Virus record (IMG/VR): IMGVR_UViG_2713896776_000007
Coordinates: 1-22,230 of that record
Reading direction: 5' to 3' (one strand)
Origin: a virus
Lineage: Duplodnaviria; Heunggongvirae; Uroviricota; Caudoviricetes
Length of the DNA stretch: 22,230 nt
In this document: positions 1 through 22,230 of the stretch, piece by piece
Position numbering within the stretch: position 1 is the first letter of the stretch
Layout: each line of letters starts with the position of its first letter
Position numbers and translations under genes: made by a program
The notes under the pieces: generated by a model
What the model was told of the DNA's origin: nothing
What the model saw: only the letters and a program-made list of their open reading frames with translations
Database searches by the model: none

Positions 1-270
1 ATGGAAAATCTACTTTTTGTGATGTGTTGGATTAAAGATCATCATGTGATGTCATTAGCTTTTGGCGTCTTATCTGCAATTTTATGGATTAAATCTGCTA
101 CAGCAAAAGTTGAGTTAGGCAAAAAAATTGTCATGGTTACGTATGAAGATCCCGAACTTAACGTGAATCTCCATGATTTCTTCGCCACTGCGCGGCTTCA
201 ATCTAAGTACAATTCATTTGCAGCATTGTCTGCAGCAGCAACCGCGCTATTCCAGATTATTGGTTTGTAA
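1..270 (+). CDS. hypothetical small hydrophobic protein (89 aa); ORF begins at the window edge and may be 5-prime partial
   Basis: Open frame from nt 1 to TAA at 268-270. Two hydrophobic stretches (VMSLAFGVLSAILWI and FAALSAAATALFQIIGL). AT-rich, convergent with the cargo operon. No RBS can be assessed at the window start. Confidence 0.3.
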   Translation: MENLLFVMCWIKDHHVMSLAFGVLSAILWIKSATAKVELGKKIVMVTYEDPELNVNLHDFFATARLQSKYNSFAALSAAATALFQIIGL

Positions 271-407
271 TGCTTACCAGCCCCAAATTAATCAATACCC
301 AGTGGTATTAGCAATGTCCATTTCAAGTACATACGTTCTTAAGACATTTGGGCACTGTCATGTCTGTCGGGGAGGAGGTTAAAATCCTCTCGTGCAAAAT
401 TTCTTAG

Positions 408-770
408 CTAGAGAATACAAAGAACATCATCTGGTGTTAACACAGAGTCTTCTACGTACTCAGGGTGGTTACGTAATACATCTCTCTGATGTCTCAAGAT
501 CTGCGCTGGAATTTCTTGCTCATCCACAATTTTGGCAGTATCCAGCAAAATACTGCCACACCTTATTTCCAGCGAAACAAAGCGATTCCACTCTGGACCA
601 TTAGAACACAAAAGGTCAAACAAAACCTCACCTGTAGCCTGTGAATTGCCCAGTATAACAGAAAGCCTCTTCTCGATTTCGTGAACTGAAGTCAAGGGGT
701 TCTCGTAGCCAGTCGCCATAACGACGGCAATGAGAGCCCCTGAGACGTTAACACCTGTTATTTCAAACAA
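408..770 (-). CDS. rnlB: RnlB/LsoB-like antitoxin candidate (120 aa), second gene of the cargo operon
   Basis: TTG start at 770 preceded by AAGGA about 8 nt upstream. The 8-nt overlap TTGTTTGA contains the TGA stop of the upstream gene, so the two are translationally coupled. Size and position match the RnlA-RnlB arrangement (toxin first, about 120-aa antitoxin second). Assignment rests on architecture only. Confidence 0.45.
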   Translation of the reverse strand: MFEITGVNVSGALIAVVMATGYENPLTSVHEIEKRLSVILGNSQATGEVLFDLLCSNGPEWNRFVSLEIRCGSILLDTAKIVDEQEIPAQILRHQRDVLRNHPEYVEDSVLTPDDVLCIL

Positions 771-1833
771 TATACAAATCCTTAATAATTCCCCATGCCT
801 GTCTGGCCTTAGTCATCAGTCGTGCCATGTCAGAAACCATACGGCTTGTGTCGACAACTATCTCCATATGAAACAGGCCATGACGTTCTCTGTTAAAGAA
901 AGTATAGGCATCATTAATGGTCTTAACCTTAGCTGACGATAAATTGCATCCAAATTGTTGTTTCAGAATAAATTCACTCCCAATTTTATCAAAATAAGGC
1001 CCGAAACCATCCTGCGTGATTGGCATGCCATATCGGTACATTGTTGATTTAAGTACTCCCTCAACTGAACGTAATTCAGGATACAACAACATACAGTAAT
1101 CGGGTAAATCGGGGGCGGCGAGTTTAACACACAGCCCAGAAACGAGCAATTTTTCAACATTCTTATGCAATAGTGGGTACGCATCCCCCATTTCACACTC
1201 TAGATGTGAGCGAGCAACTTCTTTCTGAACTATATACGCTTTGCCATCATCCTGACGAATGAGAACTTTTTCCAGTCCTTGTAAATCGAGTAGCTCTGAC
1301 AAGTTGAATATAAACACTCTATAACATGACAATGGACGCCCTTGTATTTGTAGTGTTCCATTTCTGTGATGCAGACTAACTGTCAACTCATCCTGAAATT
1401 CTGGCGAATGAATTTTCCACACCGTTGTATGAGTGTTCCGTAAGTATTCGTAAAATTGTATATGTGGCTGCTCTGCTGAGAGCTGAAGTACAGATAAAAC
1501 GTTCGCTTCAACGAACCCTTGTAACACCATATTTACCTGTTCAAATTCTGCAGGATTGATGGTTTCATAGAGATCATCAGCCAACTCTTTTCCAAGATTA
1601 TGATTAGCTCCTGTTTGATACTGGACTGTAGACGTCCCTCCGTTATTATAGAAAATGTTAACAGTTGCCAAAGCTTCTCCTGGTTTAGCAAACACAACCC
1701 GAAGTCCTGCTCTTGCACCAGGCATTGGTCCAATTGAATGGACGGAATAGTTTTTATTTTCAATAAATGCCCTAGACGTAGCCTCAATAGTTGTCCGATC
1801 TAAATTTAAATTAGTGTAGTTCCTGACTGTCAT
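763..1833 (-). CDS. rnlA: RnlA/LsoA-like HEPN endoribonuclease toxin candidate (356 aa from ATG at 1833; the ORF stays open up to 1944)
   Basis: C-terminal Rx4-6H HEPN-type motif NRERHGLFH. Counting from the ATG at 1833, R255 and E258 (LRSVEG) and R317/H322 fall at or within one residue of the catalytic positions I recall for E. coli RnlA (R255, E258, R318, H323; 357 aa). Followed by an overlapping gene of about 120 aa. AT-rich. Not verified by alignment. Confidence 0.55.
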   Translation of the reverse strand: MTVRNYTNLNLDRTTIEATSRAFIENKNYSVHSIGPMPGARAGLRVVFAKPGEALATVNIFYNNGGTSTVQYQTGANHNLGKELADDLYETINPAEFEQVNMVLQGFVEANVLSVLQLSAEQPHIQFYEYLRNTHTTVWKIHSPEFQDELTVSLHHRNGTLQIQGRPLSCYRVFIFNLSELLDLQGLEKVLIRQDDGKAYIVQKEVARSHLECEMGDAYPLLHKNVEKLLVSGLCVKLAAPDLPDYCMLLYPELRSVEGVLKSTMYRYGMPITQDGFGPYFDKIGSEFILKQQFGCNLSSAKVKTINDAYTFFNRERHGLFHMEIVVDTSRMVSDMARLMTKARQAWGIIKDLYIV

Positions 1834-1842
1834 TTGCTTAAC

Positions 1843-1871
1843 CCTATAAAAAACTTTAGCAAACTCTACAA
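1843..1871 (-). promoter_or_regulatory. candidate sigma70 promoter for the cargo operon
   Basis: On the minus strand, TTGTAG then 17 nt then TATAGG, ending about 9 nt before the ATG at 1833 (short leader). Hexamers are imperfect. Confidence 0.25.
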
Positions 1872-1892
1872 TATAGCCCCTCTTTAGTCTAA

Positions 1893-2255
1893 TCAGGCGC
1901 TGTATCCTGAAATCGGGTACCGATAATATCCCTCCTGCAGCCATGTGTTGGTGTTAACAAGATACTGTGTATCAATTGAATCCGTCAGATTGCAAAAGTT
2001 GATGCCTCTTTCGCGCAGTTCCTCCACCAGCACGACAAGATGCCGCATACTGCGCCTCAGTCGATCCAGTTTCCAGACCACCAGCGTATCACCTGCCGAT
2101 AATGTCCTGAGCAGTTTTTTCAGTCCCGGCCTTTCGGACTTTGTACCGCTTATCTTGTCTTCAAAAATCAGCTCGCATCCTGCACAGTTCAGCGCATTAC
2201 GTTGTAGATCTGTGTTCTGGTCATTTGTTGACACACGTACATAGCCAATAAGCAT
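1893..2255 (-). pseudogene. pin: Pin/Gin/Hin-family serine DNA invertase, 3-prime truncated (N-terminal catalytic domain only)
   Basis: MLIGYVRVSTNDQNTDLQRNALNCAGCELIFEDKISGTKSERPGLKKLLRTLSAGDTLVVWKLDRLRRSMRHLVVLVEELRERGINFCNLTDSIDT is near-identical in pattern to the Gin/Pin N-terminus, including the catalytic Ser in YVRVSTNDQ. Homology ends after SIDT (about nt 1968); the remaining 24 codons are unrelated and the C-terminal DNA-binding domain is absent. Confidence 0.8.
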
Positions 2256-2281
2256 GGTAGATCTCCCTGACAAAAGCAGGA

Positions 2282-2815
2282 ATGATGCCATTTGCGCGTT
2301 ATTTCTGCATTTTCATAAACGTTGGTTTGGGAGAAGGCTCTGCATTACCGGTTGGGGTGCCTGTTCCGTGGCCTTCAGCCACTCCGCCAACAGGCTGGCT
2401 GAAATGCAATGGTGCGGCTTTTTCTGCTGAAGAATACCCGGAACTGGCAAAGGCTTACCCGACCAATAAATTGCCTGATTTACGCGGTGAATTTATTCGT
2501 GGCTGGGATGACGGACGTGGAGTGGATAACGGAAGGGGATTATTAACGCTTCAGGACGGTGCGATTGTCAGTCATAACCACTATTGGGGAATCTGGACTT
2601 CACGAACTAACGACCAGACTCTGGAAAGTTTTACAGGCACCACGATTTTAAAACAAATCACGCCCCTGTCTCCGGCCATTGACTTCGATAATTACCCAAT
2701 TCCCAACCCGGCTATTACAGAGGGTGGTGTTGTTGCGGCAACGACTAAACCTGCTGGTGCGAATGAAACACGCCCACGAAATGTCGCTTTTAACTATATT
2801 GTGAGGGCTGCATAA
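2282..2815 (+). CDS. alternative (currently silent) tail-fibre C-terminal variable segment, Sv-prime/StfE-like
   Basis: Contains the tail-fibre receptor-binding signature GVPVPWPSATPPTGWLKCNGAAFSAEEYPELAKAYP...LPDLRGEFIRGWDDGRGVD. Lies inside the invertible segment in opposite orientation to the expressed fibre. Real coding likely starts at the crossover site (GLGE codons near 2323). Confidence 0.7.
   Translation: MMPFARYFCIFINVGLGEGSALPVGVPVPWPSATPPTGWLKCNGAAFSAEEYPELAKAYPTNKLPDLRGEFIRGWDDGRGVDNGRGLLTLQDGAIVSHNHYWGIWTSRTNDQTLESFTGTTILKQITPLSPAIDFDNYPIPNPAITEGGVVAATTKPAGANETRPRNVAFNYIVRAA
2310..2335. other. invertase crossover site (hix/gix-like), left end of invertible segment
   Basis: TTTTCATAAACGTTGGTTTGGGAGAA. 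Its right 14 bp (TTGGTTTGGGAGAA) are identical to the inverted partner at 4213..4238. Confidence 0.55.
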
Positions 2816-3417
2816 TGAATAACGCAGAATTAAACAGTGAATTAATTGCCACTATGGCAGGAGAAATTACTGTTTATAACTTTGATGTCATGAGTCGGGA
2901 ATATATTTCAGCTTCAACTGAATATCTTGCTATTGGTGTCGGCATTCCGGCATATTCCTGTTTAGATGCCCCAGGCGCATACAAAGCTGGTTATGCAATC
3001 TGCCGTTCTGCAGATTTTAACTCATGGGAATATGTGCCAGACCATCGCGGTGAAACGGTCTATAGCACCGAAACAGGAGAATCAAAAGAAATCACCGCTC
3101 CGGGTGATTACCCTGAAAATACAACCACTATCGCCCCATTAACGCCATATGATAAATGGGATGGTGAGAAATGGGTGACGGATACCGAGGCACAGCATAG
3201 CGCCGCAGTAGATGCAGCAGAAGCACAGCGCCAGTCGCTGATTGATACTGCAATGGCGTCCATCAGTCTGATTCAACTGAAATTGCGGGCCGGACGTAAA
3301 CTGACGCCGGCAGAAACAACCCGGCTTAACGCTGTGCTGGATTACATTGAGGCGGTGACGGCAACAGATACCAGCACCGCGCCGGATGTCATCTGGCCTG
3401 AACTGCCGGAGGCGTAG
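2815..3417 (+). CDS. tail fibre assembly protein (U-prime/TfaE-like), 200 aa
   Basis: Start overlaps the stop of the preceding fibre segment (ATGA coupling). C-terminal ...DTSTAPDVIWPELPEA is typical of Tfa chaperones. Confidence 0.8.
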   Translation: MNNAELNSELIATMAGEITVYNFDVMSREYISASTEYLAIGVGIPAYSCLDAPGAYKAGYAICRSADFNSWEYVPDHRGETVYSTETGESKEITAPGDYPENTTTIAPLTPYDKWDGEKWVTDTEAQHSAAVDAAEAQRQSLIDTAMASISLIQLKLRAGRKLTPAETTRLNAVLDYIEAVTATDTSTAPDVIWPELPEA

Positions 3418-3841
3418 GCCATTCAATATCTGGTGCACTGGAGGTATCAACCAGCTCCAGTGCATCCAGATAATCCAGCCACAAATTATATTGCGCCAGT
3501 TCCTCACCTTTCAGACGACCAATAGCGGCTTTACCGGGCCATTGCTTACTGTTCATGTATTCGTTGGCCTGGTTAATTAGTAGCTGTCTTTCTGATTCAG
3601 TAATTTCAATAAGCTCTTCATGCGTGGGTGGAGGAATATCTGCCCACGCAGGCAGCCCATCATCTCCGGCAATACGGATTTTTCCTTGTGGCGGTTCAGC
3701 CATAAACTCACTGATAATATTCTGATTTACTTCCTTAGCGTCTGATAAATCCCATCCCTCTGATTTATATTTATCAATCATATCCACAGGAAAAAAAGCA
3801 TTATGCCTTGCGCTATAAACATATTCGTTCATATAAATCAC
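3389..3841 (-). CDS. tail fibre assembly protein (U/TfaP-like), about 147-150 aa
   Basis: MNEYVYSARHNAFFP N-terminus and DTSSAPDIEWPTPP C-terminus are typical of Tfa. The 3-prime end overlaps the convergent Tfa gene. True start may be the internal ATG at 3832. Confidence 0.8.
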   Translation of the reverse strand: MIYMNEYVYSARHNAFFPVDMIDKYKSEGWDLSDAKEVNQNIISEFMAEPPQGKIRIAGDDGLPAWADIPPPTHEELIEITESERQLLINQANEYMNSKQWPGKAAIGRLKGEELAQYNLWLDYLDALELVDTSSAPDIEWPTPPAVQAR

Positions 3842-3852
3842 CCTGAATAAAA

Positions 3853-4515
3853 TTACTCACCAACAGCCCACCAACTGTAATTCATCGATACCGTGTCGCT
3901 GGTTGATGACGTTCTGTAAGCAGAATTAAAACCGGTTAACGTTGGGTCTTCTGCCGTCATCACGAACCCTCGCCCAGCGCCTAAAGGCGCACCGCCATCA
4001 CCAGAATGAGTAAGCATGGCGCAGTCCGCTTTTTTGGGGAAAGGGATGCTGAATGTAATTCTCATTGTTTGCGTCGATAATGTCGGCGTAACCGCACCTC
4101 GACCATATTGCAGGATTTTACCGTTGGGTAATTTCATCCATCCATCACCACTGGCAAAAGAAGCCATGTCCGGTATCTGATTTTCCCCTGTCCCCACATC
4201 CCGTTTTGCCGCTTCTCCCAAACCAAGGTTTTCGAGAGCCGTTTTCACCGTGCCGTCCGATTTGATATCGCCAAACGGATTCTTGCGGCTTAACAGCAGC
4301 GCGCGAAGTGCGGTAAGCAACTGGTCATGCCTCCCCTTCTCCAGGCTGGTACCGGATGCCTCCACCACGCTGCAAAGCTCCTCCTGCAACATGTCAAAGT
4401 AGTCATCATCCAGATCGGTGGCAGGTGTGCCGGTCTGGGGGTTACCACGGGTAAAACCGTTCTTACCCGCGCCGAACTTATCCTTCTGCGCGGTTTTCGT
4501 GTCTATACGATGCAT
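3853..4515 (-). CDS. tail fibre protein (expressed orientation), StfP-like, 220 aa
   Basis: N-terminal [14 protein letters not shown] resembles the conserved fibre N-terminal attachment motif. The crossover site lies within the gene at the GLGE codons. Immediately downstream of the gp48-like gene. Confidence 0.75.
4213..4238. other. invertase crossover site (hix/gix-like), right end of invertible segment, inside the expressed fibre gene
   Basis: Plus strand TTCTCCCAAACCAAGGTTTTCGAGAG closely resembles Hin hixL as I recall it (TTCTTGAAAACCAAGGTTTTTGATAA). Inverted relative to 2310..2335. Confidence 0.55.
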
Positions 4516-4518
4516 GGA

Positions 4519-5103
4519 TTACTCCGGATATTTAAAAATTACGTAGGTATGCGACGGGCAGAGTTTGTTAAGCACACACTCGACTACGGTGTCGCCCCAG
4601 ATACGCAGTGCGGAATCACAGGGATCGCCACATGTCATCCAGGTGGTGTTGGTGGCGGCTGGCATGTTGACCTGCCAGTAATACCGCCATTCCGGCGCAT
4701 TCACCGCGTCAGTACAGGCAGATGAGCAGGTGAACGTGCTTTTGTCGTATCGCGTGATGGTGGCGTCTGGTCTGCCCAGGGCAGCAAGCTGTGCAAGGTA
4801 AAAATCCTCATTGATGCCGCCCGCCAGATTAACCTTCGCATCCAGCCGTTGCTGACGCTGGCGAAGGGTCTGCGTCCCTGCCGGAATACATTCATCCGGC
4901 AGGCCGCACAGACGCTCCCAGCGATTTATCAGTTCGGTGGTGGTGCGCGGATCCAGCTCCCGCATCAGGGCATCCGCACGCTGATGAACACGGGTTAATG
5001 AAGGTGCCGCACCGGCAATCGCCGGATCGCTGGCTGACCACGCCGGACCGGGCGGCAACAGTGCCGATAACAGGCGGATGTAATCATCGTTTGTCACGTC
5101 CAT
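4519..5103 (-). CDS. baseplate/tail protein, YmfQ / Mu gp48-like (DUF2313-type), 194 aa
   Basis: Same length as e14 YmfQ (194 aa) and same position between the baseplate J-like gene and the tail fibre. Confidence 0.65.
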
Positions 5104-6152
5104 GAAATCGTCCCCAGTACCGCCAGTTCGTTTTTCGCAATGGAAATATTGTCTGCCGGTGCAAGCAACTGATGGCTGTATTCCCCGTTCGCACCGGAAA
5201 TCGCCTCACTGATACGCGATACCTTCAGTTCTCCCTGCGGATAACCATCACGCAGCAGGAACGAACGCAACTCCGCGGTAATGGCAGCCCGTATTTCCGG
5301 TGTGTCCGGCGTCACGCGGATATGAAAATCCACCGTATGCGCCACCGGCCTGAACACATACAAATCAGAGCCTGCCACCGGGGCCAGAGGCCCGATATGT
5401 TGTCTTGCCGCCGTTTCCGTTGATTCTTCCGGAATGGGATTAATCAGGTCACTGCTGGCAATCATCACACCGACAGTTCCCGTTCCCATCCAGTGACGGT
5501 ATGTCCATGCGCGGGTAATGCCGGGCACTTCTTTAGCCCAGACGACATAGTCCCCGTCAGCCCCGCCCTGAAGCGTCCAGTAATACCGCTCAATGACGCG
5601 GGCGCGCCACGTTTCCAGATCTTCAGTATCGAATCCGCCAGTCAGGGTATCTGCAACACCGGAAGACGGCAGACCATTCACCGGCGTGACCAGGATTAAT
5701 GCCGTACCGTCGTCAGCGTTACCGACCGCGCCTGCACTTGAGCAAGTGATCGGCACGCGCAGGACACCACCGGAGCTGGTTGCATCAGCAGTTGCCGTGT
5801 ACTGAACCAGGTCAGCGCGCTGAATCACGCTCCCGGCGGTCACCTTCAGGCCATCGCTGACACCTTCCCAGCGCATATACCCGCTGGCAGCCGTGGCCCC
5901 CTTGCGCGGACACCGTTTCATCGCAGCATGTCGCGCCAGCCAGGACTCATCGCACAGGTCAGGCAGCATGTTCATTGCCAGATAATCGATGTAACCGTAA
6001 ACCGTATGCAGCGCCGCCGCATACACCTTTGCCCGCACGTCTTCATCCATGCGCCGGAGCGTGTCGCTGACGTCCAGCCTGGCGAATAAATCGTTACGGA
6101 GCATACTGATATTTTCTGCCAGCGTCGGGCGCTGAAATTCACTGTCCGCCAT
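5094..6152 (-). CDS. baseplate J-like protein (Mu gp47-like), 352 aa
   Basis: Size and position in the baseplate operon; overlaps neighbours by 10-14 nt (translational coupling). Confidence 0.65.
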
Positions 6153-6567
6153 GCGTTATCGCACTCCACAGATCATCAAAAGAAATCATTACCGGTCCGT
6201 CACGACGCCAGAGGGTGATACTGTTACCCAGCTCATTAATCCCGGTGCGGCGGATATCCAGATCAATACGGGACACCACGCCGTCATCAATCATCCATTG
6301 CAGGCATTCGCGGATATACCCCCTTACCGTCTGCACCAGCTGATTGGTCAGTTTGCTGCGCTGAAGCAGCCACAGTCGGGAGCCGTAACGGTCATTCTGT
6401 ACCGCAGGCCAGGTATCCCCCCACCATCCCATCGGGACGTCGGCGTTGTCATCAGGCTCCGCCCGCCGCCAGGTAAACATGGAAATCACCACGGCGCGGG
6501 TCAGCGGATCCAGCGGTGCGCTGGCGCAGGTGCGTTTACCGTTCACCGTCAGCCACAGTTCCATCAT
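6139..6567 (-). CDS. baseplate protein, Mu gp46 / GP46-family (lysozyme-like gp25 type), 142 aa
   Basis: Motifs GWWGD and GSRLWLL are as I recall for the GP46 family. 4-nt overlap with the upstream V-like gene. Confidence 0.6.
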   Translation of the reverse strand: MMELWLTVNGKRTCASAPLDPLTRAVVISMFTWRRAEPDDNADVPMGWWGDTWPAVQNDRYGSRLWLLQRSKLTNQLVQTVRGYIRECLQWMIDDGVVSRIDLDIRRTGINELGNSITLWRRDGPVMISFDDLWSAITHGGQ

Positions 6568-7112
6568 GCCTCCATCGCTTTATCAGGTTTGTCGGTGTTA
6601 CTGCCCTGACCGTTCTCTCTGTGACGATGCCCGTTATAGGCAAGCCGCATCGCTGACATGGTAGTGCCGCCGGAGTCGCACAGGTCTTTCACCTGTCCGG
6701 TCACTTCAAGGTCCATTTCAAAACGTGCTCTGGGCGCATTGCGAAACGTGATCGTTTTACCTGCACCGTCCACCACGATCCCCTCCCGGGTCAGCGTCAC
6801 AGACTGCCCCTGATCGTCATAGACAGCCACCTCACCCGTCTGCAGCCCTTTCAGGCGGTAGCGCCGGTCCGACACCGTAACAACCACCGCATGAGAACGG
6901 TCGCCATCCGGAAACAACACCACCGCTTCCGCACCGCTGTTTGCCCTTGCGGTAAAACCGTAGGGTTCAAGATGTTCAACCCCGGCTTTGGGTTCACCGG
7001 CAATCAGGGACACATCCACGGTCTGACATTTCGTGGCGGCGCTGATACTTTTCACCACTGCCCGCCCAATCAGGCCGAGAAGTTGTCGCTGCATGGCTTC
7101 AATCGTCCTCAT
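6564..7112 (-). CDS. baseplate assembly protein V (Mu gp45-like), 182 aa
   Basis: LEPYGFTA...GAEAVVLFPDGDRSHAVVV...RYRLKGLQTGEVAVYDD matches the gpV family signature. Confidence 0.7.
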   Translation of the reverse strand: MRTIEAMQRQLLGLIGRAVVKSISAATKCQTVDVSLIAGEPKAGVEHLEPYGFTARANSGAEAVVLFPDGDRSHAVVVTVSDRRYRLKGLQTGEVAVYDDQGQSVTLTREGIVVDGAGKTITFRNAPRARFEMDLEVTGQVKDLCDSGGTTMSAMRLAYNGHRHRENGQGSNTDKPDKAMEA

Positions 7113-8191
7113 CAGAACGGGTCCTCCTGTACTCTGGCTTTTTTCTTTTTCTGCGCGCCGGGGGCATCGGGTTCAGGCAGATAAGCATCAGGCGGGCCGA
7201 CACGGATTTCCGTCAGGGTGCCGTTCTGGTCCTGAGTAAACGTGACTTCCGAAACAAGCAGTTCGGTATTGTCAAAACCACAGACCGGATCAAAGACAAT
7301 CACCCGCTGGTTGGGCTGCCACAGCGTACCGTTACCCTGTCGCCAGCCCTGCACCACATAGGTGGTTTCATCCGTCCGCGCCGCCCGTTGCCGGGCTTCA
7401 AAGTCAGCACGCGCAATACAGCCAGCCCCCGTGGCCTGCCCTGTCTGCCTGATATACATCGGACGGTAACGGGCAATAAATGCGTCCTCTGTGCGGGCCC
7501 GCAGCGCGGTGGTGGTGGCCTCACCGAAATCATCGTCGTTTCCGGCACGCTGCCCCGCCACCTGGTAAACTGAAAACCGCTCCCGGATACTCTTCTCCGT
7601 ATCGCAGGAAAGGATGTTTTCCCCAAGTACCAGCGCGGTATGTGCCCGCGTTGAGCCAATACCGCCAATCACCAGCCTGCCGTGCGGATCGTCGTAAGCC
7701 AGTGCCTGCTGCTGACCGAGTATTTTGTTGATTACCTCAATCACCGTTTCACCGTGATCAGGCTGAACATCAGGAATAACACCCGACGGCGCACCGCTGT
7801 TCACCACCTCAATGCCGAAAGGCGCAGCAAGCGCCTGCGCAATCTGCACCAGCGAGCGTCCGTTAAACTGTGTCGGTTCGGCTGCACAGTCAATCAGGTC
7901 AGCCGTCAGACTACGTCCGGCAATACCGGTGCTGACCGAACGGGCATCGTAACGAACGGGCGTCGCCTCCACCCAGCCGGTGATCACCAGCTCATCACCA
8001 ATCAGCACCTCCACTTTTGAACCGTTTTTAATGCGCGGCTGAAGCGTGGTGATACCCTCATCACCCGGCCACTGGCGGGTGATCTCCACACTGAAATCCC
8101 GCGCCAGCCGTTCAATACCGGCACCGATGCGCACCGATGTCCAGCCATTCCACTCCCGGCCATTTACCCGTAGCGTGACATTGTCGTTCAT
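7112..8191 (-). CDS. tail/baseplate hub protein (Mu P / gp44-like), 359 aa
   Basis: Position between the DNA-circulation-like gene and the V-like gene; overlapping start and stop with both neighbours. Confidence 0.55.
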   Translation of the reverse strand: MNDNVTLRVNGREWNGWTSVRIGAGIERLARDFSVEITRQWPGDEGITTLQPRIKNGSKVEVLIGDELVITGWVEATPVRYDARSVSTGIAGRSLTADLIDCAAEPTQFNGRSLVQIAQALAAPFGIEVVNSGAPSGVIPDVQPDHGETVIEVINKILGQQQALAYDDPHGRLVIGGIGSTRAHTALVLGENILSCDTEKSIRERFSVYQVAGQRAGNDDDFGEATTTALRARTEDAFIARYRPMYIRQTGQATGAGCIARADFEARQRAARTDETTYVVQGWRQGNGTLWQPNQRVIVFDPVCGFDNTELLVSEVTFTQDQNGTLTEIRVGPPDAYLPEPDAPGAQKKKKARVQEDPF

Positions 8192-9564
8192 TGCACTGGC
8201 ACCTTCAGAGGGATCACCGGCACAAAGCCGGGATGCGTAATGGCATTACGCCGGATAATGTCCGCGTCACGCGCCGCGTTATCAAACCAGGTCGCCGCCA
8301 GCACCAGCGCGGGTAAAACCTCATCCGGTGTGCGCTGAATGATCCGAGCAGACTGTTCAAGGCGCGTGTTGATATCCGCATTCAGATCTGCTTTCACCCG
8401 GCGCAGCGCCAGAAACAGCGCATCACTGGTTGTACGGGACAACTCCTTATCAATTGCCGTATTCAGTGTGTCGCGAATGTCGGTCAGTTCTTCCCACGTT
8501 GGCAGGTCAACCGTGTTTTTCACCGCCGGTGCATTGTTCAGTGCCGGATGCGTGACGGAAGGCCAGCCGGAGCTCTGCGCGGGTGTTGTTGACTGCCCCA
8601 CTGCGGCATTCTGCATCACCGCAGAAGTTGTTGGCGCAGGCAATCGGGTGACGGCATACGCCGCTTCGCTGATTGCGGTCGTACGAAGGATGCTGGCAAC
8701 CACGTTACGCTGCTGCGTCGCCGTGGCGGTGGTTTTACTGTCCGTTTTCCAGACGCCGCGCGGTTGCAGATCGCTGCCGAGGCTGACACCGGAAAGCGTT
8801 TTGATCATGGTGACCAGGTCGCTGGCGTTACCATAAAGGCGTTTCCCGGTACGCCACATTTTCTGCACCTGCTCAACGAAATTTTTTCCTGACGATGGCG
8901 GCGGCAGAAGTACCGAGATATCCCCCTGCAACAGCCTGGCAGCATCCGATACGGCAGAATCCACCACTTTCATCGCATCAGAAACATACCCCAGCATTGT
9001 GCTGGCATTACCGACGACGTCGTTCTGCACAAAATCCGCCACGCCATCGATACTGAAACCACTGAAACTGTCACTGATGCAGTCATCCAGTGCAGAACAG
9101 GATGACATCAGCGTCTGCGCCGTCGCCGCACCTGATGTGGGGTAAGAGAGTTCTCCCGCTTCGACAAACTTCAGGTCAAAGCGGACAATACGCCCTTCAC
9201 TTTTCGATGTGCTGACCCGAACTTCCCCGTCAACACAGACTTTCAGCTCACCGTATGTCGGATGGACAAGCGTGCCGGGACCGGGTTTATTCAGCGCATC
9301 AATCAGGCGATCGCGCTGGTCAAAGCAGTCATCTCCCACCACATAAGCCGTGATGGACGGGCGGAAAGTAACTTTTCCCAGATCTTCGGTATAGGGCTTG
9401 TCGCGGTTCGGGTATTCGTGTGTTTCCACACGGCGACCGGTTCCCGCACTTTCTTCTTCAACCTTAAACGATACGCCGCGAAATGACGCGTCCTGAAGTC
9501 TGTCACGCCAGCCTGAAGACGACGAAAGTAATGAAGGTCGGGTGGGAAATGAGGATAAATCCAT
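8188..9564 (-). CDS. tail protein of the Mu N / DNA circulation family (gp43-like), 458 aa
   Basis: N-terminal WRDRLQDASFRGVSFKVEEE...GRRVETHEYPNRDKPYTEDLG is characteristic of the DNA-circulation N-terminal domain. Directly downstream of the tape measure. Confidence 0.7.
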   Translation of the reverse strand: MDLSSFPTRPSLLSSSSGWRDRLQDASFRGVSFKVEEESAGTGRRVETHEYPNRDKPYTEDLGKVTFRPSITAYVVGDDCFDQRDRLIDALNKPGPGTLVHPTYGELKVCVDGEVRVSTSKSEGRIVRFDLKFVEAGELSYPTSGAATAQTLMSSCSALDDCISDSFSGFSIDGVADFVQNDVVGNASTMLGYVSDAMKVVDSAVSDAARLLQGDISVLLPPPSSGKNFVEQVQKMWRTGKRLYGNASDLVTMIKTLSGVSLGSDLQPRGVWKTDSKTTATATQQRNVVASILRTTAISEAAYAVTRLPAPTTSAVMQNAAVGQSTTPAQSSGWPSVTHPALNNAPAVKNTVDLPTWEELTDIRDTLNTAIDKELSRTTSDALFLALRRVKADLNADINTRLEQSARIIQRTPDEVLPALVLAATWFDNAARDADIIRRNAITHPGFVPVIPLKVPVQ

Positions 9565-9588
9565 AGACTGACCTCAAAAAGGACTGCG

Positions 9589-11496
9589 TTATCGTGGAAA
9601 ACGAAAAGGGGAATACCCCACATCGTGCGTGATTTTCATCAGGGGATCGGCTTTGTCCGGTACATCAATTATCTTCATACCTGGCGGAGCATTCTCGAAC
9701 GTGACTTTCAGCTCGCTGTGCTGTGTCATGGAAGAAGATGGATTCAACAGCGGAACATTGGGTTTGTACTGACTCAGGCTGGCCTGATATTGCTCGTACT
9801 CTTTACGATCAAAAAAAGGCGTCCAGTCTGAAGCCAGAAACAGCCCTTTATTATCCAGCCAGTTAACCGTATCTTCAGGAACAACACTTTCCAGAGTATC
9901 TTTAACCGGCTCATACATCAGGGTTCCCAGAAAACCATATACCCCGGCCTTCCCGATAAAGCCGCGGCCTTTCCCCATCAATCCCGTTTCTGCCGATACC
10001 TTCCCCAGCGTACGCATCTCTCTGGTCACTGCGGTAATGGATTTGGTAACGTCAGCAACCCATTTGGTTGCCATAAACAGGGCAATCGCTTTCAGAACAG
10101 TTTCCCATCCCCCCATCGCCTGCGCCGTTTCATCCATCACGTGCCAGACTTTTTTTATGACAGGACCTACGGTTTCCCAGTTATCAATAATGAGGTAAGC
10201 GCCACCAACCAGAAGAGCAATCAGCCCCTTAGCAGGCGTCATATTCATCACACCGCCGAGAACTTTCATAATTCTGGACAAAGAGCCTGCAGCGGCTCCC
10301 ACCGTCAGTAAGGCCAGACCGATTTTAGCAATGGTCTTAACGAGCTCCGGGTTTTCACGGACAAACGTTCTCACTTCCTCAAGGAGCGGTTTTACCGCTT
10401 CAAGACCATCATTAACCTCAGGAAGAAACGTTTCCCCCAGCGTGGAAGAAATGGCATCAAGTTGATTTTGCAGAAGTAAAAGCTGGTTTTCCGTCGTCGC
10501 TGCCCTCGAAGCATATTCCTTCTGCATCGAACTGCCATACTGCTGGGAATCCGCAACCCGCCTGAAGTTGGTACGCAACAAATCAAGGTTAGTCAGCAGA
10601 GGTGCTATCGCGCCCAGAGACTCTTTCCCGAACAGGGCATTCAGCACAGCTGCCCGTTTTTCTTTAGGCACTTTAGCCATCGCATCCAGTACAGATAGCA
10701 TGGTGCCCCGGGCATCTTTCTGCATATCAGCAGCTAATTTCTTCGGATTGATCCGCAGAAAACGCAATGCCTGTTTCTGCGATTTTGTCGCAGAATTTCC
10801 CGCGGTCAGGGAAAGCATGAAGTTCTTGATCCCTGTGGCGGCAATTTCTGACTCCACGCCCATCCCGGCAATGGTTGCCCCCATTGCCGCGATTTCGCCG
10901 GAAGCCACACCTGCAACACCACCTAAAGGACCAATACGCGTAACAATATCGGAGATTTTCTTCGCGTTCGCCGGGCCGGTATTACCAAGGTAGTTGATTT
11001 TGTCAGCCAGCCCGGCCACTTCATCCTGCGTCATATTAAACGCAGTACGCCACTGGGCCATCATCTGCCCGGACTCTTCAGCCGTGGTATCAAAGGCCAC
11101 GCCCATCTTCACCGCATCAGTGGCAAACTGCATCAGTTCATCACGTGCAATCCCGGCCTGACCACCCGCCGCCACGATTTCAGCGATACCTTCCGCCGAC
11201 ATAGGCAGTTCGGTTGACAGGTCACGCACCTGCTCCGTCATGGCCTTAAACGCATCCGGCGTATCCAGACCGTCCACCACTTTGCGGACATCAGCCATCT
11301 TCGATTCAAGGGTGATGGCTGATTTTACAGGGAGTACCAGTGCCCCCATTATTGCAGTACCCGCCCCGGCAGCGCCCAGAGCAAGGCTGGAGACTTCTTT
11401 CTGAAATCCCTTAAGCTGACGCTGCATACCTTTAAGCGGGCCGGATAGCCTGTCAACGGCGGTGATGATGGCTTTCAGCTGAAAATTATCAGCCAT
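9589..11496 (-). CDS. tail tape measure protein (canonical position, Mu gp42-like), 635 aa
   Basis: Helical, Ala/Gly-rich with the tape-measure core (IAEIVAAGGQAGIARDELMQFATDAVKMGVAFD...INYLGNTGP) and a hydrophobic GGAYLIIDNW segment. Lies between the chaperone-like gene and the N-like gene. Confidence 0.8.
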   Translation of the reverse strand: MADNFQLKAIITAVDRLSGPLKGMQRQLKGFQKEVSSLALGAAGAGTAIMGALVLPVKSAITLESKMADVRKVVDGLDTPDAFKAMTEQVRDLSTELPMSAEGIAEIVAAGGQAGIARDELMQFATDAVKMGVAFDTTAEESGQMMAQWRTAFNMTQDEVAGLADKINYLGNTGPANAKKISDIVTRIGPLGGVAGVASGEIAAMGATIAGMGVESEIAATGIKNFMLSLTAGNSATKSQKQALRFLRINPKKLAADMQKDARGTMLSVLDAMAKVPKEKRAAVLNALFGKESLGAIAPLLTNLDLLRTNFRRVADSQQYGSSMQKEYASRAATTENQLLLLQNQLDAISSTLGETFLPEVNDGLEAVKPLLEEVRTFVRENPELVKTIAKIGLALLTVGAAAGSLSRIMKVLGGVMNMTPAKGLIALLVGGAYLIIDNWETVGPVIKKVWHVMDETAQAMGGWETVLKAIALFMATKWVADVTKSITAVTREMRTLGKVSAETGLMGKGRGFIGKAGVYGFLGTLMYEPVKDTLESVVPEDTVNWLDNKGLFLASDWTPFFDRKEYEQYQASLSQYKPNVPLLNPSSSMTQHSELKVTFENAPPGMKIIDVPDKADPLMKITHDVGYSPFRFPR

Positions 11497-11580
11497 GCTT
11501 CATCTCCTCATTTATACGGACGGCCTCTGCCTCCAGATCAGCAAAGTGGGAAATAGCCGTCCGGCGAAGTTCAAGGGGGT

Positions 11581-11904
11581 TTAATTTCCAGAACCACGCG
11601 ACATTGTAGAATCGCTTCCGGAGGTCTCTTCCGTCTCCAAGCCGGTAAAAAAACGCATTACAATCATGCCTGCCTTGAAAATATCCAGCTTCGTCATCTG
11701 CGCTGCAGACGAGCGCGGGATCCCGGCCAGAAGCGGGATATATTTCAGCGCCACCTGACTGTCCATTTTCATACCACCATCAGGCGAAACAGAGAAAGGG
11801 AACCCCAGCGCCTCAATCTCGTCATACGTAGGCTCACGTATTTCCAGCACATGCAGTGTTTCTTTGTGGGCGATGATCGGTTTTTTAAGTACAAGCTCAA
11901 TCAC
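11581..11904 (-). CDS. tail assembly chaperone candidate (Mu gp41-like), 107 aa
   Basis: Small acidic protein between tube and tape measure. No frameshift extension of 60 aa or more is visible in the ORF track. Confidence 0.45.
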   Translation of the reverse strand: MIELVLKKPIIAHKETLHVLEIREPTYDEIEALGFPFSVSPDGGMKMDSQVALKYIPLLAGIPRSSAAQMTKLDIFKAGMIVMRFFTGLETEETSGSDSTMSRGSGN

Positions 11905-12257
11905 TGGTAATCCCCTTCTTCACCGTGGAACTCAAGATCGACCGTGCCTTCTTCGGCATTATGGTTCGCTTCGCCGTGCAGCCAGGCAGACGACAGTACA
12001 TAGACCTGACCGTTCGCCAGCTCGGCAGTGATGGTCATCTCATCAGACGAGGTGATTTTGCTCACCGGAAAATTCTTCGGCACCTTGAAGGTCCCTTTGA
12101 CATAAGGCGCACGGTGAGTTTCCTTGCGGTCCACTGAACCGTCCAGGCCGATGATGTCATCATTGACCGTCCTGTTCATGGGCACCTCAATGCCGCCGGT
12201 CAGCGATAGCTGCTGACCGTCAATTTTGAAATAACAGGTTCCCCCGATACGGGCCAT
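11901..12257 (-). CDS. tail tube protein (Mu M-like), 118 aa
   Basis: Directly follows the sheath gene with overlapping start and stop; size typical of a Mu-type tube. Confidence 0.65.
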   Translation of the reverse strand: MARIGGTCYFKIDGQQLSLTGGIEVPMNRTVNDDIIGLDGSVDRKETHRAPYVKGTFKVPKNFPVSKITSSDEMTITAELANGQVYVLSSAWLHGEANHNAEEGTVDLEFHGEEGDYQ

Positions 12258-13753
12258 TATGCGGACTCCTCTGAATACTGAAGACGGAACTGGTTAACCA
12301 CGGCAAAGACACGCAACTGGTTAACATAGTCAGGCGGGAACAGCGTGTTCAGGCGGTTCGGATCGCTGGCATCACGCTCCACAACTAGGTACTGCTTAAA
12401 CAGTGCGTAGTTTTCCACGATCCCCGCACGCTCAAGCTGACGGTAGGTTGCCAGCAGTTCCCCTTTGATCACCGCCGGGGTGACAATCGCCTGACCGGGA
12501 CCAAAGCGGGTACCGTCACTGGCAAGCTTGTGACGCCCGTACTTACTGGTAATGACGGATTTCAGTTTGCGCAGTACATACGCGCTGGTATGCAGGGTCT
12601 CACTGTCTAGGTAGCTGTTATCCGCAACCCCGTAAGCGTTTTTCCTGTACGTGGTGACATCACGCTGAATGCGCAGTACCCCGCTTTCGACATACGCCGT
12701 TGCCACGCCATGAGACAGCAGGGTCTGTTGTTCGGTCATCGTGAACCGTTTCCCCTTCGGCGCAGGCAGCATACCCACCAGCTCACCGGTCTGCGTGGGA
12801 CGTGCCGGATCGTTGCGAATAAACACCGCTGCGCGGGCGGTACGGCTTGCCGCCAGTTCGTCGGCAGGCGTCTGGGTCTCTTTTTCGTACCCCGCCAGGG
12901 TAATGTGCTGCTGGTTAAACTGGTCACCTGCGGTCACCAGTTCTGACAGCGTGCCGATCTTTGCCGTATACACATGACCATACAGCTGACGCGCATAGCT
13001 CCAGCGACCGCTGGTATCGTTCATCTCGGTCACCAGCGTGTTAACGGAGGCCGTGTCGTTGAACGGCAGGCCGATATAATCAAACGGCTCATCCGCCATT
13101 GCAGCCACCGCGCCGGTGAGAACCGGAGCACCCGTTCCGGCGGTACCCGTCGCCACGGCAATCTGTACGCCCGCTGGCAGCACTTCGCCCCCACCAAAGC
13201 CGTAGTAATTGAGGCTGACAGGAATTTCATTCCCGCAAAGCCCCTTATGACGCGCGGTCAGTGTGACCACGCCTGCCGAAGATGAAGCCGTAAACGGCAG
13301 GGCCGGAACGGCATTGATGGCATCTTTGATACTGCTGGCAATCGTCGTGACGTTATCGCCGTTGGTCACCGGAGCCTGCACGCGGGTACGTCCCACATAG
13401 ACATTCACCGTGCCGGTTTCGGTTGCCGCCCCGGTCACCGTCAGCGTAACCGTTGCCGCCGCGCCTGTGGATTCAGGAACGGCAATCACATACAGCTCAC
13501 CAAACGGGTCGGTCTGGCGATAAGCCTCGACCATACGCGCCAGCTGACTTCCCGCACCACAAATCTGGCGTGCATAGTCTGCCGACGGCATCAGTACCAG
13601 ACTGTTGGCAACAATCTCTGCACCGTTATTGGCATGACCAATCAGCAGCGATGCTCCGCTGTCCTGTGCAGTATTCGCCGCCGAGTTATCCATTTCCGCA
13701 TAAAACAACGGAACCAGCGTATTCGACGGAATGGTGTTAAAGCTTATCGTCAT
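12257..13753 (-). CDS. contractile tail sheath protein (Mu L-like), 498 aa
   Basis: Size and position, followed by tube, chaperone and tape measure. Confidence 0.75.
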   Translation of the reverse strand: MTISFNTIPSNTLVPLFYAEMDNSAANTAQDSGASLLIGHANNGAEIVANSLVLMPSADYARQICGAGSQLARMVEAYRQTDPFGELYVIAVPESTGAAATVTLTVTGAATETGTVNVYVGRTRVQAPVTNGDNVTTIASSIKDAINAVPALPFTASSSAGVVTLTARHKGLCGNEIPVSLNYYGFGGGEVLPAGVQIAVATGTAGTGAPVLTGAVAAMADEPFDYIGLPFNDTASVNTLVTEMNDTSGRWSYARQLYGHVYTAKIGTLSELVTAGDQFNQQHITLAGYEKETQTPADELAASRTARAAVFIRNDPARPTQTGELVGMLPAPKGKRFTMTEQQTLLSHGVATAYVESGVLRIQRDVTTYRKNAYGVADNSYLDSETLHTSAYVLRKLKSVITSKYGRHKLASDGTRFGPGQAIVTPAVIKGELLATYRQLERAGIVENYALFKQYLVVERDASDPNRLNTLFPPDYVNQLRVFAVVNQFRLQYSEESA

Positions 13754-13915
13754 CGGTATTCACCTTTTTATTCACGCGCCGGATATCACCCGCTGCTTCA
13801 CGGCGCAGCCAGTAGTTGTTCTCGTCAACATTTCGCCCTTCGGCGGGCAAAAGGTCGCCGCGGGCAGGGTCAGGAACTGACCGCCCTTTAACAGGTTTCA
13901 CAAACATGAAGATTC

Positions 13916-14476
13916 TCAGGAAGGAAGGGTTATTTCGGTGTGATGTTCGATATCGCCGTCAGGCCCGTTACCGGGATCGAGATAATCAACATCAATCGCC
14001 AGCGTTCGCAGTTCATCCAGACTGTTCAGGTCATCCTGCTGGCGGGTATCGTCTTCAGTCAGCTCGCTGATGACCGAAAAATCGAACTGATAAATCAGCT
14101 CATGACGATTCAGATCCAGCAGCGTGCCGCCGTCATAGGTAATCGGGTTACCGCACGCCTCCGGGTTCCAGCCCAGCAGAGCCTTAAAGAGCATCTGCCG
14201 GACATCGTCCACCACATCATACGAGGCAAACTGACCGCGCTCATCACGCCCGTTACTCAGTATGACAACCACGGAGAAACCCTCTTTCAGCTCCTGCCAG
14301 TAGTCGGTCTGGCTTTTGTTTTCTCCCGGAGAATCATCACCCGGTACAACATATGCCGCCGGGAGTTTCAGCTTTCCGACCTCCGGCAGATTTTTGAACT
14401 GGGCCGCGCCTGCAACCCGGTTTTCAAAATACGGACAGCGGGCACGCAGTGCAGCAATAACAGGCGTCAGTTTCAT
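13916..14476 (-). CDS. tail completion / neck protein candidate (Mu gp37-like), 186 aa
   Basis: Position immediately upstream of the sheath gene; acidic C-terminus. Assignment is positional. Confidence 0.4.
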   Translation of the reverse strand: MKLTPVIAALRARCPYFENRVAGAAQFKNLPEVGKLKLPAAYVVPGDDSPGENKSQTDYWQELKEGFSVVVILSNGRDERGQFASYDVVDDVRQMLFKALLGWNPEACGNPITYDGGTLLDLNRHELIYQFDFSVISELTEDDTRQQDDLNSLDELRTLAIDVDYLDPGNGPDGDIEHHTEITLPS

Positions 14477-14704
14477 CTGTGTCGTCGCTCCGGCTTCAGT
14501 GATTTACGCAATTCCCGCGCCAGAAAATAGCGTGTCCAGCTGCGGTTCTTTTCAAGAGTTTCCACCATGAAGTTATTACGTGGAGCCAGTCGCCAGCCGC
14601 TGCCACCGGATGCACCTGATCCACCGCGCGATAAATAAGCCGCAATCCGTGAGATAAATGGACACGGTGCGGCTTTTCAGATACTGCAAAGGAATTACAA
14701 ATTA

Positions 14705-17182
14705 TCAGTCGTAAGCAACCCGGCGCTTACGGGCAAGAATAGCTTCCAGCGCTCTTTCAATCTCAGGAATGGACAGCTTAAGCGCATTCGCTACATCCGG
14801 TGCTGGTGACTTGTTCTTGCCATCAATATAGATATGGTTAATGACGTTAATCCCTGCACCTGCCGGTGAATGTGAATCCCGGCCTCTGGATAAGGTAAGG
14901 TCGCCGCGCATATAGCGCTCTAATACGGGTGGTACTTTCGGTACATCCGGCACCATCATATCAGCCAGCCGCGAGGAGGCTTTTAGCGCCAGCGATGCAG
15001 ACTGACCGATACCAATCGCCGCCCCTTCTGCGATGTTTGAACCGAAGCCCATAAAGACCCGGCTTGGCGAGTGAATCCCCAGCTTTTCCTTGAACCACCC
15101 GCCGACGCTATCGCCCATCTCGGTAACGGTATTCTTGAGCGACTCCCACTTATTTTTGATACCGTTCACCAGTCCGTCAATCAGGTGACCGCCAAACTCG
15201 GTAAACTGGCCGGGAAGGTCGATGTTAAACCACTTCATGACCCCCGCAAACGCCTTGTAGAACAGCCCCAGCGGCGACCAGTTCAGGATTAGCTTACTGA
15301 CGCCGAGAACGCCGCCGTTAAAGGCCGTTTTGACTTCCTCCCATCGCTGTGAGAACCATCGACTTATTGCCCCCCAGTTGCGGTATATCAGGTATGCGCC
15401 CCCGGCGATGACGGTTATCGCAATGCCTAAGGGATTCATCATCAGCGCCCGGCCAAACCAGAGAAATGCTTTTGCAACGACCATGACGCCCCTGAACAGC
15501 CCACCTGCCAGCGCTTTACCCAGCGTCCCGGCTCCCTTCGCTACGGTACTGAATCCAGTAGCCAGCCAGCGCAACCTGCCACCAACACCAAGGGCGGCTT
15601 TCAGCTTCACCCAATGAGTGTGTACCAGAACAGCGTTTTTCCACATCCCAACAAAAGGTGAAAAAAGCAGATTAAGGCCGAGCTTCAGACCGACAGTGGC
15701 AATTTTCAGCCCCAGCAGTGCGCCCACGGTTTTTGCCACACCCTGAACAAGCGTCGGATGTTGCTCTATCCAGAGCTTCGTTGTCTGAATCATCGGGATT
15801 AATTGCCGGGTTGCTGACACAAATGTAGGGGACAACTGATCGCCGAGAGAGATAGATAAATCACGGGTGTTTATCATCAGGGCTTTGGTTGCTTCCAGCG
15901 GCGATTTGAGCCTTTCAGCATAGGATGCCGCCAGCAGGTCATTATCAGCCGCTTTAAGTGCACCAGAGCGGATTGCCCTGTATTTATCCATGTTAGCAAG
16001 CATAGGGCGAACGAACGCCATTACCTGCATATCGGTGAACATCTCACCCAGCCCAAAGTTTTTAGCCAGACTTTGTAAGGCCTCGTCCCGCGCTTTGTTG
16101 TCCTGAATTTGCATTGCGGATTTAAAACCAGCCAGAGCTTTCGGACTCGTTGCATTAAGGTATCTTTGGGTTACATCCAGCATACCTTCAATGGGGGAAA
16201 CTCCGGCTGCTTTATAATTCGCAAGAGACCCCATCAGGTCGATACCTAAATCGGCAAATCGCTTCTGCGTATCAGGCGCAAAAATCTTGGTGAGGAAGTT
16301 CCTGAAATTGTTTGCAGTCTCATCCGGTGAACCTGAACCAATCATAGCGACCTGCAAACTGGCCCCAATCTCCGCCACTGCATCCTTACCGTCTGCAATA
16401 CCCTGCATCATCGGCGCAAGCGACTGAATCCATTTCACCTGGTCAGGGATTTCAAAAGACCCCTGGTCACCTGCGTAGGCCATGATGTTCTGTACCGCGC
16501 CAAATTCTTTTGCGCTGCCTTTCAGCGAGTTTTGCCACACCGCCGCAACCTTTGCCCATTCCGTTCCTGCGGTACGGGTTGCCGTGGCTGCACGGGCGAT
16601 ATTCGGCATGTAGTTGCCAATATCTGAAAGCCCGTCAATGTTATCGCTGATAAGTGAACCAACGGCGTCCTGCATATCGCTCTGATACTGGTTGTATTTG
16701 AGCGACCACCCTTTGATTTGCTCTCCCAGAGTCTTACGGGTTTTATCGTCATATTTCGCTGTGATTGACATATCAATCATTTTATCTTCAAACGATGCCG
16801 ACTGTTCTATAGCCGGGGACACAAGACTGTAAGCAGCCCTGACTTGTGCATACGCCTCTACTCCCTGACCGTAGAGCGCCATGCGGTTAGATTTCAGGGC
16901 GTCAGAAGTGGCAGACGCTGCCGACAGGCGGGACTGCTGGCGGTTAAGCTGTTCCAGCGTTCTGCCGACCCGTTGCAGGTCATTGTTCAGGCGCGAGGCT
17001 ACGCCCGAACCAACCTGACCGTAACGCTGCATGGCGCGTGACAGGCTGCTTTGCTGCTCCGTCAGTCGGCGTGAGGTGTCGCCGAGAGAATCCAGAGTAC
17101 GCCGGGTACTGCTCATCGCGGAACGAAAACTGCTCCCGACAATGCCGCCAATCATCACGCCAACAGAAAAATTATTGCTCAT
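14705..17182 (-). CDS. second tape-measure-like protein, 825 aa (paralog of the 635-aa tape measure)
   Basis: Coiled-coil N-terminus, tape-measure core, Gly/hydrophobic segments including GGAYLIYRNW (compare GGAYLIIDNW in the 635-aa protein), and a C-terminal GIHSPSRVF motif as in lambda-H-type tape measures. Confidence 0.6.
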   Translation of the reverse strand: MSNNFSVGVMIGGIVGSSFRSAMSSTRRTLDSLGDTSRRLTEQQSSLSRAMQRYGQVGSGVASRLNNDLQRVGRTLEQLNRQQSRLSAASATSDALKSNRMALYGQGVEAYAQVRAAYSLVSPAIEQSASFEDKMIDMSITAKYDDKTRKTLGEQIKGWSLKYNQYQSDMQDAVGSLISDNIDGLSDIGNYMPNIARAATATRTAGTEWAKVAAVWQNSLKGSAKEFGAVQNIMAYAGDQGSFEIPDQVKWIQSLAPMMQGIADGKDAVAEIGASLQVAMIGSGSPDETANNFRNFLTKIFAPDTQKRFADLGIDLMGSLANYKAAGVSPIEGMLDVTQRYLNATSPKALAGFKSAMQIQDNKARDEALQSLAKNFGLGEMFTDMQVMAFVRPMLANMDKYRAIRSGALKAADNDLLAASYAERLKSPLEATKALMINTRDLSISLGDQLSPTFVSATRQLIPMIQTTKLWIEQHPTLVQGVAKTVGALLGLKIATVGLKLGLNLLFSPFVGMWKNAVLVHTHWVKLKAALGVGGRLRWLATGFSTVAKGAGTLGKALAGGLFRGVMVVAKAFLWFGRALMMNPLGIAITVIAGGAYLIYRNWGAISRWFSQRWEEVKTAFNGGVLGVSKLILNWSPLGLFYKAFAGVMKWFNIDLPGQFTEFGGHLIDGLVNGIKNKWESLKNTVTEMGDSVGGWFKEKLGIHSPSRVFMGFGSNIAEGAAIGIGQSASLALKASSRLADMMVPDVPKVPPVLERYMRGDLTLSRGRDSHSPAGAGINVINHIYIDGKNKSPAPDVANALKLSIPEIERALEAILARKRRVAYD

Positions 17183-17214
17183 GGTTCACTCCGGTAATGA
17201 GTGGTTCGGTGGCG

Positions 17215-17808
17215 TCATTCGGTCAGGGACAGGCCGCTGATTCCGGTAATCCCGGCAATTTCCTCGCTGACAGCCATCAGTTCACTTTCAAGCCCGGTAC
17301 GTTCGCTGACCAGCGCCGCAACGGTCTTACGGCGTTCTGCCAGTGACGGAAGTTTGTCATTGCCCCACACCACGCTTTTATCCTTCTTAAGCGCTTCGGT
17401 CAGGCGGGTGGCGACCACATCCGGGAAGAAAAAGCAGAGCTTGCGCATAACCGCCATCCCGGTATCAGCCGGGGAGATGTTTCCACCCAACCCCACCAGA
17501 CGGAACAGGCCGGAAATATCGCCGCTCTCATTCTCCAGATTGCCCCAGCGTTCGGCGTTCCCTTCACTGCCGGAACTGTTGCAGAGGACACGCTTGAATG
17601 ACTGATATTCTTCCTGCCCGAATCGCTCAATATATTCAGGAATGAAAGAACAGTAATCATTAAGCGATAAAGGCATATCCTGTAATGTGGTTATTTCGCC
17701 GTTAATTTCACTAATGCGGCGAGAGAGTTTTTCTTTCTGCTCATTCAGGGAGGCAAGATTATTTTTAACGGCGTTCAGTGCTTCGATAAGGGAAATAACT
17801 GGTTTCAT
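17215..17808 (-). CDS. hypothetical phage protein with N-terminal coiled coil, 197 aa (scaffold or chaperone-like?)
   Basis: ORF in operon orientation, start adjacent to the stop of the upstream gene. No recognisable motif. Confidence 0.45.
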   Translation of the reverse strand: MKPVISLIEALNAVKNNLASLNEQKEKLSRRISEINGEITTLQDMPLSLNDYCSFIPEYIERFGQEEYQSFKRVLCNSSGSEGNAERWGNLENESGDISGLFRLVGLGGNISPADTGMAVMRKLCFFFPDVVATRLTEALKKDKSVVWGNDKLPSLAERRKTVAALVSERTGLESELMAVSEEIAGITGISGLSLTE

Positions 17809-17809
17809 T

Positions 17810-18424
17810 TTAATAACTCCAGATAAAAGGCGTGGTGAGTGTGAGTGCTTCGGAATAGGAGACGTTACAGGCTTCGCTTACATCCTTTATTAAAAGGTGC
17901 TGCGCTGCTCTCTGGCTGTCAGCTATGCCGTCGAACTCTGAGAAATAAACGTGTGATTCATTGTGACCAAAACAGACCGGGTAAGCGCTTTCCATAAATT
18001 CCACCTGCTCCAGCCCTTTAACGGCTGGCGGCTGTGAGCCGAGAAAACCGATATGGCGTAGATACCAAGCTCCGGTGCCTGCCGGGTTGCTGGCCTCGCC
18101 GGGCTTATAGAATGACGCAGATACTTTCCTGTAACGCCCTGAGCGCACCAGCCCCAGCAGGGTATCATCCGGTTTTACCAGTGCGAAAAGCCTGCCGTTC
18201 TTGCTTATCAGTCCGGTGGTTTCGCCATAGGCCGGGCTGTTACTGGCCGGATGCCCCAGACACAGCGGCGCACCGTAACCCGCGCTGCGATAGCCGTTAT
18301 AGGCCGCTGCCATGTTGTCGATATCCTCGTCGGAAAAGCTGATTTCCTGTCCCGCCATCGCGGTATGCGTTCCCGCCCGGAATATCTCAATCGTTTTCCA
18401 GTTGCCCAAATTAAGATTTGTCAT
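17810..18424 (-). CDS. hypothetical phage late protein, 204 aa; weak resemblance to the Mu I prohead-protease N-terminal domain
   Basis: First gene after the Mor-like activator. Motifs GHP...PAYG and GRYRKVSASF resemble my recollection of the Mu-like I protein family; unverified. Confidence 0.3.
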   Translation of the reverse strand: MTNLNLGNWKTIEIFRAGTHTAMAGQEISFSDEDIDNMAAAYNGYRSAGYGAPLCLGHPASNSPAYGETTGLISKNGRLFALVKPDDTLLGLVRSGRYRKVSASFYKPGEASNPAGTGAWYLRHIGFLGSQPPAVKGLEQVEFMESAYPVCFGHNESHVYFSEFDGIADSQRAAQHLLIKDVSEACNVSYSEALTLTTPFIWSY

Positions 18425-18466
18425 TTACCTGTTCTCGGTTGTGATGTGTAAACAGTGCTTTGCTGC

Positions 18467-22230: not shown

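Follow-up and report, generated by a model that had tools for sequence, protein, structure and literature searches.

Does the low-G+C DNA at one end of this prophage sequence carry a toxin-antitoxin module, and if so, is the module one that is already known? The window (the whole stretch of 22,230 nt that was analyzed, IMG/VR record IMGVR_UViG_2713896776_000007) begins with a segment of distinct base composition, with a G+C content of 40.9% in nt 1 to 1968 and 52.0% in nt 1969 to 22230. A previous, sequence-only reading had noticed this sharp change by hand counting, and its counts were reproduced (19/60 in nt 1 to 60 versus 40/60 in nt 8101 to 8160). It had proposed that nt 1 to 1968 form a cargo operon next to a DNA invertase gene, encoding an RnlA/RnlB-like HEPN RNase toxin-antitoxin pair. 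The following features were delimited in the region.

1 to 270, plus strand: 89-aa gene, convergent to rnlAB; a separate module outside the operon
408 to 770, minus strand: rnlB allele; 120-aa antitoxin with a TTG start and an 8-nt overlap with the rnlA stop
763 to 1833, minus strand: rnlA allele; 356-aa HEPN endoribonuclease toxin translated from ATG 1833, with TBP1/NTD, TBP2/NRD and HEPN/DBD domains
1834 to 1893, minus strand: 5' leader of rnlA, presumed promoter/operator; DNA homology to the K-12 CP4-57 rnlAB locus
1963 to 1968, no strand: junction between the cassette and the truncated invertase gene; end of homology to full-length pinE
1968 to 2255, minus strand: truncated pin-type serine invertase gene, N-terminal catalytic domain only; context, outside the module

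Both rnlA and rnlB lie within the interval proposed for the operon, but the third, convergent gene at 1 to 270 on the plus strand does not belong to it. The 89-aa ORF was considered as a third operon component and rejected: Enterobacter, Pseudescherichia and a Pseudomonas plasmid carry the same module of about 470 bp at about 90% identity without any RnlA or RnlB in the vicinity. In one E. coli genome, the module has been destroyed by IS1, whereas rnlAB is intact. No homologue of the 89-aa protein was found among 50,697 deposited phages. The rnlAB cassette itself is about 1.5 kb long, with a G+C content of 41%.

The two minus-strand genes encode RnlA and RnlB homologues

A mechanical gene call had given a 393-aa ORF starting at ATG 1944. 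This start was rejected for rnlA, since ATG 1833 is where both the homology to K-12 and the RefSeq annotation (RnlA family toxin, at the same coordinates as 763 to 1833) begin, and the additional upstream codons overlap with the pin remnant. In the resulting 356-aa protein, Pfam matches above the curated cut-offs were obtained at residues 6 to 86 (PF19417), 98 to 183 (PF15935), 203 to 324 (PF19034) and 234 to 336 (PF18869). The families passed were RnlA_toxin_N, RnlA_toxin, RnlA-toxin_DBD and HEPN_RnaseLS, so that the three-domain architecture of RnlA is present as three RnlA domains plus the RNase-LS HEPN domain. The K-12 RnlA structures 6y2p_A and 4i8o_A matched residues 1 to 356 with an E value of about 1e-167 (1e-165 to 1e-167 for 6y2p, 4i8o and 6y2r). 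According to BLASTP, the protein shares 255 of 357 positions with K-12 RnlA, or 71% identity over the full length with one gap.

The catalytic residues are also conserved. R255, E258 and the Rx4-6H residues R318 and H323 are each essential in K-12 RnlA (PMC8266594), and they align to R255, E258, R317 and H322 of the window protein (ELRSVEG ... RERHGLFH), with the RERHGLFH motif at residues 315 to 322. These are the residues that the sequence-only reading had picked out. Equivalents of V206 and D245, residues used in K-12 RnlA to probe the switch from the resting to the canonical dimer (PMC8266594), are kept as well, and residues 231 to 250 are 100% identical to K-12 RnlA. The differences, about 29% of the residues, are clustered in two regions, one at 111 to 160 (TBP2) and another at 261 to 320 (35 to 55% identity), the latter located between the two catalytic motifs in the HEPN/Dmd-binding domain.

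The 120-aa protein matched the RnlB_antitoxin family (PF15933) above its cut-off (E value of 3.5e-24) and the structure 6y2p_C (E value of 4e-51), and it is 69% identical to K-12 RnlB by BLASTP (82 of 119 positions). The layout of the two genes, as described in the sequence-only reading (two minus-strand genes, an 8-nt overlap, a TTG start and an AAGGA ribosome site), was found again at 763 to 1833 and 408 to 770. On the minus strand, the gene boundary reads AAGGATTTGTATA-TTGTTTGA, with the TGA stop of rnlA inside TTGTTTGA, and the AAGGA site lies 8 nt ahead of the TTG of rnlB. The toxin gene comes first and the antitoxin gene follows immediately downstream. The sizes given in that reading for the known pair (357 aa for RnlA and 123 aa for RnlB) and its toxin-first order agree with K-12, in which the 8-nt overlap is identical.

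The family profiles passed, the full-length identity of about 70%, the catalytic residues and the conserved layout together support the assignment to RnlAB, and both genes are intact. We therefore conclude, with high confidence on this comparative evidence, that the pair constitutes a genuine and probably functional RnlA-RnlB type II toxin-antitoxin/abortive-infection module and represents another E. coli allele of the CP4-57 system of K-12, from which it has diverged. The family membership that had been proposed thus stands.

The cassette is fused to a broken invertase gene at the end of prophages

Homology to full-length pinE (strain PapRG-04-4) and to phage invertases stops at about 1963 to 1965. 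The pin remnant corresponds to roughly the first 97 codons and lacks the C-terminal half with the DNA-binding domain; the Pfam Resolvase profile matches it only over positions 2 to 106 of 145, and RefSeq labels the equivalent gene "recombinase family protein, missing C-terminus." The adjoining tail-fiber invertase gene is thus a pseudogene, broken at about 1963. A pin gene does adjoin the cassette, as had been noted, but it is truncated and not intact. Similarly, a defense-cargo slot after the invertase gene does have parallels (pinE followed by mcrA in e14, and a GIY-YIG nuclease pseudogene after pinE in a related e14-like prophage), but here the join is inside the truncated pin. It looks like the scar of a deletion or of illegitimate recombination and not like a clean intergenic slot. 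Within nt 1 to 2400, repeats were short and at chance level, and the region is not flanked by the direct or inverted repeats expected of a transposon or an integron-type cassette. Rfam and tRNA scans of the whole window returned nothing.

An allele at least 99% identical was present in 73 of 5,426 complete E. coli genomes (about 1.3%), and the identical junction was found in 72 of them, that is, in all carriers but one. Natural carriers include strains 5CRE51 and Ecol_732. The same block occurs on lambdoid prophages, beside a small prophage remnant and, in the window, on an e14-like tail module. The pin remnant is a mosaic: positions 2089 to 2293 are identical to an e14-like relative, and positions 1963 to 2087 differ from a lambdoid-context copy by one mismatch. 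Judging from these alignments, the block has moved between lambdoid and e14-like prophages through homologous recombination within the shared pin/tail-fiber region. In two genomes, a distance of 300 nt separates the allele from ssrA, the locus at which CP4-57 is attached. RnlA had no homologue in 50,697 deposited phage genomes; the label "phage-borne" therefore rests on prophage remnants only.

This setting raises the question of whether the module is real but serves mainly for addiction, stabilizing a prophage remnant or an ssrA-linked island by postsegregational killing, with phage defense secondary or absent. Its position at the extreme margin of prophages in decay, fused to the broken pin and beside attachment sites, would fit such a role, as would the linkage to this pin remnant in every carrier but one whatever the backbone, and the lack of an RnlA homologue in any deposited functional phage. 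However, a role against T4 is documented for the K-12 homologue (PMC8266594, PMC5308261), and one role does not preclude the other. Moreover, Res13-Lact-PEB01-20 and AHM8C212RI retain the cassette although they have lost most of the prophage next to it, so its presence did not prevent that loss. We consider a mainly addictive role rather unlikely, even if it is the alternative that fares best, and favor a defense module of the RnlAB type.

The genes are under selection and part of the upstream region is conserved

DNA homology to the K-12 rnlAB locus begins about 60 nt upstream of the rnlA ATG, with 67% identity in this leader and a 13-nt block, TATTGTAGAGTTT, that is identical in K-12. It falls to background further upstream and immediately past the rnlB stop. 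We infer that the leader at 1834 to 1893 has promoter function. A simple sigma-70 scan upstream of rnlA found no consensus and no site that could be assigned as a promoter, and in a promoter and terminator scan of nt 1 to 2400, promoter-like sites were no more common than in shuffled sequence; expression of the operon is therefore unproven. Since the junction with pin is only about 130 nt upstream of the ATG, distal regulatory sequence of K-12 rnlAB may be missing from this allele.

One could thus imagine a silent relic, in which the rnlA promoter was lost or damaged in the deletion that truncated pin and the genes are intact only because this event is recent. The nearby junction and the missing consensus agree with this, and the copies, all at least 99% identical, are consistent with a recent single origin. 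Several observations argue against it. The 60-nt leader common to K-12 has been kept together with its identical block. For K-12 rnlB, an internal promoter inside rnlA is cited in PMC5535158, and the matching coding region is highly conserved in the window rnlA. Transcription could also read through from the pin remnant, which is co-directional, and a toxin gene whose antitoxin gene is silent would be selected against. Both genes are full length in 71 of the 73 carrier genomes, whereas IS insertions strike the flanks of the cassette. A silent relic is, in our judgment, highly improbable. The view of a maintained RnlAB module agrees with the dN/dS values relative to K-12 (0.10 for rnlA and 0.21 for rnlB by the Nei-Gojobori method; synonymous sites are close to saturation), which show that purifying selection acts on both genes with respect to the K-12 allele.

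The module is already named in public databases

NCBI already holds the exact proteins, as "RnlA family toxin" and "RnlB family antitoxin," and RefSeq annotates them as an RnlA/RnlB family pair in carrier genomes. The module is therefore known, and the second E. coli allele is named in public databases. NCBIfam gave only subthreshold noise for RnlA and RnlB, the library apparently having no matching model at these cut-offs. PADLOC-DB v2.0.0 had no match for the window proteins, a result that is uninformative because K-12 RnlA and RnlB, used as a control, were not matched either. The fallback of the sequence-only reading, an undescribed HEPN system resembling RnlAB in architecture only, found nothing in its favor apart from this empty PADLOC result and is refuted by the full-length identities of 71% and 69% to K-12 and by the family profiles, which were all above their cut-offs.

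Predicted function and possible differences in specificity

In K-12, RnlA is a toxic, RNA-cleaving enzyme that is neutralized by the unstable RnlB, and RNase HI modulates both (PMC5308261, PMC8266594). By analogy, toxicity, neutralization, instability of RnlB, dependence on RNase HI and a phage phenotype would be expected of the window allele. A T4-like phage would shut off host transcription, and the unstable RnlB would be lost, as for K-12 (PMC8266594, PMC5308261). RnlA, stimulated by RNase HI, would then cleave mRNA, and expression of late phage genes would collapse. A phage would be expected to escape only with a Dmd-type antitoxin matched to the window allele.

Because the residues that differ from K-12 RnlA are clustered at 261 to 320 and 111 to 160, partner and target specificity could differ between the two alleles. 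A bolder, and unlikely, extension is that the divergence of these two regions amounts to a switch of "immunity type." The window RnlA would then be insensitive to T4 Dmd or to K-12 RnlB and would protect against wild-type T-even phages that defeat the K-12 allele, with both alleles being exchanged at ssrA as alternative defense cassettes. In any case, the most variable surface of the window allele lies in the domain bound by phage Dmd, which makes the pair a natural test case for the coevolution of toxin, antitoxin and phage antitoxin. The transfer of the cassette together with a broken pin also shows how shared tail-fiber/invertase modules can carry neighboring defense genes between unrelated prophages. 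The value of the present result lies mainly in correct annotation, RnlAB being a textbook toxin-antitoxin defense system with solved structures.

Comparison with known systems

The closest known system is RnlA-RnlB of K-12, the RNase LS toxin and its antitoxin from the cryptic prophage CP4-57 (PDB entries 4I8O and 6Y2P). The two have the same three-domain toxin and antitoxin fold family, with the full-length identities given above, and they share the catalytic residues, the toxin-first order, the TTGTTTGA overlap, the TTG start of rnlB, the 60-nt 5' leader and a similarly low G+C content. In the two genomes with the allele beside ssrA, it lies where CP4-57 is integrated. They differ slightly in size, the window RnlA being one residue and RnlB three residues shorter than in K-12 (357 and 123 aa), and clearly in their flanks, since K-12 rnlAB lies inside CP4-57 between yfjM and yfjP and the window cassette adjoins a truncated pin at the tail-fiber end of a prophage. 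Because DNA identity between them is only about 72%, the two alleles represent old lineages; alongside the K-12 lineage of RnlAB, E. coli has another old one, that of the window allele, with about 70% identity between the two.

LsoA-LsoB, from plasmid pOSAK1 of E. coli O157:H7 (PDB entry 5HY3, LsoA with Dmd), belongs to the same RnlA/LsoA HEPN family and follows the same toxin-antitoxin logic, and T4 Dmd inhibits LsoA and K-12 RnlA alike (PMC8266594). It is more distant: 5hy3_A matched the window toxin only at residues 65 to 333 (E value of 1e-13), and homologues on small E. coli plasmids are about 21% identical to it. The window toxin belongs to the RnlA branch and not to the LsoA branch, and it is chromosomal.

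In position, the cassette resembles the cargo of the e14 family, represented by McrA of K-12 e14, with a defense-type gene co-directional beyond a tail-fiber invertase gene, at the prophage end and near an attachment site. In K-12 e14, however, pinE is intact and is followed by a 106-nt spacer, mcrA and then the prophage end, whereas in the window pin breaks off at about codon 97, with the join to the cassette inside the gene, and the cargo is a toxin-antitoxin pair instead of a restriction enzyme.

The AT-rich operon encodes RnlA and RnlB

The left end of the window is AT rich, with 40.9% G+C in nt 1 to 1968 versus 52.0% in the remainder, and a recount of the two 60-nt samples counted by hand in the sequence-only reading gave exactly the same values (19/60 and 40/60). 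The genes in question are as follows:

763-1833, minus strand, larger gene (rnlA), 356 aa from ATG 1833
408-770, minus strand, smaller gene (rnlB), 120 aa, TTG start

Their junction on the minus strand is AAGGATTTGTATATTGTTTGA. As had been described, the genes overlap by 8 nt, with the rnlA TGA stop within TTGTTTGA; an AAGGA ribosome site is found 8 nt ahead of the rnlB TTG; and the motif RERHGLFH occupies residues 315 to 322 of the 356-aa protein. The mechanical open reading frame (ORF) for rnlA runs on to ATG 1944 (393 aa), and ATG 1833 is the common start of the homology with K-12 RnlA and of the RefSeq annotation.

The 356-aa protein scored above the curated cutoffs of the Pfam families RnlA_toxin_N, RnlA_toxin, RnlA-toxin_DBD, and HEPN_RnaseLS, and the 120-aa protein scored above that of RnlB_antitoxin. 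Among solved structures, the toxin matched K-12 RnlA over its full length (6Y2P, 4I8O, and 6Y2R/S; E of ~1e-167) and the antitoxin matched the RnlB chain 6Y2P_C (E = 4e-51), whereas LsoA (5HY3) was a distant match to the toxin (E = 1e-13). BLASTP comparison with the rnlA and rnlB products of Escherichia coli K-12 MG1655, from the prophage CP4-57, gave 71% identity for RnlA (255/357 identities, one gap) and 69% for RnlB (82/119 identities). Alanine substitution has shown that R255, E258, R318, and H323 are each essential in K-12 RnlA (PMC8266594). These residues, given correctly in the sequence-only reading, align with R255, E258, R317, and H322 here, and V206 and D245, the dimer-switch probe residues, are kept as well. 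The K-12 operon has an identical TTGTTTGA overlap and likewise a TTG start for rnlB. The proposed assignment to the RnlAB family therefore holds on domain families, structure matches, and identity to the K-12 pair, and the fallback of an undescribed HEPN system is refuted. PADLOC found no match for the window proteins, a result that is uninformative because K-12 RnlA and RnlB were not matched either.

Prophage context and the broken pin gene

From ~1963, an e14-like tail module of myovirus type extends to 14616. It comprises YmfQ, baseplate J, tape measure, sheath, and a tail-fiber segment of the invertible kind, and many E. coli genomes have prophages 97 to 98.6% identical to it. The operon had been placed in a slot next to the invertase where the cargo varies. 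This idea is sound, since a GIY-YIG nuclease pseudogene comes after full-length pinE in the relative PapRG-04-4, and mcrA and then the prophage end come after pinE in K-12 e14, but the invertase here is broken: homology to pinE ceases at ~1963, and the N-terminal catalytic domain is the sole part left. The remnant (window 1963-2293; 13968-14255 in L001, the comparison locus of strain 5CRE51) is a mosaic. Its 5' part (2089-2293) matches the e14-like relative at every position, and its 3' part (1963-2087) is the 5CRE51 copy with one mismatch, with the crossover near 2088. In 5CRE51, a lambdoid prophage (gpJ, Lom, and tail fiber) ends with the same rnlAB/broken-pin junction. The presence of this junction in 72 complete genomes points to one old event, a deletion or an illegitimate recombination; homologous recombination inside pin has since carried the block between unrelated prophages. 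Elsewhere among the genomes, shared homology stops at 2178-2181, which suggests several independent crossovers inside pin.

An inverted repeat of 20 nt, 95% complementary (2317-2336/4212-4231; AAACGTTGGTTTGGGAGAAG), flanks the tail-fiber and tail-fiber-assembly gene pairs (2282-4515) and resembles the pair of crossover sites that bounds an invertible segment of the Pin/Gin type. As pin is truncated, this segment would be expected to stay in one orientation unless an invertase is supplied in trans by another prophage.

At the other end of the tail module, a block at 14614-22230 adjoins the tail-terminator gene of that module exactly where the e14-like homology ends (14616). It carries a tape-measure-like ORF of 825 aa, Mor, DUF3102, a gene that RefSeq names a HicB-family antitoxin in E. 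coli AW1.7, and a Mu Gp27-family gene. The AW1.7 copy of the block is 100% identical and splits a lambdoid prophage's major capsid gene. The two sides of the 14616 junction were contiguous in no complete E. coli genome. The block may be a transposable remnant of Mu-like type that lands in other prophages.

An 89-aa ORF (1-270, plus strand) is convergent with rnlB. Its product is hydrophobic around residues 16-33 and 70-89, matched no Pfam family, and strongly matched phrog_14357 (function unknown; E = 4.6e-33). A module of ~470 bp around this ORF recurs at ~90% DNA identity in Enterobacter hormaechei, Pseudescherichia, and a Pseudomonas silvicola plasmid; in these three its flanks are unrelated and RnlAB is absent. 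With Pantoea, Serratia, Erwinia, Citrobacter, and Lonsdalea also in the 90%-identity cluster of the protein, the gene is unusually widespread for a tiny one of unknown function.

Distribution and link to ssrA

By megablast, the window allele was present at ≥99% identity in 73 of 5,426 complete E. coli genomes, full length in 71 of the 73 and chromosomal in every case. The more sensitive blastn found 363 further genomes with a K-12-type allele (~73% identity). No RnlA homologue was found in any of the 50,697 deposited phage genomes searched.

In Ecol_732 and AHM8C212RI, only 300 nt separate the chromosomal ssrA gene from the block comprising the 89-aa ORF, rnlB, rnlA, and broken pin (6338-8833 in both of their loci, L010 and L011). 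ssrA is the integration locus of CP4-57, home of the divergent K-12 allele. A 25-nt stretch travelling with the block in 5CRE51 (L001 11676-11700) is, we take it, the ssrA 3' end. The two rnlAB lineages thus share a link to one attachment locus.

In two genomes, the immediate left neighbor of the block is a 379-aa protein without a Pfam family (L001 10236-11375; 11813-12952 in L004, the locus of another carrier genome). It adjoins integrase-bearing islands with defense-like genes, namely HsdM and an ORC/CDC6 AAA ATPase in one genome and, in the second, a reverse transcriptase carried by a P4-like satellite.

Selection, expression, and comparison with the K-12 system

The coding regions are ~71 to 74% identical in DNA to the K-12 alleles, with synonymous sites near saturation. 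The dN/dS values (0.10 for rnlA and 0.21 for rnlB) point to purifying selection on both genes ever since the lineages split. DNA homology with the K-12 locus starts ~60 nt ahead of the rnlA start codon, includes a 13-nt leader block identical in K-12 (TATTGTAGAGTTT), and stops at the rnlB stop; as the flanks are unrelated, the transferable unit is ~1.5 kb, roughly 408-1893.

A simple sigma-70 scan found no promoter in the rnlA leader, and promoter-like sites in the region occurred at chance frequency; expression of rnlAB is therefore putative. A silent-relic state of the operon is possible but less likely than a working module. If the module acts as in K-12, the basis of the whole mechanism (PMC8266594, PMC5308261), T4-like infection would halt host transcription and unstable RnlB would be lost; RnlA, stimulated by RNase HI, would then degrade mRNAs and abort late phage gene expression, and a phage supplying a compatible Dmd would escape. 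A role in addiction only is also possible, though less likely than this antiphage function.

Divergence of RnlA from the K-12 protein is unevenly spread along its length.

Identity of window RnlA to K-12 RnlA by residue range
231-250: 100%
81-110 and 161-200: 85-95%
111-160: 55-65%
261-320, the stretch of the HEPN/Dmd-binding domain that separates its two catalytic motifs: 35-55%

Codons 231-250 (window 1084-1143) are also among the best-conserved DNA stretches. PMC5535158 places an internal promoter of K-12 rnlB ~280 nt upstream of that gene, within rnlA; codons 231-250 lie close to this position. A counterpart could not be located in the window rnlA; these codons may be doubly constrained, by the HEPN dimer surface and by a promoter. 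Through its divergent HEPN surface, the window RnlA might differ in its response to Dmd or to K-12 RnlB. RefSeq names the pair an RnlA family toxin and an RnlB family antitoxin, and the exact proteins are present in NCBI under those names (RnlA in 93 contigs and RnlB in at least 1,000). Neither the system nor the annotation of this allele is new; the observation is confirmed, and its interpretation as an RnlAB-family module is supported.

Follow-up and report, generated by a model that had tools for sequence, protein, structure and literature searches.

A truncated pin invertase gene, its rnlA-rnlB cargo and an invertible tail-fibre segment at the end of an Escherichia coli prophage

The closest described counterparts of the locus reported here are the inversion systems of PinE (e14), Gin (Mu), Cin (P1) and Hin (Salmonella). 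In Gin, the catalytic core comprises residues 1-100, the E helix, which serves the dimer and the synaptic tetramer, residues 101-137, and the DNA-binding domain residues 138-198 (PMC3575834). Members of this class also depend on a Fis-bound enhancer located in cis. The Hin enhancer is 65 bp long, carries a Fis site at each end and lies within the hin gene, ~100 bp from hixL (PMC3798978; PMC9368917). Trans action is documented for several of these enzymes: the e14 P segment is a substrate of PinQ and PinR (Qin and Rac), the Mu G and Salmonella H segments are turned by Pin, and the H segment also by Fin of Fels-2 (PMC12529663).

We analysed a window of 22,230 nucleotides (the whole stretch of viral DNA, positions 1 to 22,230 of IMG/VR record IMGVR_UViG_2713896776_000007), of which positions 1-14515 were 100% identical to NCBI contig LDYM01000107.1. 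The locus has the same layout as the four systems above: a constant fibre part, two alternative C-termini with chaperones, 26-bp inverted sites, and an invertase gene beside one site. Its sites carry the same repeat as the e14 P segment. In contrast to intact PinE, however, the invertase gene of the window lacks residues 97-184, has 24 unrelated codons instead, carries the replacement G67R, and cannot act on its own switch.

The invertase stump and its breakpoint

A minus-strand ORF of 132 aa at 1893-2291 was verified in the window. Its N-terminal ~96 residues had been described in the initial annotation as near-canonical for Gin and Pin, with the catalytic serine included, and the searches bore this out. 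The ORF matched the Pfam Resolvase N-terminal domain (PF00239) with E=3.7e-31 over ORF residues 15-109 (profile positions 2-106 of 145). Residues 1-97 of the solved Gin structure (4m6f_A) aligned to the ORF with E=1.7e-46, and alignment was absent past residue 97. Amino acid identity with the intact PinE of strain 81EVA was 92.7% over residues 1-96. The motif YVRVSTNDQ holds the catalytic serine, which is Ser9 when numbered from the MLIGY start. In the DRL-R motif the arginines are kept, and the Gly between them is replaced by Arg (G67R). The ORF and its breakpoint are composed as follows.

1968 to 2255, minus strand: pin stump, the first 96 codons of a serine invertase of PinE/Gin type, catalytic core only, with Ser9 (Pfam, Gin and PinE alignments)
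1893 to 1967, minus strand: read-through tail of 24 codons without relation to invertases (QYLVNTNTWLQEGYYRYPISGYSA), plus the stop at 1893-1895; diverges from intact pinE
2256 to 2291, minus strand: 5′ extension of the mechanically called ORF, 12 codons (MASFLLLSGRST), probably noncoding (starts of intact pinE and RefSeq genes)
1963 to 1968, no strand: pin-cargo breakpoint, the same in all copies inspected; matches to intact pin from both genomes and phages begin at 1963-1969 without exception

ATG 2255 (MLIGYVRVST...) is probably the true start, as both intact pinE genes and the RefSeq version of the stump begin there, and the first 12 ORF codons are probably not translated. RefSeq labels the identical stump "recombinase family protein, incomplete, missing C-terminus". 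From ATG 2255 the ORF of 120 aa is still open; gene calls on more than 100 contigs include it as a protein, and expression of a fragment is possible.

The C-terminal DNA-binding domain, recorded as missing in the initial annotation, is indeed absent. When the intact 184-aa PinE was used as tblastn query, only residues 1-96 matched; none of residues 97-184 was recovered from the window or from 6 kb past its left end, even at E<=10. A Pfam search of the stump ORF revealed no HTH domain. Homology stops at residue 96/97, and the stump thereby lacks the E helix (Gin residues 101-137) as well as the C-terminal helix-turn-helix DNA-binding domain (Gin residues 138-198), the latter being absent from the window and the 6 kb beyond. 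Since the DNA homology ends after codon 96, all parts for subunit contacts and DNA binding are gone. A stump product would be catalytically dead: judged from its sequence, it cannot bind DNA or form a synaptic tetramer. On these alignments, the ORF is an ordinary pseudogene consisting of the first 96 codons of a PinE-type invertase.

DNA homology to intact pinE loci (e.g., strain 81EVA) stops at 1963-1968, straight after SIDT, and alignment to these loci and to Gin set the deletion boundary at codon 96/97. From there, as had been proposed, unrelated codons (24 of them) run to the stop at 1893-1895. The coincidence of the break with the edge of an AT-richer cargo was likewise confirmed: GC content was 0.409 in 1-1962, 0.466 in the stump and 0.558 in the tail genes, and the cargo is rnlA-rnlB. 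At the DNA level, the read-through tail corresponds to rnlA upstream sequence; homology with the K-12 rnlA region extends no further than ~1880. In the alignment with an intact pinE locus, the two sequences may have a few bases of microhomology (<=5 nt) in common at the junction.

The window derives from a draft contig (LDYM01000107.1), and a sequencing frameshift or misjoin might conceal the 3′ half of a full-length invertase. A check for a hidden full-length frame found none. Residues 97-184 were untraceable in any frame of the window and the 6 kb beyond (E<=10), the DNA past the break is the rnlA upstream region, and the junction recurred base for base in 72 complete E. coli genomes as well as in numerous independent NCBI, ENA and Logan assemblies. 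An artefact of this kind has next to no probability and is, on these comparisons, refuted.

The cargo and the history of the junction

The cargo beyond the breakpoint consists of three genes.

763 to 1833, minus strand: rnlA (RNase LS toxin), intact, 356 aa; Pfam RnlA_toxin_N, RnlA_toxin, RnlA-toxin_DBD and HEPN_RnaseLS, with the RefSeq start in 5CRE51
408 to 770, minus strand: rnlB antitoxin, 120 aa; Pfam RnlB_antitoxin, E=3.5e-24
1 to 270, plus strand: 89-aa ORF, a constant companion of the module; no match in Pfam or PADLOC

The mechanically called ORF of 393 aa at 763-1944 over-extends rnlA. Like RnlA-RnlB of CP4-57 (K-12) and LsoA-LsoB, the window pair has all three RnlA domains, the HEPN region and RnlB. 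The overlap of the two genes (8 nt between 763-1833 and 408-770) is common to the window and the K-12 rnl operon, and the location at ssrA is common to the window and CP4-57. By gene content, with all RnlA domains and an overlapping rnlB, the pair qualifies as an RnlAB type II toxin-antitoxin pair. However, window rnlA has only 73.6% nucleotide identity to K-12 rnlA, and the window pair, unlike K-12 RnlAB, lies in a prophage at its fibre end, preceded by an invertase stump, and is accompanied by the extra 89-aa ORF. PADLOC matched none of RnlA, RnlB, the 89-aa ORF and the stump, its library (v2) being without an RnlAB model. In the source contig, window nt 1 is 300 bp from the ssrA 3′ end (tmRNA at 14816-15178 and ORF start at 14515 of contig L005), which places the cargo at the very end of the prophage region, beside a classical integration site. 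rnlA follows the stump directly, in the same orientation. A promoter and terminator scan of the minus strand in the pin-rnlA interval yielded nothing useful, with counts at the level of shuffled sequence.

Defence-gene hotspots have been described in P2 and P4 elements (PMC9122126, PMC9519451). Here too, conserved flanks (pin and fibre genes, and the prophage end) surround varying cargo. Seven different cargo sets adjoin pin in e14-like and lambdoid prophages, and the cargo after pin in individual strains and elements was as follows.

81EVA: HNH endonuclease, AAA ATPase and FRG-domain protein
ZH177: hypothetical protein and LPO_1073-family protein
2017.15.02CC: GIY-YIG protein and type II restriction-modification pair
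32-4: DUF262 protein
Induced phage: mcrA-type enzyme
K-12 e14: mcrA

Close relatives have the same conserved flanks and differing cargo, which is the pattern of a hotspot. pin is intact in some of them; in others it is cut at the equivalents of window positions 1963, 2019 and 2132, i.e., at three or more truncation points. In contrast to the P2/P4 hotspots, the window-type hotspot sits at the fibre end of e14-like and lambdoid prophages, and its replacement is imprecise and repeatedly clips the flanking invertase gene.

Of 5,426 complete E. coli genomes, 72 carried the junction, in most cases within a lambdoid prophage and at its ssrA end. Among the 72 genomes with the window rnlA allele at >=99%, 71 matched right to the junction, and none had the allele behind an intact pin. 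The window, 5CRE51 and Ecol_732 share one and the same junction. The module of most carriers sits in a lambdoid prophage, flanked by ssrA on one side and the tail-fibre genes on the other, and the stump there is further decayed (frameshift, loss of the 5′ end): it is shorter, frameshifted and without a start codon in 67 of the 72, with rnlAB intact. The stump 5′ end and the invertible segment are kept in five complete genomes, 5CRE51 among them. An exact-pattern scan of metagenome contigs for the junction gave three matches, all of lambdoid types and none of the window type; the same scan of one-genome-per-species contigs gave none. In the phage collection, no record held the stump-rnlAB module, and the pin part alone matched. 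Because the junction sequence is identical in all contexts, these data point to a single ancestral junction event. The deletion presumably originated by illegitimate recombination. Microhomology (<=5 nt) as its mechanism is a conjecture, because the other parental sequence of the junction was not recovered.

A five-way SNP table was used to compare the stump with related alleles. Up to ~2085, the window carries the allele of the stump-rnlAB module. From ~2115 onward, a stretch that takes in the crossover site and runs on into the tail genes, it carries the intact pinE allele of a ZH177-type prophage, which has a Mu-like contractile tail.

2085 to 2115, no strand: homologous crossover interval that makes the stump a mosaic (SNP table)

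Mismatches between the window and 5CRE51 numbered 5 in 1-1962, 0 in 1855-2063 and 19 in 2064-2332. Within the 96 stump codons (1968-2255), 10 differences from 5CRE51 were synonymous and 1 was non-synonymous. Stump-specific replacements in the module-derived 3′ part were G67R (in the conserved DRLGR motif), R88C and S89N. Homology to 5CRE51 ends at 2335, and an exchange between prophage contexts at the crossover site was considered; it was rejected because the SNP pattern puts the crossover inside pin, at ~2085-2115. On this pattern, the stump is a hybrid of two pin alleles, formed by homologous recombination inside pin. The 10:1 synonymous excess shows, in this comparison, that the 5′ part evolved within a functional gene, and is not a mark of constraint on the stump. 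The three stump-specific replacements would fit relaxed constraint in the module-derived 3′ part, small as these numbers are.

The initial annotation had suggested that an insertion or replacement event deleted the invertase 3′ end. The loss and its position at the cargo boundary hold, with the refinement that the event did not take place in the present prophage. The comparisons show that the cut was made elsewhere and that stump and cargo are an older module, brought in by homologous recombination inside pin.

A functional 120-aa product was weighed against a pseudogene. It could be a regulator or dominant-negative partner of invertases, or the frame could be kept for translational coupling to rnlA or for rnlA expression. 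The ORF is open and identical on 16 or more contigs (the sister allele is found on 109), dN/dS between stump alleles is low, and the stump lies directly 5′ of rnlA on the same strand with no terminator-like site found between them. However, the low dN/dS is explained by the 5′ part having been imported from a functional gene. The E helix for subunit contact is missing, G67R falls in the catalytic DRLGR motif, and two further replacements lie in the module part; moreover, rnlAB is intact in the 67 of 72 carriers whose stump is frameshifted and has no start codon. We regard a functional product as highly improbable and retain the pseudogene reading.

Orientation of the tail-fibre segment

Upstream of the stump, the window contains the crossover sites and the invertible segment listed below.

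2310 to 2335, minus strand: crossover site A, pix-type, 26 bp (TTCTCCCAAACCAACGTTTATGAAAA), in inverted repeat and containing the e14 P-segment repeat
4213 to 4238, plus strand: crossover site B, 26 bp (TTCTCCCAAACCAAGGTTTTCGAGAG), in inverted repeat, inside the tail-fibre gene (site listing)
2324 to 4224, no strand: invertible segment of 1.9 kb with two alternative fibre C-termini and an assembly chaperone for each (in-silico flip)
3853 to 4515, minus strand: tail fibre in the current orientation, 220 aa, residues 1-101 constant, gp53-like C-terminus (ORF, Pfam)
2337 to 2815, plus strand: silent alternative fibre C-terminus with Collar domain (ORF, Pfam)
2815 to 3417, plus strand: chaperone of the silent fibre
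3389 to 3841, minus strand: chaperone of the current fibre

Sites A and B are inverted, are both intact, and have the half-site TTCTCCCAAACC and an AA/TT core in common; their arms have 20 identical bases. The repeat within site A, TTGGTTTGGGAGAAGG, is that of the e14 P segment (PMC12529663). In-silico flipping of 2324-4224 converted the 220-aa fibre into an in-frame 260-aa fibre with the Collar domain, the 101 N-terminal residues being common to both. The exact flipped 260-aa protein was found in public data.

Orientation was surveyed on contigs that encode the exact 120-aa stump product of the window; these yielded ssrA loci with the module in both orientations. Contigs L016 (Logan SRR25518317) and L018 (ENA ERZ27238074), which come from two independent assemblies, equalled the in-silico flipped window with 0 mismatches over 7,255 nt. 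L022, which represents a third lineage (35 differences from L016), was also flipped. L005, L006 and L025 (the last with 9 differences) shared the window orientation. At least two to three separate inversion events have thus occurred among very close relatives. Since the truncation and the mosaic crossover are common to flipped and unflipped loci that are otherwise identical, the inversion is younger than both. As these loci compare, the switch must still flip, and its inversion must be younger than the loss of the invertase. A locked switch, as implied by a dead invertase in the initial annotation, is contradicted by the inverted locus with the same stump and zero other differences. The truncation in turn stands despite both orientations, since other prophages are known to supply invertases in trans (PMC12529663).

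The switch might instead be frozen, the orientations in the databases predating the truncation and having been inherited from ancestors with intact pin. Orientation polymorphism of the e14 type is common where pinE is intact (PMC12529663). The inspected lambdoid stump carriers were all in one orientation: no differences in orientation were found among the five complete lambdoid genomes with the stump 5′ end, whose sites deviate from the canonical half-site. Flipped and unflipped loci, however, share the mosaic stump allele with 0 differences over 7,255 nt, whereas junction carriers differ by ~1-7% here and sit in different prophages. Given ~1-7% between junction carriers and 0 between orientations, truncation and mosaic crossover would be older than the inversion. 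The third lineage also argues against a frozen switch: L022 is flipped at 35 differences from L016, and L025, at 9 differences, keeps the window orientation. We attach very little probability to a frozen switch and prefer a switch that still inverts.

Inversion could also have proceeded with no invertase, by RecA-dependent homologous recombination between the short inverted repeats, since the arms share 20 identical bases and the product would be the same in sequence as the site-specific one. However, 20 bp does not exceed the shortest substrate that RecA uses efficiently. In addition, the junctions lie at canonical 26-bp invertase sites with the AA/TT core, and two or three separate inversions, at the least, would be needed among very close relatives. 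The homologous e14 segment is inverted in trans by other Pin proteins (PMC12529663). Inversion through RecA is thus very unlikely, and site-specific inversion remains the preferred reading.

Several other observations on assemblies were made in the survey. Two contigs break off at the inner edge of site A (window positions 2337 and 2376), and in many carriers the stump lies on contigs of 2-5 kb. Such contig ends would be expected if assemblers meet both orientations, and they may be taken as a hint of this. Contig L006 was not counted as evidence of heterogeneity; it ends inside the segment at ~3404, away from a crossover site. The opposite orientations of L017/L019 and L020/L021 were rejected as a clean test, as these loci differ by 3-5%.

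Presumed inversion in trans and a predicted enhancer

Because the stump is without the E helix and the DNA-binding domain, an enzyme acting in trans is needed. Inversion is presumably catalysed by a Pin-family enzyme that a different prophage within the cell encodes. A tblastn search with PinE found no other invertase gene in the window, and in the genomes that carry the locus, read as contigs only, no other invertase gene was demonstrated. Of 5,426 complete E. coli genomes, 2,336 contain Pin-like sequences, and a single genome may hold as many as five. As in the published cases (PinQ/PinR on e14 P, Fin on H, and Pin for Mu gin), a fibre segment would be turned by an invertase encoded elsewhere. 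In those cases, however, the cis invertase is also intact and trans action is redundant, whereas the window switch would be wholly dependent on foreign enzymes. If the stump is dead, inversion in trans is the sole route to the observed orientations.

A candidate enhancer was found in the retained 5′ end of pin.

2171 to 2234, minus strand: predicted Fis-dependent recombinational enhancer; two G-N13-C 15-mers at gene nt 22-36 and 71-85

The centres of the two 15-mers are 49 bp apart, and the proximal one lies ~96 bp from the centre of site A; the second is not AT-rich. Because this geometry matches that of the Hin enhancer, the retained stump is predicted to supply a Fis enhancer. In a K-12 pinE deletion mutant, the segment is locked despite the presence of PinQ (PMC12529663). 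The locked mutant would fit an enhancer inside pinE, a point that the authors of that study do not make. Retention of the enhancer in all three truncated variants that have the segment was rejected as evidence of selection, as ~60% retention is expected by chance.

It is possible, but rather doubtful, that the stump is kept for its cis-acting Fis enhancer and that an "orphan" fibre switch of an apparently head-less prophage is run wholly by the invertases of other prophages. If so, cargo turnover would trim pin repeatedly and be selected to stop short of the enhancer. Switching would then benefit the host, for example through receptor masking of the kind reported for e14 StfE2, rather than phage host range.

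We consider it highly likely that one course of events, from a single cut that made pin a pseudogene, through spread of the module and its acquisition within pin, to a switch flipped in trans, lies behind the truncation, the shared junction, the mosaic, the intact sites and both orientations observed in otherwise identical DNA. The 3′ part of pin (E helix and HTH) would have been lost once, when an rnlA-rnlB cassette replaced the variable prophage-end cargo by illegitimate recombination. The resulting module of stump, rnlA, rnlB and the 89-aa ORF, anchored 300 bp from ssrA, would then have spread among E. coli prophages. The window prophage probably gained it through RecA-type homologous recombination within pin, at ~2085-2115. 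The cis elements survive, namely both 26-bp sites, both fibre frames and the predicted Fis enhancer in the retained pin 5′ end, and the 1.9-kb segment would keep inverting, catalysed in trans by the Pin-family invertase of another prophage.

Each of these elements is a new instance of a known phenomenon, and the pseudogene itself is routine, its RefSeq copies being flagged as incomplete. The locus offers a natural example of prophage-end cargo replacement eroding an adjoining phage gene at several independent points, of a defective end being passed to an unrelated prophage by recombination in a shared gene, and of a phase-variable fibre switch outliving its own recombinase and borrowing that of another prophage. 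In annotation, inverted repeats with a dead invertase beside them should not be read as fixed in orientation. As to prophage biology, cryptic elements that share a cell can rely on each other's enzymes.

Neighbours of the pin stump

A further small ORF was invariably found together with rnlB-rnlA and the pin stump, the residual 5′ part of the serine invertase gene; it was 99-100% conserved and had no match in Pfam or PADLOC:

1-270, 89-aa ORF, between ssrA and rnlB-rnlA plus the stump

The annotated start of rnlA is the ATG at 1833, giving a protein of 356 aa. Mechanical ORF calling instead yielded a 393-aa ORF (763-1944), in which 37 upstream codons are fused to rnlA and which overlaps the read-through tail of the stump. 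The rnlA ATG lies 57 nt downstream of the stump stop codon. No terminator-like site was found between the two; thus, rnlA could be transcribed by read-through from the pin side.

Pin truncation and orientation of the fibre segment

Separate pin truncations were found in two lambdoid relatives. In L008 (7043-7237) a 64-aa stump adjoins a GIY-YIG gene, and in L009 (7013-7134) a frameshifted stump of ~40 aa adjoins a DUF262 gene. Both cuts are independent and lie at positions other than that in the window. These two further truncations indicate that pin erosion through cargo turnover is recurrent.

In two other lambdoid prophages, L001 and L007, the half-site flanking the pin-adjacent segment is a variant (TTCGCCCAAACC), the second site is degenerate, and the fibre gene is annotated as missing its C-terminus. 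The lambdoid segment had a single orientation throughout the complete genomes inspected; a switch of the L001/L007 type may therefore be fixed, even with pinE intact.

Several assemblies had contig breaks immediately at the inner border of crossover site A (2310-2335), the stump-proximal site of the invertible fibre segment. Two stump-bearing contigs ended there, L023 at window position 2376 and L024 at 2337, and the longest stump-bearing contig was only 2-5 kb in 12 of the collection's blocks. Such a pattern could reflect sequenced cultures that contained both orientations, or repeats that other pin-bearing prophages also carry.

The block at 14614-22230

The rightmost 7.6 kb of the window (14614-22230) forms a separate block, within which the following were found:

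825-aa tape-measure-like ORF
two unknown ORFs
Mor activator
DUF3102 protein
HicB-like gene
Mu gp27-like gene

The complete genome of E. coli AW1.7 carries this block at 100% identity, within a Qin-like prophage whose major capsid gene it interrupts. The cut in the AW1.7 capsid gene corresponds to the left end of the block (14614), whereas in the window the same end adjoins the tail-terminator region. Because one block end adjoins two different sequences, the findings suggest either a rearrangement or a Mu-like remnant that is mobile.

Tail module without head genes

The window contains a complete contractile-tail module:

2300-14600, fibre, baseplate, tape measure, tube, sheath and terminator

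Head, terminase and lysis genes, which follow the tail module in the intact relative ZH177, were not present in the window; on this basis, the prophage appears to be defective and to lack a head. Host-range switching may thus have no virion left to serve.

Follow-up and report, generated by a model that had tools for sequence, protein, structure and literature searches.

A P-segment-type invertible tail-fibre locus with intact crossover sites beside a truncated invertase gene

The stretch of DNA analyzed here, referred to as the window, is 22,230 nucleotides long and comes from a virus of the Caudoviricetes (IMG/VR record IMGVR_UViG_2713896776_000007, positions 1 to 22,230). The window carries an SfV/e14-like prophage whose contractile-tail module is of Mu type, and an invertible-type tail-fibre segment is found at its end. 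At 14616 a transposable element within a tail-completion gene interrupts this prophage. Between two inverted 26-bp sites stand two fibre tips and two chaperone genes. The segment is flanked on one side by a truncated pin gene and an rnlAB toxin-antitoxin pair, and on the other by the ymfQ gene. The features are listed in the table.

Table. Features of the invertible segment and its flanks, in window coordinates
Feature	Position	Strand	Details
rnlB	408-770	-	Pfam RnlB domain
rnlA	763-1833 (mechanical ORF to 1944)	-	Pfam RnlA domain
Truncated pin, codons 1-96 of 184	1968..2255	-	Pfam Resolvase N-terminal domain alone
StfE-like silent cassette, 177 aa	2282..2815	+	18 N-terminal residues to GLGE, then 159-aa collar-type tip; pin-proximal
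Pin-proximal 26-bp site	2310..2335		TTTTCATAAACGTTGGTTTGGGAGAA; outer half TTTTCATAAACG, core TT 2322-2323, inner half GGTTTGGGAGAA
Invertible segment, 1905 bp core to core	2322..4226		homologous to e14 P segment
TfaE-like chaperone of the collar tip, 200 aa	2815..3417	+	Pfam Caudo_TAP, E = 2.6e-32; 88% identical to K-12 TfaE
TfaP-like chaperone of the gp53-like tip	3389..3841	-	likely ATG at 3832, giving 147 aa; Pfam Caudo_TAP, E = 2e-31
Currently assembled tail fibre, 220 aa	3853..4515	-	constant part residues 1-101; gp53-like tip residues 102-220
Fibre-proximal 26-bp site	4213..4238		TTCTCCCAAACCAAGGTTTTCGAGAG; inner half TTCTCCCAAACC, core AA 4225-4226, outer half GGTTTTCGAGAG
YmfQ / Mu gp48-like baseplate wedge	4519..5103	-	directly upstream of fibre; Pfam Phage_Mu_Gp48, E = 9.4e-27; ymfQ in relatives' annotation

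The silent cassette matched the Pfam family Collar (PF07484, E = 8.7e-16), a PHROG tail collar fiber protein (E = 2e-82) and the tip of T4 gp37 (2xgf, E = 1.8e-17), and was 60% identical to K-12 StfE. The assembled fibre matched Pfam Gp53-like_C (E = 3.1e-12) and a PHROG tail fiber (E = 3e-91) and was 56% identical to K-12 StfP. Its constant part is coded at 4213-4515, with residues 1-96 outside the segment and the L-G-L-G-E codons on the shared inner half-site; the gp53-like tip is inside the segment. The fibre start lies 4 bp past the ymfQ stop, which places the fibre in the ymfQ operon. The TfaP-like protein was 96% identical to the Tfa of E. coli SFE8 and 54% identical to K-12 TfaP. The two tfa genes are convergent and overlap by 29 bp, as they do in K-12 e14.

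Inverted 26-bp sites were read directly from the sequence at the positions given in the earlier note. The inner halves and the 2-bp core are the same at both sites and form the identical 14-bp half, TTGGTTTGGGAGAA, that it had described. When the two sites were aligned as inverted repeats, 21/26 positions matched. Two copies of the 14-mer are present in the window, one per strand, and no more appear even with 2 mismatches allowed; by shuffling, 0.21 matches were expected and 0/100 shuffles reached two. The consensus TTN5AAACCN2GGTTTN5AA, searched with at most one mismatch, matched the window at 2310-2335 and 4213-4238 only, each site being one mismatch from it (0.02 expected by shuffling, with 0/100 shuffles giving two). 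Each site agrees with its K-12 e14 counterpart at 26/26 positions (6606-6631 of the K-12 locus L007 for the pin-proximal site and 4779-4804 for the fibre-proximal site), and the fibre-proximal site is identical to Mu gix at 18/26 positions. A misfit to hix/gix, which had been proposed as the observation that could overturn the assignment, was looked for: the sites fit the consensus and equal the e14 sites, for which inversion is experimentally established. The cores TT and AA are reverse complements and are compatible for religation after a 180-degree rotation.

No further crossover site was found in the window at one mismatch or fewer, the other candidates all having 4 mismatches. A multiple-inversion system, either of the shufflon type (tyrosine recombinase Rci) or like Min of p15B, was rejected because the window holds just two sites.

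The shared half encodes G-L-G-E in both frames, that is, in the 220-aa fibre on the minus strand and as FINVGLGEGSALP in ORF 2282-2815 on the plus strand. Inversion of 2322-4226 in silico gave an uninterrupted 260-aa fibre with no stop codon, which bears out the in-frame exchange of tips proposed in the earlier note. The GWLKCNGAAF...GRGVD tip that had been recognized in the silent alternative is collar-type (PF07484) and is carried by this 260-aa fibre. The same in silico inversion also yielded a 137-aa pin-proximal ORF made up of the leader and the gp53-like tip. The window and the K-12 reference have the same orientation: the gp53-like tip is the one joined to the constant part, and the collar tip stands beside pin. 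Both sites and all four cassette reading frames are intact.

Judged by its sequence, the stretch at 2310-4238 is homologous to the P segment of the cryptic prophage e14 of E. coli K-12. The e14 P segment and its invertase PinE are arranged stfP-tfaP-tfaE-stfE-pinE (Plasterk and van de Putte, 1985; Mehta et al., 2004; both as cited in PMC4272514). The window shares with e14 both sites at 26/26 positions, this gene order, the 29-bp tfa overlap, 88% identity in TfaE, and a fibre constant part, ymfQ and jayE at 96.8% DNA identity. It differs from e14 in having an invertase that ends with residue 96 and bears the substitutions G67R, R88C and S89N, tips that have diverged to 56-60% amino-acid identity, and a segment of 1905 bp as against 1797 bp. 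The downstream cargo is rnlAB in the window and mcrA in e14, and the complete Mu-type tail module kept in the window prophage has been lost from e14.

SfV-like temperate phages and prophages (for example Escherichia phage SKA5, OR670062, and the prophages of E. coli PapRG-04-4 and CH458/CH423) were 97-98.6% identical to the window over 1963-14616, and the invertible segment and its sites are common to all of them. The invertase is full-length in SKA5, CH458 and CH423, and the CH458/CH423 pair displays the two orientations. In these relatives pinE is intact (184-187 aa), whereas in the window pin is truncated and the prophage is interrupted at 14616.

The G segment of Mu with its invertase Gin has the same layout, in which the constant part Sc lies outside, Sv-U and U'-Sv' lie inside, the sites fall within fibre coding sequence and the invertase is adjacent; the Mu order S-U-U'-S'-gin matches the window locus. 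The Mu sites fit the same consensus (17-18/26 identical), and Pin residues 1-96 align with Gin gap-free at 70% DNA identity. Mu differs in a segment of ∼3 kb and an intact Gin, and no similarity between the fibre and chaperone proteins of the window and their Mu counterparts was found by blastp. The C segment of P1 with Cin is the same kind of system as the Mu G segment with Gin. By description, the Salmonella H segment with Hin is alike in recombinase family and in the architecture of its 26-bp sites, and it has a Fis-bound enhancer ∼100 bp away from one of them (PMC3798978). Hin flips a promoter and not coding cassettes. No observation contradicted the identification of the locus as an e14-type invertible segment. 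The element type is already known and, apart from the truncation of the invertase, this is an ordinary copy of the e14/Mu-type fibre switch.

The invertase is truncated, as had been noticed earlier. Only the Pfam Resolvase N-terminal domain was detected, and the alignment to PinE/Gin ends after DSIDT. By tblastn the window pin matched PinE residues 1-96 at 96.9% identity, and residues 97-184 gave no match anywhere in the 22-kb window. The mechanical ORF at 1893-2291 consists of the pin fragment with an upstream ATG and 24 unrelated C-terminal residues. Relative to the PinE/Gin alignment the fragment has three substitutions: G67R, which falls in the DRLGR motif, R88C and S89N. The product lacks helix E (the oligomerisation helix) and the C-terminal helix-turn-helix DNA-binding domain. 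With both of these lost, and with G67R in addition, the segment cannot flip itself. As the adjoining invertase is reduced to residues 1-96 and the window holds no PinE 97-184, the locus is a decayed member of the Din (Gin/Cin/Pin/Hin) invertible segments, with the cis elements present and the enzyme lost.

The 5′ 288 bp of pin are intact. In the Hin/Gin family the Fis-bound enhancer lies inside the invertase gene, ∼100-170 bp from the site (PMC3798978), and the pin region matching that position is kept in the window. A crude motif scan of the pin 5′ region, run on the window, K-12 and Mu, did not single out a convincing pair of Fis sites.

The rnlAB pair (408..1944) occupies the place of the 3′ half of pin. 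The module of rnlAB and truncated pin was 99% identical to E. coli 5CRE51 and Ecol_732, and the same truncated-pin allele is borne by the loci L004 (5CRE51) and L005. Identity of 99% to 5CRE51 up to 2335, the last base of the left site, suggested that two prophages had recombined site-specifically at the crossover site. This was rejected by a per-position SNP table, in which the sequence from 1963 to ∼2061-2087 follows the truncated-pin lineage and that from ∼2088-2115 to 2335 follows the intact-pin, SfV-like lineage. Similarity to 5CRE51 ends at 2335 because the cassettes beyond it are unrelated. The switch of lineage inside pin argues that the joint is an ordinary homologous crossover, placed at about 2062-2114, through which the truncated allele and the rnlAB genes downstream of it would have arrived. 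Such a crossover would have replaced codons 97-184 with the truncated allele linked to rnlAB. A 49-mer spanning the rnlA/pin junction had no exact match among species-representative genomes.

The opposite orientation, which the earlier note had recommended looking for in related genomes, was found. In E. coli SFE8 the stretch is inverted with breakpoints at 2317-2336 and 4212-4231, and the SFE8 annotation includes a fibre fusion of this kind. The sister hospital isolates CH458 and CH423 differ solely by a clean inversion between identical sites, both flanks being 100% identical. A set of 5,426 complete E. coli genomes was surveyed, testing the 2.9-kb locus for collinearity; 59 genomes had it in the native form and 67 in the inverted form. 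At the fibre junction, the inverted type was present in 513 genomes and the native type in 74. Both orientations occur naturally at identical sites in relatives. None of the complete E. coli genomes had the truncated-pin allele next to this segment, whichever way the segment was oriented.

Taken as a whole, the locus is very probably an e14-P-type tail-fibre switch of the Gin/Cin/Pin/Hin family with sites and ORFs intact, the cis invertase dead through a crossover inside pin, and the gp53-like tip expressed. Bound to both 26-bp sites, a serine invertase would cleave the 2-bp cores (TT/AA), and the strand rotation that follows would replace one tip and its chaperone by the other pair, in frame at the G-L-G-E codons. 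That the segment is now frozen unless an invertase helps in trans is supported by the loss of the cis enzyme, and this copy is probably not inverting at present. An enzyme provided in trans could still invert it, as the two sites, the four reading frames and the 5′ 288 bp of pin have all been preserved. Intact sites and four intact ORFs would also be expected if the segment is still used or if the truncation is very recent.

The strongest alternative, although an unlikely one, is that the segment is still an active switch, flipped in trans by a Pin-family invertase elsewhere in the genome (PinQ/PinR of Qin/Rac-like prophages, or a second PinE). Inversion of e14 P has been detected in MG1655 cultures (PMC4272514). 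PinE, PinQ and PinR all invert the e14 P segment, which has repeats TTGGTTTGGGAGAAGG, and PinQ and PinR do so in trans (Kirigo et al., 2025, PMC12529663). The identity of the window sites to these functional sites and the four intact cassette ORFs are consistent with continued switching, as is retention of the pin region at the position of the family enhancer, ∼100 bp from the site (PMC3798978). Over 2115-2335 the window differs at one position (2296) from L001, a locus with intact pinE, and at four (2232, 2235, 2264, 2296) from the flipping locus of CH458/CH423. Where an E. coli genome matches the locus at all, the median number of matching places is two. Against continued switching, a K-12 pinE mutant with PinQ at its native level is reported to be locked in the non-inverted state (PMC12529663), the 22-kb window contains no second invertase, and the other carriers of the truncated pin have decayed, the right site of L004 having 4 mismatches and L005 having lost both site and segment. 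Decay or deletion of the kind present in L004 and L005 is the expected outcome after switching stops.

With the prophage interrupted at 14616, the host-range role of the segment may be moot, and virion production is doubtful for the same reason. This interruption gives some weight to the improbable reading that the locus is kept by the host as a defence island, in which inversion would give a 137-aa StfE2-like protein that blocks adsorption of other phages, beside the RnlAB antiphage pair. In K-12, StfE2 is generated by inversion and blocks T2 adsorption (PMC12529663); the 137-aa ORF obtained by in silico inversion is its equivalent, and in all the relatives examined the cargo next to the segment was defensive (rnlAB, mcrA, Avs2, DUF262 or GIY-YIG). 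The gp53-like tip is, however, only ∼56% identical to the K-12 tip, so StfE2 activity is not transferable by homology. The orientation in the window makes no StfE2-like protein, the segment's own invertase is lost and the locus gave no sign of expression or selection. The tail module is whole and intact, which fits recent decay rather than domestication. A combined reading, in which the segment is retained as the host's trans-controlled switch, worked by a PinQ/PinR-type enzyme of another prophage and producing, when inverted, a 137-aa StfE2-like chimera that stops unrelated phages from adsorbing, so as to form a small defence island with RnlAB at the end of a crippled prophage, is similarly remote.

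The weakest alternative, that the inverted repeat is a chance or coding-driven likeness between two fibres that both encode GLGE and not a recombination site, has in its favour that the repeat sits within coding sequence, and nothing more; its probability is negligible, being refuted by two consensus matches against the 0.02 expected from shuffles, by the identity of the sites to experimentally inverting ones and by inversion breakpoints that fall exactly within the sites in relatives.

The preferred reading, an e14-P-type switch with a dead cis invertase, bears on how such loci are annotated. The two partial fibre ORFs and the opposed pair of tfa genes are to be read as the two states of a known switch, not as pseudogene debris, and the "recombinase, partial" beside the segment accounts for the probably static condition of this copy. 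The locus further shows how switches of this type would die, namely by a crossover in the conserved pin that imports a truncated allele together with new defence cargo, here rnlAB. A PinQ/PinR-type enzyme in the source strain, if there is one, would make the locus a natural test of how far trans invertases keep orphan segments alive, a question that bears on the recent claim of e14 inversion as an antiphage defence.

Gene features of the segment and tail module were assigned by Pfam and PHROG scans (table below). Each of the two fibre tips has its own chaperone behind it, and the fibre constant part lies outside the invertible segment (2322-4226), in the same operon as the baseplate genes. Upstream of YmfQ the minus strand encodes, as far as 14476, the full complement of Mu-type baseplate, tape-measure, tube and sheath genes.

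Coordinates of features at the pin-proximal end of the window
Feature	Position	Strand	Assigned by
Pin-distal cargo, rnlAB	1-1962
89-aa ORF	1-270	+
rnlB	408-770	-	Pfam/PHROG
rnlA	763-1944	-	Pfam/PHROG
Truncated pin, Resolvase N-terminal domain only	1893-2291	-	Pfam/PHROG
ORF with Phage Tail Collar domain	2282-2815	+	Pfam/PHROG
Left crossover site	2310-2335
First Caudo_TAP chaperone	2815-3417	+	Pfam/PHROG
Second Caudo_TAP chaperone, converging on the first with a 29-bp overlap	3389-3841	-	Pfam/PHROG
220-aa fibre, Gp53-like C-terminal domain, right site at residues 94-102	3853-4515	-	Pfam/PHROG
Right crossover site	4213-4238
Mu gp48/YmfQ	4519-5103	-	Pfam/PHROG

The left, pin-proximal site reads TTTTCATAAACGTTGGTTTGGGAGAA and the right, fibre-proximal site TTCTCCCAAACCAAGGTTTTCGAGAG. 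In inverted alignment 21 of the 26 bases match, and over the 12-bp inner half and the 2-bp core the two are identical (14 bp, TTGGTTTGGGAGAA). Exactly two copies of this 14-mer were found in the 22-kb window, one per strand, even at ≤2 mismatches; shuffles gave 0.21 expected matches, and 0/100 reached two. The window was scanned with the family consensus TTN5AAACCN2GGTTTN5AA, a perfect fit for Mu gix, and matched only at the two sites, with one mismatch each (0.02 expected from shuffles). Both sites are identical to the two K-12 e14 sites (26/26) and 17-18/26 identical to the phage Mu gix sites. The published inversion repeat of the e14 P segment, TTGGTTTGGGAGAAGG (Kirigo et al., 2025, PMC12529663), is found at window 2322-2337. 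Site identity, consensus fit and this repeat identify the element as homologous to the e14 P segment. The inverted sites with an identical 14-bp half described in the earlier note were thus recovered, and the ORF table and translations confirmed that the shared half encodes G-L-G-E in both fibre frames. An exact fibre-proximal site was also located on a 5.8-kb contig (L016 155-180) of a genome assembled from a metagenome and labelled Bacillota; Escherichia and Shigella account for all remaining exact matches, so the contig is probably mis-binned enterobacterial DNA.

An inverted molecule was generated in silico by joining 1-2321, the reverse complement of 2322-4226, and 4227 to the end. The fibre gene starting at 4515 (-) was open throughout, with no stop, and encoded 260 aa, the last 159 residues being the GWLKCNGAAF...GRGVD cassette; the pin-proximal ORF became 137 aa with the gp53-like tip. 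The proposals that inversion swaps the fibre C-terminus in frame and that the silent alternative carries the GWLKCNGAAF...GRGVD tip were both borne out by the 260-aa product.

The opposite orientation was sought in related genomes and found. Among 5,426 complete E. coli genomes, with junctions counted at ≥80% coverage, the inverted-form junction (fibre constant part and collar tip) was present in 513 and the native junction, as in the window, in 74. Over the whole 2.9-kb locus, 59 genomes were collinear with the native form and 67 with the in-silico inverted form. E. coli SFE8 has flanks oriented as in the window and a reversed interior, with switch points at 2317-2336 and 4212-4231. The sister hospital isolates CH458 and CH423, both with intact pinE, are 100% identical in both flanks and differ by a clean 1.9-kb inversion between sites identical to the window's. 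Both e14 orientations coexist in sequenced MG1655 cultures (PMC4272514).

Many E. coli genomes have prophages with 97-98.6% identity to window 1963-14616, and the tail modules of Shigella phages SfI, SfII, SfIV and SfV and Escherichia phage SKA5 are similarly close. Annotated relatives share the order YmfQ, fibre, Tfa, TfaE, phage tail protein, pinE, and the K-12 cryptic prophage e14 has the same arrangement (ymfQ, stfP, tfaP, tfaE, stfE, pinE, mcrA). In the serotype-converting phage SfIV (L020 2071-3902) a second tail-fibre assembly gene is kept in opposite orientation, with an IS element directly abutting; it looks like a remnant of the same segment with the invertase side lost.

The window Pin was aligned with Mu Gin, K-12 PinE and the Pin of a relative; it is collinear with them from M1 to T96 (...LTDSIDT), after which 24 unrelated residues follow. 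PinE residues 1-96 matched at 96.9% identity by tblastn, and residues 97-184 had no match anywhere in the window, in agreement with the truncation reported in the earlier note. Helix E and the helix-turn-helix DNA-binding domain, needed in serine recombinases for tetramer formation and site binding, are absent, and the remnant carries the substitutions G67R (conserved DRLGR motif), R88C and S89N. The local invertase is certainly non-functional. The same allele (break, substitutions and downstream rnlA-rnlB-orf89) was present in 70 complete E. coli genomes, counted by the rnlA/truncated-pin junction; dozens of genomes already list it as a partial recombinase in their annotation. Other, independent pin truncations were observed in SFE8 (L002 3154-3276), where only 123 bp remain beside the DUF262 gene and the segment has the reverse of the window's orientation, and in Ecol_732 (L005 6319-6515), where the fragment is cut at both ends. 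Invertase loss beside such segments is recurrent.

With the local enzyme non-functional and no second invertase found in the window, the segment appears rather likely to be static in this strain. In K-12, a strain with mutated pinE is reported to stay in the non-inverted form when PinQ is at its native level (PMC12529663). Two other carriers of the truncated allele point the same way: the right site is degenerate in E. coli 5CRE51 (L004), and site and segment are both gone in Ecol_732. The proposal that the switch is frozen unless an invertase acts in trans was therefore supported, if indirectly. These observations equally weigh against continued flipping in trans, which is considered unlikely; in its favour, both sites are perfect, all four segment ORFs are open, and the 5' part of pin, where by analogy the Hin/Gin enhancer would lie, is retained. 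The Fis-bound enhancer of Hin and Gin is part of the invertase gene and ~100 bp away from the site (PMC3798978); in the retained pin region a simple Fis-motif scan showed no convincing pair of sites. The e14 segment is inverted in trans by PinQ and PinR, which other cryptic prophages encode (PMC12529663).

Per-position SNPs showed that from 1963 to ~2061 the window carries private SNPs of the truncated allele and from ~2115 to 2335 those of SfV-like intact-pinE loci, with one difference from L001, one such locus. These two lineages within pin indicate that the truncated end and rnlAB cargo arrived by homologous crossover inside the gene, which suggests that the conserved pin gene is a homology anchor for swapping defence cargo. 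The module orf89-rnlB-rnlA-truncated pin (window 1-2087) is ~99.7% identical to that of 5CRE51 and Ecol_732 (L004 and L005 4352-6440). In both of these genomes, the two that were examined, it belongs to a lambdoid prophage, at whose tail-fibre end it follows ssrA (tmRNA) at a distance of ~300 bp; given this placement, the window may start just downstream of ssrA. The 89-aa ORF corresponds to conserved hypothetical protein WP_000429347.1, between ssrA and rnlB in relatives, and had no match in a Pfam scan. Beyond pin lies rnlAB in the window and another defence-type gene in each relative looked at (loci L001, L002, L003, L007, L021): mcrA in K-12 e14, Avs2 in WS0115A, a DUF262 protein in SFE8 and a LEM-3-like GIY-YIG protein in PapRG-04-4, CH458 and CH423.

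The window stops resembling SfV-like prophages at 14616, by which point ~48 codons of the gene behind the tail terminator are present. The rest of the window, 14617-22230, is the left part of a ~7.75-kb element and matches the copy in E. coli AW1.7 (L006 18004 to ~25747) at 100% identity; the window ends before the element does. The AW1.7 copy is inserted in the major capsid gene of a lambdoid, Qin-like prophage and is flanked by a 5-6-bp target duplication, AAGACA. The element has TG...CA ends, its terminal repeats are imperfect and contain TTATCTCA(C/T)G motifs, and it encodes an 825-aa tape-measure protein, a Mor activator, a DUF3102 protein, a HicB-like antitoxin and N-terminal fragments of a head maturation protease and a Gp27-like small terminase. 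No transposase was evident among its genes and no phage record matched at megablast level; the element resembles a satellite, or a Mu-like transposable prophage that has suffered deletions, and seems to be mobilised still. With the gene after the tail terminator interrupted by this element, the prophage has probably become defective, and there may be no virion left that uses the switch. The locked host range proposed in the earlier note was a supported reading, but may be moot in a prophage interrupted at 14616. The e14 StfE2 chimera formed by inversion blocks T2 adsorption (PMC12529663). A similar block by the inverted form here is conceivable but unsupported; the tip is only ~56% identical to K-12's, and the window orientation makes no chimera.

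The interpretation as an invertible tail-fibre segment is supported, with these caveats on its frozen state and host range. The locus is an example of a classical system, of a kind and mechanism already known; its only particular feature is the truncated invertase, a recurrent allele.

Follow-up and report, generated by a model that had tools for sequence, protein, structure and literature searches.

A second tape measure gene beside an SfV/e14-like prophage lies on a BcepMu-lineage transposable element that is probably a phage satellite

How could one phage tail come to have two length rulers? In the 22,230-nt stretch of viral DNA analyzed here (the window), two minus-strand open reading frames (ORFs), 9589-11496 (635 aa) and 14705-17182 (825 aa), were originally predicted to be paralogous tape measure protein (TMP) genes of a single tail cluster. 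Both ORFs exist, and both products proved to be real TMP homologs in HMM searches, with PF10145 and TMP PHROGs matching each. The answer lies in their surroundings, as two unrelated things adjoin in the window: an SfV/e14-like prophage and a transposable element of the BcepMu lineage.

Two tape measures in two adjoining elements

Positions 1-14616 of the window are of the SfV/e14-like prophage type. The stretch compared (9000-14616) has 100% DNA identity to an intact prophage of E. coli PapRG-04-4 and 97-98% to phages of the SfV group (SfV, SfI, SfII, and SfIV). Across SfV/SfI/SfII/SfIV/e14-like prophages, the genes for the 635-aa TMP, chaperone, tube, sheath, and terminator share 97-100% DNA identity. 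The features of this part are as follows:

9589-11496, minus strand: 635-aa TMP of the SfV/e14-like tail module (PF10145 PhageMin_Tail, E 3e-43; phrog_28, E 1e-142)
11581-11904, minus strand: SfV-like tail assembly chaperone
11901-12257, minus strand: SfV-like tube
12257-13753, minus strand: SfV-like sheath
13916-14476, minus strand: SfV-like tail terminator
14473-14616, minus strand: 47-codon 3' remnant of a neck/head-tail gene (168 aa), cut by the insertion

The genes from chaperone to terminator match Pfam families (PF10109, PF10618, PF04984/PF17482/PF17481, and PF23840 across 11581-14476) and are collinear with locus L017. As predicted, the 635-aa gene stands in the canonical order of sheath, tube, chaperone, and TMP. 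It is the single TMP gene of the intact PapRG-04-4 prophage, and its product is the sole length ruler of the resident prophage. The uncut neck gene is found at 14474-14980 of L017 (WP_000224838.1), between the genes for the head closure protein and the tail terminator. In contrast to the SfV/SfI/SfII/SfIV/e14-like prophages, the window copy has this gene, upstream of the tail terminator, interrupted by the element, an insertion that probably disabled the SfV-like prophage.

The resemblance between the two TMPs is real and distant. The predicted motifs are present (GGAYLIYRNW at aa 594 and GGAYLIIDNW at aa 431), each ending the second hydrophobic segment of its protein, and their match of 8/10 was equaled in 1 of 200 shuffles. 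Alignment of the two proteins gives only 20% identity over 392 aa (E 2e-6), and therefore they are distant members of one superfamily rather than paralogs. The motif GIHSPSRVF does occur at aa 702 of the 825-aa protein, but its description as lambda-H-like was not supported, as a lambda-H-type TMP of 853 aa in locus L001 has no SPS motif. The TMP of the EC958 prophage, which is of the BcepMu type, conserves GIHSPSRVFMGFG.

Identity to SfV-like phages ends at 14616, and the 825-aa gene belongs to a different, inserted element rather than to the same tail cluster. The two-ruler premise is wrong because the junction is the terminus of a recurring transposable element, and because intact relatives of the SfV-like prophage carry neck, head, and terminase genes here and no second TMP gene. 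The SfV-type tail has one ruler; the other ruler resides on a separate mobile element. A hybrid tail module housing both TMPs, whether as a two-ruler cluster or a recombinational mosaic, is thus already refuted and keeps a negligible probability, even though both genes lie on the same strand 3.2 kb apart. Among the origins offered in the original prediction, a junction with foreign phage-derived DNA at 14616/14617 and a second phage lineage (BcepMu-type) as the source of the 825-aa protein were borne out, whereas a mosaic of tail modules and a random remnant were not. The breakpoint coincides exactly with one end of a discrete Mu-type element of 7.75 kb, intact copies of which occupy many unrelated sites and are flanked by 6-bp target duplications.

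Ends and mobility of the inserted element

The element is 7,754 bp long, cuts the neck gene at 14616/14617, and runs past the end of the window. The window matches L017 exactly as far as ...GGATGCACC, beyond which the two sequences differ. AW1.7 and CX21 have an identical TMP-side terminus that begins at the same base and is set in unrelated flanks, and window positions 14614-22230 have 99.97% identity to an E. coli AW1.7 segment located inside a lambdoid capsid gene. The same element occupies at least nine other sites, and each of the eight that were checked has a different perfect 6-bp duplication; those of element copies are AAGACA/TGTCTT, ACTCAT, CATATG, AGCCAC, GCAGCC, ATTCGG, and AAATGG. 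At least 10 different contexts contain the exact 825-aa protein together with the same set of genes. The presence of identical copies at many sites points to recent activity of the element.

The termini read TG...CA, and the terminal repeats resemble both ends of the E. coli BcepMu-type phages (PhiKM and the EC958 prophage). Both element ends align with the left and right ends of the EC958 prophage. The TMP-side terminus aligns with the right end and forms an inverted repeat with the other element end (I2). The EC958 prophage likewise has a 6-bp duplication, TTCTTC.

The duplication evidence comes from other copies, as the right junction and duplication of the window copy lie outside the window, and the position of the far terminus, ~140 bp past the window end, is deduced from the 7,754-bp copies. 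If the insertion reading is true, this terminus should be followed by TGCACC and ACGATGATG..., and then by the remaining neck, head, and terminase genes. The IMG/VR matches were predicted as prophages in the genomes of isolates and do not represent virion DNA. It is highly improbable that the junction is an assembly artefact, with a multi-copy repeat attached to a flank that is not its own. A single sample can contain more than one copy of the element (a JGI sample has it on two contigs), and the prophage-element junction had no match in any collection searched. However, the prophage sequence ends mid-gene, precisely at the first base of the element, and even a wrong join at the repeat boundary would therefore require a real copy flanked by this neck gene.

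Gene content and conservation of the element

Within the window, the element comprises the following features:

14617-14700, no strand: TMP-side terminus (TGATCCACCGCGCGATAAAT...GTGAGATAAATGG...GAATTACA), corresponding to the helper-type phage's right end
14705-17182, minus strand: 825-aa BcepMu-type TMP, terminal gene of the element (PF10145, E 4e-19; phrog_28 over aa 1-824)
17215-17808, minus strand: p197, coiled-coil protein confined to this element family and all-helical in its AF2 model
17810-18424, minus strand: p204, short prohead (capsid maturation) protease domain without scaffold part (phrog_976, E 2e-45, profile positions 31-173 of 415)
18467-18823, minus strand: Mor-family transcription activator (ORF extendable to 18841; PF08765, E 2e-21)
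18842-19062, minus strand: highly conserved non-coding region upstream of Mor, with a terminator-like hairpin and two 20-nt direct repeats (18865-18884 and 18934-18953)
19063-19353, minus strand: p96, small fast-evolving protein (dN/dS 0.48)
19350-20111, minus strand: DUF3102 protein (253-aa ORF, annotated 247 aa; PF11300, E 3e-5; phrog_1748, E 2e-23)
20232-20423, plus strand: 63-aa ribbon-helix-helix (HicB/Arc-like) protein, candidate repressor (PF05534, E 4e-6; phrog_228 Arc-like repressor, E 1e-6)
20460-20545, no strand: three 16-nt palindromes TGATAAATATTTATCA at 35-bp spacing, candidate operators (repeat family D1/inverted repeat I4; equal to L001 21847-21932)
20561-20905, plus strand: p114, ORF
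20906-21885, no strand: ~1 kb without long ORFs, with a perfect 34-nt inverted repeat (21193-21226/21444-21477) flanking 217 nt
21886-22230, plus strand: 114-aa protein with no more of Mu Gp27 (small terminase) than its N-terminal DNA-binding part (PF11985 positions 1-50 of 173, E 4e-14)

The 825-aa TMP has 70% identity over aa 1-699 to the 983-aa TMP of the EC958 prophage and is collinear with it to the C-terminus, although it is 158 aa shorter. Its identity is 70.6% to the PhiKM TMP and 32% over the full length to BcepMu gp44. The p204 protein is 41% identical to the N-part of a 371-aa PhiKM protein, has the invariant catalytic-type residues H58, S102, and H124, and is modeled by AF2 (pLDDT 82) with the fold of herpesvirus assemblin and T4 gp21. 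No family match was obtained for p197, its helical AF2 model yields no fold match, and the protein has no detectable similarity to scaffolds or chaperones; its homologs occur in Enterobacterales only, and a scaffold-like or chaperone-like role is a guess.

The Mor protein is annotated as such in AW1.7. The region at 18842-19062 is almost invariant in three variants even though the flanking p96 gene is highly diverged, and its 20-nt repeat, which occurs twice versus 0.02 times expected by chance, was not found in the helper-type prophage L014. This region is a candidate activator-dependent promoter for the Mor-p204-p197-TMP operon. The DUF3102 protein shares 34% identity with its PhiKM/EC958 counterpart, which is encoded upstream of the transposase in the BcepMu-type early region. 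The palindromes overlap promoter-like sites (20483-20538) upstream of p114, and the terminase-like protein has 45% identity to PhiKM TerS over the first 55 aa of the latter. Profile searches gave no family match for p96, and Pfam, PHROGs, and PADLOC scans gave no significant match for p114 and no recognizable transposase or integrase in any element ORF. The gap at 20906-21885 contains no Rfam family above threshold, and no tail assembly chaperone gene was found in the E. coli form of the element.

At dS ~0.3, dN/dS is 0.083 for the TMP, 0.10 for Mor, 0.075 for p204, and 0.089 for p197, and these four genes are under purifying selection. The Mor-p204-p197-TMP module, ending in a gene for a TMP of 825-829 aa, is present in Intestinirhabdus, Yersinia, Salmonella, and Dickeya, and Erwinia tracheiphila has a damaged copy whose TMP is truncated to 627 aa. 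More distant Mu-like elements of 8.8 kb and 9.5 kb also encode Mor, a short protease, and a TMP; the latter additionally has MuB-like, GemA, and TAC genes and a 712-aa ORF at the transposase (MuA) position. The TMP is dispensable for chromosomal persistence, since an ST131 lineage of 23 genomes has an element copy that lacks the TMP gene and carries IS5. The L010 copy also has an IS insertion. No PhiKM-type transposase was found at the megablast level in eight complete element-carrying genomes (CX04/05/07/15/21, MS 115-1, KCJ3K291, and LR536431), and carriers therefore do not as a rule also house the proposed helper.

The satellite reading and known systems

On this sequence evidence, we consider it likely that, of the two side-by-side elements, the inserted one is a helper-dependent, non-autonomous Mu-type phage satellite with its own tail ruler. 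Our literature search found no paper describing a Mu-like satellite or such an element, which would seem to be a phage parasite of a type not described before. A BcepMu-type helper (PhiKM/EC958-prophage type), resident or co-infecting, would supply a transposase that binds the shared terminal repeats and replicates and moves the element in trans. The ribbon-helix-helix repressor and the three operators would hold the element quiet, and, while the helper grows, Mor would turn on the operon encoding itself, the protease, p197, and the TMP. The DNA-binding protein, a truncated small terminase, may then act on helper packaging and capsid assembly together with the short prohead protease, and the full-length TMP may be built into helper-encoded tails, for which experiments on PLE satellites offer a precedent. 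At 0.15 nm per residue, the 158-aa shortfall relative to the EC958 prophage TMP would correspond to ~24 nm.

An unlikely alternative is that the 825-aa protein was repurposed to act against phages, either as a dominant-negative ruler poisoning the tail assembly of a helper or competitor or as an entry or exclusion factor. Helper assembly is a common target of satellite interference, tail assembly is the known target of Rta of PLE11 (PMC12987554), and a prophage-encoded defense is reported to inhibit virion assembly (PMC10884400). The element also lacks its own chaperone, tube, and sheath, and its TMP is shorter than that of the helper type. However, full-length collinearity and conservation (N-terminus, hydrophobic segments, and C-terminal motif) are what an assembling ruler needs, PADLOC gave no matches, and interference and ruler use can coexist.

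Quite unlikely is an inert deletion remnant, in which decaying BcepMu-like prophage debris kept both ends and a functionless TMP. Every recognizable element gene does have a BcepMu-type phage homolog, the transposase is missing, and the ST131, E. tracheiphila, and L010 copies are degraded. Yet the gene order cannot be derived from a helper-type phage by one deletion, and most proteins are only 29-45% identical to phage homologs while the architecture is kept in lineages with 8-13% DNA divergence and in several genera. Strong purifying selection across all 825 TMP codons and the signs of recent activity also argue against debris.

Very unlikely, finally, is an autonomous transposon that moves without a helper through an unrecognized transposase, such as the DUF3102 protein or another unannotated product. 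Many carriers have no PhiKM-type transposase despite identical copies at many sites, and the 9.5-kb relative has the MuB-like gene and the ORF at the MuA position. Against this, searches of the element ORFs gave no DDE, integrase, or recombinase signature, the phage DUF3102 homolog is a separate gene adjoining a true DDE transposase, and the element ends mimic both phage ends, as expected of mobilization in trans.

One of the systems close to the proposed satellite is the E. coli Bcepmuvirus group (PhiKM, PQ738613; the EC958/ST131 prophage; BcepMu and phiE255), which shares with it the terminal repeats of each end and a 6-bp duplication and has homologs of its TMP (71%), DUF3102 protein (34%), Mor (29%), protease N-domain (41%), and TerS N-terminus (45%). 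These phages differ in having 35-37 kb with a DDE transposase, an ExeA/MuB-like protein, and lysis, terminase, portal, capsid, sheath, tube, and baseplate genes, and their TMP follows the chaperones in the tail operon.

Laboratory mini-Mu consists of Mu ends around a short insert and is transposed, replicated, and packaged only with helper Mu A, B, and morphogenesis functions. The element shares with mini-Mu and mini-Mu-duction the Mu-type ends flanking a short insert. Whereas mini-Mu derivatives are engineered deletions, the element is natural, conserved, and selected, belongs to the BcepMu lineage with 6-bp duplications, and has its own regulators, protease, terminase-like DNA-binding protein, and TMP.

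P4-like satellites, PICIs, cf-PICIs, and EPIPs are similarly compact, with a repressor, a late-gene transactivator (Delta in P4, Mor in the element), and genes that redirect packaging or capsids. Putative TMP genes occur in cf-PICIs and EPIPs (for EPIPs, see PMC12822802). All of these use site-specific integrases and att sites, and Mu-type transposition has been reported for none.

The Vibrio cholerae PLE satellites (PLE11 TMP/TAC/BhuB; Nature 2026, PMC12987554) are, as proposed for the element here, small and helper-dependent, with their own TMP and most structural genes missing. The PLE11 TMP is incorporated into otherwise helper-built chimeric tails, and a length difference of 95 aa makes these tails 10 nm shorter (PMC12987554). 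PLEs integrate by a recombinase, exploit a lytic myovirus, and carry TAC and hub genes and the TMP-targeting inhibitor Rta, whereas the element has Mu-type ends with target duplications, no integrase, and no TAC found. The PLE TMP is only 20% identical to that of its helper, in contrast to the 71% identity between the TMP of the element and that of its candidate helper.

Two tape measures and the element boundary

The 635-aa tape measure protein (TMP) is encoded within a contractile-tail cluster that also includes baseplate genes. The other features of this cluster can be summarized as follows.

13916-14476, minus strand, tail terminator
12257-13753, minus strand, sheath
11901-12257, minus strand, tube
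11581-11904, minus strand, chaperone
9589-11496, minus strand, 635-aa TMP (PF10145, E 3e-43; TMP PHROGs over most of its length)
8188-9564, minus strand, DNA-circulation protein

The gene order (sheath, tube, chaperone, TMP, DNA circulation, baseplate) and near-identity to phages of the SfV group mark the surroundings of the 635-aa protein as an SfV-like tail module. Window positions 9000-14616 match a prophage of E. coli PapRG-04-4 at 100% identity and the phages SfV, SfI, SfII, SfIV, and vB_EcoM-720R4 at 97-98%. None of these matches extends past 14616, and the junction between 14616 and 14617 is absent from the complete E. coli genomes searched. Scanning of genome and metagenome contig collections for exact patterns gave no match either, nor did a search for an exact copy of the 31-aa remnant ORF. 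The PapRG-04-4 prophage is an intact, SfV-like resident of the e14 site that carries a single TMP. Ahead of its tail terminator lie a 168-aa neck gene and genes for head closure, connector, capsid, protease, portal, and terminase. In the window, the corresponding neck gene is interrupted 47 codons short of its stop.

The left part of the window differs from this otherwise near-identical prophage in another way. Positions 408-2291 have a GC content of ~41%, versus ~55% in the tail genes, and hold an RnlA/RnlB (RNase LS) toxin-antitoxin pair on the minus strand (RnlB 408-770, RnlA 763-1944) adjoining a Pin-like invertase cut down to its resolvase N-domain (1893-2291, 132 aa). The PapRG-04-4 counterpart of this interval is a full pinE and a GIY-YIG gene.

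The original prediction held that the 635-aa and 825-aa proteins are two tape measures in one tail cluster, and both are indeed true TMP homologs whose genes lie 3.2 kb apart (PF10145, E 3e-43 and 4e-19, respectively). The similar hydrophobic segments noted in them are also real: the second hydrophobic segment ends with GGAYLIIDNW (aa 431) in one protein and with GGAYLIYRNW (aa 594) in the other, and their 8/10 ungapped match was equaled by 1 of 200 shuffles. In the 825-aa protein, GIHSPSRVF is present at aa 702 as described, but an origin from lambda H finds no support. Recent paralogy within the cluster must be rejected because no more than 20% of residues are identical in a pairwise alignment of 392 residues (E 2e-6). 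The two proteins belong to one superfamily as distant members. Nor does one tail have two rulers, since the 825-aa gene sits in a discrete mobile element and the intact PapRG-04-4 relative has one TMP. The suggestion of a mosaic junction or a second phage was correct in that foreign, phage-derived DNA begins at the junction, but this DNA is a discrete mobile element rather than a mosaic tail module. It is almost certain that the 825-aa gene is part of an inserted Mu-type element.

This element spans 7,754 bp and has TG...CA termini (TGATCC...TAATCA). Its terminal ~31 nt form an imperfect inverted repeat (I2), with GAGATAAAT / GTGAGATAA motifs at both ends. When the junctions in the window, in E. 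coli AW1.7, and in E. coli CX21 were aligned, similarity was found to start at one identical base, TGATCCACCGCGCGATAAAT..., which corresponds to window position 14617. The opposite boundary of the element terminates with ...CATGTCTAATCA. Window positions 14614-22230 are 99.97% identical to a segment of AW1.7, where the copy interrupts the major capsid gene of a lambdoid prophage and no SfV-like tail adjoins it. The CX21 copy (92% identity) is located between the chromosomal genes dacD and sbmC.

The exact 825-aa protein occurs in at least 10 different contexts, always with the same neighbors. Its sites include the fli/dcm, serS/dmsC, ligA, metH, eno, and ulaA neighborhoods, and other copies reside in a P4-like island, in the lambdoid prophage, and in a region resembling a plasmid or ICE. 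Perfect 6-bp target-site duplications (TSDs), every one different, flank the eight insertions that were read on both sides (the right end of the window copy falls outside the window). The duplicated sequences include AAGACA, ACTCAT, CATATG, AGCCAC, GCAGCC, ATTCGG, and AAATGG. At the sequence level, both Mu-type transposition of the element into its sites and its recent activity are shown. If the window copy is a simple insertion, its far junction would read ...CATGTCTAATCA + TGCACC + ACGATGATGACTACG..., followed by the remainder of the neck gene as in the PapRG-04-4 prophage (L017).

Insertions in other mobile elements (L009, which is AW1.7, L012, L006, L046, and the window) make up a notable share of all insertions. 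They have hit the capsid gene of a lambdoid prophage and the SfV-like neck gene, and they also lie within a P4-like island, a conjugative element, and a plasmid- or ICE-like region with ParAB. This share may reflect simple tolerance of insertions in dispensable DNA, but each such insertion inactivates a competitor.

Gene content and regulatory sequences of the element

The genes of the element form two divergent groups. From one end, the gene for the N-terminal part of a small terminase (Gp27N) is the most distal of a group that includes the gene for the small protein p114 and, nearest the center, that for a ribbon-helix-helix (RHH) protein. Oriented toward the other end are genes for a DUF3102 protein, the small protein p96, Mor, the short protease p204, the coiled-coil protein p197, and finally the TMP. 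No single deletion in the BcepMu-type phage map can yield this order. By gene content, the element carries a set of genes expected of a satellite (Mor, an RHH protein with operators, a TerS N-domain, a short prohead protease, and a TMP), and Pfam and PHROGs searches revealed no genes for capsid, portal, terminase large subunit, sheath, tube, or baseplate. PADLOC reported no defense systems in it.

No element ORF carries a transposase, integrase, or recombinase signature in Pfam, PHROGs, and PADLOC scans, and neither DDE transposase (MuA) nor MuB-like ATPase domains were found among these ORFs. Thus, the element is either non-autonomous or reliant on an unrecognized enzyme. An ORF-poor stretch of ~1 kb was considered as the site of a hidden transposase or RNA gene. 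This proposal was rejected because the stretch contains no long ORF and its Rfam matches are only sub-threshold. The same stretch does include a perfect 34-nt inverted repeat (21193-21226 and 21444-21477) around 217 nt, with terminator-like hairpins nearby. Candidate explanations for this locus are a MITE, an invertible segment, and an sRNA locus, and all Rfam families matched in the region were below threshold.

Several features bear on the likely function of p204. Its residues His58, Ser102, and His124 are invariant across 45 homologs. These homologs come in two size classes, one of ~200 aa and one of ~290-356 aa, and the larger class corresponds in size to protease-scaffold proteins of phages, for example the 371-aa protein of the BcepMu-type phage PhiKM (PQ738613). 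An AlphaFold model (pLDDT 82) was matched by Foldseek to herpesvirus assemblin proteases (probability 1.0, E 3e-4) and to T4 gp21. These features mark p204 as a stand-alone prohead protease domain. The adjacent p197 is a predicted helical coiled coil that gave no significant structural or profile match. Two roles considered for p197, that of a chaperone and that of the scaffold portion of a protease-scaffold divided over two genes, were set aside, as sequence, profile, and fold support are all absent. It does show a weak, collinear match (21%) to an equivalently placed 200-aa protein of a distant element.

Two regulatory regions are distinctive. Between the RHH gene and p114, three TGATAAATATTTATCA palindromes of 16 nt are arranged with an exact spacing of 35 bp (20460-20545) and overlap two promoter-like sites. 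Together with the RHH protein, these look like a repressor-operator switch at the sequence level. The half-site GATAAAT is shared between the palindromes and the terminal repeats of the element. The region 5' of Mor (18842-19062) is almost invariant among element variants although the adjoining p96 is highly diverged, and a 20-nt sequence, GCTGTAAMGCTTTMTAAGCC, occurs in it as a pair of direct repeats 69 bp apart. A regulatory motif common to these repeats and the helper-type prophage was sought, but the repeats are absent from that prophage (L014) and none was found.

Relatives among phages and compact elements

The 825-aa protein, encoded on the minus strand, matches PF10145 (E 4e-19) and, across aa 1-824, phrog_28 (E 6e-121). 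It is 70% identical over aa 1-699 to the 983-aa TMP of the ST131 prophage in E. coli strain EC958 (L015 13311-16262, compared with window 14705-17182), with an alignment that reaches the C-terminus. Its identity to BcepMu gp44 and phiE255 gp18 is 32-34%, with 100% of its length aligned. TMP lengths in this lineage are 825-829 aa, 983 aa in the EC958 prophage, and 1026 aa in KCJ3K291 (L016 6081-9161). The chief difference between the 983-aa and 825-aa forms is an internal tandem duplication of ~87 aa in the former, where residues ~607-699 are repeated at ~694-786.

In EC958 and PhiKM, the TMP gene occupies the canonical position after the sheath, tube, and chaperone genes. The 825-aa gene is not placed 3' of tail assembly chaperone (TAC) genes in a tail operon; the genes upstream of it encode Mor, the protease-like p204, and p197, and Pfam and PHROGs scans found no TAC, tube, or sheath genes in the element. 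With the CX21 variant as reference (dS ~0.3), comparison of all 825 TMP codons gives a dN/dS of 0.083, and the values for p204, p197, and Mor are 0.075, 0.089, and 0.10, respectively. Evolution is faster for the DUF3102 protein (0.27) and p96 (0.48). The sequences show the 825-aa TMP to be a full-length, orthologue-like copy under selection, and the element does not look like debris.

Among phages, DNA similarity to the element region is confined to Bcepmuvirus members of E. coli and Klebsiella, and to the TMP gene. The termini resemble those of a BcepMu-type genome. The left end of the EC958 prophage, TGATTAGACTTGAGATAAAT...GTGAGATATTT, resembles one element end, and its right end, TGATGCGCCGCGCGATAAAT...GTGCGATAAATGG...GAATTACA, resembles the other. 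At one end, 19 of the first 20 nt are identical, the repeated motifs are kept at both, and the TSD of the prophage (TTCTTC) is likewise 6 bp long. When element proteins are compared with those of PhiKM, identity is 71% for the TMP, 34% for the DUF3102 protein, and 29% for Mor. In addition, p204 shares 41% identity with the N-terminal portion of the 371-aa protease/scaffold, and the Gp27-like protein is 45% identical to the small terminase over its first 55 residues only. No PhiKM counterpart was found for p197, p96, p114, or the RHH protein.

The Mor-p204-p197-TMP module, with the TMP gene last before the element end, was found in several genera.

Element relatives outside E. coli
Intestinirhabdus alba: module with a TMP of 828 aa
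Tenebrionibacter: p204 homolog, 96% identical; known from p204 alone
Erwinia tracheiphila: two copies by p204; the one looked at is damaged, with p197 disrupted and the TMP truncated to 627 aa
Yersinia intermedia: module inside a conjugative element; TMP of 827 aa
Salmonella enterica: module with a TMP of 825 aa
Dickeya oryzae: diverged form of the module; TMP of 829 aa

Homologs of p197 are restricted to Enterobacterales, and the right arm of the element is variable among copies. Decay of the element does occur, as indicated by a lineage of 23 complete genomes made up of E. coli ZH063 (L045, 7001-11160) and 22 others, O25:H4/ST131 strains among them. A related copy, fixed at a single locus near tRNA-Ser/infA, is without the TMP gene and has acquired an IS5, but p204, p197, the RHH gene, and a longer form of Mor are retained.

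Many homologs of p197 and p204 (clusters P0002-P0031 and P0036-P0074) reside on 7-10 kb contigs in Logan and ENA assemblies. Contigs the size of whole elements are expected if the flanks are heterogeneous, as for multi-copy or actively transposing DNA. Short p204-like proteins with 40-50% identity are likewise found on many 7-10-kb contigs, of which two examples, both distant relatives of Mu-like type, were inspected. An 8.8-kb Logan contig (L050/L051) encodes Mor, a short protease, an HTH protein, a TMP of 969 aa, tail completion protein S, and two further proteins of 200 aa and 178 aa, the latter with only a DNA-binding subdomain of Mu transposase. A JGI element of ~9.5 kb (L052/L053, ~124-9626) has inverted ends with repeated motifs. 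Among its genes are those for GemA, Mor, a MuB-like ATPase, and a CI-like repressor, and the MuA position is occupied by a 712-aa protein that gave no Pfam hit. A short protease, TAC and GpE proteins, and a TMP of 578 aa are also encoded, but genes for capsid, portal, terminase, sheath, tube, and baseplate are lacking. These examples indicate that Mu-type ends, Mor, a short protease, and a TMP recur in compact elements that are unable to build a virion alone.

A possible satellite and its precedents

From its gene content, the element would be classified as a phage satellite or a non-autonomous transposable phage derivative. Whether it is a helper-dependent satellite whose own TMP is used in tails strikes us as an evenly balanced question. 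Under this proposal, the transposase of a helper would mobilize the element in trans, induction would proceed through the repressor/Mor circuit, the element would be packaged in particles made by the helper, and its TMP would take the place of the helper TMP in tails. Given 158 residues fewer than in the EC958 prophage TMP and 0.15 nm per residue, such tails would be ~24 nm shorter. The greater likeness of the TMP than of other genes to the helper type fits a need to contact the chaperone, tube, and baseplate of the helper.

Helper dependence has indirect support in that the element ends mimic those of E. coli BcepMu-type phages. Of 5,426 complete E. coli genomes, 643 carry a PhiKM-type prophage. 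A chimeric element-plus-transposase query, which is a crude test, did not find a PhiKM-type transposase in eight element-carrying genomes. This query matched three places in AW1.7, the best being the element, and a second place in ST131 carriers; ST131 strains such as EC958 carry a PhiKM-type prophage. A search of viromes gave no evidence of packaging, as the three IMG/VR matches are prophage predictions from isolate genomes. The satellite reading is weakened by the eight carriers without a PhiKM-type transposase and by the lack of a chaperone gene in the E. coli form.

A broader proposal, to which we give slightly less than even weight, is that these elements represent an undescribed class of satellites using Mu-type transposition, or 7.7-9.5-kb "natural mini-Mus." Most would be devoid of a transposase and would borrow that of a BcepMu-type helper by mimicking its ends. 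Through a conserved core of Mor, a stand-alone prohead protease, and an own TMP, they would give particles whose tail is chimeric, and in this case shorter, and whose capsid may be remodeled.

To our knowledge, the well-studied satellite families (P4-like, PICI, cf-PICI, and PLE) all integrate by site-specific recombinases. No description of a Mu-like or transposable phage satellite was found in the literature searched, although absence there is no proof. A satellite riding the transposase of its helper would, if true, represent a new way of parasitizing a phage. Such a mechanism would account for the scatter of identical copies over chromosomes, plasmids, ICEs, rival prophages, and other satellites, and for the knocking out of rivals, as with the lambdoid prophage in AW1.7 and probably the SfV-like prophage here. 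For annotation, a "phage tail tape measure protein" located beside Mor within TGAT...ATCA ends should not be assigned to the adjoining prophage.

The Pseudomonas AH14b satellite was considered as a relative and proved to be unrelated. Closer functional precedents are offered by the PLE satellites of V. cholerae, which encode a TMP, a TAC, and a hub protein (PMC12987554), whereas the element described here is without a TAC. The PLE TMP is incorporated instead of that of ICP1, and the difference of 95 aa makes tails 10 nm shorter (PMC12987554). This swap is an escape from the satellite's own inhibitor of the helper TMP (PMC12987554). Putative tmp genes are also known in cf-PICIs (PMC12987554), and EPIP satellites of Mycolicibacterium carry a TMP and show altered tails (PMC12822802). 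If our element is indeed a satellite, it would be an independent case of one with its own tail ruler, for which experimental proof from PLE is very recent, and it suggests that TMP substitution may be a general hijacking strategy.
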